Notes under the pieces: model-generated
Database searches by the model: none
What the model saw: only the letters and a program-made list of their open reading frames with translations
What the model was told of the DNA's origin: nothing
Source: a bacterium
GTDB taxonomy: Bacteria > Patescibacteriota > Minisyncoccia > Phycocordibacterales > UBA2100
Assembly: GCA_021781955.1 (NCBI GenBank)
Contig: JAJXVV010000002.1
Span: 10,730 to 74,729, forward strand
DNA length: 64,000 nt
Direction: 5' to 3'
In this document: in pieces, positions 1 through 64,000 of the stretch
Numbering within the stretch: position 1 is the first letter of the stretch
How the letters are laid out: the number at the start of each line of letters is the position of its first letter
Made by a program: the position numbers and the translations under genes

Positions 1-306
1 GTCGCGGCGGTAATACTCACCGTCAAGCTCGTCCCGGGCGTCTCGATGAGCGGGGGATGGACAACGACGCTCCTGGTCGCGCTCGCGTGGTCGGTCATCG
101 TGGTCGTCATCCGCCCGGCCCTGAAGCTCTTCACGCTTCCGATCACGCTCCTTACGCTCGGCCTCTTCTCGTTCCTCCTGAACGCGTTCCTCTTTTGGGC
201 AATGACTCTGGTCGTGCCCGGTTTCGCGGTCTCCGGATTCGTCGCGGCCCTCCTCGGCGCGTTCGTTCTGTCTATTCTGACCGCGCTCATTAGCAAGGTC
301 TTATAA
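1..306 (+). CDS. small multi-TM membrane protein, phage-holin-4/YvlD-like; 5' end may lie upstream of window
   Basis: ORF 46..306 (86 aa) is all hydrophobic helices (TLGLFSFLLNAFLFWAM); no in-frame stop between nt 1 and the ATG at 46. Confidence 0.4.
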   Translation, partial: VAAVILTVKLVPGVSMSGGWTTTLLVALAWSVIVVVIRPALKLFTLPITLLTLGLFSFLLNAFLFWAMTLVVPGFAVSGFVAALLGAFVLSILTALISKVL

Positions 307-316
307 CGGCGTTGCC

Positions 317-1408
317 ATGAGCGAGATCACCGGCCCCTCGTTTTTCATCGGCAAAGGCGACGAGAAGCTCATCTCGTTCGGCTCCGGCCAACCCGATCTG
401 CCGCCGCCGCCGCAGGCGTTCGATGTGCTGAAAACCTACAGTTCGTTCAAGTACGGGCTCGTGCAGGGCGAGGAGTCGCTGCGCGCCGCGCTCGCCACCC
501 AGTATCCGAAAGCCAAGTCTGAACAGTTCGTCGTCACCAACGGCGCCTCCGAAGCGATCGATCTTGCGCTGCGCGCTATCCGCCTGCGTTTGCCGAAAGG
601 CGCGATAGGCAAGGTGGTGCTCCCGCGTCCGTACTACTATTCCTACCCGCACAACGTGCGGCTCGCCGGCATGGTCCCGGTGTATTACGACCTCAAGAAA
701 GGCAAGATCGACTACGACAACTTTGCGAAAGTCGTGCAAGGGTGCGCTGCGGTCATCATCAATTCGCCTTCGAACCCGACCGGTACGGTACAAGAGGTGG
801 AAACGCTCAGGAAAATAGAGGCACTCTGCGAGAAGCTCGGTGTCTACGTGCTATCCGACGAAGTATACAAGGATATCATCTATGTGCGCGGCAACTACCT
901 GCTCAAGGGTTCGCGCGTCGTGACCATCAATTCGTTCTCGAAGACGTACGCAATGTGCGGCTTGCGAGTCGGGTACCTCTACTCGCAGCGCAAGGAGCTC
1001 GTCGCGGACGTGATCGAAATGAAAACGCACACCGCGATGAACACGTCGATCGTCGGACAGATGATGGCGCTCGCTGCGCTCTCGGCGCCGGCGAGCTATA
1101 TCGCGCACAACCTTGAAGTGTGGCGCTCGCGCCGCGATCTCATGGTGGAGGGCATGACCGAACTCGGGCTTGAGCTCTGGAGCCCGGAAGGAGCGTTCTA
1201 CGTGTTCCCGAAGTTCGGCTCATCGGCCGGCGGTTCCGGCAAGGTGGTGCGCGACCTCTACCACCGCTACGGCATCATCACATACGACGGCGCGTGGTTC
1301 GGCGCGCCTGGACGCGTGCGTTTCAGCTACGCGCTCGATGCGGGAAAGATACAAGAGGGTCTGCGCCGCTTGCAGGAATTCCTCGGCAAAGAGCACAAAC
1401 GGCGTTAG
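317..1408 (+). CDS. class I/II PLP-dependent aminotransferase
   Basis: 363 aa; PLP-lysine motif NSFSKTYAMCGLRVGY, N/G-rich PLP-binding region VTNGASEAIDL. Confidence 0.8.
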   Translation: MSEITGPSFFIGKGDEKLISFGSGQPDLPPPPQAFDVLKTYSSFKYGLVQGEESLRAALATQYPKAKSEQFVVTNGASEAIDLALRAIRLRLPKGAIGKVVLPRPYYYSYPHNVRLAGMVPVYYDLKKGKIDYDNFAKVVQGCAAVIINSPSNPTGTVQEVETLRKIEALCEKLGVYVLSDEVYKDIIYVRGNYLLKGSRVVTINSFSKTYAMCGLRVGYLYSQRKELVADVIEMKTHTAMNTSIVGQMMALAALSAPASYIAHNLEVWRSRRDLMVEGMTELGLELWSPEGAFYVFPKFGSSAGGSGKVVRDLYHRYGIITYDGAWFGAPGRVRFSYALDAGKIQEGLRRLQEFLGKEHKRR

Positions 1409-1674
1409 CGCTGGGCGGCGCTGCCATCCTTCGACGGGCCAGGCTTGAGATCGGAGAATTTTGCACCAGTGACGAGGAAGAGGTAGACGATCTCTAAAAT
1501 GCCGAGCGTATTGACGATGAGGAGCACGACGAACCATGTCTTCTCGTCGCGTTTCGCTGCGCGCCAGAGCGCGAGTCCTTTCCAGAGAATCGTCCACGCG
1601 ATCAGCACGATGAGTACCACAGGAGAGAATGGCAGCGGGCCGGGACCGAATCCAGGGACAGGCATCATATGCAA
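1405..1674 (-). CDS. small membrane protein (DUF5652-like)
   Basis: 89 aa, two TM helices, WKGLALWRAA...WFVVLLIVNTLGILEI pattern; stop overlaps upstream gene. Confidence 0.45.
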   Translation of the reverse strand: MHMMPVPGFGPGPLPFSPVVLIVLIAWTILWKGLALWRAAKRDEKTWFVVLLIVNTLGILEIVYLFLVTGAKFSDLKPGPSKDGSAAQR

Positions 1675-2493
1675 TTAGTGTACCACGCGCACGGGGGGGA
1701 GTTGGAGCGGGACGAGCGTCGCCGTGAGCGGACGATGATCGGAACCGGGAAGATCGTGCATAGCGCTCTTCTCCACCTTCACGTTGGTGGCGAAGATATA
1801 ATCGAGTCGCGTACGGAACTTCACGCCGGCTTTGTGTAGGCGCGGCAAAAAGCCGAGACCGTCGTTCGGGTCAGCATGCGAGATGTCGTAGCTCCACTTG
1901 AGCTTCGGGTGCGCGTTGACGTAGTGCGCGCCGAGCGTGAACTGGACGCGTTTCTCGTGCACGCGGCCCAAGGCGCGGGGCGCGAGCGTATTGAAATCGC
2001 CAGCCACGATGCGCACGTCGGCCGGTTCCTTCTCAAGACGCTCGCGCAAGAAACGCAGCTGCCGCATGCGGTGCGCGTTGCCGCCTTCCCAGGCGACGTG
2101 CGCGCTCGCGATCTGGAAAGTGATATCCTTTGCCTCGAAGATGCCGACCAAGGCCGCGCGGTCGATGCGGTCAGTCATTTTGCGCAGACGCTGCAAGCGG
2201 GAGGGCGTGCGCAGCTTCGGCAGCGCGATGACATGCGCGCGCTTCAGGCGCAATTTGCCGCTCTTCCAGAGGAGCGCGACGTTGCCCCCGAAACCAACGT
2301 GCGCGCAGCGGCACTGCCACCCGACGTATTTTTGCTGCGCGAGGAACTTGCGCAAATGCGGTTCGAAGCGCTTTTCCACTTCCTGAAGGCATATGACATC
2401 GGCGCCGCTGTCCATGAGGAAGGCGATGTTATTCAGCACCATCTCGCGGTGGTAGCCGTGCAATATGTTGTACGTGGCGCAGGTGAGGTTCAT
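1675..2493 (-). CDS. endonuclease/exonuclease/phosphatase (EEP) family hydrolase
   Basis: 272 aa; N-term TYNILHGY...DVICLQEV and C-term SDHRPL motifs typical of EEP fold. Confidence 0.75.
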   Translation of the reverse strand: MNLTCATYNILHGYHREMVLNNIAFLMDSGADVICLQEVEKRFEPHLRKFLAQQKYVGWQCRCAHVGFGGNVALLWKSGKLRLKRAHVIALPKLRTPSRLQRLRKMTDRIDRAALVGIFEAKDITFQIASAHVAWEGGNAHRMRQLRFLRERLEKEPADVRIVAGDFNTLAPRALGRVHEKRVQFTLGAHYVNAHPKLKWSYDISHADPNDGLGFLPRLHKAGVKFRTRLDYIFATNVKVEKSAMHDLPGSDHRPLTATLVPLQLPPVRVVH

Positions 2494-2741
2494 GGCGACG
2501 TGTCGATCGCTTTGTGAGGGGGATTGTACCAGAAATTAGGCTGGTGAGGTATAGCGTGCCCGCTCCAGACAGCTCGCGGGAACGAGCGAGCTTGCCAACA
2601 AGCAAGCCGCGTGCTTTGCCGTTCCACAATGCGGCATAACCGTGGGCATTTTTGGAAACCCGTCGTTATCCACAGATCGTTTTAATCCGGTGGGCGTACC
2701 ATGTACAAGCTATTTACAAGCTCACCTCTTACAAAGACCCT

Positions 2742-5063
2742 ATGCCGCGACAAAAGAAGCCAGAGATAGCGCTCATCGTGAAGCGCGACGCCTCGCGCGT
2801 CCCGTTCGACAAGGCGAAGATCGCGGCAGCGGTCGGCAAAGCGATGCTTGCGGCCGACGAGTGGAGGCACGGCGCGCCGGAGCGCGTCGCCGAGGCCGTT
2901 GAGAAGGCGATCATCGAGAAAAAGACGGCGGATAAATCGTTCCTCCCGAGCGTCGAGGGAGTGCAGGATCTCGTCGAGCAGGAGCTCATGTTCCTCAAGT
3001 ATCCGGCATCGGCCAAGGCCTACATTCTCTACCGCGCGCAGCGCACGAAGCTGCGCCGCGAGCGCGGCGTGGTGCCGGAGCGCGTTCGCCAGCTCGCGGA
3101 GGAGAGCAAGGCATACTTCAAGGACAATCCGCTCGGCGAATTCGTCTACCTGCGCACCTACGCGCGGTGGATCGAGGAAGAGAATCGCCGCGAGACGTGG
3201 ATCGAGACGGTCGATCGGTACGTCAATTTCATGCGCGAGAATCTCGGCGACAAGCTACGCGAGGTTGAGTACGCTGAATTGCGCGAGGCGATCCTCAGAC
3301 AGGAGGTCATGCCCTCGATGCGCGCCATGCAGTTCTCCGGCGAGGCGGCGCGCAAGTGCAACACGTGCGTGTACAACTGCACCTTCACTGCGCCGGTGAA
3401 GCTCGAGGATTTCGCCGAGATCATGTACCTCTCGATGCAAGGTTGCGGCGTCGGTTTCGCGGTGGAGAGCCAGAACATCGAACAGCTGCCGCAGATCAAA
3501 AAGCAGACCAGATCGAAACTGCCGAAGCATGTCATCGGCGACTCGAAAGAAGGCTGGTGCGATGCGCTCACGCTCGGCCTCAAGACCTGGTACGCGGGCA
3601 AGGACATCGAGTTCGATTTCTCGCAGATCCGCCCGGCCGGCTCGCGGCTCAAGGTAATGGGCGGGAAGGCCTCCGGTCCGGAGCCGCTCCGCTCACTTCT
3701 CGCCTTCGCGCGCGAGCGCATCCTTGCCCGTCAGGGCCGCCGCTTGCGCGCGATCGACGCACACGACATCATTTGCAAAATAGGGGAGTGCGTCGTCGCT
3801 GGCGGCGTACGCCGCACTGCGATGATCTCGCTCTCCGATCTCGACGATACTGAGTTGCGTGACGCGAAGAAGGGACAGTTCTTCCTCACCGACCCGCATC
3901 GCATGGTGGCCAATAACTCCGCCGTGTACGATCATCAGCCGACCAACGTCGAACTCATGGAGGAATGGGTCGCGCTCATGAAGAGCGGTTCCGGCGAGCG
4001 CGGCATCTTCAACCGGGGCGCCTTGCACAACACGCTGCCTAAGCGCCGCCTCTCGTTCTTCAAGAAGCGCCACCTTACCGACGAGGATGGCGTCGTCACC
4101 GGTTCGGTCGGGACCAATCCGTGCGGCGAGATAATTTTGCAATCCAAGCAATTCTGCAATCTCTCCGAGGTGATCGCGCGCTCCGGCGATACGCGCGAGA
4201 AGCTCGTACAAAAAGCCAAGCTTGCCGCTATCCTCGGCACGTACCAGTCCACGCTCACCAATTTCCGCTACATCTCGAAGGAATGGACCAAGAACTGCCG
4301 CGACGAGGCGCTCCTGGGAGTCTCGATCACCGGCCAGTGGGATAGCGAAGAGGCGCGCAAACCGGAAACCATGCGCCTCATGCGCGACACGGCCGTCAAG
4401 ACCAACGCCGCCTACGCGAAACGCTTCGGCGTGAAGCCGTCGATGGCCGTCACTGCGGTCAAGCCCTCCGGAACCGTGTCGCAGACCTTCAACACCGCCT
4501 CCGGCATCCACCCGCGCCACTCCAAGTATTACATCCGCCGCGTGCGCATCTCGGCGACCGACGCCCTTTTCAAGATGGTGCGCGATCAGGGCATCCCGCA
4601 CTACCCGGAGGTAGGGCAGTCGGCCGAGAGCGCAACGACCTACGTGCTCGAGTTCCCCGTCATGGCGCCGGAAGGATCGAAGTTCAAGGAAGACCTTACC
4701 GCTCTCGAGCAGCTCGAGTACTGGAAGAGCGTGAAGTTGAACTTCACCGAACATAATCCGTCGGCGACGATCTCCGTCGGCGAGGATGAATGGATCGGCG
4801 TCGTCGATTGGCTCCAGAGGAATTGGGGCATCGTTGGAGGGCTCTCGTTCCTGCCGCGTTTTGACCACGTGTACCGCTTGGCGCCGTACGAGGCCATCGA
4901 CAAGAAACGCTACGACGAGCTTAAGGCGTCGTTCCCCGACATCGACTACTCGAAGCTCGTCATGTACGAGATCTCCGACGAGACCGAGCAGAAGCGCGAA
5001 CTCGCGTGCGCCGGCGGCGTCTGTGAGATAGAAGTGGTTCCAACGGAAACGACCACGGCGTAG
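2742..5063 (+). CDS. nrdJ: class II adenosylcobalamin-dependent ribonucleoside-triphosphate reductase
   Basis: 773 aa from ATG 2742; N-terminal ATP-cone (VKRDASRVPFDKAKI), active-site NPCGEI...C region, C-terminal CxxC tail (CAGGVCE). Confidence 0.85.
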   Translation: MPRQKKPEIALIVKRDASRVPFDKAKIAAAVGKAMLAADEWRHGAPERVAEAVEKAIIEKKTADKSFLPSVEGVQDLVEQELMFLKYPASAKAYILYRAQRTKLRRERGVVPERVRQLAEESKAYFKDNPLGEFVYLRTYARWIEEENRRETWIETVDRYVNFMRENLGDKLREVEYAELREAILRQEVMPSMRAMQFSGEAARKCNTCVYNCTFTAPVKLEDFAEIMYLSMQGCGVGFAVESQNIEQLPQIKKQTRSKLPKHVIGDSKEGWCDALTLGLKTWYAGKDIEFDFSQIRPAGSRLKVMGGKASGPEPLRSLLAFARERILARQGRRLRAIDAHDIICKIGECVVAGGVRRTAMISLSDLDDTELRDAKKGQFFLTDPHRMVANNSAVYDHQPTNVELMEEWVALMKSGSGERGIFNRGALHNTLPKRRLSFFKKRHLTDEDGVVTGSVGTNPCGEIILQSKQFCNLSEVIARSGDTREKLVQKAKLAAILGTYQSTLTNFRYISKEWTKNCRDEALLGVSITGQWDSEEARKPETMRLMRDTAVKTNAAYAKRFGVKPSMAVTAVKPSGTVSQTFNTASGIHPRHSKYYIRRVRISATDALFKMVRDQGIPHYPEVGQSAESATTYVLEFPVMAPEGSKFKEDLTALEQLEYWKSVKLNFTEHNPSATISVGEDEWIGVVDWLQRNWGIVGGLSFLPRFDHVYRLAPYEAIDKKRYDELKASFPDIDYSKLVMYEISDETEQKRELACAGGVCEIEVVPTETTTA

Positions 5064-5069
5064 CCGCTT

Positions 5070-5603
5070 ATGCTCTATACCCGAAAAGGCGATACCGGTA
5101 CCTCCGGCCTTTTCGGGACCAAAGATCGCCAGACGAAGGCGGCGCCCGTCTTCGAGGCGCTCGGCATGAGCGACGAACTCAACTCGTTCCTCGGATTCTG
5201 CCGCGCGTACGGGCTCAAAGAGAAATTCGAAGCGGCGCCGCTCGCGGCGCCGCTTTTACGCGAGGTACAGGAGCGCCTCTTCGTCGTGCAGGCAGAGCTC
5301 GCGGGTGCGGACAAGTCGCTCACGCAGGCAGATGTCGAGAAGCTCGAAGCGCACATCGCCGAACTCGAGGCGCAGATAGCGAATCCGCACTCGTTCATCG
5401 TGCCGGGCGCGACCGCTTTCTCCGGCATGCTCGACTACGCGCGCGCGATGTCGCGCCGGGTCGAACGCGCCATCATTCGGAGCGAAGTGTCGCTCTCCGC
5501 ACCGACCAAAGCCTATCTCAACCGCCTTTCGAGTTTCCTCTATGTGCTCGCGCGCGTTGCCGCAAAGGACGCCGGTGAAGATGAGCGAGCGCCGCAGTAT
5601 TGA
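5070..5603 (+). CDS. ATP:cob(I)alamin adenosyltransferase, PduO-type
   Basis: 177 aa; N-term MLYTRKGDTGTSGLFG matches PduO/MMAB 'YTKTGDxGxT' signature; 6 nt after nrdJ stop. Confidence 0.7.
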   Translation: MLYTRKGDTGTSGLFGTKDRQTKAAPVFEALGMSDELNSFLGFCRAYGLKEKFEAAPLAAPLLREVQERLFVVQAELAGADKSLTQADVEKLEAHIAELEAQIANPHSFIVPGATAFSGMLDYARAMSRRVERAIIRSEVSLSAPTKAYLNRLSSFLYVLARVAAKDAGEDERAPQY

Positions 5604-5622
5604 TGTATACTGCCACTTCCGT

Positions 5623-6174
5623 ATGACGTTCAGTAAAAGAGTCCTCGCCGCCGCCGCGCTCATCGCCTTCGGCGTGCTTGGCCGCCTCGTGCCGCACCTA
5701 CCGGACGCGACGCCGCTCACGGCTATCACGCTCATGGGCAGCCGTTACCTCGGCCGCACATGGTCCATCGTCATTCCCGTTGCGGCTATGCTCGCGTCGG
5801 ACCTATTCATCGGGTTCTATGATGGGCGCGTGCTCGCCACCGTGTACCTTTCCTTTGCGCTCATCGCGGCGATGAGCTGGTTTGGCGCAAAGCGCGGTTT
5901 GCCCACGCTTCTCGGCACGGCCGCGACCGCATCACTCCTCTTTTTCCTTACGACCAACGCCGCTGTCTGGGCCTTCTCACCATGGTATGCCAAGAGCTTC
6001 GGGGGCTTGCTTGAGGCCTACGCGATGGGACTGCCGTTCTTGGGCAGCATGCTCCTCTCGGATCTTCTCTATACCGCATCGCTCTACGGCATTTGCGAAG
6101 CGATTAAAATCGCTGTCATAAACAGGAGATTGTCGCGAGACAGCATACAGCCGGCATGGGCCGTAGCGGAGTAA
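5623..6174 (+). CDS. solitary ECF-transporter S-component-like membrane protein (possible vitamin/cobalamin binder)
   Basis: 183 aa, 5-6 TM; VPHLPDATPLTAITLMG resembles the 'P-x-N/D-x-TP' substrate-pocket motif of ECF S components; alternative start 5581. Confidence 0.4.
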   Translation: MTFSKRVLAAAALIAFGVLGRLVPHLPDATPLTAITLMGSRYLGRTWSIVIPVAAMLASDLFIGFYDGRVLATVYLSFALIAAMSWFGAKRGLPTLLGTAATASLLFFLTTNAAVWAFSPWYAKSFGGLLEAYAMGLPFLGSMLLSDLLYTASLYGICEAIKIAVINRRLSRDSIQPAWAVAE

Positions 6175-6187
6175 CGTCGTCGGAACA

Positions 6188-7465
6188 TTATTGATCGTCC
6201 TGGAGGGGGAGCGAGAGCGGCAATGTCGGAGAGGTGATCGACGCATGATCGTGAGCGGGCACCACTTCATCGGTATTCTCGTTCGCGCTGTTTGATGATG
6301 GCGCGCTCGTCGCGCTCGCGGCCGTTGATGCTTGTTCGGTCGAGCCGTCCGGCGCCGCAGCGGATGACGTAACGCCGTTGTGAGGCGAGTTTGAGATATG
6401 CGCATCGCGGCGAGCATGCCCGAGCGCACTGCTGTTGTCAGAGGCGTTCGAGGTGGTCGTTGCCGGCATTGAGCCCGCTTGCTCCTGCTCGCCGACCATG
6501 AGGCCGGTGCGTGCATGAATTGCCGCGCTCGCCTGGAGGTAGGCATCGAGGCGCGAAGCGGCGTCCAGCGCTCGTTGGTAGGCACCGAGCGCTTGCGGTA
6601 TGGCATGTTGATCGAGCAGGTCGTTGCCTGAGGAGATGGACGTGCTCGCGCTTTCGAGTTGGATCGCGATGCTCTCTGCCGAAGAGGAGGCGAGCGCGTT
6701 GGACGCTTCGTTCGCGGATCGTACGGAGCTGGCGAGCTGCTGGATAGCCGCAGCGCGCGCGAATGACGCGGCTATCGCGTGCTCGCGCAAGCCATCGTCC
6801 ATGCGTGTTTCCGCGAGCGTGCGCACGGCCGCCGCGTCCTGCCGCGCGAGCACGATCGAATTCTGAAGCGCGGCCGTCGACGTGCCCGTGCCGACCTGTG
6901 CAAGCATGTCTTGATACGCGGAGAGCTGGGCTTCGAAGCGCATCGCCGCCGCATCGCTCTGCTCGGGGCTCGTGCTCGCGACCTGCGCCAGGCTCGCGAC
7001 CGCAAGTTCCGTGTGCGCGATGAAGTTGCGCTGGATCTGTGCCTGGGTCGAGGTGGAGAGCCGGCCTTCAGCCGCGAGCACCGTCGCTTCCTGGAGCCGT
7101 TCGCTCGCGACGCTGGCCGCCCACGTTGCCTTGGCGGAAGCGGAGACCGCGAGCGCGCCCTGGATCGGCTCGTTGACGTACGTTTTCACCGGGTAGAGCA
7201 GGTCGCCCGGCAACGCACCCTCGGCCGCATATGAGATGCCGGTGCCGGAGGCGAAGACTGCCGCCACGAGCACAGCCGCGATGGCGCGCGGCGAGTAGAA
7301 GAACGTGGGAAGCAGTCGTGCGCGCTCCGCGTTTCGCGTCGGTATGCGCAAAGGCTTCATCGCCAGGTACGTGTGAATCGTGCGACGCATGCGCACACGC
7401 TCCTCGGGCGTGAGTGGCGTGTCGCCCCGGGTCTTTCCTATGTAGTAAGGGAGATCTTTTTTCAT
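6188..7465 (-). CDS. DUF5667-domain protein, probable anti-sigma partner of upstream ECF sigma
   Basis: 425 aa from ATG at 7465 (MKKDLPYY); single TM then PGDLLYPVK motif; Ala/Ser-rich low-complexity C-terminus; start overlaps sigma stop (ATGA). Confidence 0.6.
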   Translation of the reverse strand: MKKDLPYYIGKTRGDTPLTPEERVRMRRTIHTYLAMKPLRIPTRNAERARLLPTFFYSPRAIAAVLVAAVFASGTGISYAAEGALPGDLLYPVKTYVNEPIQGALAVSASAKATWAASVASERLQEATVLAAEGRLSTSTQAQIQRNFIAHTELAVASLAQVASTSPEQSDAAAMRFEAQLSAYQDMLAQVGTGTSTAALQNSIVLARQDAAAVRTLAETRMDDGLREHAIAASFARAAAIQQLASSVRSANEASNALASSSAESIAIQLESASTSISSGNDLLDQHAIPQALGAYQRALDAASRLDAYLQASAAIHARTGLMVGEQEQAGSMPATTTSNASDNSSALGHARRDAHISNSPHNGVTSSAAAPDGSTEQASTAASATSAPSSNSANENTDEVVPAHDHASITSPTLPLSLPLQDDQ

Positions 7466-7992
7466 AGGTCGCACAGGATACGTAATTTTTGGATACCGCG
7501 ATGGATGCGCACCGACACGACGTTCTCGGAGGCGTCGATCGCTTCCGCGATCTCTTTTGGCGAAAGGCCGTCCACGAAGCGCAGGGTGAGCGCGATGCGG
7601 TAGTCCACGGGGAGGTCGGCGATACGCGCGCGCACTTGCTCGATGAGCGTGGACTCGTCGAGCGCCTCCTCCGCTTCGACCGCGCTCCCTTCCGCGAGCC
7701 GCGCTTCGAGCGCGGGCGCGGCCGCTTCGTCTTCGAGCAGCTCGTCGAGCGAGACCGACTTCTTCTTGCGGTACTCGTCGATGATGAGGTTGTGCAGGAT
7801 GCGGTAGAGGAAGCTCTTGTAGTGCTTCACCTCGCCGCCTTCGGCGATGAACTCCCACGCCTTGAGGTACGTCTCCTGCGTGAGGTCGTACGCCTTTTCG
7901 CGATCACTCACGCGGTACAGTGCATGCCGGAAGAGCGCGTCGGCGTGTGACTCGAACGCTTTAAGGAATGCCTGCTCGGGGCCCGATGTCAT
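7462..7992 (-). CDS. ECF-type RNA polymerase sigma-70 factor
   Basis: region 2 (ETYLKAWEF...YRILHNLIIDEYRK) and region 4 HTH (LSPKEIAEAIDASENVVSVRIHRGIQKLR); start chosen at MTSGPEQ, could be up to 8094. Confidence 0.8.
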   Translation of the reverse strand: MTSGPEQAFLKAFESHADALFRHALYRVSDREKAYDLTQETYLKAWEFIAEGGEVKHYKSFLYRILHNLIIDEYRKKKSVSLDELLEDEAAAPALEARLAEGSAVEAEEALDESTLIEQVRARIADLPVDYRIALTLRFVDGLSPKEIAEAIDASENVVSVRIHRGIQKLRILCDL

Positions 7993-8212
7993 CACAGTAT
8001 CCTCTGCATGAACGAGACGTGCGACGGGAGTATTGCTTACCGATGCGTTCGATCGAGAGGTGGTACCCATACTAGCGCTGCCCCCTGAAAGCACAAAGCC
8101 CGCGGGCCCAAGGTCATGAGGCTTTACGCGGGCTTATGTGCACAGAGACGCACGAGCCAGCGCATGCTTACGCGCGATCGTACGTTCCGATCCTTTGCGG
8201 CCGCCCGTTCGT

Positions 8213-8590
8213 TCAGTCTGCGCGCAATTCATCCGCTCGTTTGGAGCGGAGATCGACGATGAGGTAGCCGACGAGAACGATAAGCAACGCCCAGAGCCAC
8301 CAGGTGCCTTGCGTGCTTGATCGCGATGCCCGCGGTTGCGCAGGTGCCGATGTCGCGGCAGCGGCGGGCGACTGGCCGACAGGAGCGCTCGTACCGGCAT
8401 CGGCAGGCGCAGGGAAGGGCGATGGCGAGCCGGAGACGTTGGTCGAGATGCTCGGCCGTATGTTTTGGGGAAGCGGTTGAAGCGCGTGTTGCGCTTGCAC
8501 GGGCACGCGCATGACCGCGTTCGCGGGCGTCGCGCAAAGCGCGACGCCCGCAACCATACCCACGCTCGCGATCATGAATATCTTTTTCAT
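8213..8590 (-). CDS. hypothetical secreted protein with C-terminal membrane anchor
   Basis: 125 aa; N-terminal signal peptide (MKKIFMIASVGMVAGVALCATPANA), Pro/Ala/Ser-rich middle, C-terminal TM (WWLWALLIVLVGYLIV). Confidence 0.35.
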   Translation of the reverse strand: MKKIFMIASVGMVAGVALCATPANAVMRVPVQAQHALQPLPQNIRPSISTNVSGSPSPFPAPADAGTSAPVGQSPAAAATSAPAQPRASRSSTQGTWWLWALLIVLVGYLIVDLRSKRADELRAD

Positions 8591-8593
8591 GCG

Positions 8594-9979
8594 TCAATCG
8601 CTCGTCCAGCTTATCTGTCTATATCCGGCGGAGGAAATGGGGAAACTCGGCGGCGGCCCATAGATCAAATTGCTGTCGTAATCGTCATTCGTGATTTCGT
8701 AGCCGGAGACCACGTTATTGTACTGGTCGACCCACGTCCACGTCCACTGGCCGTAGGTCATGATCGAACCGAAGACCGTGATGCTGTTTTTGATATCATT
8801 GGGGTAATAAAAAAACTCCGCGCTGCCGTTCTGCGCGACAAGTGCGGCGTCGACCTCGAGCGTGCTCGGCGCACCGTAGGTGACGACGATGTTGTTCTGC
8901 GCGAGCAATCCGAGCACGTCGGTCCCATCCTTCGCGGCGTAGAGGATGTTGTTGGGGATGTAGATCGTCGGCGCGGTGTTCGCGTTATAGGGCAAGACCG
9001 CTGCCGCAACCATGACGCGTCCATTTACCGTGCCCTCGATCCATACGTTGTCCTCGATGTAGATGACGCCGTTGCTAGGGATCGCTTTCGTGAACTGAAG
9101 CGTCCGCCTGTTGTAATCGGTGCTCTGATTCTGCGCGTTGCCGTTCACGTCCCAGCCGGTCGGCTCACGCTGCAGACTCGTCACCTTGTACACGCTCACC
9201 GTGCCATTCCCGTTGAACACGAGCGAGTAGCCGTCGGCATTGGACGGCGAAAGGTAGATGCCGGCGGTTTGCGCGCTCGACTTCAGGGTCGCAAGATTGG
9301 CGGTGAGCGAACTGAAGTCGACCGAGGGCACCGGGTATTGCCAAAAACTGCTGTTGCCGGCGCCCCAGACGCCGTTCTCGGTGTGCGGGCACGGTGATCC
9401 TTGCGACGAGGAGCAGGTGTAGGTCGATTTCGCGGATAGTACCGGCGCGTTGGTCGTGCCGTCGAAACGGACGCCGCCGTTCGATTGCATCTGTCCGCTT
9501 ACGTTCTCGCCGCTGCCGATCCAGATGACGTCGTTGCTCAAAAAAGAGTAGAGCGCGAGCGAGGGAATGCCGTATTTCACCGTGACCGTGCGCTTCACTG
9601 CCGGATCGTCAACGGTCGAGCCGGTGGATTTAATCGTGACGATGGTCGAACCGCTCGAAGGCGGCGTAATGCTAAGACTGTACTGTCCGATCGTCTGTTG
9701 TGTATCGAGGTCGGTATAGGCGTGTACGTAGGGTCCCGGTGTTGTCGTGCCGTCTTGATAGTCGGTGGGGAAGTGCGCGAGGTGCCACTGGTAGTAGTCG
9801 ATGCCCGCTTCGGCTATTTGCAGCGCCTCCTCGCGGTCTACCCTGGTGCGCGCGACGTCGAGTTCCTTGAGCGCCACGTTCAAGAATGGTATCGCCATGA
9901 GGGACAGCAGCGACACGAGCAAGAGCGTCAGGATCATGATCTCGCCGGCAGCATCGTTCTTGCGTGAGAACATACTCAA
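8594..9979 (-). CDS. PilX-N-like minor pilin / pilus tip-associated protein
   Basis: 461 aa; N-terminal TM followed by EEALQIAEAGIDYYQWH (PilX_N-like motif); in a run with two prepilin-type genes. Confidence 0.5.
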   Translation of the reverse strand: MSMFSRKNDAAGEIMILTLLLVSLLSLMAIPFLNVALKELDVARTRVDREEALQIAEAGIDYYQWHLAHFPTDYQDGTTTPGPYVHAYTDLDTQQTIGQYSLSITPPSSGSTIVTIKSTGSTVDDPAVKRTVTVKYGIPSLALYSFLSNDVIWIGSGENVSGQMQSNGGVRFDGTTNAPVLSAKSTYTCSSSQGSPCPHTENGVWGAGNSSFWQYPVPSVDFSSLTANLATLKSSAQTAGIYLSPSNADGYSLVFNGNGTVSVYKVTSLQREPTGWDVNGNAQNQSTDYNRRTLQFTKAIPSNGVIYIEDNVWIEGTVNGRVMVAAAVLPYNANTAPTIYIPNNILYAAKDGTDVLGLLAQNNIVVTYGAPSTLEVDAALVAQNGSAEFFYYPNDIKNSITVFGSIMTYGQWTWTWVDQYNNVVSGYEITNDDYDSNLIYGPPPSFPISSAGYRQISWTSD

Positions 9980-10602
9980 TTGCCGAGGTTGGTCTTCAGG
10001 TTGCGTATCGAGGCGCCCGTCGTCACGAGGAACGTGCTCGTCGAGTTGCGCACCTCATCGAGCGGCACGAGGAGGCTCATCTGCACGTACGTCACGCTGT
10101 TGAGGTTGACCGGCTGCGCAAGCGGCGAGGACGTGCCCGCGTACGTTCCGCTGTAGTACTGGAAGACCTGGGTCGTCGTCGCGCTCAGGTTCTGCAGGAC
10201 CGGGGTCACCGCTTCGGTGGCGAGATTGTAGGCGCTGCCGCTCGGTTGCGTGATGCCCCGATACAGCGTCGTGCCGGAAACGAAGTAGCGGATGCGGACG
10301 ACTGAGGAGCCGTAACCGAAAGGGGAGAAGAAGATGATCTGCGAAGAGCTCGCCTGAATGACAGGGTATGAGCCGTCAACGCCGTACGACGCATCGCGTA
10401 AGGCATCGGTGAAGTCGCTCTCCGTTTTGCGCGCGGCGTCGAGCGCATTGATCGAGAGCGCCTGTTGGCCGGTATTCACGAGAAGCAGACGCAGGAGATC
10501 CGCCGCCGCGATGATCACGAGCCCGTAGACCGCGATGGTGACCAGCATTTCGATAAGGGTGAATCCGGCGATCCTTCCCATATTCGTTCTAGAGCGCGGC
10601 AT
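9976..10602 (-). CDS. prepilin-type N-terminal cleavage/methylation domain minor pilin (PilW-like)
   Basis: 208 aa; GFTLIEMLV class III signal-peptide motif. Confidence 0.6.
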   Translation of the reverse strand: MPRSRTNMGRIAGFTLIEMLVTIAVYGLVIIAAADLLRLLLVNTGQQALSINALDAARKTESDFTDALRDASYGVDGSYPVIQASSSQIIFFSPFGYGSSVVRIRYFVSGTTLYRGITQPSGSAYNLATEAVTPVLQNLSATTTQVFQYYSGTYAGTSSPLAQPVNLNSVTYVQMSLLVPLDEVRNSTSTFLVTTGASIRNLKTNLGN

Positions 10603-10608
10603 ACGTCA

Positions 10609-12444
10609 TTATGGTGAAAGTTGCACTTGCAGTACATTGTAGCCGCTGATGTTGGCGTTGCCGATTGTCGAGGTCGCGTACCCGTTCATGCTTACCGTGA
10701 TCGTGTAGTTGCTGTTGGACTGCAAGCCGGCGAACATCGCCTGGCCGGGTGAAAAGCAGCCGGCGACGTAGTTGACCGAGACGTTGCTCAAGACCGGCGT
10801 GGTCGAGGTACTTTGCGTCGCGAGGAACGCCCGATAGCGCAGGTAGCGGTTGTTGTTGAGCGACGAAGGAACGGTCTGTCCAGGCGTCGAGAAGTACGTC
10901 GAGGCGGTGCCGTCGGGCCCCACGAAATTCCATGTCGCATCATCATTATTCGCGGCGAGTTGGAACATGAGCGTGGTCGAAGCGCTTTGCGATGGCGGCG
11001 ACCACGAGAGCGTCGTGTACGAGGTCGAGGCGGTGCCAGTGTCGAACGATGAGGACGTCAGCATGCCCGACGTCTGGTAGGATCCAAAGACATCGCGCAG
11101 GCGCACGCCGGTCGGCAAGGTCGAAACGTCGATATTGCCGTCATCGGAGTAGTACATGGATGCCGTGGACGAGGAGAAGTCGTTCGAACCGGGTCCGCCG
11201 GACCAGTCGTCTTGGTAGAGCGTGCTGCCCGCCGTGTATTTGGTGGCATCGTAGCTCAGCCCCGCGTTGGAGAGTTCGACCGCTGCTCCTTCGATCGGGT
11301 TGCCGGTCGTCGCGTCTTTCACGATGACGAGCAAGCTATTCGCGGTCCTCGGACCGAGGATTAAAGTCGAGGCAAGTGACGTGTTCGGGAAGACGGTGAT
11401 CTGTTGAATGGGTGAAGATCCATAGATCATATAGCTCGACGATGTGATCGATGGCGTGTACGTATCCCACTCGAGCGGGTTGAGTACGATCTGTCCCGCG
11501 CCGTTCGTGGTGAATGTGGAGTCGTACTTGAGTATGTTTGGCGAGGTCCCGATGAGTTTCGTGCCGGTGATCTCGATACCGATCCCGCTCAACGGCTGGC
11601 AGGTCTGATCGAGCCCGTTGATGGTGAGACTGCTGTTTTTGTCGATGGAAAAACTGACTTGCGTGACCTGACCATTGCTGATAGTGGCGTCTGGCTTCAC
11701 AGGGTTTGGATTCTGCGCGGTGATGGGATAGGTCTGGTCGCTCGAGTAGCCGCTCTTCGTCGCGACGATGTGGTAACTGTTGGCGCTATTGGGTAATCCG
11801 ACCTCGACCCAGTCGCCATTACTATCGGTCGTACGGGTGAGGTTGATGGCGGGAGTGGTGGAACCGTTCGTGATCGCCACGGTCGCGTTCGGGACGGGGT
11901 CACCGACCGAATCGATTACCTGTATCGAGAGTGCCCCCCCGCTCGCAAGCCCCTCGAGTCCTTTCGGCACGATCGAGGTGACGAACGGTACGATAGTGCC
12001 GCTCGCCATGTTCTTTACGTAGATCTTGACCTGCTTGTAGTCGTTGGGTGCGGGATCGGTGCCCGCGAGCGCGGTGCCGTCCGCCGGATCGTCGACGTAG
12101 TTTACGACGTAGTAGATCTCATAGGGAATGCCTCCGAAGGTCGTCTGGAGCGCATTAGGCTGGTCGGGAAGGACGCCGGACGGATTGCCGTTCACCGTGC
12201 CGACCTCGGAGTAGGGAAGGTTGCGCACGAGCTCAAGGTAACGGTCTGCGAGCGCCGCGACCACGCTCTGGTCGCGGTACGCGCTTACCCCGCGAAGATC
12301 CGCCTGCACGACATCGAAGATCGCCATCGCGACCATCGTGAAGACGCTGATCGACACGATGACATCGATCAGGGTGAACCCCGTGGTCCGTATACGCGCG
12401 TGTCCCATGGTACGCAATACCGATTTTAGCATTGATATCCGCAC
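10609..12444 (-). CDS. large prepilin-type minor pilin (PilV/PilY-like adhesin candidate)
   Basis: 611 aa; leader then GFTLIDVIVSISVF; long beta-rich extracellular region. Confidence 0.55.
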   Translation of the reverse strand: MRISMLKSVLRTMGHARIRTTGFTLIDVIVSISVFTMVAMAIFDVVQADLRGVSAYRDQSVVAALADRYLELVRNLPYSEVGTVNGNPSGVLPDQPNALQTTFGGIPYEIYYVVNYVDDPADGTALAGTDPAPNDYKQVKIYVKNMASGTIVPFVTSIVPKGLEGLASGGALSIQVIDSVGDPVPNATVAITNGSTTPAINLTRTTDSNGDWVEVGLPNSANSYHIVATKSGYSSDQTYPITAQNPNPVKPDATISNGQVTQVSFSIDKNSSLTINGLDQTCQPLSGIGIEITGTKLIGTSPNILKYDSTFTTNGAGQIVLNPLEWDTYTPSITSSSYMIYGSSPIQQITVFPNTSLASTLILGPRTANSLLVIVKDATTGNPIEGAAVELSNAGLSYDATKYTAGSTLYQDDWSGGPGSNDFSSSTASMYYSDDGNIDVSTLPTGVRLRDVFGSYQTSGMLTSSSFDTGTASTSYTTLSWSPPSQSASTTLMFQLAANNDDATWNFVGPDGTASTYFSTPGQTVPSSLNNNRYLRYRAFLATQSTSTTPVLSNVSVNYVAGCFSPGQAMFAGLQSNSNYTITVSMNGYATSTIGNANISGYNVLQVQLSP

Positions 12445-12611
12445 GCCCGAACGCGATACGCCGTCGCTATCGTATAAGCGCGCAGGAGCGCACGCTGATT
12501 CCTTGTAAGTATCTTAAGCGGCGTCCGTCTTCCATGGTATGCTGATTGAGGTCTTGGGTCATCATGCTCGCAGACCATCGCGTCGGCATCTTATTAGTAA
12601 TTTCGTATCGT

Positions 12612-13751
12612 ATGAAATACCAATTAATCAATGTATCCGCTGCGCTCTTGCTCCTCGCCGCATCGGCGGGGGTGGCAAGCGCCGACACCTTGGCCGTGTC
12701 GTGTACCGGAGCGGCGTCCGGTTCTACTGTCACGTGGACGGCCACGAGCACCGGCGGCGTCGCGCCGGTCTCGTTCCTCTGGAGCGACGGCAGCACCTCG
12801 ATGATTGACGTCAAAACCTACGCGCCCGGGACGTACGCGACGACCATTCAGGGCACCGATGCGTCATCTTCGGTCGCGACGAGCGTCTGCTCGGCTACGA
12901 TCGCGCAGCCGCTGCCCTCGATTTCGTCGTTTATCGGGACGCCTTCTGCCATCGCGGCGGGGCAGAGCTCCGTTCTTTCTTGGGCAGTAAGTAATGCGAG
13001 CTCGACCTCGCTCGATCAGGGGATCGGAGCGATAACGAGCACCTCGATCACGGTCACTCCGAGCGTGACGACCACGTACACGCTCTCGGCAATCAATCCT
13101 CAGGGTACCGCGACCGCTACCGCGACCGTCATAGTCAATGCGACCGGCTCGACCGTGCAGCAGCAGATACAAGCGCTCATGGCCCAGATACGCGCACTGC
13201 AGCAGCAGATCGCACAGCTCATCTCGGGCGCGGCAGCAAGCAGTACTTCCTCCGCGACGACGCCGCCAATCGGCTTCGTTCCGCCGGGCCAGGTCGGCAA
13301 TGCGGCCTGCATGACCTTCTCGCGCGACCTCGGTGAGGGCTCGCGCGGCGAAGACGTGACGCAGCTCCAGCAGATGCTCGCGGGCGATCCCTCGCTCGGA
13401 TTCAGCGTGAACCCGACGGGCTACTTCGGCCAGCTCACGTCCCGCGCGCTCGCGCGTTTCCAGGAACAGGAAGGTATTGCCTCGTCCACCTCAGGCGGCA
13501 CGGTCGGCCCGCTGACCCGCGGCTTCTTCGAGCGCCGCTGCGGCGGCGAGGGCCTTACCGGCGGCACCGGCATACAGCAACAGGTGCCAGAACAGCAGCA
13601 GGAACAGGAACAAAACGGCTCCGCGCTATCCTCTTCTTCATCCGCAACAGCCGCATCCTCATCGGCAGAGGGGCTGTTCCACGGCTGGCTCAATCCGTTC
13701 AACCCGAATGGCAGTGACAACGGTAATGGCAATGGCCACGGCGACAATTAG
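12612..13751 (+). CDS. secreted protein with Ig-like repeats, Q-rich coiled coil and peptidoglycan-binding (PG_binding_1-like) domain
   Basis: signal peptide MKYQLINVSAALLLLAASAGVASA; GEDVTQLQQMLAGDPS...GYFGQLTSRALARFQEQEGI resembles PG-binding domain. Confidence 0.55.
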   Translation: MKYQLINVSAALLLLAASAGVASADTLAVSCTGAASGSTVTWTATSTGGVAPVSFLWSDGSTSMIDVKTYAPGTYATTIQGTDASSSVATSVCSATIAQPLPSISSFIGTPSAIAAGQSSVLSWAVSNASSTSLDQGIGAITSTSITVTPSVTTTYTLSAINPQGTATATATVIVNATGSTVQQQIQALMAQIRALQQQIAQLISGAAASSTSSATTPPIGFVPPGQVGNAACMTFSRDLGEGSRGEDVTQLQQMLAGDPSLGFSVNPTGYFGQLTSRALARFQEQEGIASSTSGGTVGPLTRGFFERRCGGEGLTGGTGIQQQVPEQQQEQEQNGSALSSSSSATAASSSAEGLFHGWLNPFNPNGSDNGNGNGHGDN

Positions 13752-13782
13752 CGCGTCGGCGCCTCATCCGTGTGAACCGAAC

Positions 13783-13814
13783 ACGCCCGAGCTTTCGCTC
13801 GGGCGTGTTCTTGT
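13783..13814 (+). terminator. perfect 14-bp stem-loop downstream of 12612..13751
   Basis: GAACACGCCCGAGC-tttcg-CTCGGGCGTGTTC. Confidence 0.5.
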
Positions 13815-13889
13815 GATGCAGTTCCTGGCCATGTCGATAACCATAGCTTGAGTTCACGAAAGGAAAAGGGGGCGCACGCCCCCCCAGCT

Positions 13890-14234
13890 TCACTGATCTT
13901 CGAGGTATACGCGCCCTTCAAAGCCGCCGCGCTCTTTGCGCTTGAGCTTTATTCGCGCACGGACGTTCGATGCTCGGATGCCGAGTGTGGCGCGCAACGC
14001 CGCGAGGATCTCCTCGACGTCGGCAAGCTCGTCAATGACCTTCTCGACCCTGGAAACGGTCGACCCACCAGCAAGCCCTGCCAATGCAACATGCAGCTCG
14101 CTCGATTCTTCGACAAGTTTGCGTCCAAGCTCGGAACGGTAGTCGACATCGTTGACGAGTATGCGCGTTCGCGGCGCGCGCCCTCCGTCGCGCTTGATCC
14201 TCTCGGGAATCCTATCTCGCACCAGCTTACCCAT
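13890..14234 (-). CDS. MazG-like / all-alpha nucleoside triphosphate pyrophosphohydrolase family protein
   Basis: 114 aa from MGKLVRDRIPE (characteristic N-term of MazG-like NTP-PPase family). Confidence 0.5.
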   Translation of the reverse strand: MGKLVRDRIPERIKRDGGRAPRTRILVNDVDYRSELGRKLVEESSELHVALAGLAGGSTVSRVEKVIDELADVEEILAALRATLGIRASNVRARIKLKRKERGGFEGRVYLEDQ

Positions 14235-14422
14235 CCGGACCTCTCCTCTTAGACTCGCCACGGGTGTGGCCCGAGGCGAGTATAGACCAACTCGGCTAAA
14301 GCTGCACCTTCACCGGGTCCTTGGCAGTGGGCCACGCGGGTTACGCGCCCGCTGACATCAAGCAGCGCGAGGGTTTCCGAGCGACTTGGCGACTCGCGGG
14401 TTTGCGTATTGTCGGCCGGGAA

Positions 14423-14965
14423 TTAGAAATCAAACTCGTGTGTTACAGCATTGTCGGTATCCCATGCTGTTTTCTGCGGGTAGAGCGCATGCATCGCATT
14501 GATGATGCCGCCATGTGCAGTGACGACGATGATCTTGTCTTTGTGTTCTCGAAATAATGAATCGACGAAAGTCTTCACGCGATTTTTCACTTGCTCACCC
14601 GATTCGCCCCCATAGGGCGTGTAATCGTAAGTGCATTCAAGGTCATGTTGGGAAAAGAGCGGATCGCCCGTTATGCGCGTAGCTTCTTCCCACGTGTGAG
14701 TGGAAAGTGAGCCGTTACTGCACTCTTTGACCTCGTCGCGAAATTCAATCGGAAGATGTAACTTCTCATTGATGATTGCGGCGGTTTCCGCAGCACGCTT
14801 GAGCGGCGAAGAAATGATGCTATCGATATGCATCGTTAATCTTTCACGCGCGGTCCTTACCTGCTCCTCGCCACGTTCCGTAAGTGGCGAGTCTATTTCC
14901 TGCCCGGCCAGTATACCTGCCGCGTTCGCTTCACTTTGGCCATGCCGAACAAAGATGAGTTTCAT
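14423..14965 (-). CDS. histidine phosphatase (phosphoglycerate mutase-like) family protein
   Basis: MKLIFVRHGQSEANAAG catalytic RHG motif at N-terminus. Confidence 0.7.
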   Translation of the reverse strand: MKLIFVRHGQSEANAAGILAGQEIDSPLTERGEEQVRTARERLTMHIDSIISSPLKRAAETAAIINEKLHLPIEFRDEVKECSNGSLSTHTWEEATRITGDPLFSQHDLECTYDYTPYGGESGEQVKNRVKTFVDSLFREHKDKIIVVTAHGGIINAMHALYPQKTAWDTDNAVTHEFDF

Positions 14966-15141
14966 GTGGCGATTGTAGCTCATTACCGGATTTAAGGTAG
15001 TCGGGTCTTGTCCGATACTGCGAACCACTTGGCGGAGGCGGAGGGACCCTAACGACTCGGGTCGTACTTTCGCCATGGCTTAAAATCTAACAATTCTGGT
15101 TTCCGCTAGAAAAGTTCGAATCTCGGCGGGGTTACGTACCC

Positions 15142-15723
15142 TCAGCCAGCGATCGCCGCAATGATCTCGTTTGTCTTCCGCACCCTGCCCATCCGCGGGA
15201 ATATTTTTCCGATGGCGAACGCATGATCCGATGCGTCTTGCGAAGCGCACGCGTCTTCCGCGAAAATCTGGTTGTATCCGTATTCATACGCGAAGCGCGC
15301 CGTGCTCTCAACGCCGATATTAGTAGAGATGCCGCACAGGACGATCGTGTCGATGCCGCGCCGCCGCAGTTGCAGGTCGAGTTCGGTACCATAGAAAGCG
15401 CCCCACTGGTGCTTGGTGATAACAAAATCGGTCGGCTCCGGCCCAAGTTCAGGCACGACGGTCGCCCAATCCTCGGGCATGTCGCGCATCTGCATTGACG
15501 CGTCGGTGATCGGGTGCAGCGCGTCCTTCTTGTCAGGCGAGGGCGTCACGCGCACGAGAAAAACAGGCATGCCGTTCTTTCGGAACGTCTGTGCGAGTGT
15601 TGCCGCGTTTTCGATGACATCAGCAGCTGAGCTTGGCGCCGTCTGCATCGCCGCGATGCCTTTTTGCAAGTCTATGATGACGAGCGCTGTTTTTAATGTA
15701 TCGATTGAGAGCAATTCAGTCAT
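15142..15723 (-). CDS. isochorismatase-family cysteine hydrolase
   Basis: 193 aa; ALVIIDLQKG motif, catalytic Cys region IVLCGISTNIGVESTAR. Confidence 0.75.
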   Translation of the reverse strand: MTELLSIDTLKTALVIIDLQKGIAAMQTAPSSAADVIENAATLAQTFRKNGMPVFLVRVTPSPDKKDALHPITDASMQMRDMPEDWATVVPELGPEPTDFVITKHQWGAFYGTELDLQLRRRGIDTIVLCGISTNIGVESTARFAYEYGYNQIFAEDACASQDASDHAFAIGKIFPRMGRVRKTNEIIAAIAG

Positions 15724-15735
15724 ATCCGGATAGTA

Positions 15736-15990
15736 CTACATCCCCACCTTCGAGTACATGTATGCGCTCAACAGCGAGATGACGAGCGTCGTCACGAAAA
15801 GAACCGAGAGATCGAGAGTTATCCCGGCGCCCGTGCCGGCGATCAGCGCCGCCCGCACGCCGTCGACCATGGAGTTGAGCGGATTGATCGTGGCGACGAA
15901 CTGAAGCAAGCCGGGCATGATCGAGATCGGATATATGGCGCTCGAGGCGAAGAAGAGCGGCAGCGTGATGACCTGCCCAATACGGCAGTG
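15736..15990 (-). pseudogene. C-terminal fragment of an ABC-2 type transporter permease (no N-terminal part)
   Basis: frame translates ...RIGQVITLPLFFASSAIYPISIMPGLLQFVATINPLNSMVDGVRAAL... (ABC-2 C-terminal signature) but is only ~85 codons, bounded by a stop just inside the integrase fragment. Confidence 0.45.
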
Positions 15991-16749
15991 TTCAGTAAGT
16001 GTTTGGCCACAGCATATGAGTGGCTAAAGCTCACGGGTACGCCGCCTAAGGTGATGTGGCTCAAATGCCCGCCACCCCGTACGGACTTTCTTTCTCCTGA
16101 CGAATGCGCACTCTTGCTCTCCAAAGCGGATAGCACAATCAGAGAAATGATCCTGACCGCATTGCGCACTGGTATGCGACACGGTGAGCTTACGGGTCTT
16201 CAGTGGAGCTCGATCGATTGGGAGAATCGAAACATTACGGTTCGACACTCCCGCTGTGACCGTACTGGCACGCTAGACACGCCAAAGAGCAACCGCGAGC
16301 GGCATATCCCGATGGATGCCGACGTGTACGAAATGCTGTTCAAAAGGCGGCGCAGTACCGGCTACGTGTTCCTCGATAGAAACGGCACGAAACCGTTCAC
16401 GAGCTCTCGAATGATTCGAGAACTGCGGGAAGTGCGCTACCGAGCGGGTCTAAGGCCTCTAGGATGGCATACGCTACGCCATACGTTCGCTTCGCACTTG
16501 GCGATGCGCGGGACGCCGCTGCACGCCGTACAGGCGCTTCTAGGGCACTCTACGATCTCTACGACGATGCGATACGCGCACGTAGCGCCTTCGACGCTTC
16601 GAACAGCAATCGACATGCTGAATCCAAAATCAGCCCTCAAAGCTGATTTTGGGCAGCCGGTGGGCAACCAGTGGCAAGCGACACTGCAAGAACAAAACGC
16701 TCAAGAAATCTCTGTGTCGCAAAAGACAAGAGTACAAGCCAAAGAATGA
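15988..16749 (+). pseudogene. tyrosine recombinase/integrase, catalytic domain only (N-terminally truncated, GTG 'start')
   Basis: HTLRHTFASHLAMRGTPLHAVQALLGHSTISTTMRYAHV (R..HxxR..Y catalytic box) present; SAM-like N-domain absent; abuts tRNA-Ser. Confidence 0.65.
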
Positions 16750-16784
16750 AGCGCGATGTTTATGTGTTCATCAAAAACTCTTTG

Positions 16785-16871
16785 CGGAGAGGGAGGGATT
16801 CGAACCCTCGGAACGGTTTCCCGTTCAACACATTAGCAGTGTGCTCCATTCGACCGCTCTGGCACCTCTCC
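16785..16871 (-). tRNA. tRNA-Ser (anticodon GCT), type II with long variable arm; CCA not encoded
   Basis: rc folds as GGAGAGG/CCTCTCC acceptor, anticodon stem GCACA/TGTGT, loop CTGCTAA, long variable arm, T-arm GAGGG-TTCGAAT-CCCTC. Confidence 0.85.
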
Positions 16872-17004
16872 AATTTCTGCGGTGTCGATGCAGTATACCG
16901 ATACTTGAGCACTTGCGCGAGCGTATGAAAGTTATGCACACTTGCCGCGCGCGGGCGGTTCCGTCCCGCAAAAGTTGGTATGCTACCGGTACAGCCCATC
17001 AGAA

Positions 17005-17886
17005 ATGAACACCGACACGACGCTGCTCGAACGGACGAAAGACAAGCGGCCGCTTCTCGAAGGCTTGAGCGCTGACGCACGCAGAACGTCGCGGCCTTCC
17101 ATACTCATGTGCGCGCCGGAGCACTACGATATCGAGTACGAAATCAACCCCTGGATGCACGAAGAGAACCCCGTCATCCCGAATCTGGCGGCAGCGCAGT
17201 GGAGCGACCTGCGCGGTATCTATATGCAACGGCTCGGCTGGGACGTGCGGCTGGTGGAACCGGTGGCCGGGCTACCGGACATGGTGTTCACCGCTAACGG
17301 CGGCTTCGTGCTCGGCGACAAGGTGATGCTGCCGCATTTCCGGCATCCCGATCGGCAGGGTGAGACCGCACGCTTCGAAGCGTGGTACAAAAGCGCGGGG
17401 TATCGGGAGATCGTCATGCCCAAATACGACAACGAAGGGGAAGGCGACGTGCTCCTGTGGAACGACGTGCTCTTCGCCGGCTACCCATGGCGCTCCGACA
17501 GGGCTTCGCACAAAGAGCTCGCGGAGTTCTTCGGTTTGCGCGTCGTGAGCCTGCAGCTCATCGACGCGCGCTTCTATCACCTCGACACCGCCTTTACCGT
17601 CATCGATAGCTCGACCGTCGCGCTCTATCCGAAAGCGTTCACCGAAGAGAGCATTGCCGCGGTGCGCAAGCTCGTGCCCACGGTCATCGAGGCGACCGAC
17701 GACGACGCGCTCGCGTACGGATTGAACGCGATGAGCGACGGTGGCACCATCGTCATGCCTTCGGGCGCGGCGCACTTGGCAGGAGAATATCGCGCACGCG
17801 GGCTCAGCGTCATCGAAACATCCATCAGCGAGTACCAGAAAGCGGGCGGCGGCGTGAAGTGCCTCACGCTCGTGCTGCACGAATGA
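17005..17886 (+). CDS. amidinotransferase / DDAH / arginine-deiminase superfamily hydrolase
   Basis: 293 aa; C-terminal GGGVKCLTLVL catalytic-Cys motif of the pentein/amidinotransferase fold. Confidence 0.6.
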   Translation: MNTDTTLLERTKDKRPLLEGLSADARRTSRPSILMCAPEHYDIEYEINPWMHEENPVIPNLAAAQWSDLRGIYMQRLGWDVRLVEPVAGLPDMVFTANGGFVLGDKVMLPHFRHPDRQGETARFEAWYKSAGYREIVMPKYDNEGEGDVLLWNDVLFAGYPWRSDRASHKELAEFFGLRVVSLQLIDARFYHLDTAFTVIDSSTVALYPKAFTEESIAAVRKLVPTVIEATDDDALAYGLNAMSDGGTIVMPSGAAHLAGEYRARGLSVIETSISEYQKAGGGVKCLTLVLHE

Positions 17887-17888
17887 GT

Positions 17889-18551
17889 TCAGGCTCTCGC
17901 GAGCGCCAAAAGCGTAACCTCGGCGCCCGCACGGCACAGCGGCGCGGCGGCGTGCACGAGCGTAGCGCCGGTCGTCGTGACGTCGTCGATGAGGAAGACG
18001 CGCGTATGCGCGACGAGCTGCTCGTCCCCGACCTCGAACGCGCCAGCCACGTTACGCAACCGCTCGTTGCGATGCAGCCGCGTTTGCGGGCGCGTCGCTT
18101 TGGTGCGTACCAGTGCGCCTGGCGCAAGCGCGGAAAGCGTGCCGTCGCGCATCTCGGCGGGAAGCGTGCGCAGCACGAGCTCGATCTGATTGAAACCGCG
18201 CTCCCGGGCGCGGCTCTTATGGAGCGGTATTGGTACGAGCAAGATCTTCTTTGCGGAAAAGCGATGCACATTCGCGAGCTCCTCGCGTAGGTAGTCGGCG
18301 AGCGCCTGCGCGGCGAGTCGTGCGGCCGCTGCGGAGCCGTCATACTTGAGCGCGCGGATGAGATCTCGCGCCGCTTCGTCGCGATAGTTGAAAAGCGTCG
18401 TGATGCGCGTGCCGAGGAGCTCGTGCGCGACGGGGGAGAGCGGGAGATTCTCGGCGCTTCGCGCACGCGTGCGCGAAGCGCGCGGCGAAAGCGGCGCCAC
18501 TGCGTCCAAAAGCGCCTCGCATGCTCGGCGCGCTATCTCCATGACCCCCAT
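17889..18551 (-). CDS. comFC: ComF-family phosphoribosyltransferase-domain competence protein
   Basis: RGFNQ...VFLIDDVTTTGATL PRTase motif as in ComFC; no N-terminal Zn ribbon. Confidence 0.65.
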   Translation of the reverse strand: MGVMEIARRACEALLDAVAPLSPRASRTRARSAENLPLSPVAHELLGTRITTLFNYRDEAARDLIRALKYDGSAAAARLAAQALADYLREELANVHRFSAKKILLVPIPLHKSRARERGFNQIELVLRTLPAEMRDGTLSALAPGALVRTKATRPQTRLHRNERLRNVAGAFEVGDEQLVAHTRVFLIDDVTTTGATLVHAAAPLCRAGAEVTLLALARA

Positions 18552-18585
18552 TCACGCCATTGTATCTCGGTGGTACACTCCCGAC

Positions 18586-18912
18586 ATGCAATTGGCAGAG
18601 AAAAAGTGCGTGGCGTGCGAAGGCGGTATCCCGCCGCTCTCCCGCTCGCAAGCGGAGCCTCTTATGAAAGAGTTGCAGGGCTGGACCTTGAGCGGCGATA
18701 CGCGCTGGATATCGAAGGAATTCAAGTTCGCCGACTTCGCGGGCGCGATGAAGTTCGCCGATGCCGTCGCTTCCATCGCGGAAGCGGAGCAGCACCATCC
18801 CGATCTCCAGATCTCGTGGGGCAAGACGGTCGTTGAGCTCACGACGCACGCGCTCAAGGGGCTCTCCGAGAACGATTTCATCATAGCGGCGAAGGTCGAT
18901 AAGATAGCGTGA
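18586..18912 (+). CDS. pterin-4-alpha-carbinolamine dehydratase (PCD/DCoH)
   Basis: 108 aa; EAEQHHPDL...W...V.L.TH signature. Confidence 0.75.
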   Translation: MQLAEKKCVACEGGIPPLSRSQAEPLMKELQGWTLSGDTRWISKEFKFADFAGAMKFADAVASIAEAEQHHPDLQISWGKTVVELTTHALKGLSENDFIIAAKVDKIA

Positions 18913-18924
18913 TACAATTCAGCG

Positions 18925-20070
18925 ATGGCCTTCTCGCTCGGAGGTTTGTTCAAGGGCATCAAGTTCGGCGGCTCGGGCGAGTCGAGTATTCTCGGCATCG
19001 ACATCGGCTCTTCGAGCGCCAAAGTGGTGCAGTTGCGCGCGTCGAAAGGCGCGGCAATACTCGAAACCTACGGCGAGATCGCGCTCGGTCCCTACGGCAA
19101 TCAATCGATCGGCAAGGTCGTGAAGCTCTCGCCCGAGAAGATCGCCGAGGCGATCAAGGACGTCATGCGCGAGGCGAACGTCACTGCGCGCGTCGGCGGG
19201 CTCTCGATACCGTTCTCTTCGAGCCTCGTTACGGTCGTCGATCTGCCCAATGTGAACCAGGAGCAGCTCAAACGCATGATCCCCATCGAGGCGCGCAAGT
19301 ACATTCCGCTCCCCATTAACGAGGTAACGCTCGATTGGTTCCAAATCCCGCGCGAGGAAGGGCAGCAGAGCGCGTTCGATCGCGTCAACAAAGAGACGAC
19401 ACTGCAGGCGAAGGGGCAGGAGGTGCTTTTGGTCGCGATACACAACGTCATCCTGCGCACCTACCAGACGATATCGGCCGCGCTCGGCCTCACGATCCAG
19501 TTCTACGAGATCGAGATTTTCGGCGCGGTGCGTTCGTCGGTCGGGCACGGCATCGCGCCGGTCGTCGTCGTCGACATCGGCGCAGCGACCTCAAAAGTCT
19601 ACGTCGTCGAGCGCGGCATCATCCGCTACTCGCACCTGGTCTCGATCGGCGGGCAGCATATGACGGAGACGCTGGCCCGCTCGATGGGGTGGGAGTTCGA
19701 TAAGGCGGAGCGCATCAAGCGCGAGCACGGGCTTCTCGCCTCCAATGCGTACTCGCCCGACGAGAACGACCGCATCAAAACGGCACTGCTATCCACACTC
19801 TCGCGCGTGTTCTCTGAGGTAAATCGGGTACTATTGAGCTACGGTCAGCGATACAATAAGAACGTATCGCGCGTAGTCTTGACGGGTGGCGGAGCATCGC
19901 TTCCCGGACTTGCGGAGGCGGCGGCACAATCGCTCTCGGCGGAGGTAGAGGTGGCTCGGCCGTTCGCACATACGCAGGCCCCGGCTTTCCTCGAGAATGT
20001 CTTGCGAGAGATCGGCCCAGGTTTTTCGGTCGCTCTCGGGGTCGCGCTTCGCAAGCTCAAGAACGGTTAA
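18925..20070 (+). CDS. pilM: type IV pilus assembly protein PilM (actin-like ATPase fold)
   Basis: ILGIDIGSSSAKVVQL N-terminal actin-like motif; followed by PilN/O-like genes. Confidence 0.8.
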   Translation: MAFSLGGLFKGIKFGGSGESSILGIDIGSSSAKVVQLRASKGAAILETYGEIALGPYGNQSIGKVVKLSPEKIAEAIKDVMREANVTARVGGLSIPFSSSLVTVVDLPNVNQEQLKRMIPIEARKYIPLPINEVTLDWFQIPREEGQQSAFDRVNKETTLQAKGQEVLLVAIHNVILRTYQTISAALGLTIQFYEIEIFGAVRSSVGHGIAPVVVVDIGAATSKVYVVERGIIRYSHLVSIGGQHMTETLARSMGWEFDKAERIKREHGLLASNAYSPDENDRIKTALLSTLSRVFSEVNRVLLSYGQRYNKNVSRVVLTGGGASLPGLAEAAAQSLSAEVEVARPFAHTQAPAFLENVLREIGPGFSVALGVALRKLKNG

Positions 20071-20076
20071 TGTGAT

Positions 20077-20796
20077 ATGGCAGATGCAACAACACCGGGA
20101 AGCTTCATACCGCATGAAACCGCGGTCCCGCGCGCGCGCGCGCGGGGCACTTCCGGCTTGAACGACCTGCTGCTCCTCTTCGGAATCGTGGCGCTCGTCG
20201 CTTCTGCCGCGCTTGCGGGTGGCGTGTATCTCTACGAGCAGTATTTGAACCAGCAGAGCGCGCAGGAGGCAAGCCAGCTCCAGCGCGCCGAGGCGGCGTT
20301 CGAGCCGTCGCTCATCGAGCAGATCACCCGGCTCGATGATCGCATGCAAGCCGCCGAGGCGATACTGAGCAATCACACCGCACCGGTCGCGATCTTTCAG
20401 GCTCTCGATCAATCGACGCTCCAGACCATCTCGTTCAGTTCATTCGACCTCGAAGTGACCGATCCGCAACATATCAGCATCAAGATGCAGGGTGTCGGGC
20501 AGAGCGTGAACTCGATCGCGCTTCAGGCGCAGATATTCTCGAAGAGTGGCGTCATCTCCGACCCGATTTTCTCGAACATCAGCCAGCAAGCCGACGGCGT
20601 ACACTTCGATTTCACCGGTGACATCAACCCGGCCGCGATCACCTATAGTTCGTTCCTGAGCGCTTCTTCCGCTTCGTCTGCGGGAGCCTCGCAAGCGCCG
20701 GCGGCGTCACCCGCTGCGCAGCCCGCGGCCGCTCCGACGCCATTCACCACGCAGCCTGCGCAGGGAGCCTCATCCGCCCCCGCCTCGCAACCATAG
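20077..20796 (+). CDS. pilN: PilN-like bitopic pilus assembly protein
   Basis: single N-terminal TM then coiled-coil; position after pilM. Confidence 0.5.
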   Translation: MADATTPGSFIPHETAVPRARARGTSGLNDLLLLFGIVALVASAALAGGVYLYEQYLNQQSAQEASQLQRAEAAFEPSLIEQITRLDDRMQAAEAILSNHTAPVAIFQALDQSTLQTISFSSFDLEVTDPQHISIKMQGVGQSVNSIALQAQIFSKSGVISDPIFSNISQQADGVHFDFTGDINPAAITYSSFLSASSASSAGASQAPAASPAAQPAAAPTPFTTQPAQGASSAPASQP

Positions 20797-20801
20797 TCAC
20801 T

Positions 20802-21413
20802 ATGAAACTCATTCTTGCCATCATCGCCATCGTCGCCGCAGGAGCCATTTTCTTCACGGTGACCGAACCCGCGTATAACACCGTGCAAGCTGAATCCGCC
20901 CAGATCGGGCAGTACAGTGCGGCCCTCGACAAGGCGACCCAACTGCAAACGCTCAAACAGTCGCTTCTCTCCAAGTATAATGCGTTTGACCCGAACGCGC
21001 TCGATCGCCTCCAGAAATTCCTGCCTGACCACGTGGACAATATCGCGCTCATCCTCGATATCAATTCGATTGCGAGCCAGTACGGCATGTCGCTGCAGAA
21101 CGTCGATGTCTCGACGCCTGCGAGTACCGGCTCGTCCTCGGCGCAATCGACAGGCGCGACCGCCCCGATAGGCGGTTCCAACCAGCAATACGATTCGCTC
21201 ACGCTTCACTTCACGACACAGGGCACGTACGCCAATTTCCTCCAGTTCCTCGGCGCCTTGCAATCGAGTCTCCGTATTGTCGACATAAGCTCACTTTCGA
21301 TAGGTGCCCCGTCGAGCGGGGGTCAAGGTCTTGGATCGAACTCGAGCAGCGCTGCCTCTGGAGCGACACAATACTCGTACTCGATCACGCTGCGCACCTA
21401 TTGGCTCAAATAA
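20802..21413 (+). CDS. pilO: PilO-like bitopic pilus assembly protein
   Basis: N-terminal TM, coiled coil, position. Confidence 0.5.
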   Translation: MKLILAIIAIVAAGAIFFTVTEPAYNTVQAESAQIGQYSAALDKATQLQTLKQSLLSKYNAFDPNALDRLQKFLPDHVDNIALILDINSIASQYGMSLQNVDVSTPASTGSSSAQSTGATAPIGGSNQQYDSLTLHFTTQGTYANFLQFLGALQSSLRIVDISSLSIGAPSSGGQGLGSNSSSAASGATQYSYSITLRTYWLK

Positions 21414-21416
21414 CGT

Positions 21417-21791
21417 ATGTCGTTCATTTCTCAACATAAGATGATCATTATTCTCGGGGTACTCGTCGTTGCCCTGATCGGCTGGTGGACGCTCTCTGGC
21501 GGCTCGACGGGCTCTACCGCGCCGACGCTCTCCACGAGTAATGCCGCCGGCGTTTCGTCGCCCGCGGACCAAACACTCGTCACGACGCTTCTCGCGCTTC
21601 GCGCGGTGCAGCTCGACGGCACGATCTTCTCCGATCCCGCTTTCATGAGTTTGAAGGATTTCTCGACACCTATTGTTCCAGAGCCGATTGGCCGTTCCAA
21701 TCCGTTCGCCCCGCTCTCGAGCGGTAGCGGCAACACGACCGCTGCGAGCAGTACCCGTGCCGCTGTCCAACTCTTTACGCCGCACCGCTAA
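21417..21791 (+). CDS. small membrane-anchored protein in pilMNO operon (PilP-like?)
   Basis: 124 aa, one TM, Ser/Thr-rich. Confidence 0.3.
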   Translation: MSFISQHKMIIILGVLVVALIGWWTLSGGSTGSTAPTLSTSNAAGVSSPADQTLVTTLLALRAVQLDGTIFSDPAFMSLKDFSTPIVPEPIGRSNPFAPLSSGSGNTTAASSTRAAVQLFTPHR

Positions 21792-21796
21792 AGCCT

Positions 21797-23551
21797 ATGA
21801 TGGCCGACACCGCCACTGCGCAGAAGGGTGCCGCCGCATCGGCTTTAGCTAATGCTGCCGCCGGTAGCCCCGCGCGTCAGCTTGGTGATGGGAAGATACC
21901 GTACGACACCCTCAAGTACGTGCCTGAGGAGAGCGCAGCGCACTATCGGTTCGTCCCGCTTTCGGTGAACGAGGACGTGCTTGAGGTCGGCATGGTCGAT
22001 CCGGACGATCTTGAAGCGATCGATGCGCTCAACTTCATTACGCGTACGTCCGGGCTTCCGTACAAGGTGTTCCGTATCACGCCCGAGGATTTCGACAAGG
22101 TCATTCAAATGTACCGCGGGCTCGGGGGCGATATGGAGGTCGCGGTCAACGAACTCGAGTCCGAACAGAAAAGCAGCGTTCCGCAAAAGAACGCATCAGC
22201 GATCGACGAAGAGAACGCGCCGCTCGATCTCGAGGACCCATCTTTGGGGCATAAGGTGGGAGAGGATAAGCTCCGCATTCAGGAGGACGCACCGACCATC
22301 AAAATGGTTTCGACCATCCTGCGCTACGCAGTCGAGGGCCGGGCATCCGACGTACACATCGAGCCGCAGGCCTCCGGCGTGCGAGTGCGTTATCGCGTCG
22401 ACGGCGAACTCCACACGAGCGTTATCCTGCCTCTCCACACGCATCGCGCGCTCGTTGCGCGCGTAAAAGTACTCGCCTCGATCCGTCTCGACGAGATGCG
22501 CAAACCGCAGGACGGCCGCTTTTCCGCGACCATCGAGAATCGGCAGATCGACTTCCGTGTCTCGACGTTCCCGTCGAACAACGGCGAGAAGGTCGTGATC
22601 CGTATCCTCGATCGCGATCAAGGGTTCATCGCGCTCAAGGATATCGGCCTCTCCGAACGCAACTTGGACCTCTTGCGCCGCGCGGTCGCGCAGCCCCACG
22701 GGCTCGTGCTCGTCTCGGGTCCTACCGGGAGCGGTAAATCGACAACGCTCTATTCGATGCTTACGGAGATCGATCGCGAGCACAAGAACGTGCTTTCGCT
22801 CGAGGATCCGATCGAATACTACGTGGACGGCGTGACGCAGTCGCAGGTACGGCCGGAGATCGGCTACACGTTCGCAAACGGATTGCGCACGACCTTGCGC
22901 CAAGATCCCGACGTCATCATGGTCGGCGAGATACGCGACGGCGAGACGGCGCAGCTCGCGATCCAGGCCGCGCTCACCGGTCACCTCGTGCTTTCGACCA
23001 TTCACACCAACGATGCCGTTGGCACGATACCGCGACTCATCGATATGGGCGTCGAGCCCTACCTCATCCCACCGGTCCTCATTCTCTCAATCGCGCAGCG
23101 CCTCACGCGCACGTTCAGCGAAGGCGGCGCCAAAGAAATGCGCATGAGCGAATCATCGCGCAAACGCGTCGAGGCCGATCTCACGACTCTGCCGGAGCGA
23201 TATCGCTTCGAGGTGCCGGACGTCGTGTACGAACCGCAGCGTACGCCGCAGAACGCGACCGGCCTCAAGGGCCGTATGGCGGTGTTCGAAGTGCTTGAGA
23301 TGTCGTCCGAGATCGAGCGCATCGTTCTCGACAATCCTGTGGATTCCAAAATCTGGGCGGTAGCGCGAAAACAGGGTATGCTGACCATGCGCGAGGACGC
23401 TCTGCGGAAAGCGTTCGACAAGAAGATACCGTTCTCCGAGGTCGAGATGCTCTCCACGCTCTTGCTTTCAGGCGACGATACGGCTCTCGCCGAGACGAGC
23501 GAGCACGAACGGGCCAGCACGCAAGAACAACCTAACGAACAAAATCTATGA
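21797..23551 (+). CDS. pilB: type IV pilus assembly ATPase PilB (GspE family)
   Basis: Walker A LVSGPTGSGKSTTLYSML, GspII_E N-domain, Asp/His boxes. Confidence 0.85.
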   Translation: MMADTATAQKGAAASALANAAAGSPARQLGDGKIPYDTLKYVPEESAAHYRFVPLSVNEDVLEVGMVDPDDLEAIDALNFITRTSGLPYKVFRITPEDFDKVIQMYRGLGGDMEVAVNELESEQKSSVPQKNASAIDEENAPLDLEDPSLGHKVGEDKLRIQEDAPTIKMVSTILRYAVEGRASDVHIEPQASGVRVRYRVDGELHTSVILPLHTHRALVARVKVLASIRLDEMRKPQDGRFSATIENRQIDFRVSTFPSNNGEKVVIRILDRDQGFIALKDIGLSERNLDLLRRAVAQPHGLVLVSGPTGSGKSTTLYSMLTEIDREHKNVLSLEDPIEYYVDGVTQSQVRPEIGYTFANGLRTTLRQDPDVIMVGEIRDGETAQLAIQAALTGHLVLSTIHTNDAVGTIPRLIDMGVEPYLIPPVLILSIAQRLTRTFSEGGAKEMRMSESSRKRVEADLTTLPERYRFEVPDVVYEPQRTPQNATGLKGRMAVFEVLEMSSEIERIVLDNPVDSKIWAVARKQGMLTMREDALRKAFDKKIPFSEVEMLSTLLLSGDDTALAETSEHERASTQEQPNEQNL

Positions 23552-23940
23552 CCGACGCATCAAAAGGCAACATCCTGCTCATCGACGATGACAAGTTCCT
23601 CGTCGAAATGTACGGCGCCAAATTCAATTCGGCCGGCTATACCACGCAGATCTGCCTTACCGCGAAAGAGGCGCTCGACGCGCTCGGAGGAGGTTTCGCG
23701 CCGATCGCGCTCCTCTTCGATATCACGATGCCGGAGATGGACGGGCTCGAGTTCATGCAGCAGGTCGTCGAGAAGCATCTCGCCGACGACGCGCTCAAGG
23801 TCGCCCTCACCAATCAAAATTCCGACCAAGAACGCGCGCGCGCGACAGAGCTCGGCGTCGGGCTCTACATCGTAAAGGCGAGCGTCATTCCCTCTGAGGT
23901 GGTCGCGCAGGTCACCGCCATGCTCCACAAAGAGCATTGA
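23548..23940 (+). CDS. stand-alone response-regulator receiver (CheY-like)
   Basis: LLIDDD...DITMPEMDGLEF acidic pocket/phospho-Asp and K; overlaps pilB stop. Confidence 0.75.
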   Translation: MTDASKGNILLIDDDKFLVEMYGAKFNSAGYTTQICLTAKEALDALGGGFAPIALLFDITMPEMDGLEFMQQVVEKHLADDALKVALTNQNSDQERARATELGVGLYIVKASVIPSEVVAQVTAMLHKEH

Positions 23941-24062
23941 ACGAGCGTTCGCGTTCTTGCCGCACAAGCTCGCAGAGGGGAGGAGAGAGACCGCGAGGGG
24001 GCGCGCAGGACGCAACAGCCTAGATGTGGATAGAGCGCGTGCGCGTGGAAAAGGGCGCTACA

Positions 24063-25136
24063 ATGCATGCAATGGCGGAATACGGAACACTCCTGAAGAA
24101 GTACATCAACGTCGTCGCGCACGAGGGCGCGTCCGACCTGCACCTCACGACCGGCGCGCACCCCACCATCCGCGTGTCCGGCTCGCTCGTGCCGATGCTC
24201 AAAGAGCCGATCCTCACGCTGGAGGATACGCGCGGTTTCCTCAAAGAGCTTCTCACCTCCGACCAGGAGAAGCGGTTCGACGAGGCAAAGGAGTTCGACT
24301 TCGCGTTCGAGAACCCCGACGGCTCCCGTTTCCGCGGCAACGCGTTCTTCCAGCGCGGCGCGGTCTCGATCGCGCTGCGTCTTATTCCGAAACAGATCCG
24401 CACCATCGCTGAACTCAATTTACCCGATGTGCTCGGCGCGTTCGCGCGACGCGAGCAGGGCTTCTTCCTCGTCGTCGGCCCGGTAGGACAGGGGAAAACG
24501 ACGACGCTCGCGTCCTTGATCGAGATCATCAACACGGAGCGCATGGAGCACATCGTTACCATCGAGGATCCGATCGAGTACATTTTCGAGCCGAAGCAGT
24601 CGATCGTCGATCAGCGCGAGGTCGGCATCGACACGAAGGATTTCGCGACGGCACTCTACTCCGCGTTCCGCGAGGATATCGACGTGCTTCTGGTGGGCGA
24701 AATGCGCGGACCGGATACCATGGCGGCGGCGGTCACGGCCGCTGAGACCGGACACCTCGTTTTCTCGACCCTCCACACCAATAACGCCTCGCAGACGATA
24801 GATCGCATCATCGACACCTTTCCCGCAAGCCAGCAGGACCAGATCCGCCTGCAGCTCGCCTCGTCGCTCGCGGGCATCTTCTCGCAACGCCTCTTGCCGC
24901 GCATCTCCGGGGGCATGATTCCCGCCTACGAGCTCATGATCAACACCAAGGCGACCGCCAACCTCATCCGCGAGAAACGTTCGCACGAGATACCGACGGT
25001 CATCGAGACCGGCTCGACCGAGGGGATGATCGACCTCAACCGTTCTCTCGCCGAGCTCGTCGCGCGCGGCGAGATAACGCCCGAGACGGCCTACGAATTC
25101 TCGCTGAACCCCAACATTTTGGAAAAGCTACTCTAG
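24063..25136 (+). CDS. pilT: twitching-motility retraction ATPase PilT
   Basis: Walker A VVGPVGQGKTTTLASLIE; PilT-length (357 aa), AIRNLIRE-like C-term. Confidence 0.85.
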   Translation: MHAMAEYGTLLKKYINVVAHEGASDLHLTTGAHPTIRVSGSLVPMLKEPILTLEDTRGFLKELLTSDQEKRFDEAKEFDFAFENPDGSRFRGNAFFQRGAVSIALRLIPKQIRTIAELNLPDVLGAFARREQGFFLVVGPVGQGKTTTLASLIEIINTERMEHIVTIEDPIEYIFEPKQSIVDQREVGIDTKDFATALYSAFREDIDVLLVGEMRGPDTMAAAVTAAETGHLVFSTLHTNNASQTIDRIIDTFPASQQDQIRLQLASSLAGIFSQRLLPRISGGMIPAYELMINTKATANLIREKRSHEIPTVIETGSTEGMIDLNRSLAELVARGEITPETAYEFSLNPNILEKLL

Positions 25137-25151
25137 CGATTATTACGGACC

Positions 25152-26360
25152 ATGGCACTTTTTAAGTATAAAGCCGTCGATACGGAAGGAAACGAGCGTG
25201 AAGGCACGGTCGACGCGGTCAACATGGACGTGGCGATCGCAGCGCTCCAGCGGCGCGGGCTCGTGCTCGCCGGCATCGATCCGGCCGAAACGAAGTCGGT
25301 GTTCGGCAAGGACATCGAGTTCTTTAGTCGCATCAGTAACGCCGACATCGTCATGGTGTCGCGCCAGATCACGACCCTCTTCGAAGCGCAGGTCTCCGCG
25401 TTGCGCGCGTTCCGCCTGCTCTCGGAAGAGGCGCGTACCAAGATGCTCGGCGACGTCTTGGGCGAGATCGCGAACGATATCCAGAGCGGCAGCTCGATCT
25501 CGGCCGCGCTCGCCAAGCATCCAAACGTTTTCTCCGCCTTCTACGTCAACATGGTGCGCGCGGGCGAAGAGTCGGGCAAGCTCGACGAAACGTTCTCCTT
25601 CCTCGCGGATTACCTCGATCGCAACTACGAGATCACGCAGAAAGCACGCAATGCGCTCGTCTATCCGGCGTTCATCATCGCGACGTTCATTACGGTCATG
25701 ATCCTCATGATGACGATCGTTGTGCCGAAACTCGCGGGCATGCTCTCCGACGCGGGCCAGCAGGTGCCGCTCTACACGCGCATCATTATCGGCATCTCGA
25801 TGTTCTTCTCGCAATACATCATCCTCATCCTCATCCTGCTTGTGGTCGGCGGATTCTTTTTGTACCGCTTCGCCCGAACGCAGCACGGCAGCGAAATGAT
25901 CGCCCGCGCCCGGCTCGAAATACCCGGGGTCGGGAGCATCTTCGAAAAGATATTCCTCTCGCGTCTCGCCGACAACCTTTCGACCATGCTGCGCAGCGGC
26001 ATCCAGATCTTGCGCGGGATCGAGATCACGAGCAGCGTCGTGGGCGACCCAGTCTACGAAAAGGTCCTCATGGAGGCCGCGGCCGACGTCAAAGCAGGCA
26101 TGCCGCTCTCGGAAGCGTTCCGCAAGCACCCCGAGATCCCGGGTATCATCGTCGCGATGATCAAGATCGGGGAAGAGACCGGCAACATGAGCGCGATTCT
26201 GGAGACGATGGCGCGCTTCTATCGCCGCGAGGTCAACAACTCGGTCGACACGCTCGTAAGCCTGATCGAGCCTTTGATGATCGTCGTGCTTGCGGTGGGC
26301 GTCGGCATCCTGCTCGCTTCCGTTCTCTTGCCGATCTACAACATCGCATCGAGTTTCTAG
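25152..26360 (+). CDS. pilC: type IV pilus platform protein PilC (GspF family)
   Basis: 402 aa, two T2SSF repeats, polytopic. Confidence 0.8.
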   Translation: MALFKYKAVDTEGNEREGTVDAVNMDVAIAALQRRGLVLAGIDPAETKSVFGKDIEFFSRISNADIVMVSRQITTLFEAQVSALRAFRLLSEEARTKMLGDVLGEIANDIQSGSSISAALAKHPNVFSAFYVNMVRAGEESGKLDETFSFLADYLDRNYEITQKARNALVYPAFIIATFITVMILMMTIVVPKLAGMLSDAGQQVPLYTRIIIGISMFFSQYIILILILLVVGGFFLYRFARTQHGSEMIARARLEIPGVGSIFEKIFLSRLADNLSTMLRSGIQILRGIEITSSVVGDPVYEKVLMEAAADVKAGMPLSEAFRKHPEIPGIIVAMIKIGEETGNMSAILETMARFYRREVNNSVDTLVSLIEPLMIVVLAVGVGILLASVLLPIYNIASSF

Positions 26361-26409
26361 GCCGTTGTTATCCCCACGACGTAAAAATGGCGGAGAGGCA
26401 GGCGGTACA

Positions 26410-27006
26410 ATGAGGATACGCCCTCTAGTAGCCGGGCTCGTTATCCACATGAAGCATATGCAGACTGACCGAACCTCTGATCGCACGACAGGTTTCACCC
26501 TCATCGAATTACTGGTCGTCATCGCCATTATCGGCATTTTGGCTTCCATCGTGCTCGCTTCGCTCAATAGCGCTCGCGCCAAAGGCCGCGATGCGCGCCG
26601 CGTGGCCGACATCAAGCAGATCCAGCTCGCGCTCGAGCTTTACTATGACGCCAACGGCTATTATCCGGCGTCTATTTCTGGAACGACCTTGACCGCGCCA
26701 GGCTATATCTCGGTGTTGCCGATCGACCCTTCATCGAGTAGCGGCACGACGTACAACTACAGCTATGCGCCGCTTACTGCGGCCGCGAGCGGTACGCTAT
26801 GCTCCTCGTACCACCTCGGTGCCGATCTCGAGAATAATGATCCCACCACGATGTCGAGCGCCGCAGGAGCGACCGCAGCGACCGTATCCGCAGCTGACAA
26901 CAAAGGACTCTACCTCTGCGTGAGCGGGACCGATTTCTCCGGCGGTGCCGCGAACCAGTGCCAGGGCAGCGACCCGGGCAAGTATTGCTACGACGTAATG
27001 CCGTAG
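26410..27006 (+). CDS. pilA: type IV (major) pilin, prepilin with long leader
   Basis: ...TTG|FTLIELLVVIAIIGILASIVL class III signal; GGAGAGG SD before ATG 26410; alternative ATGs at 26449/26458. Confidence 0.7.
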   Translation: MRIRPLVAGLVIHMKHMQTDRTSDRTTGFTLIELLVVIAIIGILASIVLASLNSARAKGRDARRVADIKQIQLALELYYDANGYYPASISGTTLTAPGYISVLPIDPSSSSGTTYNYSYAPLTAAASGTLCSSYHLGADLENNDPTTMSSAAGATAATVSAADNKGLYLCVSGTDFSGGAANQCQGSDPGKYCYDVMP

Positions 27007-27072
27007 CGCATCGCGCGCAACGCACAGAAGACGCAGCCCCGCCTAAGGCGGGGCTGCGGTATACTCACTCCA

Positions 27073-27930
27073 ATGCTCACGTTCGCATTCGGTATCCTCG
27101 GTCTCATCGTCGGCAGCTTTCTCAATGTCGTCATATTGCGGCACGGTAAGAAGGGGATCGGCGGCAGGAGCGCGTGCCCTTCATGCGGGGCGCTCATTCG
27201 CTGGCACGACAACATTCCGCTGCTTTCGTGGCTCCTCTTGCGGGGGAAGTGTCGCGCGTGTCATGCCCGTATCTCGCTCCAGTACCCGCTCGTCGAGGCT
27301 GCGACCGGCATAGCTTTCGCCATCGTTGGGCCATGGGCCGCGCGTCTTGCCGTCCCGCAGGCTACGCAGATTCCGCTCGTCGCTGCTTACCTCGCGATCG
27401 CGTCGCTCTTCATCGCCATCTTCGTGTACGACCTCTACCACAAGATCATCCCTGATCCGTGGGTTTTCCCGCTCGTGCTTCTCGCGTTCGCATCGCAACT
27501 CGGCTCGCCGTTCTTTGTCGGCTCGAACAGTTGGTGGTCCCTGTTCGCTGGTCCGCTCACTGCGGCGCCGCTCTTCGCGCTTTGGCTCTACTCGCGCGGC
27601 GCGTGGATGGGTTTTGGCGACGTGAAGCTTTCGCTCGCAATCGGATGGCTCCTGGGGCCGCTCTATGGTTTTGTCGCGATACTCTTCGGTTTCGTACTCG
27701 GCGCGGCCATCTCGGTCTGTATCCTGCTGCCGCTGCCTCACTTGATCGAGTTCGCACGGAAGTTCGGGATAACTCGACTGGCGCCAACCTCGCCAGGGTT
27801 TACAATGAAGAGCGAGATTCCGTTCGGCCCGTTTCTCATCGCGAGCACGTTCATCGTATGGCTTATGCTCATCAACTCGATCGACCCGCTCGCGCTCATC
27901 GGCGCCTCGCCGCACTGGCCCGTCCCATGA
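27073..27930 (+). CDS. pilD: prepilin peptidase PilD (A24 family)
   Basis: CPSCGALIRWHDNIPLLSWLLLRGKCRAC Zn-binding tetracysteine; catalytic-Asp membrane core. Confidence 0.8.
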   Translation: MLTFAFGILGLIVGSFLNVVILRHGKKGIGGRSACPSCGALIRWHDNIPLLSWLLLRGKCRACHARISLQYPLVEAATGIAFAIVGPWAARLAVPQATQIPLVAAYLAIASLFIAIFVYDLYHKIIPDPWVFPLVLLAFASQLGSPFFVGSNSWWSLFAGPLTAAPLFALWLYSRGAWMGFGDVKLSLAIGWLLGPLYGFVAILFGFVLGAAISVCILLPLPHLIEFARKFGITRLAPTSPGFTMKSEIPFGPFLIASTFIVWLMLINSIDPLALIGASPHWPVP

Positions 27931-28523
27931 TCGGTCGCGAAGGATTCACGTTGATCGAGCTCTTGGTCGTCGCGACCATCATGATCGTCATATCGGCAAT
28001 AGTGTTAGCCAACAATAACCGCTTTGGCGGGGTCGTCCAGCTTGAAGAGCTTTCATATAACATAGCGCTCTCGGTGCGCGAGGCGCAGCAGTACGGCATC
28101 TCGACCCGCCGGTTCCAGAACACGTTCGGCGTCGGATACGGGGTGTATTTCCCGTACCAGAGCGGCGGCGCGAACGACACGTATGCGACATTCGCTGACG
28201 CCATCACGCGCAATGGTATCTACGACTGTCCGCAGCCAGGTACCAGTGATTGCGAGCTCGTACAAAGTTACACGATGTCGGGCGGCTACAAGATCAACGA
28301 TCTCTGTGTCACCCCTTTCAGTAGCAGTACGGAGACCTGCGGCCATACGCGCATCGACGTCCTCTTCCAGCGTCCGGAGCCGGACGCTGCAATCAGTTAT
28401 GACGGCACTGTTTGCAGCGGCGGCTGCGCGCAGAGCGCGCGCATCCAGCTCATCTCGCCGCGCGGGGACACCATGAACGTGTACATATATGACAACGGGC
28501 AAATATCGGTCAGTAGTCACTAA
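27927..28523 (+). CDS. pseudopilin/minor pilin 1
   Basis: GFTLIELLVVATIMIVISAI; start overlaps pilD stop (ATGA). Confidence 0.6.
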   Translation: MIGREGFTLIELLVVATIMIVISAIVLANNNRFGGVVQLEELSYNIALSVREAQQYGISTRRFQNTFGVGYGVYFPYQSGGANDTYATFADAITRNGIYDCPQPGTSDCELVQSYTMSGGYKINDLCVTPFSSSTETCGHTRIDVLFQRPEPDAAISYDGTVCSGGCAQSARIQLISPRGDTMNVYIYDNGQISVSSH

Positions 28524-28526
28524 TGT

Positions 28527-29111
28527 ATGACGTTCATGCGCCTGACACCGCTGACATCGGAACGCACTCGCGGATTCACGCTCATCGAGATGATGGTCTC
28601 GGTCGCACTCTTCGCCGTCGTAATGACCGTGTGCATCGACGTGCTGCTCTCGCTCGTCAATGCCAACAGAAAGGCGCAAGCACTGCAGTCGGTTATGAAC
28701 AATCTCAATATCGCGCTCGACGGCATGGTTCGCGCCGTCCGCGAGGGGAGCGTGTACCATTGCGGACCCGGAGGCGGCCAGAACATGAGCACACAAGATT
28801 GCAGCAGTGCCCCGAGCACGATCTTCGCGTTTGAACCGCATGGTCAGGATGCGACCGGGAATCCATGGGTCTACTCGCTTCAGAATGGGCAGATCTACCG
28901 CTCCGAGAATGGCCAGATCGCGATTCCCATCACCGCGCCGGAAGTGTCGATCAGCAGCCTCTCGTTCTACGTCGTCGGCTCGACGCCGGGGGACTCGTTG
29001 CAGCCGGAAGTGCTCATCGTCGTCGAAGGTGCGGCGGGAGCACCTGGCACTTCGGCTCAGACCACCTTCCACATCGAAGCGACCGCAGTACAGCGGCAAC
29101 TCGACCTATGA
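28527..29111 (+). CDS. pseudopilin/minor pilin 2
   Basis: GFTLIEMMVSVALFAVVM. Confidence 0.6.
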   Translation: MTFMRLTPLTSERTRGFTLIEMMVSVALFAVVMTVCIDVLLSLVNANRKAQALQSVMNNLNIALDGMVRAVREGSVYHCGPGGGQNMSTQDCSSAPSTIFAFEPHGQDATGNPWVYSLQNGQIYRSENGQIAIPITAPEVSISSLSFYVVGSTPGDSLQPEVLIVVEGAAGAPGTSAQTTFHIEATAVQRQLDL

Positions 29112-29731
29112 TCCAAGAGATGTTCCATCGCCGAGCGCATCGCGGTTCCTGCTCGAACGAGCGCGGCGGTTTTACGCTCATCGAGACGCTGGTCGCCATC
29201 TCGCTCCTCACCATGGCCATCGTCGCTCCGGTCACGCTTACCAACCAGAGTTTGCAGTCGGCCTACTACGCGCGCGATCAGATCACGGCGTTTTACCTCG
29301 CGCAGGAAGCGGTCGAGGCGATACGCGCTTTGCGCGACAATCAAATCCTTCTGATCGCGACGAGCGGGAACGCCTCTGGTATTAATCTCTTCGGCAACAT
29401 TCCCTCGAACGATCAGCCTTTCACGGTCGACGCGCATCGACTCAGCAATCCGTCACAAGAGATCACCGATTGTTCTTCTCCTACCGACCCGAGCTCCTGC
29501 CCGCCGCTCCAGACCAATGGCGTTCTGTACGGGTACGCGCAAGGCGAGTCCGGCTGGACCAACACGAATTTCACTCGCTGGGTGGTCGCCTCGTACGTAC
29601 CCGGGAGTAGCAACAATGAGATCCGCGTGACCGCGACCGTTACGTGGAAGAGCGCCGCTTTTGCGACGCGATCATTCTCGCTCTCGGAGAACCTGTACCG
29701 CTGGGTACAGGACGGTTCCGCTGCGCCATAA
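29108..29731 (+). CDS. pseudopilin/minor pilin 3
   Basis: GGFTLIETLVAISLLTMAI; ATGA overlap with previous. Confidence 0.55.
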   Translation: MIQEMFHRRAHRGSCSNERGGFTLIETLVAISLLTMAIVAPVTLTNQSLQSAYYARDQITAFYLAQEAVEAIRALRDNQILLIATSGNASGINLFGNIPSNDQPFTVDAHRLSNPSQEITDCSSPTDPSSCPPLQTNGVLYGYAQGESGWTNTNFTRWVVASYVPGSSNNEIRVTATVTWKSAAFATRSFSLSENLYRWVQDGSAAP

Positions 29732-30342
29732 TGAACGATATGCGCTCAAACAATCACACATTGGCGATCGATGAGGATAATCGCGCAGGCGGGCAACAGG
29801 GGTTCACGCTGCTCCTCGCGGCGCTCATCGCTTCCATCGTCCTCTCGATCGGGGTCGCGGTCTACACCATCGCTCAGCACGAGGTCACGCTCTCGTCACT
29901 CGGCCGAGATTCGCAGTTCGCGTTCTATGCGGCCGATACCGCTGCGGAATGTGCTCTCTTCTGGGATTATCGCTATAATTATTTCGCGCAAATAACTCCG
30001 GCCGGGGTCAATCCCACCTGCGATCAGCAGCCGGTGTCGTTCGCTGTTACTGATGTGAACGGTAATACGCTGAACCAGCCCTATTCGTATCCGTACGAGT
30101 ACTCGTCCACGAACAATATCAACCTGTTCCAGGACACAGCGACAACGACCGGCGGCTACTGCGTGCAGGTCTCGGTGGAGAAGTGTAATTATCCGTTCAA
30201 GACGGACGGATCGAACGGGTGTGATACGTCACAACCTCCTTCCATTCACGCGCGTATCATTGCCGACGGCTACAACGTGAGCTGCGCGAACATCGGCAGC
30301 GCGCCGAACGCGGTGCAGCGCACGGTGGAGCTCGACTACTAG
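29731..30342 (+). CDS. pseudopilin-like protein 4
   Basis: QGFTLLLAALIASIVLSIGV; start overlaps previous stop. Confidence 0.5.
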   Translation: MNDMRSNNHTLAIDEDNRAGGQQGFTLLLAALIASIVLSIGVAVYTIAQHEVTLSSLGRDSQFAFYAADTAAECALFWDYRYNYFAQITPAGVNPTCDQQPVSFAVTDVNGNTLNQPYSYPYEYSSTNNINLFQDTATTTGGYCVQVSVEKCNYPFKTDGSNGCDTSQPPSIHARIIADGYNVSCANIGSAPNAVQRTVELDY

Positions 30343-32370
<2,028 letters not shown>

Positions 32371-32420
32371 GCGACCAGAGTCTGATGAATATTCGCCAGC
32401 TTCGTGTATAGTATGCCGAT

Positions 32421-32714
32421 ATGGCGGACAAGGTGGACGTGGTGGCGCTCGCGAAACTTGCACGGCTTGAGGTGAGCGGGGAAGAGTTGGCGAAGCTGGA
32501 GAAAGAGATACCCGCGATCCTGGAGTTCGTGGCGGAGATACAGAAGGCAAATGCGCCAAAAGAAGCTGCTACGCCAGTACTTCACAACGTCATGCGCGCC
32601 GATGAGAATCCCATCGAGCCTGGCACGCACACCGAGTCGCTCGTCTCTGCCGCGCCATCGCGCGAGGGCGATCGCATCTCGGTGAAGCAGGTCATCTCGC
32701 GCAAGCACGCCTGA
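32421..32714 (+). CDS. gatC: Asp/Glu-tRNA amidotransferase subunit C
   Basis: 97 aa, precedes gatA, typical GatC length and LARLEVSGEEL motif. Confidence 0.8.
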   Translation: MADKVDVVALAKLARLEVSGEELAKLEKEIPAILEFVAEIQKANAPKEAATPVLHNVMRADENPIEPGTHTESLVSAAPSREGDRISVKQVISRKHA

Positions 32715-32716
32715 CT

Positions 32717-34138
32717 ATGGACCTCTCTACGCTCACCATCGCGCAAGCACGCAAAGACCTCGACGCGAAGAAGTATTCGGCGCTCGAATTGAGCCAGGCA
32801 TACCTCGACGCGATCGCGAAGAAGGACCAGGGCATTCACGCATACCTCGAGGTGTGGGCCGACTCCGCGCAGAAAGAGGCGAAGCATGCGGACGAATTGA
32901 TAAAAGCGGGAAAGTCGCAAGCCCTGACCGGTATCCCGCTCGCCATCAAGGACAACATCCTCATCGAGGGCCGCACCTGTTCCTCGGCGTCCAAAATGCT
33001 CGAGCATTACAAGGCGAGCTACGACGCGACCGTCATCACCAAGCTCAAAGCGGAGGGCGCGGTCTTCCTCGGACGCACAAACATGGACGAGTTCGCGATG
33101 GGGAGCTCGACCGAGAACTCCGCCTTCGGCCCGACGATGAACCCGCACGACACGACGCGGGTGCCGGGCGGATCATCGGGCGGTTCGGCCGCTGCGGTCG
33201 CCGCAGGAATGGCGCTCGCCGCGCTGGGGAGCGACACCGGCGGCTCCATTCGTCAGCCGTCGTCGCACTGCGGGTTGGTCGGTCTCAAGCCGACCTACGG
33301 CGCGGTTTCGCGCTACGGCCTCATGCCGATGGGCTCCTCGCTCGATCAGATCGGGCCTCTTGCGCGTACCGTCGATGATGCGCGGATTCTCTTCGAAGAG
33401 ATACGCGGTTACGATGCGCAGGACAGTACCTCGAATCCGGACGGCATGTACAAGGCGGGGAAGGTCCGCAAAGTGATCGGCGTGCCGCGTGCGTTCCTCG
33501 AGAAAGGCGTCGACCCCGACGTGCTCGCGCTTTTCAATGCGACGATCGAGCGGTTGCGGAAGGCGGGTTACCAGATCGAAGACGTTGCGATGCCGAATCT
33601 GCCGTACGCGCTTCCCGTGTACTACGTTGTCTGTCCGGCGGAGGTGTCGACCAATCTCGCCCGCTACGACGGCGTCCGCTACGGGCTTTCGGTACCGGCC
33701 GCGACGGTAGGAGAGTCGTACGAGAAAATCCGTGCTGCCGGTTTTGGGCCGGAGACGCGCCGGCGCATCGTGCTCGGCACCTTCGTACTCTCTTCAGGTT
33801 ATGCCGATGCTTACTACCGCACCGCGCGAGCAGTGCGCGATGTTATCCGCGCCGATTTCACGAACGCGTTCAAGGAGGTCGACTGCGTCGCGATGCCGAC
33901 GGCACCCGGCCCGGCCTTCAAGCTCGGCGAGAAAACGAGTGATCCGCTCGCGATGTACCTGGAAGATATCTTTAGTGTGACGGCGAACCTCGCCGGCGTG
34001 CCGGCGCTCTCGGTGCCTGCGGGCACGGTTGCACGCGAAGGAAAGCAGCTGCCGGTCGGCTTCCAGCTCATGGGCGCGCACGGCGGGGAAGACATGCTTT
34101 TTGCTATCGCGAAGGACGTAGAAAGGACCGGAGCATAA
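32717..34138 (+). CDS. gatA: Asp/Glu-tRNA amidotransferase subunit A (amidase signature)
   Basis: GGSSGGSAAAVAAG amidase signature; 473 aa. Confidence 0.9.
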   Translation: MDLSTLTIAQARKDLDAKKYSALELSQAYLDAIAKKDQGIHAYLEVWADSAQKEAKHADELIKAGKSQALTGIPLAIKDNILIEGRTCSSASKMLEHYKASYDATVITKLKAEGAVFLGRTNMDEFAMGSSTENSAFGPTMNPHDTTRVPGGSSGGSAAAVAAGMALAALGSDTGGSIRQPSSHCGLVGLKPTYGAVSRYGLMPMGSSLDQIGPLARTVDDARILFEEIRGYDAQDSTSNPDGMYKAGKVRKVIGVPRAFLEKGVDPDVLALFNATIERLRKAGYQIEDVAMPNLPYALPVYYVVCPAEVSTNLARYDGVRYGLSVPAATVGESYEKIRAAGFGPETRRRIVLGTFVLSSGYADAYYRTARAVRDVIRADFTNAFKEVDCVAMPTAPGPAFKLGEKTSDPLAMYLEDIFSVTANLAGVPALSVPAGTVAREGKQLPVGFQLMGAHGGEDMLFAIAKDVERTGA

Positions 34139-34163
34139 GGTTCCGACAGGGTATACTGTCCCC

Positions 34164-34865
34164 ATGGATCCCGGAACATCGATTGGCGGCTCGCTCGGGT
34201 GGGCGCTGTGGTACATCGGCGAGATCGCGTTCAAGTGGGTGCCGGGCGCGGTCGTCGCGACCGTCGGCACCGCTCCCGCCGCCGCCGACCTTCCGCCGCC
34301 TCCTTCCGCGATAACCGCGCCGATCTCCGTACAGCAAGTTGTCGATTACCTGCAGACCGCGAGCGCGCCCGGCGTGTACGACCAGCTGTACCAGGGATGG
34401 AGCACGTTCGTCGCTTTTTCCATACTCATGACGCTCGCTTTTATGGCGATCGTCGTGTACGCCTCGATCCGCATGTTCCAGATCCGGCAGATGGAGCGCC
34501 GCCGTTTCGCGGCGGCGCAGCATACCGTCGCCTCGCGAGACGTGCCCAAGACGCATTTGCGGTGGGATCGCGTCGTGCAGGAAGTAACCTCCGACAACGA
34601 GCGGGACTGGCGCCTCGCCATCCTCGAAGCCGACATCATGCTGAATGAGCTTCTCGACACGCAGGGGTACAAGGGCGAGACCATCGCCGACAAACTGCGC
34701 GCGGTCGACCCGGCAGAGTTCCGTTCCGTCGAGGCCGCGTGGGAAGCGCACAAATTCCGCAACAAGATCGCGCATGAATCCAACCTCAACCTGCTCTCCG
34801 CGCGCGACGCGCGGCATGTCATCGCGCTCTACGAGCGCGTGTTCAAGGAATTCCATTTCCTCTAA
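34164..34865 (+). CDS. membrane protein with C-terminal HEPN-like helical domain (hypothetical)
   Basis: TM segments in first half; C-terminal HKFRNKIAHE fits an Rx4H HEPN-type motif. Confidence 0.3.
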   Translation: MDPGTSIGGSLGWALWYIGEIAFKWVPGAVVATVGTAPAAADLPPPPSAITAPISVQQVVDYLQTASAPGVYDQLYQGWSTFVAFSILMTLAFMAIVVYASIRMFQIRQMERRRFAAAQHTVASRDVPKTHLRWDRVVQEVTSDNERDWRLAILEADIMLNELLDTQGYKGETIADKLRAVDPAEFRSVEAAWEAHKFRNKIAHESNLNLLSARDARHVIALYERVFKEFHFL

Positions 34866-34909
34866 AGCGTTTTCGTTGCATCGAGATTTCTGCTATAGTA
34901 GAGTAGCGA

Positions 34910-34982
34910 TAGCGGGGTGGAGCAGTAGTAGCTCGCCAGGCTCATAACCTGGAGGTCGTGGGTGCAAGTCCCACCCCCGCAA
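34910..34982 (+). tRNA. tRNA with anticodon CAT (Met elongator or Ile2/lysidine); CCA not encoded
   Basis: D-arm GAGC/GCTC, anticodon stem CCAGG/CCTGG, loop CTCATAA, T-arm GTGGG-TGCAAGT-CCCAC; apparent A1-A72 mismatch. Confidence 0.75.
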
Positions 34983-35049
34983 CACGGCTGTGACGCCTGG
35001 AACCAATACCGACTGGCCTTAAAACCAGTACGGTACCGCCAGGCTCCAA

Positions 35050-35084
35050 ACACAAAAGGCGCGATCGAATCGCGCCTTTTGTGT
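35050..35084. terminator. bidirectional intrinsic terminator (14-bp perfect stem)
   Basis: ACACAAAAGGCGCG-atcgaat-CGCGCCTTTTGTGT with T/A runs on both sides. Confidence 0.6.
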
Positions 35085-35095
35085 TGACGAAACCG

Positions 35096-35323
35096 CTACT
35101 CGATCCTCACTTTTTTATCCTCGATCGCCAATTTGCCTTTGAGATATTGCAGCAGATCGCGTTTCTCTTCGAGCGTGCCTTCTTCGAGTAGGTACTTCGC
35201 ATAGGCCTTGACGTTCATATCGCTTTTGCCGCTGACGGTGCCCGGATAGGCGAGGTCGATGCCTAGATTCCGGAAACTCGTGATATTTTTCTCCGGCTCG
35301 ACCGACTTCGTGAAGCGCGGCAC
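35096..35323 (-). CDS. hypothetical protein, possibly C-terminal remnant of a frameshifted longer gene (35096..35520)
   Basis: 75-aa ORF; upstream ORF 35263..35520 in another frame could be its N-terminal part. Confidence 0.25.
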   Translation of the reverse strand: MPRFTKSVEPEKNITSFRNLGIDLAYPGTVSGKSDMNVKAYAKYLLEEGTLEEKRDLLQYLKGKLAIEDKKVRIE

Positions 35324-35514
35324 CCGAGCGGATACTCACGGGACTCAGACTCTTCGAGTTCAAGTGCGCGTGATTCGACGAGAAGCACTACTTCAAGTTC
35401 CACCCCTTGCACGTCGTGAAGAAGCTCCAGCGCAAGCGCCGCAAGCAAGCCACCGTCTCGTATGGCGAGCTTCGATAATTTGGGTTTGTTTGGGTTTTTG
35501 ACGATAAAAAAGCA

Positions 35515-35865
35515 ATGCAAATCGATCCAGAAAATAAAGACGCGCGTTTATGTGTTTCTTCAGGATATACTGAAGAAGTGAAAAATGCGCGAGCGCTTTC
35601 GTCAGAGGAAAAACCAAAGCTGGAGAAATTCAATTTTGAACGCATGAAAGTTGCCGCGACAAGCGAGAATCCAAAGATCAGAAAGCAGACTTTTGTGGAA
35701 TACTTTGAACGTTTTTCTGAATTCCCGTCGTACCTCTTTGATAATTCAGAAGGGATCGACTGCCATCTCCTCGAGACCATCCATGATATGCAAGCGGATC
35801 CGCTCATGACGAAGGAGCTTCAAGGCGGAATCGCTCTGCTTCTGCAACGGCTCATATTGGAATAA
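35515..35865 (+). CDS. hypothetical protein
   Basis: 116-aa ORF in low-GC islet, followed by GC-hairpin 35879-35897. Confidence 0.3.
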   Translation: MQIDPENKDARLCVSSGYTEEVKNARALSSEEKPKLEKFNFERMKVAATSENPKIRKQTFVEYFERFSEFPSYLFDNSEGIDCHLLETIHDMQADPLMTKELQGGIALLLQRLILE

Positions 35866-35915
35866 TTTCACGCAAAAGCGCCCCGGGCGGGGCGCTTTGC
35901 ACAAACCGTTATAGG

Positions 35916-36116
35916 TTAGACGCGGCTGACTTTGACGGCGTTGGGTCCTTTCGGACTTTCAGCGACCTCAAAGCTGACCTTGTCGCCCTCGCGAAGCTCG
36001 TCGAACTTTACGTTCAAGAGTTCGTTGGAGTGGAAAAAGAGATCTTTTTCGCGACCTTCGACTTTGATGAATCCGAAACCCTTTTCAGTGAGACGGGCGA
36101 TAGTTCCTTCTTGCAT
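35916..36116 (-). CDS. cspA: cold-shock protein (CspA family)
   Basis: MQEGTIARLTEKGFGFIKVEG...DLFFHSNEL RNP1/RNP2 motifs; 66 aa. Confidence 0.8.
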   Translation of the reverse strand: MQEGTIARLTEKGFGFIKVEGREKDLFFHSNELLNVKFDELREGDKVSFEVAESPKGPNAVKVSRV

Positions 36117-36257
36117 GACAATTGGAAAAAACTCTGTTTGTAATTGCATCAAGACAGGAGACTGGAGTTGAAGCTCGATCCGTACTTAAACTGGATCAGG
36201 TCCCGGTTTGATATCCAAAATGTATCATACCGAGATTTGCCTGTCAAGTACCCGCAG

Positions 36258-36746
36258 TTACTTTAACGACGCTGCTGATTTCAGTTCCAAAATCTGAAGA
36301 GATCTCATATAGCGGCGGACCCAGTCCATAAACTGCATACGATGCTTATCCAGTGTCCAAAAGTCTCCGTCTTGGAATAACTTCGGACTTTCTTCCCGGA
36401 ATTTCTTCAAGAGAAAGATGGACGCGGGGGTAAATTGTTCCGGCAAGCCCTCATTGTAGGTATCAAGGAAATCTTTGATGGACAGTTTTCTCTCGCTCCT
36501 TTCTTTTTCGGGGTCGGGATTTCTCAGAGGGTTAATTATACCATAAAGATCTATTTCGTGAAGGGCGATTCTAAGCGAATTCAATCGCAGAATTGCTGCT
36601 TCAACGAACGAAAAGCAGCGGAACTTGCACCAGTGGAAGTCTGGTCCCGGCAACAGCATTGTGATGCCGCGAAATGGCCGGTCTTTTGTGCGTGGACGAA
36701 TGTTCGGGCGAAGGTAGCCGCAGCGCCATAGCGGCGATGTCTCCAT
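36258..36746 (-). CDS. hypothetical protein
   Basis: 162-aa ORF, no recognised motif; alternative start at MLLPGPDFHW. Confidence 0.3.
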   Translation of the reverse strand: METSPLWRCGYLRPNIRPRTKDRPFRGITMLLPGPDFHWCKFRCFSFVEAAILRLNSLRIALHEIDLYGIINPLRNPDPEKERSERKLSIKDFLDTYNEGLPEQFTPASIFLLKKFREESPKLFQDGDFWTLDKHRMQFMDWVRRYMRSLQILELKSAASLK

Positions 36747-36906
36747 CGAAAGCGAGAAAGGAAAAGGGACGACCGTTACCGTCCGGCTGCCGATCGCAAG
36801 CTGACCACTTCTTAGTTGACCAGACCGATAGATACGGTTGTGCCACGCGACTCCTCTCGCGTCCGATAAGTATGCTTGAGCCGCTCAGGTAGGGTATACT
36901 GCCGGC

Positions 36907-37350
36907 ATGACCGAGTCGCACATACCGCATCCGCGCATAGCCGAACGGGAGAAGACGGGGATGCATCAGATACGTCGGGCCGAGACGCTCGATCTCAACA
37001 ATCGCATCGCGCTCTTCATCAGCTCGCGATTTGGCACCATGTGGGCCTTCTACGCGCTCCTTCTGTGGATGCTCGGGTGGGTGGTGCTCGCGACCGCAGG
37101 CATCGGCCTCTTCCGCAACGACCCGTACCCGTTCACCTTTCTCCTCTTCTTGAGCAACATCGTGCAACTTTTGGCGCTTCCTGTCCTTGCGGTCGGTCAG
37201 CAAATATTGAGCCGCGCCTCCGATAAGCAGGCGGAACAAACCTACAAAGACGCTGAGGCGATGCTCAAATTGCAGGACGAAGTGCACCGGCTCCTCAAGG
37301 TCAACAACGAGCTTACGGAAGAGATCCACAAATCAGTCATCAATCGATAG
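36907..37350 (+). CDS. DUF1003-family membrane protein
   Basis: two TM helices + FRNDPYPFTFLLFLSNIVQL and C-terminal coiled coil typical of DUF1003. Confidence 0.5.
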   Translation: MTESHIPHPRIAEREKTGMHQIRRAETLDLNNRIALFISSRFGTMWAFYALLLWMLGWVVLATAGIGLFRNDPYPFTFLLFLSNIVQLLALPVLAVGQQILSRASDKQAEQTYKDAEAMLKLQDEVHRLLKVNNELTEEIHKSVINR

Positions 37351-37470
37351 GGAGCAGCAGCGAGGCTGCGAAAGAAATCGTATCGACGACCTGTATGAAC
37401 AGGTAACGCGGCCTACGGACGGGGCTCAAGGTGGCGCGTGGGGCCTTATCAAGTAGCAACTCTCTCGCAT

Positions 37471-38295
37471 ATGAAGAAGGGTGTTTGGTATTCTCTAGCG
37501 GGCTCGGTTCTCATGAGCTCGCTTCTTATCGGCACGGCGTTCGCGCAGAGCGCGCCGCAAAATCCTCCGCAAGGACGGGGAGGCTGGGGCGGCCCCGGCC
37601 GTGGCGGTCGCATGATGGCGCGTGCGCCGGGCGTCTTTGGCACGGTCTCCTCAGTGAGCGGCACGACGCTCACGGTGACCGCGAGATCGTTCGTGCGACC
37701 GAACGCTACGAATAGCGGTTCTGCGAACACGAACAGCGCGGGCACTGTCTACACGGTCGACGCGAGCAATGCGATCGTCATGAAAGGCAACGCCACCTCG
37801 ACGCTCTCGGCAGTCGCCGTCGGTGACACGGTCATGGTGCAGGGCACGGTGAGCGGCACGTCGGTCACCGCAACCGAGATCCGCGACGGTCTCCCGCAGC
37901 GCGGCGCAGGATTCGGTCGCCCGGGATTCGGTCAGGGGAACGCTGCGACGACGATCAAAGGCAACGGACAGCCGGTGGTCGGCGGCACCGTCGGCACGGT
38001 GAGCGGCTCGACGTTCACCATGACGACCGCGCAAGGCGACATCACGTACAACGTCGACGCGTCTTCGGCGACGGTCACGAAAGACAACGCGACCTCGTCG
38101 GTTTCTTCGATCGCCTCCGGCGACAAGGTGCTCGTGCAGGGTAGCGTCAACGGCACGTCGGTCACGGCCTCGACGGTCATCGATCAAGGGAATGCTTCAA
38201 TGCAACCCGGCACCCAAAGCGGCATCCCCCAGAGATTCCGGGGTTTCCTGGGCGTCATCGGCGGGTTCTTCCACCGCCTGTTCGGATTTTTCTGA
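37471..38295 (+). CDS. secreted repeat protein (DUF5666-like beta repeats)
   Basis: signal peptide MKKGVWYSLAGSVLMSSLLIGTAFA; four copies of ...GDxVxVQGxVxGTSVTA... repeat. Confidence 0.5.
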   Translation: MKKGVWYSLAGSVLMSSLLIGTAFAQSAPQNPPQGRGGWGGPGRGGRMMARAPGVFGTVSSVSGTTLTVTARSFVRPNATNSGSANTNSAGTVYTVDASNAIVMKGNATSTLSAVAVGDTVMVQGTVSGTSVTATEIRDGLPQRGAGFGRPGFGQGNAATTIKGNGQPVVGGTVGTVSGSTFTMTTAQGDITYNVDASSATVTKDNATSSVSSIASGDKVLVQGSVNGTSVTASTVIDQGNASMQPGTQSGIPQRFRGFLGVIGGFFHRLFGFF

Positions 38296-38313
38296 ACGAT
38301 GTATAAGTGGAAA

Positions 38314-38347
38314 GCAGCCGCCGACCTGAGGGTCGGCGGCTGCTTTG
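38314..38347. terminator. bidirectional intrinsic terminator
   Basis: GCAGCCGCCGACC-tgag-GGTCGGCGGCTGC followed by TTT. Confidence 0.6.
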
Positions 38348-38355
38348 TCCGGTCG

Positions 38356-38535
38356 TCACGGTTCCGCAAGCGCGGCGAGCGTGAATTGCGCCGCGACGAA
38401 GAATATCCAAATGATGAGGGTAAGTATGAACTGCTTGCCGTCCCACAGCAGGATCATTTTGCCGAACGAATAGACGAGGTATGTGCTCACGAGCGCGAGC
38501 AGGATGGAGTTGATGAGCAGCATCGTGTGCCACAT
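38356..38535 (-). CDS. small hydrophobic protein (59 aa), not in supplied ORF track
   Basis: ATG(rc)38535..TGA(rc)38356: MWHTMLLINSILLALVSTYLVYSFGKMILLWDGKQFILTLIIWIFFVAAQFTLAALAEP; no clear SD. Confidence 0.25.
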   Translation of the reverse strand: MWHTMLLINSILLALVSTYLVYSFGKMILLWDGKQFILTLIIWIFFVAAQFTLAALAEP

Positions 38536-38559
38536 GTTTTCATTCTACTACATCATCGG

Positions 38560-38633
38560 TGTCGGGGGTGGGGATCGAACCCACGACCTTAGCGTTATGA
38601 ATGCTACGCTCTTACCAACTGAGCTACCCCGAC
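38560..38633 (-). tRNA. tRNA with anticodon CAT (Met/Ile2)
   Basis: rc: GTCGGGG-TA-GCTC..GAGC, anticodon loop TTCATAA, T-arm GTGGG-TTCGATC-CCCAC, acceptor CCCCGAC. Confidence 0.75.
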
Positions 38634-38661
38634 AAAGGCAAAGAGGCAAAGAACAGACTTG

Positions 38662-38736
38662 CGCGAGCGGCGGGACTCGAACCCGTAACCTCTCCCGTGA
38701 CAGGGGAGTGCTCTAACCAAATTGAGCTACGCCCGC
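38662..38736 (-). tRNA. tRNA-Asp (anticodon GTC)
   Basis: rc: GCGGGCG acceptor, anticodon stem CTCCC/GGGAG loop CTGTCAC, T-loop TTCGAGT. Confidence 0.8.
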
Positions 38737-38776
38737 AAGCGAAGGCATTCTAGCAGAAAACAACCATCAAAGGAAT

Positions 38777-39403
38777 GTGCTACCATGGGGTCGTATGCTG
38801 ACGAACGGCATGAGTGCAGGCGGCAAGGGAAAGGAGGGTATAGAGAGAGCGCCGGAAGTCGAAGCACGCAAGCTCGAGCCGCGAGAGCTTTCCGAGTTCT
38901 CCCCGCAGATCCTTCGTCTGCGGTTCGATGCGCTCGATCATGCGAACGATAAGGCGGCGACGTTCCATCGCAAAGAGGCGTTCGATCCAGTCGCGCTCGA
39001 AGCGCGCAGCGTAGGATCGGACGTGATGACCTTCGTTGCGACGCAAGGCAAAATGGTCGTCGGGTTCCTCGCCATGGACCTCGATAGGGGCGCGAAGGAG
39101 TCGAGCATCAATGTTTGCTGGACGAAAGACAAGGGGAAGGCGCAGCGCGCGACGATCGCGCTATTGCTCGCAAGCGTGAAAGAGGAGCTGATGCGCCGCG
39201 GCTACGTGCGCGCGGACGTGCCGAAAGATGCCGGCTTGAGCAAGGCGATGCATAAGGAGGCGGGTAATCCGGCGCTCCACCATTTCTTCGATGAGCTGGA
39301 GGTCGCAGAACGCGAAGAGGCGCCATCCGCCATTGAGGGCGCGCGCGAAGCGCCGATTGCCGCGAACGATACTGAAGAGCCGGACAGCAAGGGCGCCGCA
39401 TGA
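38777..39403 (+). CDS. hypothetical protein, possible GNAT-fold
   Basis: 208 aa; MVVGFLAMDLD...LMRRGYVRADV weakly GNAT-like. Confidence 0.3.
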   Translation: MLPWGRMLTNGMSAGGKGKEGIERAPEVEARKLEPRELSEFSPQILRLRFDALDHANDKAATFHRKEAFDPVALEARSVGSDVMTFVATQGKMVVGFLAMDLDRGAKESSINVCWTKDKGKAQRATIALLLASVKEELMRRGYVRADVPKDAGLSKAMHKEAGNPALHHFFDELEVAEREEAPSAIEGAREAPIAANDTEEPDSKGAA

Positions 39404-40029
39404 GCACGCCGCGGGAGCTATACGAGGCCTACCGCATTATGCCGGATTTGCGCCTGCACCAGCTGCGGGTCGCGGCGGTCGGCAAGCGGATTTGCAACCA
39501 TTTCTCGGAGCCGATCGACACGGACGAGGTCGTGCTCGCGTGCCTTTTTCACGACATGGGCAACATCGTGAAGTTCGATCTCGGCTACTTTCCGGAGGCG
39601 CTCGAACCGCGCGGACGCGAGTATTGGGAGCAGGTGAAGCGGGAAACGGAGGAACGGTACGGCACTGAACAGCACGAGGTTTCCGCAGCGATAGGCAGAG
39701 AGATCGGGCTCTCCGAACAGGCGCTCAACATGATAGTGCATGCTGGGTATCGGGACATGCCGGCTATCGTCGAGAGCGAAAACTGGGCGTGGAAGATGCT
39801 AAAGTACGCCGACTTGCGCGTCGCGCCGCACGGCGTCGTCTCGCTCGAAGAAAGGTTCGCCGACTTCGCGGTACGCTACCGCAGCAAGGTGTCCGACCGA
39901 GAAACCCTTGCGCAAGGGAAGACGCTCGAAGCACAGATATTCGCGCATGCGAGCATCCAGCCCGAGGACATCACGGACGCCACGGTCGCCCCCCTCATCG
40001 AGGAATTGTCGGAGTATCCCGTCTCGTGA
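39400..40029 (+). CDS. HD-domain phosphohydrolase
   Basis: LACLFHDMGNIVK (H...HD) motif; ATGA overlap with upstream ORF. Confidence 0.6.
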   Translation: MSTPRELYEAYRIMPDLRLHQLRVAAVGKRICNHFSEPIDTDEVVLACLFHDMGNIVKFDLGYFPEALEPRGREYWEQVKRETEERYGTEQHEVSAAIGREIGLSEQALNMIVHAGYRDMPAIVESENWAWKMLKYADLRVAPHGVVSLEERFADFAVRYRSKVSDRETLAQGKTLEAQIFAHASIQPEDITDATVAPLIEELSEYPVS

Positions 40030-40046
40030 TATCCTCTGACCTGTTC

Positions 40047-40119
40047 GCCGAAGTAGCTCAGTTGGTAGAGCACCCCCATGGTAAGGGGGAGGTCACCGGT
40101 TCAATCCCGGTCTTCGGCT
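40047..40119 (+). tRNA. tRNA-Thr (anticodon GGT)
   Basis: GCCGAAG/CTTCGGC acceptor, anticodon stem CCCCC/GGGGG loop ATGGTAA. Confidence 0.85.
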
Positions 40120-40165
40120 CTCGATATTTGAGGCAATGTGTTTTTGCCGTACGATATCGATGTAC

Positions 40166-40238
40166 GCCGCCTTAGCTCAGTTGGTAGAGCACCGCTTTCG
40201 TAAAGCGGGGGTCCCGAGTTCAAATCTCGGAGGCGGCT
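40166..40238 (+). tRNA. tRNA-Thr (anticodon CGT)
   Basis: GCCGCCT/AGGCGGC acceptor, anticodon stem CCGCT/AGCGG loop TTCGTAA. Confidence 0.85.
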
Positions 40239-40239
40239 C

Positions 40240-41136
40240 ATGGACAAGACTGACATCGAGAAGCGCGTCGCGGAGATCGAGGCGGCGATGGGCGCGGTCG
40301 ACTTTTGGAGCGATGTCGCGAAGGCGCAGGCCGCGGTGAAAGAATATCAAGACCTCAAGGCGCAGCTTGCGGGAGGCGTTGGCTACGACAAAAGCGACGC
40401 CATCGTCTCCATTATCTCCGGCGCTGGCGGCGACGATGCCGAGGATTTCTCGCGCATCCTTTTCGATATGTACGGCAAGTACATCGCCTCGCGCGGGTGG
40501 AAGACCGCGATGCTCTCGTCCAACGAGAACTCGATGGGCGGCTTTCGCAGCCTTTCATTCGAAGTGACGGGGAACGGTGCGTACGGCTCTCTCAAAAGAG
40601 AGGCGGGCGTGCACCGGCTCGTGCGCATGTCGCCGTTCAACTCCGCAGGGAAGCGCCAAACAAGCTTCTCGCTCGTCGAGGTATTGCCGAAGCTTCCGGA
40701 TCAGGGCGACCTCCATATCCCTGAGGGCGATCTTGAGATCACAGTCGCGCGGGCGGGCGGCCCCGGCGGGCAGAATGTCAACAAGCGCGATACGGCGGTG
40801 CGCATGACCCACAAGCCGACCAGTCTCACGGTGCACGTCACCTCGGAGCGTTCTCAGATGCAGAACAAAGAGAAAGCGCTTGAGATGCTGCGCGGCAAAC
40901 TCTTTCAACTGCGCGAGGAGGCGGCAGAAAAAGAAGCGCGCGGCCTCTCAGCCGGTGCATCCACCAAAATAGAATGGGGAAGCCAGATCCGTTCCTATGT
41001 ATTACACCCGTACCAACTCGTGAAGGATCATCGTACCGACCACGAGCGCCGCGACGTCGAAAGAGTCCTCGACGGCGATATCCAGAGTTTCATCGATGCA
41101 GAACAAGGGTTGGACAACACGGCGACTGCGTTATAA
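40240..41136 (+). CDS. prfB: peptide chain release factor 2 (short form, no programmed frameshift site)
   Basis: SPF tripeptide ([10 protein letters not shown]) and GGQ ([13 protein letters not shown]); 298 aa; ATG 2 nt after tRNA-Thr. Confidence 0.8.
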
Positions 41137-41154
41137 TGGTTCTTTACGTTCGCC

Positions 41155-41838
41155 ATGATCTACTACGACCAGGTAACGAAACGCTACTGGGACAACGCGC
41201 CCGCAGCGGTCGAAGAGGTGACGCTCGGAATAGAGCCGGGCGAGTTCGTTTCAATCGTCGGTCACTCCGGCGCAGGGAAGACGACGCTCCTCAAGATGCT
41301 CTTCGCCGAGATACTGCCGTCGAGCGGCACCATTTACTTCGGCGAACGTGAGGTGCCGAATCTCACCAACGGCGAGCTCTTGCGGCTTCGCCGCAACATC
41401 GGTACCGTGTTCCAGGATTTCCGCCTCTTGCCCACCAAGAACGTGTTCGAGAACGTGGCGTTCGCGCTCGAGGTCGCCGGACGCTCCGACGAGGACATCC
41501 GTGCCGACGTGCCGCATGTTCTCGAGCTCGTCGGCCTTGCCGACAAGATATGGAATTTCCCCCACGAGCTCTCCGGCGGCGAGCAGCAGCGGGTCGCGAT
41601 CGCGCGCGCCATCGTCAATCAGCCCGACGTCTTGATCGCCGACGAGCCGACCGGCAACCTCGACCCCATCAACGCGCACGATGTCGTCGAGATCCTGAAG
41701 AAGATCAACGATCTCGGCACGACCGTCATCTTGACGACGCACAACAAATCCGTCGTCGATGCTGCCGGCCGTCGCGTCGTCACGATGGACCAGGGACGCA
41801 TCGTCCGCGACGACAAGCAGGGGAAATACGTCCTGTAG
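41155..41838 (+). CDS. ftsE: cell-division ABC ATPase FtsE
   Basis: Walker A GHSGAGKTT, signature LSGGEQQRVAIARA, Walker B LIADEPTGNLD; precedes ftsX. Confidence 0.85.
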   Translation: MIYYDQVTKRYWDNAPAAVEEVTLGIEPGEFVSIVGHSGAGKTTLLKMLFAEILPSSGTIYFGEREVPNLTNGELLRLRRNIGTVFQDFRLLPTKNVFENVAFALEVAGRSDEDIRADVPHVLELVGLADKIWNFPHELSGGEQQRVAIARAIVNQPDVLIADEPTGNLDPINAHDVVEILKKINDLGTTVILTTHNKSVVDAAGRRVVTMDQGRIVRDDKQGKYVL

Positions 41839-41847
41839 AATATATTC

Positions 41848-42777
41848 ATGAGCACCTGGAGCAACATAAAGCGCGTGGGCCGATACGGTCTCATCGGATT
41901 CATCCGCAATGGGTTCGTTTCGCTCGCCGCCATCCTCATCATGACGATCACGCTCTTCGTGGTCGCGGTCTTGCTGATCGGCAGCGCGGCGCTCACGTCG
42001 GTCTTGCAGCAGCTGACCAGCAACGTCGACGTCACGGTGTATTTCACGACCAACGCCGGTCAGGATCAGATTCAGCAGCTGCAGCAATCGCTCCAAGCCT
42101 TGCCTGAAGTAGCGTCGGTCACGTACGTCTCCGCCGATCAGGCGCTCTCGCAGTTCCAAGCGCGCCACCAGAACGACCAGCTCATCATGCAGGCGTTGCA
42201 GGAGGTCGGCGGCAATCCGCTTGGCGCGTCGCTCGAGATCAAGGCGAAGGATACCTCGCAGTACCAGACTATCGCGCAGTACCTCTCGACCGCGCAGCAG
42301 AGCGGCACCGACATGGGCAATGCGATCGACACCATCAACTACTACCAAAATCAGGCGGCAATACAGCGCCTGACCCAGATCATCAACGCCGCTCGCGCGC
42401 TGGGGCTCGGCGTGGCGCTCGTGCTCGGCCTCGCATCGCTTTTGATCGCGTTCAATACGATACGTCTCGCTATCTACACCGCGCGCGATGAGATCGGCGT
42501 CATGAACTTGGTCGGTGCCTCGCCGTGGTTCGTCCAGGGGCCCTTCATCGTAGCGGGCATGCTTTACGGCGTCATTTCTGGCCTCATTGTGCTTGTGCTC
42601 TTGTATCCCATCACGCTTTATCTGGGGCCGGGGAGCGAGGCGTTCCTGGGCTCATTCAACGTGTTCGACTACTTCGTGAGCACCTTCCCGCTCCTTTTCC
42701 TCGTGGTCATGGGCACGGGGGTTGGTTTGGGCGCTATCTCGAGCTTTTTGGCGGTGCGTCGGTATCTCCACAGCTAA
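41848..42777 (+). CDS. ftsX: cell-division permease FtsX
   Basis: 4-TM FtsX topology with large periplasmic loop after TM1. Confidence 0.75.
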   Translation: MSTWSNIKRVGRYGLIGFIRNGFVSLAAILIMTITLFVVAVLLIGSAALTSVLQQLTSNVDVTVYFTTNAGQDQIQQLQQSLQALPEVASVTYVSADQALSQFQARHQNDQLIMQALQEVGGNPLGASLEIKAKDTSQYQTIAQYLSTAQQSGTDMGNAIDTINYYQNQAAIQRLTQIINAARALGLGVALVLGLASLLIAFNTIRLAIYTARDEIGVMNLVGASPWFVQGPFIVAGMLYGVISGLIVLVLLYPITLYLGPGSEAFLGSFNVFDYFVSTFPLLFLVVMGTGVGLGAISSFLAVRRYLHS

Positions 42778-42790
42778 GGAGGTTGCGAGC

Positions 42791-44473
42791 ATGCCCGCGC
42801 GGCATGGTAGAGTGGTCCTCATGAGCAGTGCGCGCTCGGGTCATTCGTATATTTTCGTCATTGGCGGCGTCATGTCGGCGGTCGGCAAAGGCATCGCCAC
42901 TGCCTCGATAGGGAAAGTGCTCACGGCGCGAGGATTGTCCGTCAATCTCGTGAAGATCGACCCGTATCTCAACGTGGACGCCGGCACGATGAACCCCATT
43001 GAGCACGGCGAGGTCTTCGTGCTCGACTCTGGCTTGGAGACCGATCAGGACATGGGCAACTACGAGCGCTATTTGGGACGCGATCTCGGGCCCGACGACT
43101 ACATGACCTCCGGCATGATCTACCAGAGCGTCATCACGCGGGAGCGCAATCTCGAGTACCATGGAAAGTGCGTTGAAGCGATACCGCACGTGCGCGATGA
43201 GATCGTGCGTCGTCTCAAGCGCGCCGCGGAGGTATCCAGTTCCGACATTTCCGTCGTCGAGATTGGTGGTACGGTCGGCGATTTTCAGAACGCGCTCTTC
43301 ATCGACGCGGCGCGCGTCATCCATCTCGAGCAGCCGGACAATGTCGTGTTCGTCATGGTCTCCTACCTGCCAGTGCCGGGCACGGTAGGAGAGATGAAAA
43401 CGAAACCGACGCAAACGGCAGTGCGCGAGCTCAATTCGTACGGCGTTCAGCCCGACATCATCATAGCGCGCTCGACGCACGCGCTCGATCAGAAGCGCAA
43501 GGAGAAACTCTCAATATCATGCAGCGTCCGTCCGGAACACATCATCTCTGCGCCCGACGTCGACTCCATCTACGACGTGCCGCTCAATTTCGAGCGCGAT
43601 CAGCTTTCCGACACGCTCCTGCGGCTTCTCGGTATCGAGGCGAAACAGAAGGCCGACCTTGCCGAATGGGAGGAGTTCGCCGCGCATGCGCACAATGGCA
43701 AGGGAAGCGTGAAGATCGGCATCGTCGGCAAGTACTTCGACACGGGCGACTTCGTGCTTTCGGACGCATACATCTCCGTCATCGAGGCGATCAAGTTCTC
43801 GGCGTACCGTGCGGGCGTGAAGCCGGAGATCGAGTGGCTCAATGCCAAGAAATACGAATCCGATCCCGCATCCATCAAGGAGCTGGAAGCGTGCGACGGC
43901 ATCCTCGTGCCGGGAGGCTTCGGCGAAACGGGCATCGAGGGGAAGATTGCCGCTATCCGCTTCGCGCGCGAGCACAAGATCCCGTACTTCGGCCTCTGCT
44001 ACGGCATGCAGCTCATGACCGTCGAGTTCGCGCGCAACGTCGCGGGCCTCGCAGGCGCGCACACGACCGAGATCGATCCGAAGACCGAGCACCCGATCAT
44101 CGCCATTTTGCCCGAGCAGGCGGAAAAGCTCGCCAAGAAAAATTACGGCGGCACGATGCGCTTGGGCGCCTACCCCTGCACGCTCGAGAAGGGTACCATC
44201 GCCGCCGATTCGTATAAGAAGGGCGATATTTCTGAGCGTCATCGCCACCGCTACGAGGTCAATCCGGACTACGTCGAACAGCTCGCGAAAGCCGGTCTCG
44301 TTTTTTCCGGCCGCTCGCCCGACGGCCACCTCATGGAGATAGCCGAGCTTCCCAAGAGCGTGCATCCCTTCATGCTCGGCACGCAGTTCCACCCCGAACT
44401 GCGCGCCCGGCCGCTTACGCCGCACCCGCTCTTCAGCGCGTTCATCAAAGCCGCGATCGAAAAGCGCGGGTAA
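42791..44473 (+). CDS. pyrG: CTP synthase
   Basis: strong SD TAAGGAGG 8 nt before ATG 42791; IFVIGGVMSAVGKGI P-loop, C-terminal glutaminase GLCYGMQ with catalytic Cys. Confidence 0.9.
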   Translation: MPARHGRVVLMSSARSGHSYIFVIGGVMSAVGKGIATASIGKVLTARGLSVNLVKIDPYLNVDAGTMNPIEHGEVFVLDSGLETDQDMGNYERYLGRDLGPDDYMTSGMIYQSVITRERNLEYHGKCVEAIPHVRDEIVRRLKRAAEVSSSDISVVEIGGTVGDFQNALFIDAARVIHLEQPDNVVFVMVSYLPVPGTVGEMKTKPTQTAVRELNSYGVQPDIIIARSTHALDQKRKEKLSISCSVRPEHIISAPDVDSIYDVPLNFERDQLSDTLLRLLGIEAKQKADLAEWEEFAAHAHNGKGSVKIGIVGKYFDTGDFVLSDAYISVIEAIKFSAYRAGVKPEIEWLNAKKYESDPASIKELEACDGILVPGGFGETGIEGKIAAIRFAREHKIPYFGLCYGMQLMTVEFARNVAGLAGAHTTEIDPKTEHPIIAILPEQAEKLAKKNYGGTMRLGAYPCTLEKGTIAADSYKKGDISERHRHRYEVNPDYVEQLAKAGLVFSGRSPDGHLMEIAELPKSVHPFMLGTQFHPELRARPLTPHPLFSAFIKAAIEKRG

Positions 44474-44534
44474 CGCACAGGGACGCCGCTCAAGCTCGCA
44501 TCGCCCAGCATCGAGTGTTTGCCCGGTGACCGCG

Positions 44535-45136
44535 CTATTTGAACGTCACGCCTGCGGGAAGCGTGAGCATGCTCACCACCGGTATCCACGGGTGGCAGTC
44601 CCAGCTGACGTTGTTGTCGCTCGTCCCTAGTGTTTTGTTGCCCCCGAGCGATTGCGGAAGGAGCGTCGCGACATCGCTCGCAGAATGCACGGAACTCGCC
44701 GTGCCTGAGATCATGCCCTCCGTCCAGGTGTAGAGCGTCGTGCCGTTGAAGAGCATGATGGTATTCGTCGAGATGCCCTGCGGCGTAGTGGAGCGGAATT
44801 CGCCGCGGATCTTCCCGCCGCTGATGTAGAGCGCATCGACGCTGCGCGCCGTCGAGCCCGTGGAGACCTGCTGGTACGAGCAGGTGGTATTGCCCATGTT
44901 CCGCACGAGCGACTGGAGCGACTGGAGCGGCGTTGGGCCGGACGGAGCGGTCGCGCGCGTTGCGGACGATCTACTGGCCGGTACGGGAGCGGTCGTCGTC
45001 GCGGTCGATGTCGCTGCGGTGGATGACGCGACCTCGGTCGTCGAAGGAGCGACGACTTGCTGCGGTTTTGCAAGGAACCACGCCGCGATGAGGATAATGG
45101 CGATACCGAACAGCGCGTACACGATATAAAAGCGCA
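44535..45136 (-). CDS. membrane-anchored hypothetical protein with Thr/Ser-rich linker
   Basis: only the 3' ~200 codons of ORF 44535..46025 are plausible (start MRFYIVYALFGIAIILIAAW); the 5' part is antisense to guaB-like gene. Confidence 0.35.
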
Positions 45137-45231
45137 TAAGCACAAAGTTCGCTAATGGATATGCTCCTATCCTACCACCCGCGGCTTTCTTCGTCGCGTT
45201 GACGTTTCCCGGCGGGAAAGTACAATGGGCC

Positions 45232-46275
45232 ATGGCAGCGAAGATTCTCAAGGAAGCCTTTACCTTCGACGACGTGCTCATCCGCCCGGGCGAAAGTCGG
45301 ATGGAGCCGGCCGAGGCAATGCTCAAAACCACGATAGCGGGCATCGAACTCTCGGTGCCGTTCCTTTCCGCAGCGATGGATCGCGTGACGGGAGCGCGGC
45401 TCGCCATCGAGCTCGGAAAACTCGGCGGCCTGGGCGTTCTGCACCGGAATTGTTCAGTGGAAGAGCAGGTCGCGATGGTCAAAGAAGTGAAAGCAGCTGG
45501 AGTGAAAGTGGCCGCGGCATGCGGTCCTTTTGCTGCCGACCGTGCTCGCGCACTCGACCTAGCAGGCTGCGACGCCATCGTCATCGACACCGCGCACGGG
45601 CACAACATGAACGTCGTCGAGAGCGCGAAGAAGATAAAGAAGTCGCTCAACCACGCGAAGGTGATATTCGGCAACATTGCGACCAGCGAGGCGGCGAAGG
45701 CCGTGTGCCCGTTCGTCGATGCGGTCAAGGTCGGCGTCGGTCCCGGCTCCATCTGCACGACCCGCCTTATCTCCGGAGTGGGCGTGCCGCAGCTCTCAGC
45801 GGTCTTGGAGGTCGTTGCGGTCGCAAAAAAGCAGAAAGTACCGGTCATCGCCGACGGCGGCATACGCACTTCCGGCGATATCGCCAAAGCGCTCGCTGCG
45901 GGCGCCTCGGCCGTCATGCTCGGCAATCTGTTCGCCGGTACCGACGAGGCGCCCGGCAATGTCGTCGAAAGCGATGGCCGTAAGTACAAGGAGTATCGCG
46001 GCATGGGATCCGAAGCGGTCATCAAGAGCGCGTCCGGCGCCGAACGTTACTTCACGCATGGCCGTAAAGCGGTTCCCGAAGGTGTCGAGGCGACGGTGCC
46101 GTACAAGGGTCCGTTGCACGACGTCGTCGCGTCGCTCTCTTCGGGCGTGCAGGTCGGCATGGGCTACGTGGGCGCGAAGACAATACCCGAGTTCGAGAAA
46201 AAGGCGCAGTTCGTGCGCATCACGCACGCGGCTATTGCCGAAGGCAAGCCGCACTCGCTCTCGAGCATCAAGTAG
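45232..46275 (+). CDS. guaB: IMP dehydrogenase/GMP reductase family protein lacking CBS subdomain
   Basis: FDDVLIRPG, catalytic loop GVGPGSICTTR, ADGGIR; 347 aa without CBS pair. Confidence 0.7.
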   Translation: MAAKILKEAFTFDDVLIRPGESRMEPAEAMLKTTIAGIELSVPFLSAAMDRVTGARLAIELGKLGGLGVLHRNCSVEEQVAMVKEVKAAGVKVAAACGPFAADRARALDLAGCDAIVIDTAHGHNMNVVESAKKIKKSLNHAKVIFGNIATSEAAKAVCPFVDAVKVGVGPGSICTTRLISGVGVPQLSAVLEVVAVAKKQKVPVIADGGIRTSGDIAKALAAGASAVMLGNLFAGTDEAPGNVVESDGRKYKEYRGMGSEAVIKSASGAERYFTHGRKAVPEGVEATVPYKGPLHDVVASLSSGVQVGMGYVGAKTIPEFEKKAQFVRITHAAIAEGKPHSLSSIK

Positions 46276-46379
46276 TGCCGCACAGCGCTGATCTGAACGG
46301 CGACGGCACCGTCGGTCTCGCCGACTTCAGCGTCATGCTCTTCCGCTGGACGGGGTAACTGTCGTCAAGCGCGGCACGC

Positions 46380-47393
46380 CTATAAATAGAGGTTGGACGC
46401 GCGCTTACGGTCGACGAACGCCGCCTCGAAGGCCCACTGCACGGTCTGCTTGAGCTGCGCCTCGTCGAGCGTGCCGTGTTCGCGCAGCATGGCGAGCTCT
46501 TGCGGCAGGGTCGTTTTGAGCATCGAGGGGTTGTCGGTGTTGATGCAGAATTTCACGCCGCCCCTCCAAAGCGTTTGCAGCACCTCGCGCAGATGATCGA
46601 AATCGCGGATGAACTTCACGCTCATGTTCGAGGTGGGGCACAGGCACAGCGTCAGGTTTTTCTTGGCGACGAGCTCCATGAGCGCGGGGTCTTCGTAGGC
46701 GCGGAAACCGTGATTGACCCGGTCGAGCGGCAATACCTCGAGCACGTGGCGCATCTCCTCGGCCGTTCCGTCCTCGCCGGTGTGCACGGTCGTCTTGAGT
46801 CCTGCCTCGCGCGCCATCGCGTAGAGATCGGCGTAGTCGTCGTACGAGAAACCGTCGCCCTTGGGGCCGGCTATGTCGATGCCCACGACGCCGCGGCGCG
46901 CGTAGAGCATCGCTTTTTTCACGATGATCTCGTTGACCTCTTTGGGCAGACGGCGGTCGAGCAGGAGGATGAGACCCGCACGCACGGTGGGGAATTCCGC
47001 GAGCGCGCGCTCCATGCCGCGCAGCGCGCCCAGGATGATGTCGTCGAGATCGCGTTCGCCCTGCCGGTTGCGGTACATCGGATTGAAGCCCGGCTCCATC
47101 AGCGTGATGCCGCTGGAGCGGTACGCGCCGGAGACCACCTCGTAGACCGTGCGTTCCATCGCGACCGGCGAGGATTGGATGAGCTCGGTCCAGTGGAAGA
47201 GCGCGTGGTAGTCCTCCCAGGTCGTCGTCTCTTTGTTGAGTGTGATGAAATCGTGGAAATCCTCGTAGGATTTGGAGGGGAGCTTGATGCCTTGCTCGTG
47301 GGCGATGGCCCACAGGATGTGGGGTTCGAGGGATTGGCCGAGGTGGAAGTGGAGCTCGGCGAGTGGCTGCGAACCGCGTTTGGGTATGTCCAT
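46380..47393 (-). CDS. add: adenosine deaminase family metallo-hydrolase
   Basis: ELHFHLGQS (HxH metal ligands) at N-terminus, 337 aa. Confidence 0.8.
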   Translation of the reverse strand: MDIPKRGSQPLAELHFHLGQSLEPHILWAIAHEQGIKLPSKSYEDFHDFITLNKETTTWEDYHALFHWTELIQSSPVAMERTVYEVVSGAYRSSGITLMEPGFNPMYRNRQGERDLDDIILGALRGMERALAEFPTVRAGLILLLDRRLPKEVNEIIVKKAMLYARRGVVGIDIAGPKGDGFSYDDYADLYAMAREAGLKTTVHTGEDGTAEEMRHVLEVLPLDRVNHGFRAYEDPALMELVAKKNLTLCLCPTSNMSVKFIRDFDHLREVLQTLWRGGVKFCINTDNPSMLKTTLPQELAMLREHGTLDEAQLKQTVQWAFEAAFVDRKRASNLYL

Positions 47394-47496
47394 GCATCAT
47401 TTTGGCAGGCCGCAGAGCCGAGTGCAAGCGCTCGTGCTGCGCGGTCTCGTACGCTCCTTTGACCGCGCTCTTCGCAGCGTGCACAATGGCGCTGTC

Positions 47497-48192
47497 ATGC
47501 CCGTCCGCATCAACAAATACCTGGCCGACCACAACTACTGCACGCGGCGCGAGGCCGACACGCTCATCGCGGCTGGCAAAGTGTTCGTGAACGGCATATC
47601 CGCCGTGATAGGGCAAAAGGTGAGCGAGAGGGATACGGTGGAGGTGCGCGCCGCGCCGCGCGCCTATCGCTACTACGCCTACCACAAGCCGCGTGGCGTC
47701 ATCACCCATTCGCCCCAGCTCGGCGAGAAGGATATCGCGGCGAGCACGAAGCTCCCCGGCGTTTTTCCCGTCGGCCGGCTCGACAAGGACTCGCACGGCC
47801 TCATCGTCCTCACCGACGATGCGCGCGTCACCGATCGGCTCCTGAGTCCCGGGCGTGAGCACGACAAGGAGTATCGCGTGGCGACAACGCAGGTGCTCAC
47901 CAACCGATTCAAGGAACGCATGGAGAAAGGTGTCGATATCGGCGGCTACACGACAAAACCCTGCCGCGTGCGGCTCGGGGGGCAGAAGTCATTTTTCATC
48001 ACGCTCACCGAAGGCAAGAAGCACCAGATACGCCGTATGTGCGCGGCGCTCCGGGTCGATATCCGGGACCTCGAGCGCACGCGCATCATGAACATCCATT
48101 TGGGCGACCTCGCCGTCGGCACACATCGCCGCATCGAGGGAGCCGAGCTCGCGGAGTTCCTGCAGAAGCTCGGGCTTGCGGCTGCCCGCTAG
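47497..48192 (+). CDS. pseudouridine synthase, RsuA/RluB family
   Basis: S4 domain INKYLADHNYCTRREADTLI then catalytic VGRLDKDSHGLIVLTDD. Confidence 0.75.
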   Translation: MPVRINKYLADHNYCTRREADTLIAAGKVFVNGISAVIGQKVSERDTVEVRAAPRAYRYYAYHKPRGVITHSPQLGEKDIAASTKLPGVFPVGRLDKDSHGLIVLTDDARVTDRLLSPGREHDKEYRVATTQVLTNRFKERMEKGVDIGGYTTKPCRVRLGGQKSFFITLTEGKKHQIRRMCAALRVDIRDLERTRIMNIHLGDLAVGTHRRIEGAELAEFLQKLGLAAAR

Positions 48193-48271
48193 GCAAAGTA
48201 GGGCGGTTGAGCGCGGGGCGGTTTTCGGCTATTCTGTAGCGACATTGCGGGAATATTCCCGCGAATGTTTT

Positions 48272-48342
48272 TGCGGGATCGTCTAATGGTAGGACATCTG
48301 CCTCTGGAGCAGAGTATCTTGGTTCGAGTCCAAGTCCCGCAG
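48272..48342 (+). tRNA. tRNA-Gln (anticodon CTG)
   Basis: U1-A72 acceptor TGCGGGA/TCCCGCA, anticodon stem TCTGC/GCAGA loop CTCTGGA, T-arm CTTGG-TTCGAGT-CCAAG. Confidence 0.85.
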
Positions 48343-49941
48343 CAATCGTGGATTTTGAGAGTAGATTTCTCCCAAATCCCTTGCAACACCAACGTCTTTT
48401 GGCGGTTCTAACGCTGCCGTAATGCGCCGCACTTCATCGGCAGAGTTTCGTATCGGGAACAGTAGATTATCCAAAGAAATCGTGAGTTTTCCGTCCTTTA
48501 GTGTGTAGTCCGAACCCAAGGCGTTGAATATGTCCCGTTTTACCTCAAGGAGCTGTTTTTGCTGTGCCTTGTTGAATACGGCCACGGATGTCTCCGCGAA
48601 GTTGAACCCGCGCTCGGCAATCTCCAACCAGTTCTCAACGCGCTTGTCCGTGTCTTTGAGGTATGCCCACAAACGGTTTTTCTCGGCGAGCAATATCTCC
48701 TTGCGCTCTCGAAACTCACGCTCGTCAATCTCGCTGTTGGCTCGCATATCAATCAGGTTATCTATCTTGCGAACGCAAGCGTCGTACTCGCGGCGCTGGT
48801 TGCCGCTTATCTTTTCTCGGTCTTCAACCTCCTGCGCGTTCATCTCTTTGAGTCGCGCCACTGCCCACTTCTTGAAGTCAGCGGGGATTTGGAGCGCCGC
48901 AAGTTCTTTGGCGATTTGCTTCTCAAGCTCTTTCTCCTCGATGGAGAGTTGCGAGCAGTTCGGGTACTTCCGCTTGGTGCAGTGGTAATAGGTGTAATGC
49001 GCGACTCCGCCCTTGGCGAGCTTCTTGAGCTTTTCCTCGGCGGTGATGAGTGCCCCGCACTCGCCGCAGTGTATCGGACCGCGATACACGAGGTCGTGCC
49101 TTGAGTGCGGGCGCGGATTTCCTTTTCTGCCGAGCAAGAACTGGATGCGGTCGTACTCATCACGGGTCATAAGCGGCTCGTGCGTCCCCGTGTACCAAAG
49201 GCCGCTGCCGACAGGGTATTCAAACTCTCCGTAGTAGAACGTCCGCGTGAACAGATTGTAAATGCTGCTCCGCGCCATTTTCTTGCCGTTCGGTCCGCGA
49301 AAACCCCACTCCTCGTTCGCAATCTCAAGTATCTGGGGCGGCGTGTAGTTGCCCGTGAGCATCAAGTCCACCATGCGGCGCAGGAGCGGAAAACGCTCTT
49401 TGTCGGTATAAACCTTTTTCTTGCCGCGCTCCTCGTATTTGTCATTGAGATAGCCGATAGGGGCAGGTGCGGGGTAAGTGCCCATCTTCGCTTTCTGCTC
49501 AAGCCCGCGCTTCACGTCGCGCCCTTTCTTCGCACTCTCGTATTGCGACTGCGACAATGCCATTTGTAGCATCCAAATGCCCTCGGGCGAGTTGTTCTCA
49601 AAGTGATAAGTCGCAAACTTGAGGTCGCTGATTTCACCCGTGCGGAGCATATAGGTGAGGGAGCTTGCGTCCACCTCATTGCGCGAGAGACGGTCTGGGT
49701 GCCATGCGAGAAGTCCTTGGCGCTCACCGCTACGGGTACGCAAAAGCATATCGCTGAACTTTGGACGATTGTGCGGGATGAACGCGCTACGCTCTTCCTC
49801 CACAAACTCAATATCCAAATCCCCGAACATCTCTATGAGCTTTGCTCGCTGCGCGGGGATGGAGAGCGCTTGCTTTTCTTTATCCTCCGATGATTTGCGG
49901 AGATAGGCAAAGTATTTGATTTTGTCTTTGTTTTTATTCAT
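48283..49941 (-). CDS. large serine recombinase (resolvase N-domain + recombinase domain + Zn ribbon)
   Basis: start MNKNKDKIKYFAYLRKSSEDKEKQALSIPAQ (catalytic Ser region), CxxC pairs (HCGECG..., YYHCTKRKYPNCS), C-terminal coiled coil; last ~19 codons antisense to tRNA-Gln. Confidence 0.8.
   Translation of the reverse strand: MNKNKDKIKYFAYLRKSSEDKEKQALSIPAQRAKLIEMFGDLDIEFVEEERSAFIPHNRPKFSDMLLRTRSGERQGLLAWHPDRLSRNEVDASSLTYMLRTGEISDLKFATYHFENNSPEGIWMLQMALSQSQYESAKKGRDVKRGLEQKAKMGTYPAPAPIGYLNDKYEERGKKKVYTDKERFPLLRRMVDLMLTGNYTPPQILEIANEEWGFRGPNGKKMARSSIYNLFTRTFYYGEFEYPVGSGLWYTGTHEPLMTRDEYDRIQFLLGRKGNPRPHSRHDLVYRGPIHCGECGALITAEEKLKKLAKGGVAHYTYYHCTKRKYPNCSQLSIEEKELEKQIAKELAALQIPADFKKWAVARLKEMNAQEVEDREKISGNQRREYDACVRKIDNLIDMRANSEIDEREFRERKEILLAEKNRLWAYLKDTDKRVENWLEIAERGFNFAETSVAVFNKAQQKQLLEVKRDIFNALGSDYTLKDGKLTISLDNLLFPIRNSADEVRRITAALEPPKDVGVARDLGEIYSQNPRLLRDLDSNQDTLLQRQMSYH
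48328..48344 (+). repeat. attL core (tRNA-Gln 3' end)
   Basis: identical 17-mer repeated at 62081. Confidence 0.65.
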
Positions 49942-49966
49942 ACAAAAACCCGAAAGGGACGGTCTG

Positions 49967-50078
49967 GTTGACCCGATATGAGCAATCGCGGGGATTGAAC
50001 AGCATAGCGGCAGACCGCCCCTCTCGGGCAACTATACCGTTCAACAAAAAATCCTCGCGTCTTCGCATATCGGGTCAA
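49967..50078. promoter_or_regulatory. 14-bp perfect inverted repeat pair upstream of recombinase gene
   Basis: GTTGACCCGATATG (49967-49980) and CATATCGGGTCAAC (50065-50078). Confidence 0.35.
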
Positions 50079-50086
50079 CATAAGCA

Positions 50087-51268
50087 TTATATGCCACTTT
50101 CCAGCAAGGCCAAAGTGATAAGAGTGAACTTCTCAAGCTCGCCATCCACGAAAGCGATGCAGTTTGAATAGGGCAATCCGCTCGTAAAATCAGCCGCTGT
50201 TCGCATTTTGCGCGTGAGCCGTTCCGAGTGGTCCGTGCTCCATATCCCGAATATCACGCGGCGAACTTCTTTTGCTCCATGTTCGCGTATCGCTTGTGCG
50301 AGGCCGTATGAGGTCAAAGCGTTGTTCAAGGAGTGCGCCGAGCTATGTTCTTTCGCTTTTGTAAGGATGTGCAGAAGCAAACCGAGTTTGTCGGAAGGAC
50401 CGAGTAGCGCGAGCTGGTTTTCAGGACGCTGTATGAGAACGCGCCACGAGTTGACGACCATGCTCTTACACAGGTCTGGAATGAACAGGTCGCTGAACAC
50501 AATGGGCGTTTTGGCATCCCTCCCAAGAAGTGTGTTCACTTCGCGCATGACCGTTTGCATTTTCTTGATGCGATATTCGTAGCGAAACACCTCCTTTTGC
50601 CGCAAACCGTAGCGCTCTATGACCTCGCGCTCGGGACTGATACGCCATTTATCCTTACGTTTATTCTTGGGGCGCATGGCGTCCGAGACCTTATCGTAAA
50701 AGGCGCGGTCAATCGTTCCAGCGTAGATGTTGAGTACCCGCCCACCTTGCTTGTGCTGGGTACTCGTTACGTCTACCACCTTGCTGATATCCACCCGCAT
50801 CAGCTCATCCAACACCTCCTGCATCCTGATTGCTTTGGGCAGAGGGACGTTCTTGCAAAAATGGACGGCCGCGACGCGGGCACTTTCTATCACGTCGCTT
50901 TTGACATAGACGCCGACATCCTCAAGACCTGCTTTGAGCGCCTGTATCGTTTTGATTTTGTCCGTATGCGTTGCCTCCTGCAAGCTGTCGCCAAAGAGCA
51001 GTTTGGGGACGGAAAAGGTAATCATCAAAACGTACTGAACTGCCTTGCGTTCTTTCGCCAGCGTCTCGAACATTTCGACTTTGGGGCGGTAGAAATGCTG
51101 ATGTTTTGGGCGCAGCACGAAATGTCGCAGATACGGATGCACGGACTGCTGCTCTGACGGCGTGAGGTCTTGGTAGGTGCGGCTTTTTATCAGCTCTGGC
51201 ACCCAGAGTGTTTTGTCCTGAACCCTGAACGTATCGCGTCCGTAGATTTTGAGAATGATGGTATCCAT
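50087..51268 (-). CDS. putative rolling-circle replication initiator (Rep_trans/RepC-like)
   Basis: 393 aa; RVDISKVVD and AFYDKVSD...WRISPE...FRYEYRIKK resemble Rep_trans conserved blocks (recalled from memory, not searched). Confidence 0.35.
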   Translation of the reverse strand: MDTIILKIYGRDTFRVQDKTLWVPELIKSRTYQDLTPSEQQSVHPYLRHFVLRPKHQHFYRPKVEMFETLAKERKAVQYVLMITFSVPKLLFGDSLQEATHTDKIKTIQALKAGLEDVGVYVKSDVIESARVAAVHFCKNVPLPKAIRMQEVLDELMRVDISKVVDVTSTQHKQGGRVLNIYAGTIDRAFYDKVSDAMRPKNKRKDKWRISPEREVIERYGLRQKEVFRYEYRIKKMQTVMREVNTLLGRDAKTPIVFSDLFIPDLCKSMVVNSWRVLIQRPENQLALLGPSDKLGLLLHILTKAKEHSSAHSLNNALTSYGLAQAIREHGAKEVRRVIFGIWSTDHSERLTRKMRTAADFTSGLPYSNCIAFVDGELEKFTLITLALLESGI

Positions 51269-51292
51269 AATGATTTTTGTTGGCGGTGTATT

Positions 51293-51472
51293 TCAAGGAA
51301 CCCTACGGGGTTCTGGCACGGTGTTTTGTGCGGCCGCGGCGCGGCTCACGACTTCGACCAAGCGGATGAGGCGCAGGGCTTTTTCAAGTGCCTGCGCTTT
51401 CGTGATGTCTGTTCCAAAGTGCTTTTTGTAGAGCGCTTGAAACTCGGCGATATGTTCATCCGCGATGACCAT
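51293..51472 (-). CDS. small hypothetical ORF (59 aa)
   Basis: MVIADEHIAEFQALYKKHFGTDITKAQALEKALRLIRLVEVVS...; fills gap between flanking genes. Confidence 0.2.
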   Translation of the reverse strand: MVIADEHIAEFQALYKKHFGTDITKAQALEKALRLIRLVEVVSRAAAAQNTVPEPRRVP

Positions 51473-51477
51473 AACGC

Positions 51478-51744
51478 CTATTCGCTGTAGAGACGGTTCT
51501 TGAGCATCTTGGTCGCGTCAAAGTAAGTTCGTGCCTTCACTTCAAGGCGGTCCGCCCAGTACGCATCAATCACGGCGTCAATGCCGTCTGCGCGTCGGAA
51601 AACGAACTGGACTTTCTGCAAGTTCCCGCGGTCCAACGAGACAAGAGAAAAGCCAACGCTCACGAGCGCGGCTGATAAACCGAGGTCAAACGTGTAGAAG
51701 AAGCTGTTGTGGTCTTCTGGTGAAGCACCCGATTTCTTTTTCAT
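51478..51744 (-). CDS. DUF5659-like small phage-associated protein
   Basis: FYTFDLGLSAALVSVGFSL...VQFVFRRADGIDAVIDAYW pattern. Confidence 0.35.
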   Translation of the reverse strand: MKKKSGASPEDHNSFFYTFDLGLSAALVSVGFSLVSLDRGNLQKVQFVFRRADGIDAVIDAYWADRLEVKARTYFDATKMLKNRLYSE

Positions 51745-51812
51745 AGTAATGGCGATTTAGGTTCTTGTAATGTCGCTCGTAGAAATAGGGTGAAATCTCA
51801 CCAAACGAAAAA

Positions 51813-51832
51813 TGCTTGGCTGTTCTGCCAAG
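51813..51832 (-). terminator. hairpin + T-run after 51882..53711 gene
   Basis: GCTTGGC-tgttct-GCCAAGC then (minus strand) CATTTTT. Confidence 0.45.
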
Positions 51833-51881
51833 CGATTGCGGGCTATTTGCGATGCCAGTGATTTAGGGTGAAATCACTGCG

Positions 51882-53711
51882 CTACTCGTCTTCAGTCAAA
51901 AGTTCATACCGCTCGCGGGGCGAGCCGCTTTCTGTGCTGGGTGGGATGAGAGCGATTTTTATCCTGTAGGTGCGGCTGTCAGTCGGCTCGTGGAACGGGT
52001 CGGTATCGTTTTTGAAAATCGCCTTGAGGCGGCTTGCGAGCTGGAGTTTGTGCTGCTTTATGGTGTCGGGGATTGGAGTAGGCAGCGGCTTCGTCTCACC
52101 GTTGTTCCGCGCCAAGCCGAGCAAGAACGCCCATGCGCTATTTGGTTTGCTACGTTTTTCGTCGGAGAAACCGAGCGCTTCGTAATCAACCGATACCTGT
52201 TCCTTCTTGTCGGCCGTGATGAGCACGTTTCGCTCGTCAATAAAGCGTATCGTTATCTTTGCCCACTCGGTCGGCTTGAACTTGGGTAGGTGCAAACGCT
52301 TGTTGCCTTTTACGATTGGTGCATCGTCCAAATTGCGTACCTGCAACTCGGGCATTTTCGTTATTTCAAGTTTGACGGTCGGCTCGGTTTTAGCTGCATC
52401 TGCACCTTTGCGTTGCGCCGCGATTTTGGACAGGTGAAGCATCGCGTCTCCGATAACTTCCTGTATCTTGGGATCAGAAATCACCTCGGGCGAACCTGCG
52501 GTCTGGCACACGTCCTCTATTCGCCCGAGCACCGCGTTCATCTCGGGTCGTATTTCATCCCAGTGCATCCGCCGACCGTTTTTCTTGAAATCAAGCTCTG
52601 CCGAATACAAGCTCCCGAACGGTATGCCAAAGTTATTTTTCTTATATTCGTCGAAACTGAACACCTCAAACTCGCTGCCATCGCCGCAAAAATCCTTCAG
52701 TTCATCGGCGACTACCTTTGCCAGTTCACCGTAAGCAGTGTTCAGTTCGCGCGATGGCGCAGTCGGGTCCGCGCAAAACGAGGAAACAATGGCTATCAGG
52801 GTCTTGTACGCTTCACGCACAACCGCCAAATGCTCGGCTGCTTTTGGTTGGCGTAGCATGTTCGTTTCGTACTCAACTTGCTCGCTGTACCTCTCGGCCT
52901 CCTCGATGGGGGCATACATCGTCCCACTTACTTCCAAGATGGCTTCCGAGACCTTGAAATCGGGCGGTGCCGCCGCACGCTCTGATTTCTGACGTTCCTC
53001 GGTCGGCTTTACGGGCGGAGCGATTTTCTTTCTCTCCGCCGTGGGTGCTAACTTATATCCGTCGCCGTCGTCCGCAACGGTAATCTCGTAGCCGTCGTAT
53101 TTGAGATACTTGTTGAAATCATCTATGAGTTGGCCGCTTACGCTCTCATCTGCGTTGAAGTTGAGTGGATGCAAGAATGTCGTGATAGCACCACCGAACT
53201 TTTCGCGCTGCTCGGGATTAGGCGAGGTCGCGAGGGCAAGAAACATATTCTGCAACGTGCGCCACTTCGTGTCGGGGTACGGGATGTCGGCGCGAGGGAT
53301 GCCGTAATCAAGCAGTGCGTCTACAAGCTGCGTTCCCGTAAAAGTATCGGCGAGCTTGCGGGCTATGTGCTCAAGCGTCTTGAGCTTTACGGGCGACGGA
53401 TGCGGAGGGAACACCTCCATGAATACACTGTCTTTTTTCTGTTCCAAAATCTTGATGAGCTTCTGCTTTTCCAACTGCTGGAGAATGTCTATCTGCTCAT
53501 CTACGGTCATAACGACCACGCTTTTCCTCGGGTTCTTGCTTGTACTCTCGACGCTCTCCCCGTTCGCAAACGCGGCAAAGAAATCGTCAAGGTCGCTGCC
53601 AATCTCCTGTTCTACGGGAAGCAGTCGGTAATCGGCAAAGCCCAAGCCATTCAGCCTCTCTTTTTCATACACGCGCTCGCGAACCCACTTTATTTTCTCG
53701 TCGGTAGTCAT
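51882..53711 (-). CDS. large orphan protein (609 aa) of unknown function
   Basis: long ORF with no stops, normal amino-acid composition, no motif I recognise (no P-loop, no nuclease box). Confidence 0.4.
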   Translation of the reverse strand: MTTDEKIKWVRERVYEKERLNGLGFADYRLLPVEQEIGSDLDDFFAAFANGESVESTSKNPRKSVVVMTVDEQIDILQQLEKQKLIKILEQKKDSVFMEVFPPHPSPVKLKTLEHIARKLADTFTGTQLVDALLDYGIPRADIPYPDTKWRTLQNMFLALATSPNPEQREKFGGAITTFLHPLNFNADESVSGQLIDDFNKYLKYDGYEITVADDGDGYKLAPTAERKKIAPPVKPTEERQKSERAAAPPDFKVSEAILEVSGTMYAPIEEAERYSEQVEYETNMLRQPKAAEHLAVVREAYKTLIAIVSSFCADPTAPSRELNTAYGELAKVVADELKDFCGDGSEFEVFSFDEYKKNNFGIPFGSLYSAELDFKKNGRRMHWDEIRPEMNAVLGRIEDVCQTAGSPEVISDPKIQEVIGDAMLHLSKIAAQRKGADAAKTEPTVKLEITKMPELQVRNLDDAPIVKGNKRLHLPKFKPTEWAKITIRFIDERNVLITADKKEQVSVDYEALGFSDEKRSKPNSAWAFLLGLARNNGETKPLPTPIPDTIKQHKLQLASRLKAIFKNDTDPFHEPTDSRTYRIKIALIPPSTESGSPRERYELLTEDE

Positions 53712-53940
53712 AGTAATCGTAATGTCCGTAAACTGTACTCTTTGTCTGCATCCCTTTCAATGAGCATGGCGCTTTGGGCAGCAACGCCATATCTGTATAA
53801 CCAAAACGCTTTCGCAGGAGGGTATGATGCGCCGCCTTCAAAAAGACGCTATGATGAAAACACCCAATAAAACAGTATGAGCGGATAAACCATTACATGC
53901 GCCTAAACCTGTGCTGAAAAGCGAGGCATGGCATAAAAAT

Positions 53941-54091
53941 CCACTGCGACATAGAGACGGGCACCCGCCTGCTCACATGTCGCAGTGGTCATAGGTCGAA
54001 AGGCCTGTGTGCGGTCGGAAACGGCCGCGAGCAGAGCGGATGCCCTTTTCTGTGCGTTTTGCTCTGTTAGTTAGTAGAAACCACTGCGACA
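53941..54091. promoter_or_regulatory. three copies of CCACTGCGACA: an inverted pair (53941-53952 / 53977-53988) and a copy abutting the mod start codon (54081-54091)
   Basis: direct reading of sequence; lies in divergent region between 609-aa gene and mod. Confidence 0.4.
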
Positions 54092-54093
54092 AA

Positions 54094-55890
54094 ATGAAAA
54101 ACCAGAGCATTACGATTGCCCAATCAAAAGGGCGGCCGCTTCTCCAATGGGTCGGTAAAAAACCTCTTGAGAGTGTCGAGTTTTATCCCGCGCAAGAAAA
54201 AGAGATTTACGGCGACAAGAACGCTCGCGATTTCGGTAAACTTTTTTGGGGCGACAATCTGCAAGTGCTTTCGCACTTGCTCAAGGAATATCGCGGTGCG
54301 ATTGACCTCATTTATATTGACCCACCGTTCGACAGCAAGGCAGATTATGTGAAGCGCGTCCAGTTGCGTGGCGAGCGCATGGAGGGAACGCAGCAGAGCT
54401 TGATAGAGGAGAAGCAGTACACGGACATCTGGGAAAAGGATGAGTATTTGCAGTTCATATATGAGCGATTTCTGCTGATGCGCGAACTTCTGTCGGATAG
54501 CGGGAGCATATTCGTTCATGTGGATTGGCACAAAAGCTCCTATATCAGATTGATACTGGATGAGGTATTTGGGGCAGACCGATTTGTGAATGAAATCATC
54601 TGGCACTACGCCGATAACTTTCAGGGGAATGTAAGAGGGTTTGCCACGAACCACAACAACATTTTTTGGTACTCAAAAAATGAGAGCTATACGGCCAACA
54701 AGGTGATGGTGGATTTGGGCAAAACCATCAAGCGGGATAAGCGCGTATGGTCGAGAGAAAAACAAACGCTGGTTGCGGCTCGGGATGAAAACGGGAAAAT
54801 CATCTATCAGGACTTTACTGAAAAGAAAGCCGACGACGTTTGGGAAATAGGTCAAAGCTCGACTACGAAGTCGGCGAGCGCCGAGTATCTGGGCTATCCA
54901 ACGCAGAAGCCAGAAGCGCTCCTTGAGCGCATCATACGGGCGGCATCGAATGAAGGAGACCTCGTGGCGGATTTTTTCGTCGGCTCTGGCACGACCTGCG
55001 CTGTCGCCCAGAAGCTCGGGCGCAAATGGATTGGGTGCGACATCAACCTTGGTGCAATACAGACGAGCACAAAGCGACTCAACCAAATCATCGCGGGTCA
55101 GCTCGAAAACAGAACGCTGGATTTCAGGGGCTCGCTCGGTTTCAAGGTATTCAACGTGAACGATTACGACGTGTTCAAAAACGAGTTGGAGGCCAAAGAA
55201 ATCGTGATGGAAATGTATGGGGTCGAGCCAGTGAAGCGTACCTATTTTGACGGCATCCTCGATAAGAACTTCGTAAAGGTGATGCCACTCAACCGTGTGC
55301 TCAACAAAATGGACATCCGTACCTTGCTCAAAACGGTCTCCGAAAAAATGGACACCTTTACCGTCAAGGCGAAATCGAAGTCAGGCGAACCATTATACGA
55401 AGAAGGCGTGTTGATGATTTGCTCGGGCATGGAGCTGGATGTTTTGGACTTCTTGAAAAAGGAAAACAAGACAGGCGTGAGAATAGAGGTGCGCGATATT
55501 CTCATTGATAAGCAAAATCTCATCTTCAAGAAAAAGCCCGAAGCGAGGATTGACGCGCAGATGAAAGACGGAAAGCTCATCGTCGAGTTGAAGGATTTTT
55601 ATTCACCGATACTGATGCGTAAGTTGGAGATTGAAAATGGGAAAGCGCTCAAAAAGGCGACGCGGGCAAAAGTCGGCGACTTCAAGCAAATCATTGATAG
55701 CGTCGCCATTGACGTGGACTATGACGGCAAGCTGTTCAATGCCGAGAAGATGGACTTGCCAGAAAGGGGTGAAGTTATCGCCGCAAAGTATTCATGGGAT
55801 TACGCAAAGAAGGGCAAGCACTGCATTGCCGTGAAAATCATTGATGTGCTCGGCGAGGAGTATTTTGAGACCTTCGAGGTGAGCGCATAG
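54094..55890 (+). CDS. mod: Type III restriction-modification DNA methyltransferase (Mod), beta-class N6/N4 MTase
   Basis: motif IV IDLIYIDPPFDS N-terminal, motif I VADFFVGSGTTCAVAQKLGRKWIGCD C-terminal, TRD between; followed by res. Confidence 0.8.
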   Translation: MKNQSITIAQSKGRPLLQWVGKKPLESVEFYPAQEKEIYGDKNARDFGKLFWGDNLQVLSHLLKEYRGAIDLIYIDPPFDSKADYVKRVQLRGERMEGTQQSLIEEKQYTDIWEKDEYLQFIYERFLLMRELLSDSGSIFVHVDWHKSSYIRLILDEVFGADRFVNEIIWHYADNFQGNVRGFATNHNNIFWYSKNESYTANKVMVDLGKTIKRDKRVWSREKQTLVAARDENGKIIYQDFTEKKADDVWEIGQSSTTKSASAEYLGYPTQKPEALLERIIRAASNEGDLVADFFVGSGTTCAVAQKLGRKWIGCDINLGAIQTSTKRLNQIIAGQLENRTLDFRGSLGFKVFNVNDYDVFKNELEAKEIVMEMYGVEPVKRTYFDGILDKNFVKVMPLNRVLNKMDIRTLLKTVSEKMDTFTVKAKSKSGEPLYEEGVLMICSGMELDVLDFLKKENKTGVRIEVRDILIDKQNLIFKKKPEARIDAQMKDGKLIVELKDFYSPILMRKLEIENGKALKKATRAKVGDFKQIIDSVAIDVDYDGKLFNAEKMDLPERGEVIAAKYSWDYAKKGKHCIAVKIIDVLGEEYFETFEVSA

Positions 55891-55895
55891 TCGCT

Positions 55896-58433
55896 ATGGA
55901 TACTCTCTTTCTCCAAGCAATCCAAAAGCAGGTCGCACAGTGGCGCGACGGCGACTATAGAGGCATTGAGCATGAAACCCGCAACATTCTCTCGCACATA
56001 AAACGTGTCGCGTTTTTGCATCTGCCACAGATTGAAGCTCTGGAAACATACATTTACCTCAAAGAGGTCGTAGGCAACAAACCATCACTTGAGGTATTTC
56101 GGTCCTCATTCGATAGCGAGCTTGAGCTTATACGCGCACTCGGCGTATCGGATAAACTCGCACTTGAGCTTGTGTACGACAAAGAAAAGGACGCAAAAAT
56201 ACAGGCGGCTTTGGAGGAGAAGTTTGGGCGTCTCGATTACGCCAATCAAGTGTACGCACTTACCATGGGTTCAGGCAAAACCATCTTGATGGCTGTAATG
56301 ATGCTCTACGATTTCGTGCTCTCGTACTATCATCCGACGGACGTGCGGTTTGCAAAAAATGCTCTGGTATTTGCTCCCGATACGACCATCATAGAGAGTT
56401 TGAAGGAGATAAAATCGTTCGATTACGCGAAGGTGCTGCCGAAGGAATATGGCGTCGTGCTGCTGAATACCAAATACCACTACCTCGAAAGCACGAGTAC
56501 GCCGCTCCTGCCAATCGGCAACTATAATGTCATTGTCTCAAACTCCCAGAAAATCATCCTCAAGACACGAACCGAAAACCGAAACGGCACGAGTCGTCTT
56601 TTCGGCGATAAGAACGAGCTTGAGCGTCGCGAGGTTGAGAACAGCCGCTTACAGGCGATACGGCAACTATCGCAACTGATGATTTTCGTGGATGAAGCGC
56701 ATCACTCCTACGGCCAGACGCTCGAAGGAACGCTCAAGAAAACGCGACAGACGATTGATTACCTGCATCAGAATACGCCTCTCGTTGCTGTCGTAAATCT
56801 CACGGGTACGCCGTATGTAAATAACGAGATGATTGCTGATGTCGTCTACCACTTCGGTCTCAAGGCGGGTATCGAGCGCGGGATACTCAAGCAGGTTCGC
56901 ATCTTGGATTACGGCAACGTGCGCTCGCAAAAGTTCTTGGAGGAAGTGGTTGATACTTTCGTTGCGGAGTATGGGGAGTGGCGGCTCGAAGGGCGTTTGC
57001 CGAAAATGGCTTTTTACGCAGCGAACATCGCAGACCTGCGACAGGATTTGAAACCGAAGCTGGAGCGCATACTTGCCGAGAAAGGCATCCCACTCGATAC
57101 GGTTCTTGAGTACCATACAGATGCCGAAGAAAACGCCGATGAGTTTCGCAGCTTGGATACGGGCGAAAGCAAAAAGCAGTTCGTCCTGCTTGTCGGCAAG
57201 GGCACGGAAGGATGGAACTGCCGCTCACTCGTTGCAGTCGCACTATACAAAAAACCAAAAAGCACCATTCTCGTGCTTCAATCAACGACGCGCTGCTTGC
57301 GTTCTATAGGCGACAACTCGACGCGGGCGCACATCTTTCTCTCTACCGAGAACTACAAGATACTTGACCGCGAACTGAAAAATAACTTTGCCACGAGTGC
57401 AAGCGAGCTTTCTTCGCAGGACCAGAAAACGGTCGAGCATACTCTCAAGATAGAGAAGCGGAGAACCGTCAAGGTGAAAAAGACATTGAAAGATGTGCTG
57501 GCCGTTCAGAGCGCGGACATGGGCAGTATTCGTATTGATTTCAAGAAGTTCAAACCCGAACTTTACCGCGCGTATGTGAGCGAGGGCGGGATTTTTATCG
57601 GTGAGGAGGGACGAGCGGGGTATCAGGAGACGAAGGCCGTGCGCGGCATCCAAGAGGAAAACGACCTGACTTTTTACGAGATTGTTGGGGTCATAAATCG
57701 TCAAACGCACCTGCCCTGTATTGCTATCGAAAGCGTAATCGTTGGAAGCGGAAAAGAGCGAAACGTATTCGCGAAAGAGGTGAATAAAAATCCCGCGCTC
57801 GTTGCGTTTGCGATACAGGAAATACTCAAGAGCGCCTATCAGTACGAGGAGAGAACCGAGGTTATCGAGGAGGTGCTGGAGCTTACAAAACTGTACCCGT
57901 TCAAAATCAGCGTTCAGCAAAATAGGAACGCTCTTATTGTGTACCGCGAGACCGAGGAGCAGGAAGGCCATAAAGGGCGGCTCGGCTTCCACATCAATCC
58001 GTACAACTTTGATAGCGCAGACGAGAAAGAGTTGTTTCGCTATCTGCGCGGCGTACTCAACACGCGAGAGAGTATCAAAGAAATCTACTTTACGGGCGGC
58101 GCGACCGATACCACACATAACGATTTTTACTTCGAGTATTGGAGTCCCGAAAAACAACGCGTCGCCCGATACTTTCCCGATTTTCTCGTTGAGACGACGA
58201 AAGGCAGGTATTTGGTGGTTGAAACGAAAAGCCCTGCGGAGCGAGCCGACTACGAAGCCAACAAGCGTTCCTATAACGGCAAACTTGAACAGCTCACCAA
58301 TGAGGTGCTCGCAAAAGAGCTTGGCTTCCGTGCGTTCCAAGAAGCGAATAAGGATTTTGAGTATCGCATCACGTTCAACGCAGTACTCCAGCGGGAGCAG
58401 GTAGAGTTGTTTGAAGAGATTGAGCACCTATAA
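55896..58433 (+). CDS. res: Type III restriction enzyme Res subunit (SF2 helicase + endonuclease)
   Basis: Walker A MGSGKTILMA, DEAH-like MIFVDEAHHSYGQ, 845 aa, 6 nt after mod. Confidence 0.8.
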   Translation: MDTLFLQAIQKQVAQWRDGDYRGIEHETRNILSHIKRVAFLHLPQIEALETYIYLKEVVGNKPSLEVFRSSFDSELELIRALGVSDKLALELVYDKEKDAKIQAALEEKFGRLDYANQVYALTMGSGKTILMAVMMLYDFVLSYYHPTDVRFAKNALVFAPDTTIIESLKEIKSFDYAKVLPKEYGVVLLNTKYHYLESTSTPLLPIGNYNVIVSNSQKIILKTRTENRNGTSRLFGDKNELERREVENSRLQAIRQLSQLMIFVDEAHHSYGQTLEGTLKKTRQTIDYLHQNTPLVAVVNLTGTPYVNNEMIADVVYHFGLKAGIERGILKQVRILDYGNVRSQKFLEEVVDTFVAEYGEWRLEGRLPKMAFYAANIADLRQDLKPKLERILAEKGIPLDTVLEYHTDAEENADEFRSLDTGESKKQFVLLVGKGTEGWNCRSLVAVALYKKPKSTILVLQSTTRCLRSIGDNSTRAHIFLSTENYKILDRELKNNFATSASELSSQDQKTVEHTLKIEKRRTVKVKKTLKDVLAVQSADMGSIRIDFKKFKPELYRAYVSEGGIFIGEEGRAGYQETKAVRGIQEENDLTFYEIVGVINRQTHLPCIAIESVIVGSGKERNVFAKEVNKNPALVAFAIQEILKSAYQYEERTEVIEEVLELTKLYPFKISVQQNRNALIVYRETEEQEGHKGRLGFHINPYNFDSADEKELFRYLRGVLNTRESIKEIYFTGGATDTTHNDFYFEYWSPEKQRVARYFPDFLVETTKGRYLVVETKSPAERADYEANKRSYNGKLEQLTNEVLAKELGFRAFQEANKDFEYRITFNAVLQREQVELFEEIEHL

Positions 58434-58438
58434 CTCGC

Positions 58439-58561
58439 ATGGCCGACGAAAAAATAGATACGCCTTTGGATGAAAAAGATATAGCAGAGCTTGCAGAGAT
58501 TTTTGACCTGCTCGCGCAATGGGATGTCGAGGACAAACGCGATGAGCGAAATAAATCCTGA
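58439..58561 (+). CDS. small acidic ORF (40 aa)
   Basis: MADEKIDTPLDEKDIAELAEIFDLLAQWDVEDKRDERNKS; overlaps next ORF by 20 nt. Confidence 0.2.
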   Translation: MADEKIDTPLDEKDIAELAEIFDLLAQWDVEDKRDERNKS

Positions 58562-58742
58562 TATGCTCTCGATAGAGGATTTGCGAAAGACGCTCCTCGA
58601 CGAGGAAAGGTATAAGTACACCGATGAGGAGTTGAGGAAAATCAACACACTTCTCGATGCGCTCGCGGACGTGATTTTCGATAAATGGCTCGCCGAAAGA
58701 AACAGCAAGAAGGCCAAAAAAGAGGGAACGGTAAATCATTGA
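58542..58742 (+). CDS. small acidic helical ORF (66 aa), paralog-like to preceding ORF
   Basis: MSEINPDMLSIEDLRKTLLDEERYKYTDEELRKINTLLDALADVIFDKWLAERNSKK. Confidence 0.3.
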   Translation: MSEINPDMLSIEDLRKTLLDEERYKYTDEELRKINTLLDALADVIFDKWLAERNSKKAKKEGTVNH

Positions 58743-58924
58743 CACCACGCCCAAATGTAGTATAATGCTATGCGGTTCTTTGATATTCAACTTGCGTTTG
58801 CCACAGCAGAAAGCAGCTCATCTTTGGGCTTCTCCCTGCTATGGCAAACTCTCAAACACGAGAGCGCCCGCTGGCAGAGCAACACGTTCGCAAGAACACG
58901 TTGCACATACACGAGGAACACGTC

Positions 58925-59494
58925 ATGGCTGACACGTTCGTCATGTCTACCCGCCAAGCGGCGGAACTGGACTACGCCTTCGAGCGGAACGGTTGGACGC
59001 CCGCAGAGGTCAAGCAGCTTTCGAGCGGCGGACTTCTCGCGGACTTCCGCAAGGTTCTGCTCGGCCACGCGGTCATCTCGGTGCCCGAGCACTTGATTGA
59101 CCTCGACGCCGACCCGTTCGTTCCGAACGGCTGGAAGGTCGAGGAGCACCAGAAAGGCGGCCAGTTCAAATGGGACGCCACCAAGGTGAAGCTCCATCTC
59201 TCCAAGAAGCAGCAAGGCGGCAAAGTACTGGAAGGCAATAAGCTCCGCGAGGAACTGAAAGGCCAACCCGTCTACAATGCCAATCTGCTCGACTACCTGC
59301 TCAAGAACCCGCACCTCATTCCCGAGGAGTGGAAGAGCAAGTATGTCTTCTTCTGGGGGACGGTCTACCGCGGCTCGGACGGCGACCTCTGCGTTCGCTG
59401 CCTCTGCTGGAGCGGCGGCGGGTGGCGCTGGGGCTACGGCTGGCTCGGCAGCGACTGGTACGGGAACGACCCCGCTGCGGTGCCCGCAAGTTGA
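58925..59494 (+). CDS. DGR target protein (189 aa) with C-terminal variable region
   Basis: GAGGAA SD before ATG 58925; last ~41 codons are the VR. Confidence 0.7.
   Translation: MADTFVMSTRQAAELDYAFERNGWTPAEVKQLSSGGLLADFRKVLLGHAVISVPEHLIDLDADPFVPNGWKVEEHQKGGQFKWDATKVKLHLSKKQQGGKVLEGNKLREELKGQPVYNANLLDYLLKNPHLIPEEWKSKYVFFWGTVYRGSDGDLCVRCLCWSGGGWRWGYGWLGSDWYGNDPAAVPAS
59366..59489 (+). repeat. DGR variable region (VR)
   Basis: 124 bp, 103/124 identical to TR with no indels; all 21 differences at TR adenines. Confidence 0.85.
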
Positions 59495-59547
59495 ACTATG
59501 GACTTGGTGCCTTGGGTTTTGTTTGACCCTTTGCACCTTGCCCTTTG

Positions 59548-59589
59548 CCCCGCGTTGTCTGAAATATGACAGCGCGGGGTTTTGTTTTG
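59548..59589 (+). terminator. GC-rich hairpin + T-run 54 nt after VR (terminator and/or DGR target-recognition hairpin)
   Basis: CCCCGCGTTGTC-tgaaatat-GACAGCGCGGGG then TTTTGTTTTG. Confidence 0.5.
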
Positions 59590-59821
59590 ATACAATCCGA
59601 AGCGGAAGTAGGTGAATACGCGGGCGACCACGGTTTCCCGCTACCGAACCCAGTACCCATACATCGAGAGCATCTCCGATTACGGTTTGAGATGGAGTGG
59701 TGGATGGGGCACTACAAAAAGTGAAATAACTTGGTGTGGGGTGCTATGCGAGTTTCGCTCGCGGATACGATACAGCCCGAGACCTCCAATCGGGCAGTGG
59801 CACGGACGGCATCTCATACGC

Positions 59822-59945
59822 AACCGCAACTCGGACGGCGACCTCTACGTTCGCTACCTCTACTGGAACGGCGACAGGTGGAACTGGAACAACAACTGGC
59901 TCGACAACGACTGGAACGAGAACAACCCCGCTGCGGTGCCCGCAA
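59822..59945 (+). repeat. DGR template region (TR)
   Basis: A-rich (AAC codons in VR frame); see VR. Confidence 0.85.
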
Positions 59946-59966
59946 CTCGCCTCACTTCTCACCCCG

Positions 59967-60314
59967 CTACTTGGCGGGGTTGAGTTTTGTAAGCTGGCCG
60001 TTCCAGCCGCCGAGCATCTTGCCGACCTCTTCCACTCTCACAGAGAGCGCGGCATATTTTCTGTTGTCGAGCGATTTCGTTTCCCAGAGCACCATGAGGA
60101 GCACTTTCAGCGTGTCCGTCTTCCTGATTGCGAGCCGCACATACGGCCGCTTCTCGTCGCGTGCAAGAAAGCTGGCAGATGCTATCGTTTCCATGATTTC
60201 CACAAACAATGTATCAACGCGCTGTCCAAGTGAGTGTCTGTGAGCTTTCGGTAAGGCCTGATAGTAGCCGTACCACATCAAGTACGCGCTTTTTACTTTC
60301 TGTAGCAACGGCAA
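59967..60314 (-). CDS. avd: Avd-family accessory variability determinant (four-helix bundle / 23S-IVS protein family), opposite strand to TR and RT
   Basis: C-terminal EEVGKMLGGW aligns with Bordetella phage bAvd AEVGRILGSW as recalled from memory; annotated start is TTG at 60314, first ATG at 60278. Confidence 0.6.
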   Translation of the reverse strand: MPLLQKVKSAYLMWYGYYQALPKAHRHSLGQRVDTLFVEIMETIASASFLARDEKRPYVRLAIRKTDTLKVLLMVLWETKSLDNRKYAALSVRVEEVGKMLGGWNGQLTKLNPAK

Positions 60315-60321
60315 GAGCCGC

Positions 60322-60333
60322 GGGGGGGGGGGG
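60322..60333. repeat. G12 homopolymeric tract in divergent avd/RT intergenic region
   Basis: cgGGGGGGGGGGGGtgg read directly; 14 nt before RT ATG. Confidence 0.8.
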
Positions 60334-60346
60334 TGGCTTCAATGAT

Positions 60347-61360
60347 ATGGCCGTCCAAAAGTTCACTCATACATATCGGAGTATAGCTTCGCTTTCAAAC
60401 CTTCTCGAAGCATGGAAAGAGTTTGTGCGCGGCAAGCGGCATCGTGCGGACGTACAGGAGTTTGAGCTAAATCTGATGGGCAACGTCCTATCGCTACACA
60501 GCGACCTCACGGCAAAAACCTACAAGCACTCACCGTATGAGGCGTTCAACATTTCGGACCCGAAGCCACGCAACATCCACAAAGCCGCAGTGCGCGACCG
60601 TCTGCTCCACCACGCGCTCTACCGAAAGCTGTATCCGTTTTTCGATAAGACGTTCGTACCGCACTCGTATTCGTGTAGGAGAGGCAAGGGCGGCCATAAA
60701 GCACTCGACTGCTTCCGTAGATTTGCGTATCAGGTATCGCGCAACCACACACGCACGGTCTGGGTGCTGAAGTGCGACATCCGCAAGTTCTTTGCCTCGA
60801 TTGACCATGCGTGCCTTACCGCCATACTGCGGCGCTCTATCGAGGACGAGGATATTCTCTGGCTCTTGTCTCAAATCATCGAGAGTTTCTATTCGACCGA
60901 GAAAGGCGTCGGTCTGCCGCTCGGCAATCTCACCTCGCAACTTCTGGTGAACGTCTACATGAATGAGTTTGACCACTATGTAGCGCGACAACTCCGCATA
61001 CAGCACTACATCCGATACGCAGATGATTTCGTTTTCATGTCCGCCGACAAGCAAGGGCTGATAGAGCTTCTCCCGAGCATACGGGATTTTCTGTGGAACG
61101 AACTGCGGCTCACGCTGCATCCCGATAAGGTTTCTCTACGCACTGTCGCCTCGGGTGTGGATTTTCTCGGATGGGTGCATTTTCCAGACCATCGGGTGCT
61201 GCGTACAACGACGAAAAAGAGAATGTTCCGAGGCATCAGGGCGCAAGAGGGTAAAGAGGAAACGGTGCAGTCCTATTTCGGACTGATGAGCCACGGCAAT
61301 GCAAAGAAACTGCGGCGAGAGGTCGAAGATGAACTGGATGAAATGAAGAACGGCCTATAA
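60347..61360 (+). CDS. DGR reverse transcriptase
   Basis: YIRYADDFVF (YxDD) and LGNLTSQLLVNVYMNEF (DGR-RT-specific I/LGxxxSQ motif); 337 aa. Confidence 0.85.
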   Translation: MAVQKFTHTYRSIASLSNLLEAWKEFVRGKRHRADVQEFELNLMGNVLSLHSDLTAKTYKHSPYEAFNISDPKPRNIHKAAVRDRLLHHALYRKLYPFFDKTFVPHSYSCRRGKGGHKALDCFRRFAYQVSRNHTRTVWVLKCDIRKFFASIDHACLTAILRRSIEDEDILWLLSQIIESFYSTEKGVGLPLGNLTSQLLVNVYMNEFDHYVARQLRIQHYIRYADDFVFMSADKQGLIELLPSIRDFLWNELRLTLHPDKVSLRTVASGVDFLGWVHFPDHRVLRTTTKKRMFRGIRAQEGKEETVQSYFGLMSHGNAKKLRREVEDELDEMKNGL

Positions 61361-61480
61361 AAGCTGTTTTTCCACACCCTCATTGCACGTTCATCCTCCG
61401 TAGCTTATACTTTGCCTGTGCTTGTGGGGCGTCAGCCCTATTCGGCTACATCGTAAGCCGAAGGCGAGCACATCAAAGAG

Positions 61481-61505
61481 CGCCACCGAAGGGTGGTGTT
61501 TTTTG
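61481..61505. terminator. intrinsic terminator after RT (bidirectional with 61510..61989)
   Basis: CGCCACC-gaag-GGTGGTG + TTTTTTG. Confidence 0.55.
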
Positions 61506-61509
61506 TTGG

Positions 61510-61989
61510 CTAATCCTCATCGGGATTGCCTTTCATCGTGCTGATGAGCTTCATGTCGCGGTATTTGTTCGTAATCCAAGCGGGCACGATGCTCCAAAAG
61601 TGGAGCTGGCCGTTGTCGCCGATTTTCCGCACGATAACTTTTATCTTGCGCCCATCAATGATGGCGATGATGCCCCAGTATTTTACGGGCTTGCTTTTGC
61701 GGACGGGCTTCTTGTGGCTTTTCATCTCAAACTCCTTGAGCGTCTCCTCGTACTCTTGGTAGGTCGTCGAACGCTCCACGAGCTTCACAGCCCGCGATAG
61801 GAGCTTGAAGCGGAGTATCTGCGACGGGCGCTCGCGTTCGCTGCGCGAACCCTTGAATACAATGTGATTGAAGCCCTCGGCGGTGAAGTGGACGTAATCG
61901 TTCAGCGCGGGCGAGAACACGGGACCGATGCTGTGGTAGAACTTTTGCGCGTCGGCGCGGAGCTTTTCGTAGTTGGATACGTCTTCCAT
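61510..61989 (-). CDS. hypothetical protein (159 aa)
   Basis: clean ORF convergent with RT; no recognised motif. Confidence 0.35.
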   Translation of the reverse strand: MEDVSNYEKLRADAQKFYHSIGPVFSPALNDYVHFTAEGFNHIVFKGSRSERERPSQILRFKLLSRAVKLVERSTTYQEYEETLKEFEMKSHKKPVRKSKPVKYWGIIAIIDGRKIKVIVRKIGDNGQLHFWSIVPAWITNKYRDMKLISTMKGNPDED

Positions 61990-62080
61990 TGCGAGCAGTT
62001 TACACCGCCGCCATCAAATCTGGTATAGCGATTTTGTACCTGAAATCCGATTTTCCACCCAAAAGTACGGTTCTAACTTC

Positions 62081-62193
62081 GTCCAAGTCCCGCAGCAGTC
62101 TAGTTTAGTATCGATGGACCAAGAGTCGTCTCATATTTTGAGCCGTGTTTTTTGGATGCCCGATTTTAGTCCAAGAGGGGTCAAAAGTGCGAC
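62081..62193 (+). repeat. attR core (17 bp identical to tRNA-Gln 3' end) plus ~95-bp adjacent repeat unit, copy A
   Basis: GTCCAAGTCCCGCAGCAgtctagtttagtatcgatggaccaagag... Confidence 0.65.
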
Positions 62194-62265
62194 TCCAGGT
62201 TTTGAGCCATAAAAGTGGTTCGAGTCTTAGAAAGGTCATTTTGTGTGCAGTGGTATGATTCCGGC

Positions 62266-62964
62266 ATGCAACTAAAGGTTCCCTCTTGGAATATTTGGAT
62301 AGACGGACATTTTGATAGCATCAAAGATTTTCTTCGGGATGCGGATGCCGACATCATCGGGCTTCAAGAGGTGAAAGACGATGACCCGGAGCGTGACGTC
62401 ATCGGGTACCTTACCGAATTAGGCTACCAGCACGTCTTCACGCCCGTAGCAAAGAAATGGAAGGATAAGGTATATAGAGACGGGTGTGCAGTGTTTAGTA
62501 AGCACGAGATTGTCTCCTCCATGGTGCACAAACTATCCGAAAAAGACAGCAGATACGCGCAGCAGGCCGACGTAAAGATAAATGGTTCGATCCTGCACGT
62601 GTTTAGCACTCACCTCATCCACACTCACCAAAAGCCCTCCGAGGTTCAAGAACTCCAGGCAGAAACGCTGGTGGGTATTCTGCCTACAGAGCGAACCATC
62701 GTCATGGGTGATTTCAATGCCACGCCTGATAGCGCCACCATACAAAAGATGAAACGAGACATGTTCTACGATACTGATTCCGCATCCATGCCAACATGGA
62801 GCGTCTACCCGGAGGGGTGCCACATCTGCAACCCTCAAGCAATTGATATAAAACTCGATTACATCTTCGCAAGCAAGGACTTAAAAACAGCCTCGTTCAA
62901 AGTCGAAGAATCGAAAGGTTCGGATCACTTGCCGATCGCGGTTCTCGTGGAGAGAGGGTTATAG
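62266..62964 (+). CDS. endonuclease/exonuclease/phosphatase family protein (second EEP paralog)
   Basis: WNIWIDGH...IIGLQEV and C-terminal GSDHLPI. Confidence 0.7.
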   Translation: MQLKVPSWNIWIDGHFDSIKDFLRDADADIIGLQEVKDDDPERDVIGYLTELGYQHVFTPVAKKWKDKVYRDGCAVFSKHEIVSSMVHKLSEKDSRYAQQADVKINGSILHVFSTHLIHTHQKPSEVQELQAETLVGILPTERTIVMGDFNATPDSATIQKMKRDMFYDTDSASMPTWSVYPEGCHICNPQAIDIKLDYIFASKDLKTASFKVEESKGSDHLPIAVLVERGL

Positions 62965-62990
62965 TTGTAAGACGTAAGAGATAACCTGGT

Positions 62991-63518
62991 ATGAAACTTG
63001 TTTTGCCGTCGGTCGAGTATAAAGTTTCGTTTATTGAAGCAGTGAAAGAATTGCAGAGCGAGACTACCACGATGACCACGCGCAGGTATCGTGAACTTTC
63101 AATCCCCGAACTCGAAGCTGATTTTGAATCGTTCGCGGAAAAAGAGCGCAGTCACGCACGAGGGAAGAATCAGCCCGAGGGCTATGTGCCTCAGTCGGAA
63201 TTCTGGTTCGTCGACGGCGGTGAGTATATCGGGCATGTCGGTATTCGCCATGAACTCAACGAACACCTCAAGACAATCGGTGGACATATCGGTTATAGCA
63301 TTCGTCCTAGCAAGCGCGGTAAAGGATACGGCAATAAAATTCTAGAATTCGCGCTCCCCAAAGCAAAAGAACTTGGAATCAATTGCGTGCTTCTCACATG
63401 CGATGCAACGAACGTTGCCTCGCGCAAAGTCATAGAAAAAAATGGAGGCGTTCTCGAAAATCAGGTGCCGAACCCGCAAACAGGAATCGATAAGCTACGT
63501 TTTTGGATTGATATTTGA
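62991..63518 (+). CDS. GNAT family N-acetyltransferase
   Basis: acetyl-CoA motif A RPSKRGKGYGNKILEFAL and motif B region. Confidence 0.75.
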   Translation: MKLVLPSVEYKVSFIEAVKELQSETTTMTTRRYRELSIPELEADFESFAEKERSHARGKNQPEGYVPQSEFWFVDGGEYIGHVGIRHELNEHLKTIGGHIGYSIRPSKRGKGYGNKILEFALPKAKELGINCVLLTCDATNVASRKVIEKNGGVLENQVPNPQTGIDKLRFWIDI

Positions 63519-63591
63519 CCCCTCTCAGACTCGAACCGAAAATCTGAAACCGAAGCCTAGGTTTTAAAGCACGAAATCGGCATTGGTGAAG

Positions 63592-63708
63592 GTCCAAGAG
63601 CAGCAGCAGTCTAGTTTAGTATCGATAGACCAAGACCTGTCTCTATGGTTAGAGCCGTGTTTTTGATATGACCTCGATATCGTCCAAGACGGGTCAAAAA
63701 TGTGTCGA
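63592..63708 (+). repeat. degenerate second copy (copy B) of the att-containing repeat unit
   Basis: GTCCAAGagcagcagcaGTCTAGTTTAGTATCGATaGACCAAGA...; ~80% identical to copy A by eye, core 13/17. Confidence 0.55.
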
Positions 63709-63770
63709 CGGACACCACGTTTAACGTCTACGGTACCCCTGCCCAATTCTGTCGCTTCGGTGCACATTTT

Positions 63771-63803
63771 TGAGGTCTCCCGGCTCGGCTCGGGAGACCT
63801 TTG
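63771..63803 (+). terminator. perfect 10-bp stem-loop followed by T-rich run
   Basis: AGGTCTCCCG-gctcggct-CGGGAGACCT ttgatttt. Confidence 0.4.
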
Positions 63804-64000
63804 ATTTTCGAAGAACAGAAGTGGGTGGGAACATCTCACCACGCGACCATCACAAGGCCGCTTTCAATTCGAGAAAATCCCCCGCACAGAGCGGGAAGCA
63901 AAGGTGGGCGAGCGGACTTAATTTTAGGTGCGCCCGGATCACCTTGAACTTCGGGCATAAAATGGGAGCCCGCGCCGATACTCTGGCGCGGGCTTCAAAG

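Follow-up and report, generated by a model that had tools for sequence, protein, structure and literature searches.

A tRNA-Gln-associated genomic island of a Patescibacteria bacterium whose large serine recombinase probably exchanges its C-terminal tail upon integration

We analysed a 64-kb window (the whole stretch of DNA that was studied) from a Patescibacteria host of the Paceibacterota/Parcubacteria type, in which the gene of a recombinase ends inside a tRNA gene. On the + strand, ARAGORN located a tRNA-Gln gene with a CTG anticodon (48272-48343), where the G+C content drops from ~0.62 to ~0.50-0.55. With two mismatches allowed, the 17-mer GTCCAAGTCCCGCAGCA is present in exactly two copies in the window, at 48328-48344 and 62081-62097, and none of 100 dinucleotide-preserving shuffles yielded two matches to it (0/100). 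The first copy, the attL core, comprises the 3' strands of the T-stem and the acceptor stem and the end of the tRNA; the second, the attR core, repeats the 3' end of the tRNA at a displaced position. The tRNA gene, as the target of integration, is intact in the integrated state. These data support the presence of an integrative island of 13,753 bp (~13.75 kb) delimited by the two 17-bp repeats, as proposed in the initial annotation of this DNA. The DNA to the right of attR is not plain chromosome. An adjacent 1.5-kb low-GC segment (62098-63608), which encodes Exo_endo_phos and GNAT proteins, lies outside the island. Its 62098-63591 portion lies between repeats of ~110 bp. Within these repeats is a third, degenerate core copy, GTCCAAGAGCAGCAGCA, which closes the segment at 63592-63608.

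The recombinase is encoded on the minus strand, next to the tRNA gene. The open reading frame (48283-50031) corresponds to 582 residues, and gene callers picked the ATG at 49941, which yields a protein of 552 residues in the integrated form (48283-49941; PHROG integrase, 4.7e-63). Pfam matches to a resolvase domain (PF00239, 1.1e-18, residues 41-185 of the 582-residue frame), a recombinase domain (PF07508, 3.2e-7) and a zinc ribbon (Zn_ribbon_recom, PF13408, 3e-7) identify it as a large serine recombinase (LSR). A resolvase-type N-terminal domain with the catalytic serine is followed by the recombinase domain and by a zinc ribbon with an inserted coiled coil. Among 44 homologues, the R15-K16-S17 and S27...Q31 motifs are invariant or nearly so, and the Cys residues C292, C295, C321 and C329 are invariant. 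In the AF2 model of one homologue, P0025, residues 347-454 form a helical hairpin. The best Foldseek matches are the SPbeta, LI/A118, phiC31 and Bxb1 integrases. The sequence relation to the solved LSRs is very distant (E ~4e-5). Just upstream of the LSR start, the region at 49967-50079 is spanned by a 30-nt inverted repeat pair with 83% complementarity, and a promoter-like site is found at 50113-50086 on the minus strand; both may have a regulatory role.

The TAG stop codon of the LSR gene is located at 48283-48285, within the antisense strand of the tRNA-Gln gene, as the initial annotation had it. The two genes overlap in antisense by 58 nt, or 19 codons. The claim that the tRNA specifies the last ~19 codons thus holds for the overlap, but only 14 codons differ between the integrated and excised states: the first five to six (LLRDLD) are inside the 17-bp repeat and hence identical in both. 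The core corresponds to codons 533-538, and residues 1-538 are common to both states. In the integrated state they are followed by the 14 residues SNQDTLLQRQMSYH. In a simulated excised circle, the sequence left of attR, joined to the LSR gene across the repeat, restores an in-frame tail of 26 residues, EVRTVLLGGKSDFRYKIAIPDLMAAV. The resulting protein has 564 residues, ends in ...LLRDLD-EVRTVLLGGKSDFRYKIAIPDLMAAV and has its stop at 62000-62002. The core is therefore inside the integrase frame, an arrangement called 'attP within int', so that the C-terminus differs between the integrated and excised forms. The simulation agrees with the earlier prediction of a longer, different tail after excision, and this tail is conserved in homologues. 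It is 69% identical to that of a homologue with 76% overall identity, and its 'GKSxFxY' pattern is kept in homologues of ~60% identity. In the comparison with the homologue of locus L095, it has 26 codons, the same stop position, a pS of 0.72 and a pN of 0.21, compared with 0.65 and 0.18 for the body of the protein. The native tail thus evolves like coding sequence. Since the segment left of attR encodes a homologue-conserved tail when joined in frame, it provides an independent validation of the island boundaries and also evidence for an excised form.

The segment that encodes the native tail and its stop (62000-62080, minus strand) is also the P arm of attP. It contains a T-loop-like motif, GGTTCTAAC, at 62069-62077. 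In the tRNA gene, the T-loop motif GGTTCGAGT (antisense ACTCGAACC; 48321-48329, + strand) is the proposed zinc-domain motif of the B arm of attB. Compared with the TCGAACC of the tRNA, the far-end motif, GTT(A/C)GAACC, is shifted away from the core by exactly 5 bp. For the LI integrase, the zinc-domain motif has been described at positions 16-24 in attP and 11-19 in attB (PMC3783163), and the 5-bp shift found here matches this published geometry. The same offset, 5 nt beyond the T-loop position of attB, was found in all 11 other native junctions, with the consensus GT[TC]/TT[TC]-(A/C)GA-AC[CT]. The blocks of attL/attR identity of four islands bracket the crossover to the 3' strand of the acceptor stem. 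Their intersection, together with the LI motif geometry (PMC3783163), points to strand exchange near 48339-48340, a putative crossover dinucleotide placed to within ~2 bp on either side. Two observations count against the scheme that follows: for a serine integrase, 17 bp is a long stretch of identity, and no convincing dyad symmetry relates the P' and B' arms to their P and B counterparts.

We consider it probable that the island was put into the 3' end of the tRNA-Gln(CTG) gene by its own LSR, with attP inside the end of the LSR gene, and that the LSR tail was exchanged in the process. The attP site lies within the last ~30 codons of the gene. Codons L-L-R-D-L-D double as a copy of the 3' strand of the tRNA acceptor and T-stems, i.e. 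the 17-bp core. Codons E-V-R-T, which follow, double as the T-loop-like DNA motif GTTAGAACC. Relative to the tRNA motif it is set 5 bp outward from the core, a spacing difference by which serine integrases distinguish attP from attB. Strand exchange in the acceptor stem would regenerate the tRNA, and the LSR would retain residues 1-538 and trade its conserved tail for the antisense-tRNA-encoded residues. The coding sequence of the native tail would then be stranded as an orphan at the far end of the island, beside attR.

We examined 80 loci of LSR homologues picked solely by N-terminal and central peptide patterns of the LSR, nearly all from Patescibacteria genomes. In 55 of these 80 loci, the LSR frame terminates within an antisense tRNA gene or continues right across it. 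Ten isoacceptor types are represented: Asn (20), His (9), Gln (8), Ser (6), Trp (4), Asp, Ile and Tyr (2 each), and Lys and Phe (1 each). All 54 junctions examined have the codons in one and the same register with respect to the tRNA. Among 120 homologue tails, 19 are of the native type, 52 are of the x-S-N-x tRNA-antisense type and 26 have a stop at the junction. A far-end core with a T-loop-like motif was identified in three more islands, L026 (tRNA-Lys, 8.3 kb), L036 (tRNA-Asn, 10.0 kb) and L048 (tRNA-Asp, 11.5 kb), against a chance expectation of ~0.02 for such matches. The tails restored there are of the NEVRT, EDVRT and DGVRT kind, respectively ('[D/E/G]VRT' type), and integration alters the C-terminus of their LSRs likewise. 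Searching for exact repeats retrieved a far-end repeat at only 1 of 48 loci, where the motif was not restored. The association with tRNA genes in a fixed register is a family-wide arrangement. Native-tail LSRs were also found inside chromosomal contigs, as tandem arrays; the native tail alone thus does not imply a free circle. Only a few related LSRs are present on IMG/VR contigs.

A target at the 3' end of a tRNA and a longish direct repeat are the classical signature of tyrosine integrases (PMC4383910), and the island might accordingly have been inserted by another recombinase, e.g. a lost tyrosine integrase, with the LSR as mere cargo. However, none of the island ORFs matched a tyrosine recombinase domain in the Pfam search. 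Together with the recurrent LSR-tRNA overlap in a fixed register at independent loci and the presence of the LSR's own tail at the far end, this makes such an origin very improbable.

Does the exchange matter for the LSR? The tRNA-encoded tails of the relatives range from none (L009, ending in ...LLRD*) to ~60 residues, without conservation, which indicates that the loss of the native tail would matter rather than the gain of a specific new one. An AF2 helix at 524-538 (pLDDT ~86) spans the swap point. The loss of the native tail, starting inside this confidently predicted C-terminal helix, could change or damp the activity of the integrated LSR, a tentative proposal whose chances we put just short of even. 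Convergent transcription against the tRNA gene may add to this effect. It is also quite possible, if a little less so, that the exchange is neutral: the element would be compact, with attP simply placed at its extreme end, the final ~26 residues would be dispensable and the LSR would work equally well in both states. The unconserved replacement tails, which may be absent or exceed 50 residues, fit a neutral exchange, and a DNA constraint on the attP arm could explain the E-V-R-T portion, where AGA codes for Arg in 8 of the 11 other native junctions, a GC-rich one among them. In contrast, past EVRT, the comparison with the 76%-identical homologue revealed saturated synonymous change, low non-synonymous change and an identical stop; these features, the retention of 'GKSxFxY' and the location of the swap point in a confidently predicted helix argue against a neutral exchange.

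The island carries the following genes. Next to the LSR gene, orf393 (50087-51268, minus strand) has no functional annotation. It had been called Rep_trans-like, but no match supporting this label was found in Pfam (even at E<=5), PHROGs or NCBIfam. It also occurs directly upstream of the LSR gene in L009 and L013, and downstream of it in L067. A DUF5659 protein of 88 residues (Pfam; 51478-51744, minus strand) is also encoded in 23 of 80 related islands. The following gene, orf609 (51882-53711, minus strand), has a sub-threshold Pfam match to AbiJ_NTD3. On the + strand, genes for a type III-like Mod DNA methyltransferase (N6_N4_Mtase, PF01555, 2.9e-52; 54007-55890) and a Res helicase-nuclease subunit (ResIII, PF04851, 1.7e-8; 55896-58433) are adjacent, 5 nt apart, as in type III restriction-modification systems. 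A diversity-generating retroelement (DGR) follows. It is composed of a target gene (58841-59494, +) with its variable region (VR) at 59367-59489, a template region (TR; 59823-59945, +), an Avd accessory gene (59967-60314; NF033474, 7.4e-17; phrog_3206, 1.2e-15) and a reverse transcriptase gene (RVT_1, 1.4e-21; 60209-61360, +; gene callers' start at 60425). The DGR is intact, and all 20 differences between TR and VR fall on TR adenines. Domain matches and the TR/VR comparison thus bear out the initial mod/res and DGR labels, except that Avd is encoded on the minus strand. Finally, orf159 (61510-61989, minus strand) has no functional annotation; its ATG would be 10 nt past the LSR stop in the circular form. 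The island ORFs scanned have no PHROG or Pfam match to virion structural or packaging proteins, and we rejected a prophage identity. Its cargo, the two type III restriction-modification genes together with the intact DGR, marks the element as a defence/diversification island.

Is the island still mobile? The exact LSR protein (P0001) is present on 15 contigs, all in the integrated state. The initial annotation had suggested searches for empty sites and circular junctions; we attempted both and found neither an empty attB nor a circular attP junction of this element. A collection of 15 billion proteins does not contain the predicted 564-residue LSR, and the sole match to an attP-type pattern is an attR-like junction that belongs to another element. 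For the flanking gene, the nearest relative has 71% identity and is non-syntenic. The exclusive finding of integrated copies and the failure to retrieve circles or empty sites would fit a fixed fossil, in which the LSR and the repeats are relics and excision has been lost in the lineage. We nonetheless regard this as improbable, given that the 17-bp repeats are perfect, the LSR frame is intact with its near-invariant R-K-S motif and Cys ligands, the orphan arm has kept the tail codons in frame, free of stops before the conserved position, and the DGR differences are adenine-specific.

By extension, this LSR clade, mostly from the candidate phyla radiation, might read the universal T-loop as its zinc-domain motif, hop among at least 10 isoacceptor types and keep attP in its own 3' coding end. 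Integration would remove the tail, and excision or tandem insertion would restore it, making a built-in switch of activity or directionality that operates without or alongside a separate directionality factor. As a whole, we hold this scheme to be rather unlikely.

Targeting of tRNA genes was explicitly stated as not known for serine integrases in 2014 (PMC4383910), and our literature search retrieved no earlier description of serine integrases that specify tRNA genes. A whole clade of them appears to do so, in a phylum whose mobile elements have received little description, and the logic of their att sites (T-loop motif, 5-bp shift and putative acceptor-stem crossover) is legible from the DNA. 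The many natural attP/attB pairs, which have a near-universal half-site in common and differ in the half-site of the acceptor stem, form a ready-made series for studying or re-targeting the specificity of serine integrases. The self-inflicted C-terminal swap also makes it possible to test whether the product state of an LSR controls its own activity or directionality. For annotation, the calls of integrated LSR copies systematically include pseudo-tails that derive from the tRNA, and island finders limited to tyrosine integrases will miss these elements.

How does this island compare with known systems? Like the large serine integrases of phages and ICEs (phiC31, Bxb1, A118/LI, SPbeta SprA and TP901-1), its LSR has a resolvase domain, a recombinase domain and a zinc ribbon with a long coiled coil, and is encoded by a single gene at the edge of the element. 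As for the LI integrase (PMC3783163), the motif of the attP arm is that of the attB arm displaced 5 bp outward. In contrast with the phage and ICE systems, which use protein-coding or intergenic sites, this island has the 3' end of a tRNA gene as its target. The universal T-loop serves as the proposed zinc-domain motif, the integrase frame contains attP so that integration alters the protein, the identity block is long (17 bp) and the hosts are Patescibacteria. An attP within int, a tRNA target and a new int 3' end made by integration have been described for the myxophage Mx8 (PMC6070905) and for SSV-type archaeal integrases (PMC4383910), and a change of LSR activity upon loss of the native tail would parallel Mx8 IntP/IntX among the serine recombinases. 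However, those enzymes are tyrosine recombinases, with another chemistry and site architecture; the SSV int gene is split, whereas the LSR exchanges only its last 26 residues, and the present arrangement is a conserved trait of a large LSR clade. In Islander-type islands, one end similarly has the intact tDNA and the opposite end a displaced 3' fragment of it, here of 17 bp, with an integrase gene adjoining the tDNA and defence genes as cargo, but that class is defined with tyrosine integrases and the LSR is the sole recombinase of this island. In Prochlorococcus, a preprint on tycheposons reports LSRs in 27 of 937 tycheposons and cryptic elements, whose attachment sites are not described there. 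Lastly, the extreme C-terminus of the phiC31 integrase contacts the RDF, and integrase-RDF fusions show that altering what is attached to the C-terminus of an LSR can alter directionality; those fusions are engineered, whereas the C-terminal change of the island LSR would arise naturally from the recombination reaction itself.

The 17-mer GTCCAAGTCCCGCAGCA occurs at only two sites in the window, at the 3' end of a plus-strand tRNA-Gln(ctg) identified by ARAGORN (48272-48343), where it occupies 48328-48344 (attL), and at 62081-62097 (attR). The two copies lie 13,753 bp apart from start to start. Allowing up to two mismatches added no further site, and two matches were found in 0 of 100 shuffles. 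The G+C content drops from ~0.62 to 0.50-0.55 on reaching tRNA-Gln. The minus-strand ORF at 48283-50031 has Resolvase, Recombinase and Zn_ribbon_recom domains and therefore codes for a large serine recombinase (LSR), of 552 residues when counted from the ATG at 49941. Its TAG stop codon (48283-48285) is located within the tRNA gene. These data bear out the initial annotation, which had described a recombinase gene running antisense into tRNA-Gln and 17-bp repeats bracketing an island that starts at the 3' end of that tRNA; they also support its interpretation as an integrative island. When the surroundings of attL and attR were scanned for promoters and terminators, nothing rose above the shuffle background except one promoter-like site upstream of the LSR gene (50113-50086, minus strand). 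It adjoins a 30-nt inverted repeat (49967-49996 and 50050-50079, 83% complementary) just upstream of the LSR start codon, a possible operator.

We constructed the excised circle in silico to read the alternative C-terminus of the LSR. The integrated form ends in ...SQNPRLLRDLD-SNQDTLLQRQMSYH (552 residues) and the excised form in ...SQNPRLLRDLD-EVRTVLLGGKSDFRYKIAIPDLMAAV (564 residues), the residues L-L-R-D-L-D being encoded by the core itself. The longer and different tail foreseen upon excision was thus recovered. Its stop codon (62000-62002) precedes the ATG of orf159 (61989), a gene on the same strand, by 10 nt. The end of this native tail, ...MAAV, bears what we take to be a loose likeness to ssrA-type degrons.

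A search of 5.8 billion protein clusters (E<=1e-20) returned 1989 LSR homologues, the named ones being from Parcubacteria and Sungbacteria MAGs. Among 120 homologues whose C-termini were classified, 52 have x-S-N-x tails (DSNQDTLLQRQMSYH and DSNPRPIG being examples), 26 stop at or shortly after ...LLRG or ...LLRD, and 19 have ...LD-[E/D]VRT... tails; the other 23 comprise 19 unclassified proteins and four fragments. The ...LD-[E/D]VRT... class agrees with the tail of the excised form, which had been predicted before these proteins were seen. The closest homologue with a VRT-type tail, P0025 (encoded at locus L095), is 76% identical to the LSR of the window, and its tail, EVRTVLLAGKSSFQYKISISELLATV, has the same stop position. 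Between the two genes, pS is 0.72 and pN 0.21 over the 26 tail codons, as compared with 0.65 and 0.18 across the remainder of the gene. Given the low pN relative to pS and the shared stop, the 81 nt left of attR (62000-62080, the P arm of attP) evolve as coding sequence, in a frame that exists only once they are joined to the LSR gene across the core. Such evolution independently supports both the assignment of attR to 62081-62097 and the view that the joined (attP) form is a selected state.

We then took a census of 80 loci from species-representative genomes, nearly all Patescibacteria MAGs, picked by N-terminal and central LSR peptide patterns only and analysed with ARAGORN and an ORF-extension script. 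The LSR stop codon lies within an antisense tRNA at 49 loci, and the ORF traverses the whole antisense tRNA at six more. Five loci have a T-arm fragment only, nine have a native-type tail without a tRNA, the ORF reaches the contig end in four cases, and seven are of other types. The target tRNAs are Asn (20), His (9), Gln (8), Ser (6), Trp (4), Asp, Ile and Tyr (2 each), and Lys and Phe (1 each). All 54 junctions examined have one and the same codon register with respect to the tRNA body. A TGG or xTG codon (W or L) falls on the CCA position or whatever replaces it, the acceptor strand yields L-R/P-G/D, and the T-loop GAyTCGAAC yields D-S-N. The x-S-N-x tails therefore correspond to antisense tRNA, and their length is set simply by the position of the first stop. 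In the closest named relative (L009), also integrated at a tRNA-Gln(ctg), the stop directly follows ...LLRD.

In the window, the attB motif is TCGAACC, from the T-loop, and the attP motif is GTTAGAACC. All 11 other native junctions found harbour a T-loop look-alike, GT[TC]/TT[TC]-(A/C)GA-AC[CT], at a constant distance from the core, and in three of them it is GTTCGAACC, the antisense T-loop consensus itself. In numbering that starts at the CCA position, attB-type junctions have the T-loop motif at nt 16-24 and attP-type junctions the look-alike at nt 21-29, exactly 5 nt further out. The LI integrase has its zinc-domain motif at bp 16-24 of attP and bp 11-19 of attB (Rutherford et al., PMC3783163), and applying this geometry to the island would place the central dinucleotide at 48339-48340. 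As dyad-symmetry scoring of the reconstructed attB and attP identified no centre, we relied on identity blocks and motif geometry instead.

A search for exact repeats of at least 12 nt as attR in 48 related loci gave a single candidate, in which the tail motif was not restored. A motif-anchored search for island far ends, with ~0.02 hits expected by chance, revealed three further islands: 8,332 bp at tRNA-Lys (L026), 9,959 bp at tRNA-Asn (L036) and 11,515 bp at tRNA-Asp (L048). In all three the native tail is restored in frame from the far end, as NEVRT..., EDVRT... and DGVRT..., respectively. The attL/attR identity blocks span nt 1-17 in the window and nt 0-9, 2-10 and 2-8 in these islands, which indicates that the crossover must lie within nt 3-8, in the 3' strand of the acceptor stem, an independent bracket in agreement with the geometry-derived position. 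The L036 and L048 islands keep TGG in attR as opposed to ATG or TTG in attL, so integration there removes the genomically encoded CCA of the tRNA, and these tRNAs would then rely on the CCA-adding enzyme.

Two other motifs were noted near the att sites. At ~12-20 bp from the inferred crossover, the chromosomal arm to the right of the core has TTTAGTATC (62104-62112). This sequence exactly matches the zinc-domain motif of the Listeria LI integrase (PMC3783163), differs from the T-loop motif of the other arm, and is probably a coincidence. The P-arm motif GGTTCTAAC (62069-62077) has a direct-orientation copy at 48404-48412 in the LSR gene, ~60 nt from the core, where it encodes the family-invariant L-E-P (E512), whose conservation may reflect constraint at the protein level, the DNA level or both.

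Some LSRs with native tails are found on large contigs and could have been taken for free elements, but this reading did not hold. At four such loci (L024, L042, L067 and L075), the native-tail LSR is followed 4-9 kb downstream by a second LSR (25-28% identity) that abuts a tRNA, and we read them as tandem arrays. In such an array the inner LSR would continue into the outer element's P arm, an arrangement that depends on the conserved register. With second LSRs this divergent at the tRNA, the tRNA-end architecture and reading register are common even to distant LSR clades. The native-tail LSR of L095 is 6.3 kb from a tRNA-Gln(ctg) associated with T-arm-like fragments, including AGGACTCGAACC and GGGACTCGAATTTCG (17830-17985), just downstream of the tRNA 3' end where islands insert. 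These are apparent scars of repeated integration. The L095 genome is syntenic for CTP synthase-FtsX-FtsE. The gene directly following native-tail LSRs varies (a PemK toxin and a TrwB/TraG-like coupling protein, at L095 11686-12090 and L096 11784-13001, and orf159 in the circle of the window). No downstream partner is conserved, so there is no obvious shared directionality factor.

The exact LSR is present on 15 contigs from several samples, in every case integrated beside the same pseudouridine synthase gene. The initial annotation had proposed looking for empty attB sites and circular attP junctions; neither was recovered. Exact look-ups of the flanking pseudouridine synthase and GNAT genes gave occupied loci only, and, identical copies aside, the best flank homologue shows 71% identity and no synteny. 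The predicted 564-residue protein is absent from the protein collection, and a core-plus-P-arm pattern scan of metagenomes matched one contig, L179, but no circle. This JGI contig has an identical 27-nt core-plus-P-arm sequence (851-877) at a sharp boundary between AT-rich and GC-rich DNA, encoding the tail EVRTSLMIAGSLQFALVKSW. It lacks an upstream LSR and represents an attR-like end of another, related element rather than a circle of this island. The Logan contig L093 starts 2 nt short of where the attR core ends, which does not establish an assembly branch.

Right of attR, ~100 bp (from 62098) are repeated with 80-87% identity after a degenerate third core, GTCCAAGAGCAGCAGCA (63592-63608), which opens the right-hand ~110-bp direct repeat. 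The enclosed 1.5 kb (62098-63608) codes for Exo_endo_phos (62215-62964) and GNAT (62991-63518) proteins and has a G+C content of 0.47-0.50, versus 0.55-0.62 past the third core. The low G+C content and the third core bring the foreign DNA at tRNA-Gln to ~15.3 kb in two units, of which only the first is the LSR island; the other resembles a separate insertion into this tRNA gene, one that is older or of a different kind. The 1.5-kb segment is bracketed by T-arm/acceptor-like fragments in inverted orientation, GGTTCGAGTCTTAGAAAGGTCA and GGTTCGAGTCTGAGAGGGGTCA (62217-62238, plus strand, and 63516-63537, minus strand), and GTCCAAGA occurs three times right of attR. Such fragments may be scars of other tRNA-directed events.

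The island cargo includes a type III-like restriction-modification pair, Mod (N6_N4_Mtase, 2.9e-52) and Res (ResIII), and a complete diversity-generating retroelement (DGR, 58841-61360), with a target gene containing the VR (59367-59489), the TR (59823-59945), Avd (59967-60314, minus strand) and a reverse transcriptase. All 20 TR-to-VR differences are at TR adenines. The target protein is called at 217 residues in one sample and 189 in others (L004 versus L001), and one Logan contig ends within the VR region, a sign that the VR may differ from sample to sample. On contig L089 (11794-13740), ~1-3 kb past the right end of the window, a second Avd-like gene (weak bAvd match) is accompanied by 218- and 83-residue ORFs, without a reverse transcriptase in the vicinity, and could represent either what is left of a DGR or another target locus. 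The island also encodes a DUF5659 protein, as do 23 of the 80 related islands, and Mod or Res homologues occur in several of them. We found no informative match for orf393, orf609 or orf159, and the Rep_trans label initially given to orf393 was dropped for want of a supporting match. A prophage was also considered and rejected, since no virion structural genes were found in the island and few relatives in IMG/VR.

We modelled P0025 with AF2 (40-sequence alignment, mean pLDDT 78). The model has the domain order of LSRs, with three C-terminal helices after the zinc-ribbon and coiled-coil region; one of them (524-538, pLDDT ~86) spans the swap point near residue 531. The best PDB matches identified by Foldseek are the SPbeta, LI/A118, phiC31 and Bxb1 integrases, of which A118/LI alone was detected by sequence search (E ~4e-5). 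The extreme C-terminus of the phiC31 integrase forms part of the RDF interface, which makes a functional role of the native LSR tail plausible.

Full-text searches of a literature library turned up neither tRNA-targeting LSRs in Patescibacteria nor an attP inside an LSR gene, an absence that is no proof. LSRs were reported in 27 of 937 Prochlorococcus tycheposons and cryptic elements, with no site analysis given (tycheposon preprint). The island is a serine-integrase integrative element, a known kind. It has three unusual conserved features: tRNA targeting, apparently via the T-loop motif, a location of attP within the integrase ORF and a C-terminus that depends on the recombination product. 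Mx8 and SSV have been cited as having integrases that reach across attP (PMC4383910), and the Mx8 case is summarised in PMC6070905.

Follow-up and report, generated by a model that had tools for sequence, protein, structure and literature searches.

The locus described here raises the question of whether a target gene, a repeat pair and a nearby reverse transcriptase (RT) gene form a diversity-generating retroelement (DGR), whether such an element has been active, and how its mutagenesis might be restrained. DGRs of CPR/Patescibacteria were reportedly first surveyed by Paul et al. in 2017. Architecture B3, TR-(avd)-RT with avd reversed, makes up 90% of CPR DGRs (Wu et al., 2018, PMC5758913), and a DGR clade restricted to Patescibacteria, clade 2, has been delimited (Roux et al., 2021, PMC8144416). 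The stretch of DNA analysed (64 kb, hereafter the window) had been given a first-pass annotation as containing a complete DGR. RT, Avd, an adenine-only pair of variable repeat (VR) and template repeat (TR), related cassettes and TR-to-VR transfer were all tested and found. Taken as a whole, the locus is very likely a complete chromosomal DGR of a Patescibacteria-specific clade, arranged as target-VR, TR, inverted avd and RT (Table 1), a kind of element widespread among ultra-small bacteria.

Table 1. Features of the DGR locus, numbered from the first nucleotide of the window.
Feature	Position	Strand	Remarks
Putative target promoter, sigma-70-type	58739-58766	+	TTGACA-16-TATAAT; 12/12 in consensus scan
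Target (variable protein) gene, 189 aa	58925-59494	+	GAGG 9-12 nt 5' of ATG
Variable repeat (VR)	59366-59489	+	Encodes C-terminal scaffold ...CVRCLCWSGGGWRWGYGWLGSDWYGNDPAAVPA; recounted against TR
IMH-like block	59469-59489	+	Last 21 nt, identical in VR and TR (CCCCGCTGCGGTGCCCGCAA); GC-rich; flanks diverge directly after
Segmented imperfect inverted repeat	59500-59543		Just past target stop codon; dG -19.6 kcal/mol in the window
Intrinsic terminator of target gene	59547-59590	+	13-bp stem, then TTTTGTTTTG; position conserved in relatives
Putative extended -10 promoter (TGaTACAAT) of TR-containing RNA	59588-59596	+	TGnTAnAAT conserved in 26 loci
Structured 5' domain of DGR RNA, ~220 nt	59603-59821	+	Covariation, 26-locus alignment
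Helix P1	59620-59641	+	5' domain
Helix P2	59658-59706	+	5' domain; inner stem 59671-59694
Helix P3	59734-59819	+	5' domain; encloses 59748-59762 and 59775-59795
Template repeat (TR)	59822-59945	+	34 adenines; AAC-rich in VR frame
3' part of DGR RNA	59946-59990	+	Pyrimidine linker, GC hairpin 59959-59980, U-rich tail (TTGAGTTTTGT)
avd core	59967-60314	-	115 aa as listed; PF22296 above threshold
Simple-sequence-repeat tract	60322-60333		G12 (+), C12 in avd sense; 13 nt 5' of RT ATG
DGR reverse transcriptase, 337 aa	60347-61360	+	LGNLTSQ, YADD; I/LGxxxSQ box
Terminator-like hairpin and T-run	61484-61508	+	3' of RT

The VR/TR Pair and the Target Gene

Recounting the alignment of VR with TR gave 103 identities and 21 mismatches over 124 nt without gaps, in agreement with the first-pass annotation. 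All 21 mismatches fall on TR adenines (17 A>G, 3 A>T, and 1 A>C), and no position with G, C, or T in TR differs; the chance of 21/21 mismatches falling on the 34 A positions is P ~3e-15. The substituted sites, 21 of the 34 adenines, occupy without exception the first or second codon position in the target frame. Since the mismatches are at + strand adenines, the mechanism would imply that the template RNA is the + strand. Two further claims were borne out: AAC codons abound in TR when it is read in the VR frame, with the peptide strings quoted at the time present in the translations, and identity resumes at the 3' end, where the homology stops exactly at 59489/59945. VR stops 5 nt short of the target gene's stop codon. 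Upstream of VR, only the dinucleotide AC (59364-59365) still matches TR before the similarity is lost. The same signature was observed in 42 VR/TR pairs of relatives (587 of 612 mismatches at TR-A), and the variable columns in 30 target homologues correspond to the AAC or A-containing codons of TR. No further TR-like copy, second VR or remote target was found on either strand of the 64-kb window, and no paralogue was found by tblastn.

In the inverted repeat behind the target gene, helices of ~5 bp are stacked with T/U-rich 3x3 loops between them, and the sequence might fold into a hairpin or a cruciform. The repeat is present after VR and absent after TR, and nested helices of a like kind, differing in sequence, occur in most related loci. 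Its position equals that of the Bordetella DGR inverted repeat 3' of IMH, and it may have a role in homing.

The 189-aa target protein has no sequence match in Pfam, NCBIfam, or PDB. Its family comprises >1000 proteins, found in Patescibacteria only and labelled Paceibacteria or Patescibacteria, and the 90% protein cluster of the window target contains only the sister strain and one N-terminally longer gene call. Fold prediction weakly suggests a C-type-lectin-like protein. The putative promoter is located ~150 nt 5' of the ATG.

Reverse Transcriptase, Avd and Cassette Order

RTs of the DGR clade have I/LGxxxSQ where other RTs have QG, and they also carry YxDD. The RT had been called DGR-type on account of LGNLTSQ and YADD; both boxes are indeed in the translation. 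Among solved structures, Bordetella phage bRT (8ub7) matches best, at E=2.6e-47, while group II intron RTs reach 1e-22 and retron-type RTs 1e-21 at best. Searching the RT with profiles, as had been recommended, returned phrog_1423 at E=4e-112. Assignment to a retron, group II or defence type was rejected, as NCBIfam matches were far under cut-offs and PADLOC gave generic RT similarity only, a DGR RT being preferred through the bRT match. In the G12 allele, the RT frame is also open upstream to an ATG at 60209.

The ORF between TR and RT, annotated as Avd-family, kept both its family and its place but is encoded by the minus strand and so runs towards TR and away from RT. The family suggested for it, PF05635, scored under its cut-off (17.8 bits against 33.8), and membership in the Avd family is supported instead by PF22296 (bAvd, 42.3 bits, cut-off 40). 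The match to NF033474 (61.6 bits) was under the curated equivalog cut-off of 80, and phrog_3206 was matched at E=1.2e-15. Besides the inversion of avd, the predicted location of TR within a large structured RNA and the recurrence of the G12 run as a clade-wide repeat tract go beyond the first-pass annotation.

The order target(+)-TR(+)-avd(-)-RT(+), including the inverted avd, was found in 87 of the 87 related loci that could be assessed. An ORF 3' of RT (61510-61989, minus strand) was rejected as part of the element, as it has no family match and is missing from related cassettes. Layout and host fit the CPR B3 definition, with the target upstream, TR-(avd reverse)-RT and a patescibacterial host (PMC5758913). 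Gene order, reversed avd, host group, a small target without transmembrane or known domains, a C-terminal VR and adenine-only mismatches are all shared with CPR DGRs, and no difference sets the window cassette apart from its clade. As a DGR, the locus is an ordinary new member of a well-catalogued clade.

A Structured RNA Containing TR

TR appears to be part of a discrete + strand RNA of ~390 nt, for which conservation supports both a promoter and a terminator. The motif TGnTAnAAT lies at a short, near-constant distance 5' of the conserved start of the RNA in the 26 loci, and transcription would begin at ~59603. RNAalifold applied to the 26-locus alignment predicted 75 pairs, 39 of them with compensatory changes. 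In the 5' domain, 95.4% of cells were paired, compared to 37-43% in slid controls, and 232 compensatory cells were counted, compared to 22-58, so that the covariation argues firmly for the predicted structure. No Rfam family matched the RNA flanking TR at gathering threshold or at E <=1, barring a chance Pseudomon-1 match of 19.7 bits.

The pyrimidine linker behind TR is also conserved, and its segment 59949-59957 pairs with 59719-59727, thereby bracketing TR; this helix was paired in 87.6% of cells and had 13 compensatory cells, the slid controls giving 44-54% and 1-8. The following hairpin resembles a terminator and covaries across loci, and the 3' part of the RNA overlaps the avd stop codon. 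By its position the hairpin corresponds to the Avd-binding stem-loop of the Bordetella Sp, and by analogy it may bind protein. Two other pairings were discarded: a long-range pairing of 59645-59653 with 59896-59903 in TR, whose columns are nearly invariant and do not covary, and a window-specific minimum free energy pairing of the RNA 5' end with the linker, which is not kept in relatives and over which the TR-bracketing helix is preferred.

Evidence for Past Homing

The window was compared with a 90%-identical strain (L002). While the TRs of the two strains differ at 4 sites, the VRs differ at 19, of which 17 are at TR-A; the other two match each strain's own TR. Accordingly, the non-adenine differences between the TRs (G>C and C>T) recur in the cognate VRs. 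As each VR carries the non-adenine changes of its own TR, homing took place after the two strains split. The two-strain comparison therefore shows TR-to-VR transfer, and the DGR has been recently active. The five assemblies of the window strain all have the same VR, and the evidence therefore covers past, not current, activity. In a large protein cluster of a related lineage, no VR variation was found, VR being invariant.

Two other views of the locus have to be weighed. If no DGR were present, a partial gene duplication would lie beside an RT with no connection to it (of retron, group II intron or defence type), with an A-bias arising from, e.g., deamination. The strong A>G skew (17/21, and 66% across the family) could on its own suggest A-to-I type editing, and the RT has sub-threshold matches to group II, retron and DRT models. 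This view is nevertheless scarcely credible and, as far as sequence data allow, already refuted: A>T and A>C occur too, while G, C and T positions and third codon positions are untouched, other RT classes stay far under cut-offs with bRT as the best structural relative, an Avd gene accompanies the RT, 87 loci have the four-part cassette in common, and non-A changes of TR have been copied into VR. It is also unlikely, to a lesser degree, that the DGR is a recently active relic, now switched off or frozen, whose VR no longer changes. The identity of VR in five independent assemblies would be expected of such a relic, as would the repeat-tract allele of the window, which sets the upstream avd start out of frame. 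Many related genomes have "orphan" targets without RT, avd or TR within 6 kb, and one orphan-target lineage has an invariant VR over 11 sequenced variants that differ elsewhere. Against a relic stand the intact ORFs, the intact promoter, helices and terminator predicted for the RNA, a TR/VR pair with adenine-only differences and no decay-type mismatches, unlike the related loci L004, L038, and L040, the in-frame G11 allele in three other assemblies, and the TR-specific substitutions copied to VR since the split from the 90%-identical strain. We therefore retain a DGR with recent activity as the preferred reading.

A Repeat Tract at the avd-RT Junction

The G12 tract is situated within the 5' portion of the avd reading frame, where it encodes poly-Pro, between the conserved avd N-terminus and the probable upstream avd start codon. 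A simple repeat occupies the avd-RT junction in 85 of 87 related cassettes: G-runs of 6-15 in 79, and other repeats in six, namely (CTGG)9/11 in two loci, (TG)18 and (GT)8 in one locus each, (TC)17 in one and (AG)10 in one; two junctions have none. G/C runs of at least 8 numbered 74 in 4.6 kb of junctions compared to 21 in 1.12 Mb elsewhere, a ~850-fold enrichment over the rest of the loci, and tract length clusters at 9-11. The homologous site thus holds different motifs, as is typical of selection for mutability and not for sequence. Use of the G-run as a Shine-Dalgarno element for RT was rejected because of its variable spacing to the ATG (7-34 nt) and its replacement by non-G repeats.

Most probably, the real avd ORF begins upstream of the tract. 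The codon listed as the first of avd encodes Leu in 70 of 87 loci, by six different codons, and is therefore no start codon; in the two repeat-free loci, an ATG precedes the conserved LP(I/V)L by 12-15 codons. In the window, the likely starts are TTG 60342-60340 or GTG 60366-60364, which are in frame only with 11 C. G11 yields an in-frame, TTG/GVG-started MKPPPPPRLLPLLQ..., while the G12 allele of the window is out of frame. Over 4-6.5 kb, four assemblies of the window strain differ solely by G12 vs. G11, a difference that may be a homopolymer assembly error. Length also varies between other related contigs (G10 vs. G8, and (CTGG)9 vs. 11, of which the former is in frame with an upstream ATG and the latter out of frame). 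The G12/G11 difference in reading frame points to a phase-variable Avd. An enrichment of in-frame upstream avd starts was looked for and was absent: such a start was found in 30 of 79 G-run loci, with frames 0/1/2 at 30/50/32. The lack of a frame preference fits random ON/OFF states and, equally, a non-coding tract, and so neither supports nor excludes a coding switch.

Poly-G/C or tetranucleotide tracts in 5' coding regions are contingency loci of Neisseria, Haemophilus, Campylobacter, and Bordetella, and phase-variable promoter tracts are known from porA, fim, and hif. By analogy with the latter, the tract might act at the level of DNA or transcription, as part of a promoter (spacer or upstream element) from which an RT mRNA with a short leader or none would start, its length tuning transcription of RT and perhaps of avd. 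The hexamer directly 3' of the G-run resembles a -10 box (TAGAAT, TATAAT, TAGTAT...; T1 73%, A2 45%, T6 61%), and the commonest distance from the run to the RT ATG is 13 nt (12 of 36 loci), equal to the hexamer plus 7 nt; the tract may thus influence RT transcription, in place of the avd frame or in addition to it, a view that the missing frame preference would also allow. A2 at just 45% and the TGGCTT of the window speak against a -10 box, and repeats of 34-44 bp, as di- or tetranucleotides in some loci, are too long for a -35/-10 spacer and typical of coding contingency repeats. Moreover, avd amino-acid conservation runs up to the tract, and repeat-free relatives begin avd upstream of the equivalent position. 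A purely transcriptional tract is rather doubtful. A structural tract without any switch is quite improbable. It would serve as a poly-proline tail of Avd, as a G-rich ribosome-binding site or G-quadruplex for RT, or as a barrier to replication or transcription, 12 vs. 11 being an artefact. Short-read assemblies do tend to contain errors in homopolymers of this length, base pairing of poly-G with the anti-Shine-Dalgarno is feasible, and the clustering of lengths at 9-11 would fit. Yet the six loci with unrelated motifs at the same spot have nothing but mutability in common, neither sequence nor encoded peptide nor capacity for pairing, genomes of 36-40% GC still retain pure C-runs, against selection for proline itself, and the spacing from run to ATG is not constant. 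We thus regard the tract, conserved clade-wide, as probably switching the mutator on and off.

Discussion

The element resembles the DGR of Bordetella phage BPP-1 (mtd-avd-TR-brt; 8ub7 and related structures; Handa et al., 10.1101/2023.10.23.563531) in its RT, which carries I/LGxxxSQ and YxDD, its Avd homologue, its A-specific mutagenesis, and the GC-rich IMH-like 3' block followed by an inverted repeat after VR. IMH and IMH* are identical and not slightly different. In contrast to Bordetella, avd is inverted and lies 3' of TR, the repeat tract is present in avd, the spectrum is A>G-skewed, the target is a 189-aa protein and not a tail fibre, and the element is located on the chromosome of a cellular host instead of in a phage. 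The predicted long structured RNA is 5' of TR, whereas the 140-nt Sp of Bordetella is 3' of it; as the window RNA seems to end ~45 nt past TR, elements for RT binding and priming would be placed unlike those of Bordetella. A structured 5' RNA domain with promoter and terminator, and an avd repeat tract, were not found in PMC5758913, PMC8144416, Rfam 15, or the searchable literature; both additions apply clade-wide and not to the window cassette alone.

The tract has several properties of simple-sequence contingency loci: short units (mono-, di- or tetranucleotides) repeated at the start of an ORF, divergent genes on either side, a repeat type that varies by lineage at a kept position, apparent length variation between otherwise identical or near-identical sequences, and the occurrence of both in-frame and out-of-frame states among assemblies. 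It differs in that the switched gene would be an accessory of a mutagenic retroelement and not a surface antigen or restriction-modification methylase, and in that the hosts are uncultivated Patescibacteria, with switching predicted from reading frames. The joint reading towards which we lean is that a hypermutable repeat in 5' avd (mostly poly-C, otherwise di- or tetranucleotide), back-to-back with the start of RT, heritably and reversibly gates targeted hypermutation by slipped-strand changes, with the window OFF (12) and the sister assemblies ON (11), and that the ~390-nt template RNA, its structured bulk 5' of TR, is a rearranged form of the Bordetella RNP scaffold.

Under this reading, the element would work as follows. 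A + strand RNA of ~390 nt would be transcribed from the extended -10 promoter at ~59588-59596 to the hairpin and U-tract at ~59990, comprising the 5' domain, TR, a 3' linker pairing back to bracket TR, and a stem-loop like the one that binds Avd, the binding being proposed by analogy. RT and Avd would then reverse-transcribe TR, misincorporating opposite adenines, as family membership and the adenine-only spectrum suggest. VR would be replaced by the cDNA as far as the 21-nt block that both repeats have at the 3' end, perhaps with the aid of the inverted repeat, and up to 34 A-positions could be rewritten in a C-terminal, probably lectin-like, ligand-binding surface of the 189-aa protein. Slipped-strand changes in the length of the avd repeat would most likely toggle translation of Avd and hence mutagenesis.

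The RNA at ~59603-59990 offers a defined construct for reconstituting a CPR DGR and suggests that the RNA scaffold of the Bordetella RNP can be built with its larger part on the opposite side of the template. If the proposed mechanism is true, a stochastic phase-variation switch gates a diversity generator. The slippery, conserved avd repeat would then be a testable answer to the question of how DGR mutagenesis is restrained after a useful variant has arisen, an answer that concerns the most DGR-rich bacterial group.

Repeat Pair and Protein Components

After re-reading of positions 57500–64000, the repeats were recounted. The variable repeat (VR) and the template repeat (TR) of the diversity-generating retroelement (DGR), 124 nt each, align without gaps at 103 identical positions, and all 21 mismatches fall on TR adenines (17 A>G, 3 A>T, and 1 A>C; P ~3e-15 for 21 of 21 landing on 34 adenines); the other 13 adenines are without change in VR. 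Substituted positions are all first or second codon positions of the ORF ending at 59494, and the last 21 nt (59469–59489) are identical before the likeness stops abruptly at 59489/59945. The adenine-only mismatches and the identity up to the 3′ end had been reported in the first-pass annotation, whose observation is confirmed. No further TR-like copy was found on either strand of the whole 64-kb window. Across 42 distinct VR/TR pairs of the family, 587 of 612 mismatches were at TR adenines, with shares of 66% for A>G, 20% for A>T, and 14% for A>C; the strong A>G preference seen in the window thus belongs to the family as a whole. Either misincorporation bias of the reverse transcriptase (RT) or selection for Gly/Ser/Asp/Cys codons may be its source.

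The peptide strings quoted in that annotation and the LGNLTSQ and YADD boxes were found in the translations, and its DGR-type RT was borne out by profile search and matching to proteins of solved structure: the protein matches RVT_1 and phrog_1423 (4e-112), and its nearest solved structure is the Bordetella phage DGR RT (8ub7, 2.6e-47), whereas the value was 1e-22 for group II intron RTs and at best 1e-21 for retron-type RTs. A group II, retron, or Drt identity was rejected, as every NCBIfam match to such models lay far under its cut-off. The Avd ORF proposed between TR and RT is present, but lies on the minus strand; it matched bAvd (PF22296) above threshold and phrog_3206 (‘Avd protein of DGR’), and matched NF033474 with a score under the equivalog cut-off. 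In two related loci (L015:7404–8393 and L044:7482–8459), the RT-homologous stretch holds one in-frame stop each, which could reflect a pseudogene, sequencing error, or recoding.

Recent Homing

The sister strain L002, about 90% identical at the DNA level, has a TR differing from the window TR at four positions. Between the two VRs 19 differences were counted, 17 of them at TR-adenine positions; the remaining two (G>C and C>T) reproduce precisely changes that distinguish the two TRs. Since the split, each TR has thus overwritten the VR of its own strain, and such overwriting is the signature of homing. Within the window strain, VR was identical in five independent assemblies. The locus is very probably a true DGR with recent homing. 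L084 and L085, independent short-read assemblies of the window strain, both break at 59733, inside the 5′ domain of the template RNA and some 90 nt short of TR; the repeated TR/VR sequence presumably interrupted assembly there.

Relatives, Architecture, and Neighborhood

The target has homologues in 332 species, essentially all Patescibacteria (scan with one genome per species). Of the 80 loci fetched, about 35 hold the complete cassette target(+)-TR(+)-avd(–)-RT(+). Another 80 loci came from metagenomes, scanned with an alignment of RT sequences, and avd is inverted beside RT in all 87 assessable cassettes. This layout is architecture B3 (TR-(avd)-RT), which makes up 90% of CPR DGRs (Wu et al., 2018; PMC5758913), and corresponds to DGR clade 2, which is Patescibacteria-restricted with targets lacking recognizable domains (Roux et al., 2021; PMC8144416). 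The locus shows all the defining features, as far as sequence can test them, of a DGR and of its CPR B3/clade 2 subtype; DGRs being a known kind of element, it is a further member.

About 30 loci with full 6-kb flanks carry orphan target homologues that have the VR scaffold, with TR, avd, and RT all absent from those flanks (among them L005, L006, L007, L011, L013, L016, L022, L024, L028, and L031). In the cluster of target homologue P0034 (84 members), variation spares the VR region and falls on the remainder of the protein; VR is therefore frozen there. Three loci (L004, L038, and L040) retain a TR-like copy without detected avd or RT, with mismatches partly at non-adenine positions, and look like decaying DGRs. 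The cassette L003:6001–9400 has two tandem target genes that share one TR, both matching it with A-only mismatches.

Upstream of the window target lies a predicted promoter of perfect consensus, and a leader of about 150 nt separates it from the target ATG; some gene callers choose an alternative in-frame ATG that would add 28 aa (P0122). A 159-aa ORF convergent with RT is confined to assemblies of this strain and absent from related cassettes, and searches of Pfam, NCBIfam, PHROGs, and PADLOC gave no hit for it. In all assemblies of the window strain the DGR is accompanied by a Type III restriction-modification pair, made up of Mod (N6_N4_Mtase; PADLOC MTase_III, 3e-78) and an 845-aa ResIII helicase; mod showed no simple repeat. 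A LOOT RNA (71 bits against a gathering score of 46.4) lies immediately upstream of the methylase ORF and overlaps its start. A non-coding element some 100 nt long (cagcagtctagtttagtatcgatRgaccaaga...gtcaaaaRtg) occurs twice, once on either side of the Exo_endo_phos and GNAT genes.

Coordinates of the retroelement, its template RNA, and neighboring features in the window
Feature	Position	Strand	Remark
LOOT RNA (RF03000)	53900–54029	+
Type III restriction-modification pair	54007–58433	+	directly upstream of DGR
Type III Mod methylase ORF	54007–55890
Target promoter, TTGACA-16-TATAAT	58739–58766
Alternative target ATG	58841
Target	58925–59494	+
VR	59366–59489
Segmented inverted repeat	59500–59543		directly after target stop codon; spacer alignment, 27 loci
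Target terminator (predicted)	59547–59590		after inverted repeat; spacer alignment
Extended –10 box TGnTAnAAT (window TGaTACAAT)	59588–59596	+	conserved in spacer alignment
Conserved RNA stretch, ~220 nt	begins ~7 nt past –10 box, continues into TR	+	spacer alignment
Helix P1	59620–59641	+	well-supported
Helix P2	59658–59706	+	well-supported
Long-range helix	59719–59727 with 59949–59957
Helix P3 with two inner hairpins	59734–59819	+	well-supported
TR	59822–59945	+
Post-TR GC hairpin	59961–59980 (scan)	+	covaries across loci
avd	59967–60314	–
G12 run	60322–60333		between divergent avd and RT
RT	60347–61360	+
ORF, 159 aa	61510–61989	–
Non-coding element, copy 1	~62095–62190
Exo_endo_phos gene	62215–62964
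GNAT gene	62991–63518
Non-coding element, copy 2	~63600–63700

A Structured Template RNA

As the mismatches lie at plus-strand adenines, the template RNA must be the plus strand, and it is therefore convergent with avd. The VR–TR spacer was aligned for 27 loci, and 26 full-length RNAs were analyzed by RNAalifold, which predicted 75 pairs, 39 of them with compensatory changes. Of the cells counted, 95.4% were paired, compared to 37–43% when partners were slid by 1–3 columns, and 232 cells were compensatory, compared to 22–58 in the slid controls; none of 500 shuffles attained the observed values.

At all loci TR is followed by a pyrimidine linker (consensus CUCUCUUCAUUUCUC), the GC hairpin, and then GUUUUGUUUU. 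A conserved AAAAUGAAGA of the 5′ domain is the pairing partner of the linker (87.6% paired vs. 44–54% in slid controls; 13 compensatory cells vs. 1–8, with AUG/CAU changed to GUG/CAC in the window), and TR is therefore bracketed by a duplex. The predicted ends of the RNA are near 59603 and near 59990, the latter about 45 nt past TR; we infer its promoter, its terminator, and all protein contacts. No Rfam 15 family matched the RNA flanking TR. The survey in the study of the Bordetella RNP was confined to 40 nt on the upstream side of TR and 100 nt on the downstream side (bioRxiv 10.1101/2023.10.23.563531).

A Conserved Simple Repeat Between avd and RT

The first 28 related cassettes all carried a G-run at the spot equivalent to the G12 run of the window; such runs were nearly absent elsewhere in those loci, and the junction run was kept even in genomes of 36–40% GC. 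Among 87 cassettes, 79 had a G-run of 6–15 (mode 10), six had another simple repeat at this site [(CTGG)9, (CTGG)11, (TG)18, (TC)17, (GT)8, and (AG)10], and two were tract-free. G/C runs of at least 8 numbered 74 in 4.6 kb of junction sequence vs. 21 in the remaining 1.12 Mb. In L003 the avd–RT junction is duplicated, with two G-runs (14 and 13) inside a 124-bp gap. Conservation is thus of a slippery repeat and not of a particular sequence, and a conserved slippery repeat without fixed sequence is the hallmark of contingency (phase-variation) tracts.

At the position of avd codon TTG 60314, 70 of the 87 loci have Leu, through six different codons, and nine have Ile; the residue is thus internal and not the avd start. 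Amino-acid conservation of avd (R/K, L/I/V, L, P) reaches up to the tract. In both tract-free loci avd starts at an ATG that precedes the conserved LP(I/V)L by 12–15 codons (MNETTPIPNRAT-LPIL...). The non-homopolymer tracts of L096, L109, and L147 are read through from an upstream ATG, while those of L118, L145, and L151 are out of frame or without a start. (CTGG)9 and (CTGG)11 come from two related contigs and would represent an ON and an OFF state, respectively. Over 4–6.5 kb, three other assemblies differ from the window solely in tract length (11 vs. 12 in the window), although a 1-nt homopolymer difference of this kind can be an assembly error. With 11 repeats, translation from TTG 60342–60340, where the sister strain has ATG, would run as MKPPPPPRLLPLLQK... 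and enter Avd in frame; with 12, the result is a 50-aa out-of-frame ORF, listed at 60214–60366.

Only 30 of the 79 G-run loci had an in-frame upstream avd start, and no frame preference was observed. At the aligned position, the first codon of RT is ATG in 39 of 87 loci. The hexamer 3′ of the G-run resembles a –10 box, and the run most often precedes the RT ATG by 13 nt; an effect on RT transcription, instead of or in addition to one on Avd, is therefore possible. Tract length also alters the translatable sequence upstream of RT, since with G12 the RT frame extends without a stop back across the run to ATG 60209 (383-aa ORF, 60209–61360, plus strand, with a GGGGG stretch), an extension lost in the G11 alleles. 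The searchable literature yielded no link between DGRs and simple-repeat or contingency switching.

Compared to the Bordetella element, the window cassette would share the RT-Avd chemistry and TR-to-VR homing, but differs in gene order, in having the bulk of its structured RNA 5′ of TR, and in the hypermutable tract in avd. The RNA placement and the avd tract are clade-wide and, as far as the searchable literature shows, undescribed. On balance, we lean slightly toward reading the repeat as a phase-variation switch that controls Avd and, through it, the activity of the DGR.

Follow-up and report, generated by a model that had tools for sequence, protein, structure and literature searches.

What is the function of a run of twelve G residues placed where two genes of a targeted mutagenesis system meet? 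The window (the whole stretch of 64,000 nucleotides analysed here, from a bacterium assigned to the Patescibacteriota) contains a complete DGR, comprising a target gene with its VR, a TR, an avd gene on the reverse strand and a gene encoding reverse transcriptase (RT). DGRs, the most powerful natural diversifiers of proteins, abound in CPR bacteria, whose genomes are small. At the junction of the divergent avd and RT genes lies the tract, G12 at 60322–60333. The first-pass annotation reported it at these coordinates, which are borne out, and the tract proves to be the only homopolymer of 8 or more nucleotides in the 64 kb; the next longest runs of G or C have 7. The parts of the cassette are as follows.

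58739–58766, plus strand: sigma-70-type promoter TTGACA-16-TATAAT, 5' of the target gene, predicted from a consensus match only (12 of 12 positions in a scan)
58841–59494, plus strand: DGR target gene, an open reading frame of 217 aa with VR in frame at its C-terminus
59367–59489, plus strand: VR, 84% identical to TR over an alignment of 123 nt
59547–59580, plus strand: terminator hairpin of the target gene, 13 bp, followed by TTTGTTTTGA
59823–59945, plus strand: TR, located by repeat alignment, 456 nt downstream of VR
59967–60314, minus strand: open reading frame with the Avd domain, 115 codons as listed from TTG 60314, matched by Pfam bAvd PF22296 and by NCBIfam DivGenRetAVD
60322–60333, either strand: G12 (C12 on the avd strand), a candidate hypermutable simple-sequence repeat, conserved in position and variable in length among relatives
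60347–61360, plus strand: DGR reverse transcriptase, 337 aa, matched by RVT_1
61484–61508, plus strand: terminator-like hairpin and T run, 3' of RT

All 20 mismatches between TR and VR over the 123 aligned nucleotides fall at TR adenines (A to G in 17, A to T in 2, A to C in 1), the adenine-confined difference that marks a DGR, and in 100 of 109 relatives at least 80% of the TR/VR mismatches are likewise at A. The gene adjoining TR is identified as a reverse transcriptase by its RVT_1 match (E 1e-21), and its translation contains YADD as well as LGNLTSQ, which we take to be the (I/L/V)GxxxSQ motif of DGR-type RTs. The avd reading frame scores 42.3 bits against Pfam bAvd, above the cut-off of 40, and 61.6 bits (E 7e-17) against NCBIfam DivGenRetAVD, under that model's cut-off of 80. 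The Avd domain is unbroken in all relatives. The target protein matched none of the Pfam and NCBIfam profiles.

TR and RT are read in the same direction with avd on the opposite strand between them, as had been noted, and the 401 nt from the end of TR to the ATG of RT include 348 nt of antisense avd. This layout had been called non-canonical. Against the DGR of Bordetella phage BPP-1 it is, but among CPR DGRs it is the ordinary arrangement and one already described. A scan by RT with one genome per species gave 579 relatives, and a metagenome scan gave 80 further loci; the best 80 of the 579 are almost all from Patescibacteria/CPR, the closest being L001 (Paceibacterota), with 91% identity. 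The loci evaluated were the 141 with at least 200 nt upstream of RT. In every one of them avd is opposite to RT and the two genes diverge within 150 nt, while TR is on the RT strand in 100 of the 109 loci where its strand could be evaluated. Of the 100 loci whose TR is confirmed, nearly all have no more than about 30 nt separating its end from the stop codon of avd, most often 6 nt. A TR, a reversed avd and RT, in that order, make up the core of Architecture B3, TR-(avd)-RT, to which 90% of CPR DGRs belong according to Wu et al. (2018; Nucleic Acids Res 46:11; PMC5758913), and the likeness of the window to B3 as described there extends to the target gene with VR ahead of TR and to the host group, CPR/Patescibacteria. 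Since the same arrangement is found in 141 of 141 relatives and in that paper, it is unusual only by comparison with BPP-1.

A repeat of some kind occupies the avd/RT junction in 136 of the 141 loci, which come from many independent projects and assemblers and have conserved sequence on both sides of the repeat. In 124 loci it is poly-G of 6 to 14 residues with a mode of 9–10 (7 loci with 6, 7 with 7, 19 with 8, 31 with 9, 35 with 10, 18 with 11, 2 with 12, 4 with 13 and 1 with 14). The other 17 comprise 5 loci with no repeat and 12 with a different one: (GT)n in three, (CTGG)n in two, and one each of (ATTG)7, (TGATTGC)11, (TGGCGGC)6, (TC)17, (AG)9, a GCG triplet repeat and T8. Apart from the 10-nt GCG repeat (in L046), the units of these substitutes are not multiples of 3, and none of those units that were translated by hand contains a stop codon on the avd strand. 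Outside the junction, runs of 7 or more G or C occur 10 times in 813 kb of the related loci, as against more than 110 times at the junction, an enrichment of more than 1000-fold. Three B3 loci more distant than these gave one G11 and two junctions without a repeat, and no repeat was present upstream of RT in phage-type DGRs (RT identity of 36% or less). A search of metagenome contigs for the exact flanks of the window's own junction gave no match.

The replacement of poly-G by unrelated repeats argues for selection acting on mutability and not on a particular sequence, and the fact that the type of repeat has been swapped several times (poly-G, and units of 2, 4 and 7 nt) suggests that mutability itself is what is selected. 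Because unrelated repeats can take the place of poly-G, a G-quadruplex and a specific RNA- or protein-binding motif were both rejected as explanations.

Nine pairs of loci are near-identical, and in six of them the tract is not the same; five pairs differ in its length (1, 2 or 3 nt) and the sixth by a substitution:

Window and L081 (Logan assembly of SRR17201898): 4114 nt aligned, G12 against G11, no other difference
L039 and L107: 6005 nt aligned, a single substitution within the tract, no other difference
L119 and L122: 4119 nt aligned, G10 against G11, one other difference
L008 and L091: 2180 nt aligned, G11 against G10, one other difference
L034 and L103: 2042 nt aligned, G11 against G8, one other difference
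L095 and L096: 3150 nt aligned, G10 against G8, 15 differences in VR and 2 elsewhere

In the remaining three pairs the tracts are of equal length. The only further indels in the pairs are two single-base gaps (contig-end edge of VR, L068/L132). Changes between ON and OFF frames were seen between members of near-identical pairs, and at a greater distance L012 and L112 (87% identical) are one CTGG unit apart. As judged by these alignments, the tract and VR are the two unstable spots of these elements.

What a change in length would do depends on where avd begins. The tract had been described as lying between the avd start and the ATG of RT. That holds if avd starts at the annotated TTG 60314 or at ATG 60278. 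Comparison with relatives points instead to a start upstream of the tract. Opposite avd residue 1, 93 of 107 loci have Leu, for which all six Leu codons are in use, and only 49 have a codon there that could serve as a start (ATG, GTG or TTG). Codon -1 encodes Leu, Ile or Val in 93 loci and codon -2 encodes Arg or Lys in 57, with seven different codons represented; farther upstream the codons come from the tract and encode Pro. In 20 loci there is no ATG, GTG or TTG between the tract and avd residue 12. The pattern of codons at residue 1, together with the 20 loci that offer no start past the tract, indicates that translation enters upstream of it. Also, in all six repeat-less loci (L007, L035, L111, L114, L162 and L164), avd is in frame with an upstream ATG. 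In three of these (L007, L162 and L164) the ATG is the antisense of RT His8, 24 nt inside RT, and in L162 it stands only 4 codons ahead of the conserved Leu-Pro.

Constraint on synonymous sites in RT, specific to position, points to the same start codon. RT His8 is encoded by CAT in a ratio of 88:1, as against a baseline of 57% CAT. RT codon 12 is NAT (GAT or CAT) in a ratio of 66:0, as against a baseline of 57–59% ending in T, and RT Ile13 is ATC in a ratio of 94:12, the opposite of its baseline (62% ATT). Phe6 (44:39) and Tyr10 (52:48) are unconstrained. A general bias towards AT-rich codons at the 5' end of RT was considered as the cause of the His8 preference and rejected, as it would neither leave Phe6 and Tyr10 free nor give Ile13 a preference for ATC. 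Transposed to the avd strand, these constraints fall on the first base of the ATG and on A(-11) and G(-14) of TGnTAnnnT. The arrangement TGnTAnnnT-7 nt-ATG is found on the avd strand in 98 of 131 loci, with the TG present in 83. A -10 element only 7 nt from an ATG has the geometry of a leaderless transcript. The corresponding features in the window are:

60380–60408, minus strand: predicted promoter-like site for avd, TCGAGA-17-TATACT, within RT codons 12–21
60315–60370, minus strand: putative 5' extension of avd, from ATG 60370–60368 (the antisense of the RT His8 CAT) through the tract, proposed by comparison with relatives

The window's -10 sequence, TATACT (60385–60380), is 9 nt ahead of ATG 60370, as against 7 nt in the family, and the TG dinucleotide is absent. 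On the comparative evidence, the start of avd is most likely ATG 60370, which would place the tract inside the first codons of the gene. Initiation downstream of the tract, at TTG 60314, is possible: the NCBIfam Avd profile (positions 1–102) begins at residue 1 of the window's protein, and TTG is the commonest codon at that position. Beginning at ATG 60370, the G12 of the window gives an open reading frame of 25 codons that ends at 60293, out of frame with the Avd domain. With G11 the same ATG would give an out-of-frame product of 51 residues, and the Avd domain would be in frame with the weaker starts GTG 60366 and TTG 60342. With G10 or G13, an Avd of 133 or 134 residues would result, beginning MSELLDGHIIEATPPP(P)RLLPLLQKVK...

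These observations are best accounted for, we think probably, by supposing that G12 is a conserved hypermutable repeat some 13 codons into avd and that it acts as a slipped-strand phase-variation switch of Avd, possibly also of the RT promoter. According to this model, avd and RT would be divergent genes whose 5' ends overlap head to head by 24 nt, and an extended -10 promoter within RT codons 11–14 would drive avd, whose transcript would have a leader that is very short or absent. Slipped-strand mispairing in the course of replication would alter the length of the tract. In the window, only lengths of n = 1 mod 3 (10, 13, ...) would link ATG 60370 to the Avd domain; G12 and G11 would not. In the model DGR, Avd is needed for cDNA synthesis, hence out-of-frame alleles should silence mutagenic retrohoming, and in-frame revertants would re-activate it in a sub-population. 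To our knowledge, this dependence on Avd is known only from the Bordetella phage DGR. The result would be phase variation of a targeted mutator. The start site of avd and the effects of the tract on Avd translation and on DGR activity are what we infer from the comparisons. We lean slightly towards a broader proposition, that contingency switching is built into a major clade of CPR DGRs, in which a repeat within the 5' coding region of avd, abutting the RT promoter, would toggle targeted hypermutation stochastically.

One might expect the alleles captured in assemblies to be preferentially in frame. They are not: the frame of avd is joined to an upstream ATG in 41 of 115 loci (36%), as against 59 (51%) and 45 (39%) for the other two frames, and only 25 of 95 loci (26%) are in frame with the His8 ATG. 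A seeming preponderance of ON alleles among loci with repeats other than homopolymers (6 of 7) failed a three-frame control, in which the frames scored 7, 6 and 5 of 11 loci. The absence of in-frame enrichment fits a switch that is unselected, freely switching or mostly OFF; it equally fits a tract that is not translated. On the other strand, the idea that the RT frame is preferentially open across the tract was also rejected (46 loci, as against 29 and 40). Between the tract and His8, 20 of 115 relatives lack any canonical start for RT, so in those the tract might lie in both reading frames. As to how tightly an OFF allele might be closed, transcriptional slippage or frameshifting of tRNA-Pro on the C run could render it leaky.

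How else might the tract be explained? The first-pass annotation envisaged ON/OFF switching by slipped-strand changes in promoter spacing. The switching part of that proposal gains from the conserved position of the tract, its variable length and the substitute repeats, but a frameshift within avd is likelier than an effect of spacing as the means. In the spacing explanation, the tract is non-coding and forms part of the spacer of the RT promoter, or is upstream of avd, or both, and its length sets the distance between -35 and -10 elements and thereby transcription. The sequence immediately following the tract on the plus strand is indeed suggestive, tending to T (70%), A (45%), nnn, T (64%), with TAnnnT at +1 in 48 of 115 loci. 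The modal distance from the end of the tract to the ATG of RT is 13 nt, the length of a hexamer plus 7 nt and so the geometry of a leaderless promoter, and TAnnnT-N5–9-ATG occurs in 41 of 100 loci, as against 9% of shuffles. By hand calculation, a -35-like CTGGCA/CTGGTA located 8 nt ahead of the tract would be given a spacer of 17–18 nt by the modal G9–10. However, the arrays of 28–78 nt in L012, L026, L036, L037, L076 and L141 cannot be a 17-nt spacer, and in the window the hexamer after the tract is poor (TGGCTT), a plus-strand promoter scan having found none there. The spacing explanation also leaves unexplained the conservation of amino acids at avd codons -2 to 1 and the in-frame ATGs of the repeat-less loci. 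We consider it unlikely, while recognizing that it is compatible with the frameshift explanation and not exclusive of it: many relatives have a -10-like hexamer directly beside the tract and upstream of the ATG of RT, and the transcription of RT may, on these matches, be tuned as well.

Perhaps, instead, the frame of the DNA is irrelevant, as the random frames of the assemblies would lead one to expect if the C run in avd mRNA were a site of programmed recoding. Transcriptional slippage, or a +1/-1 frameshift by tRNA-Pro, would then yield a fixed, low fraction of full-length Avd whatever the length of the tract in DNA. Slippage is favoured by long homopolymers and by CCC-C sites. At least 10 loci, however, have di-, tetra- or heptanucleotide repeats in place of the homopolymer; such repeats are not, so far as we know, slippage or shift sites but are classic switches at the level of DNA, and the length of the tract does differ in DNA between near-identical genomes. 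A built-in attenuation would also be odd, since the model system requires more Avd than RT (a pentamer per RT). Recoding is for these reasons quite improbable. We give still less credence, very little indeed, to the notion that the tract has no function, being an artefact of sequencing or assembly or else the neutral outcome of mutation in a short gap between genes, in which case TTG 60314 would be the start of avd. Some Illumina chemistries are known to have trouble with poly-G, two assemblies of one sequence (G12 in the window, G11 in L081) are one G apart, and TTG is, as noted, the commonest codon at avd residue 1. Yet a repeat stands at the same position in 136 of 141 loci from independent projects, within flanks that are conserved on both sides; non-homopolymer repeats occur at the same site; the enrichment over flanking DNA exceeds 1000-fold; and consensus noise does not account for the differences of 2 and 3 nt seen in near-identical pairs. 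The suggestion in the first-pass annotation that the tract might be an assembly artefact was rejected on these grounds.

The slipped-strand switch of Avd that we prefer has close parallels among simple-sequence contingency loci, which include poly-G tracts in the reading frames of Neisseria hmbR and hpuA and of Campylobacter genes and tetranucleotide repeats in Haemophilus lic and mod, as recounted in three sources (PMC3786947, PMC8355987, PMC5084427). Like the loci described there, the DGR junction has a G/C run of 8 or more, or a repeat unit whose length is no multiple of 3, in what is probably the first part of a reading frame, with a length that varies between relatives and frames that are scattered. 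The uninterrupted G/C run of about 7–8 or more that characterizes such loci is found in the window (G12) and in relatives (6–14), and the number of repeats varies between near-identical genomes, with the reservation that differences of 1 nt may be consensus errors. Where those loci switch surface antigens or restriction-modification enzymes, the DGR tract would switch part of a machinery for mutagenesis; its host is an uncultured CPR bacterium, and switching is deduced from sequence. In Haemophilus influenzae hifA/hifB, (TA)n in overlapping divergent promoters sets the spacing between -35 and -10. There, as here, a single repeat between divergent genes could control both, but in the DGR the main effect would be a translational frameshift in one gene. 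A more distant parallel is provided by homopolymer switches in the mismatch-repair genes MSH6 and MSH3 in tumours, which (PMC11250277) also place a mutable homopolymer within a gene that governs mutation rate and so exert second-order control of mutability. Those are eukaryotic, affect the rate genome-wide and are not a conserved, designed feature, whereas the mutagenesis considered here is confined to one target gene.

The DGR itself and Architecture B3 are already known, but for a repeat at the junction no published description was found. The passages searched in Wu et al. 2018 (PMC5758913) make no mention of a repeat at the avd/RT junction, of head-to-head overlap, of a terminator after TR or of a structured leader, and the word 'promoter' is absent from that paper. 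A search for literature linking DGRs or avd with phase variation, homopolymers, simple repeats, frameshifts or slippage turned up nothing relevant; the principal paper on CPR DGRs, Paul et al. 2017 (Nat Microbiol), lay outside its scope.

If avd does carry a conserved slipped-strand switch, then that would be a simple answer to how the activity of a DGR is restrained. Most cells would keep a fixed target protein and a minority would diversify, under a second-order control of the mutator that is both heritable and reversible. The same would bear on the apparent inactivity that some CPR DGRs might show in one sample or another, and engineered DGR systems could borrow a stochastic switch that is tunable. 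Annotation would be affected as well, since gene calls routinely give avd a start farther downstream or a frameshift.

The junction is not the only part of the cassette with a conserved organization. The first-pass annotation supposed that a transcript containing TR and reaching RT would carry antisense avd RNA. That point is probably moot, since TR is followed in 84 of 100 relatives, and in the window at 59961–59980, by what resembles a terminator. The pertinent features are:

59588–59596, plus strand: candidate extended -10 element of the DGR RNA gene, TGATACAAT, a motif kept among relatives
59603–59822, plus strand: predicted structured 5' leader of the DGR RNA, 220 nt, supported by covariation, with a start coordinate deduced from the promoter
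59961–59990, plus strand: intrinsic-terminator-like hairpin ACCCCGC-TACT-TGGCGGGGT (hairpin 59961–59980) with the tail TGAGTTTTGT

In 66 of 100 loci TGnTAnnnT occurs 220–280 nt upstream of TR, just past the terminator of the target gene. The leader that would begin there is predicted to form two hairpins with a common loop motif, GAYYACGGYU, and a long-range helix that closes immediately 5' of TR, and compensatory double changes are found for 45 of 53 predicted pairs in an alignment of 49 sequences. A search of Rfam over 57000–64000 (E up to 1) returned nothing relevant, so that the leader and the TR region alike fall outside the described RNA families. The hairpin after TR in the window (-20 kcal/mol, z -2.6) begins 16 nt past TR and lies within the last codons of avd. 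Among relatives, a hairpin counted if it had a perfect, GC-rich stem of at least 6 bp starting 5–20 nt after the end of TR; such a hairpin with a T-rich tail is present in the 84 loci just mentioned, as against 3 of 100 in a control region inside avd. The sequence of the stem varies among loci while the pairing is preserved, and the commonest tail is TTTTGTTTTG. TR therefore appears, so far as conservation and covariation are a guide, to sit in a discrete RNA gene of about 390 nt (~59603–59990) with its own promoter and a covarying leader.

The DGR of the window resembles that of BPP-1 (mtd-avd-TR-brt) in the adenine-specific transfer from TR to VR, in the use of RT and Avd, in the GC-rich 3' end of TR and in the hairpin after the VR of the target gene. 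It differs in that the genes of BPP-1 are all on one strand, whereas avd in the window is reversed and probably carries the repeat. The RNAs may differ as well. Work by Handa et al. in 2018 is said to have shown that the BPP-1 DGR RNA requires a spacer of about 140 nt downstream of TR; in the window the RNA past TR would consist of the terminator hairpin only, and the conserved structured part is upstream of TR. We know of no experimental model for a B3-type DGR. The parts listed here may amount to its first operational map: a discrete RNA running from promoter to terminator with a covarying 5' domain, and avd and RT genes that overlap and are probably leaderless.

With a terminator after TR, a transcript antisense to avd would arise only by read-through; otherwise only the last 20–40 nt of avd would be covered. 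Some read-through is possible, since the window has a weaker U-tract than the consensus of the family. A scan of the window found no minus-strand terminator after avd, so in the opposite direction avd transcripts may run antisense into TR.

Two related DGR loci, L095 (locus coordinates 823-951) and L096, are near-identical over 3150 nt. They differ at 15 VR positions, their G tracts differ in length by 2 nt, and outside these two regions there are only 2 differing sites. The tract is G10 in L095, which is in frame, and G8 in L096, which is out of frame. The pair directly shows that a DGR was active recently, and in this lineage the tract differs as well.

In 20 of the 115 poly-G relatives (L118, L120, L151, L056, L070 and L161 among others), the RT frame lacks any ATG, GTG or TTG in the stretch that separates the tract from His8, the conserved RT codon antisense to the inferred avd start ATG. 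In some such relatives, L118 and L125 for example, the open RT frame extends backwards across the tract to an upstream ATG, and there both divergent ORFs may contain the repeat. Another related locus, L011, carries two more G10 runs, at positions 3404 and 5253 (downstream of RT, 1.05 kb and 2.9 kb from its start), which may mark other phase-variable genes near the DGR.

The features of the window considered here, besides TR, avd and RT themselves, are as follows.

Features in and around the DGR (window coordinates)
55896-58433, +, 845-aa ORF flanking the DGR, upstream of the target gene
58739-58766, +, perfect TTGACA-16-TATAAT promoter upstream of the target gene
59588-59596, +, promoter of the leader
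59603-59822, +, RNA leader (about 220 nt), conserved and structured, upstream of TR
~59624-59645 and ~59679-59700, +, two leader hairpins sharing the loop motif GAYYACGGYU
59961-59990, +, intrinsic terminator within the last avd codons, on the strand opposite to avd
61510-61989, -, 159-aa ORF flanking the DGR, converging on the RT terminator

A terminator embedded in the avd 3' end on the opposite strand recurs in 84 of 100 relatives. A search for one on the avd strand found none, and avd transcripts may therefore run antisense through TR.

In an alignment of 49 leader sequences, compensatory changes occur in 45 of the 53 predicted pairs, and a predicted long-range helix closes immediately 5' of TR. 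A search of Rfam matched the leader to no family. The leader may be the protein-binding domain in the RNA of B3-type DGRs (TR-(avd)-RT with avd on the reverse strand).

The perfect match to consensus 5' of the target gene suggests use of the standard sigma-70 consensus by this CPR genome. The 159-aa ORF has no Pfam match. The G+C content of the whole window is 58%, which seems high for a genome of Patescibacteria, and the closest relative, L001, is from a Paceibacterota MAG.
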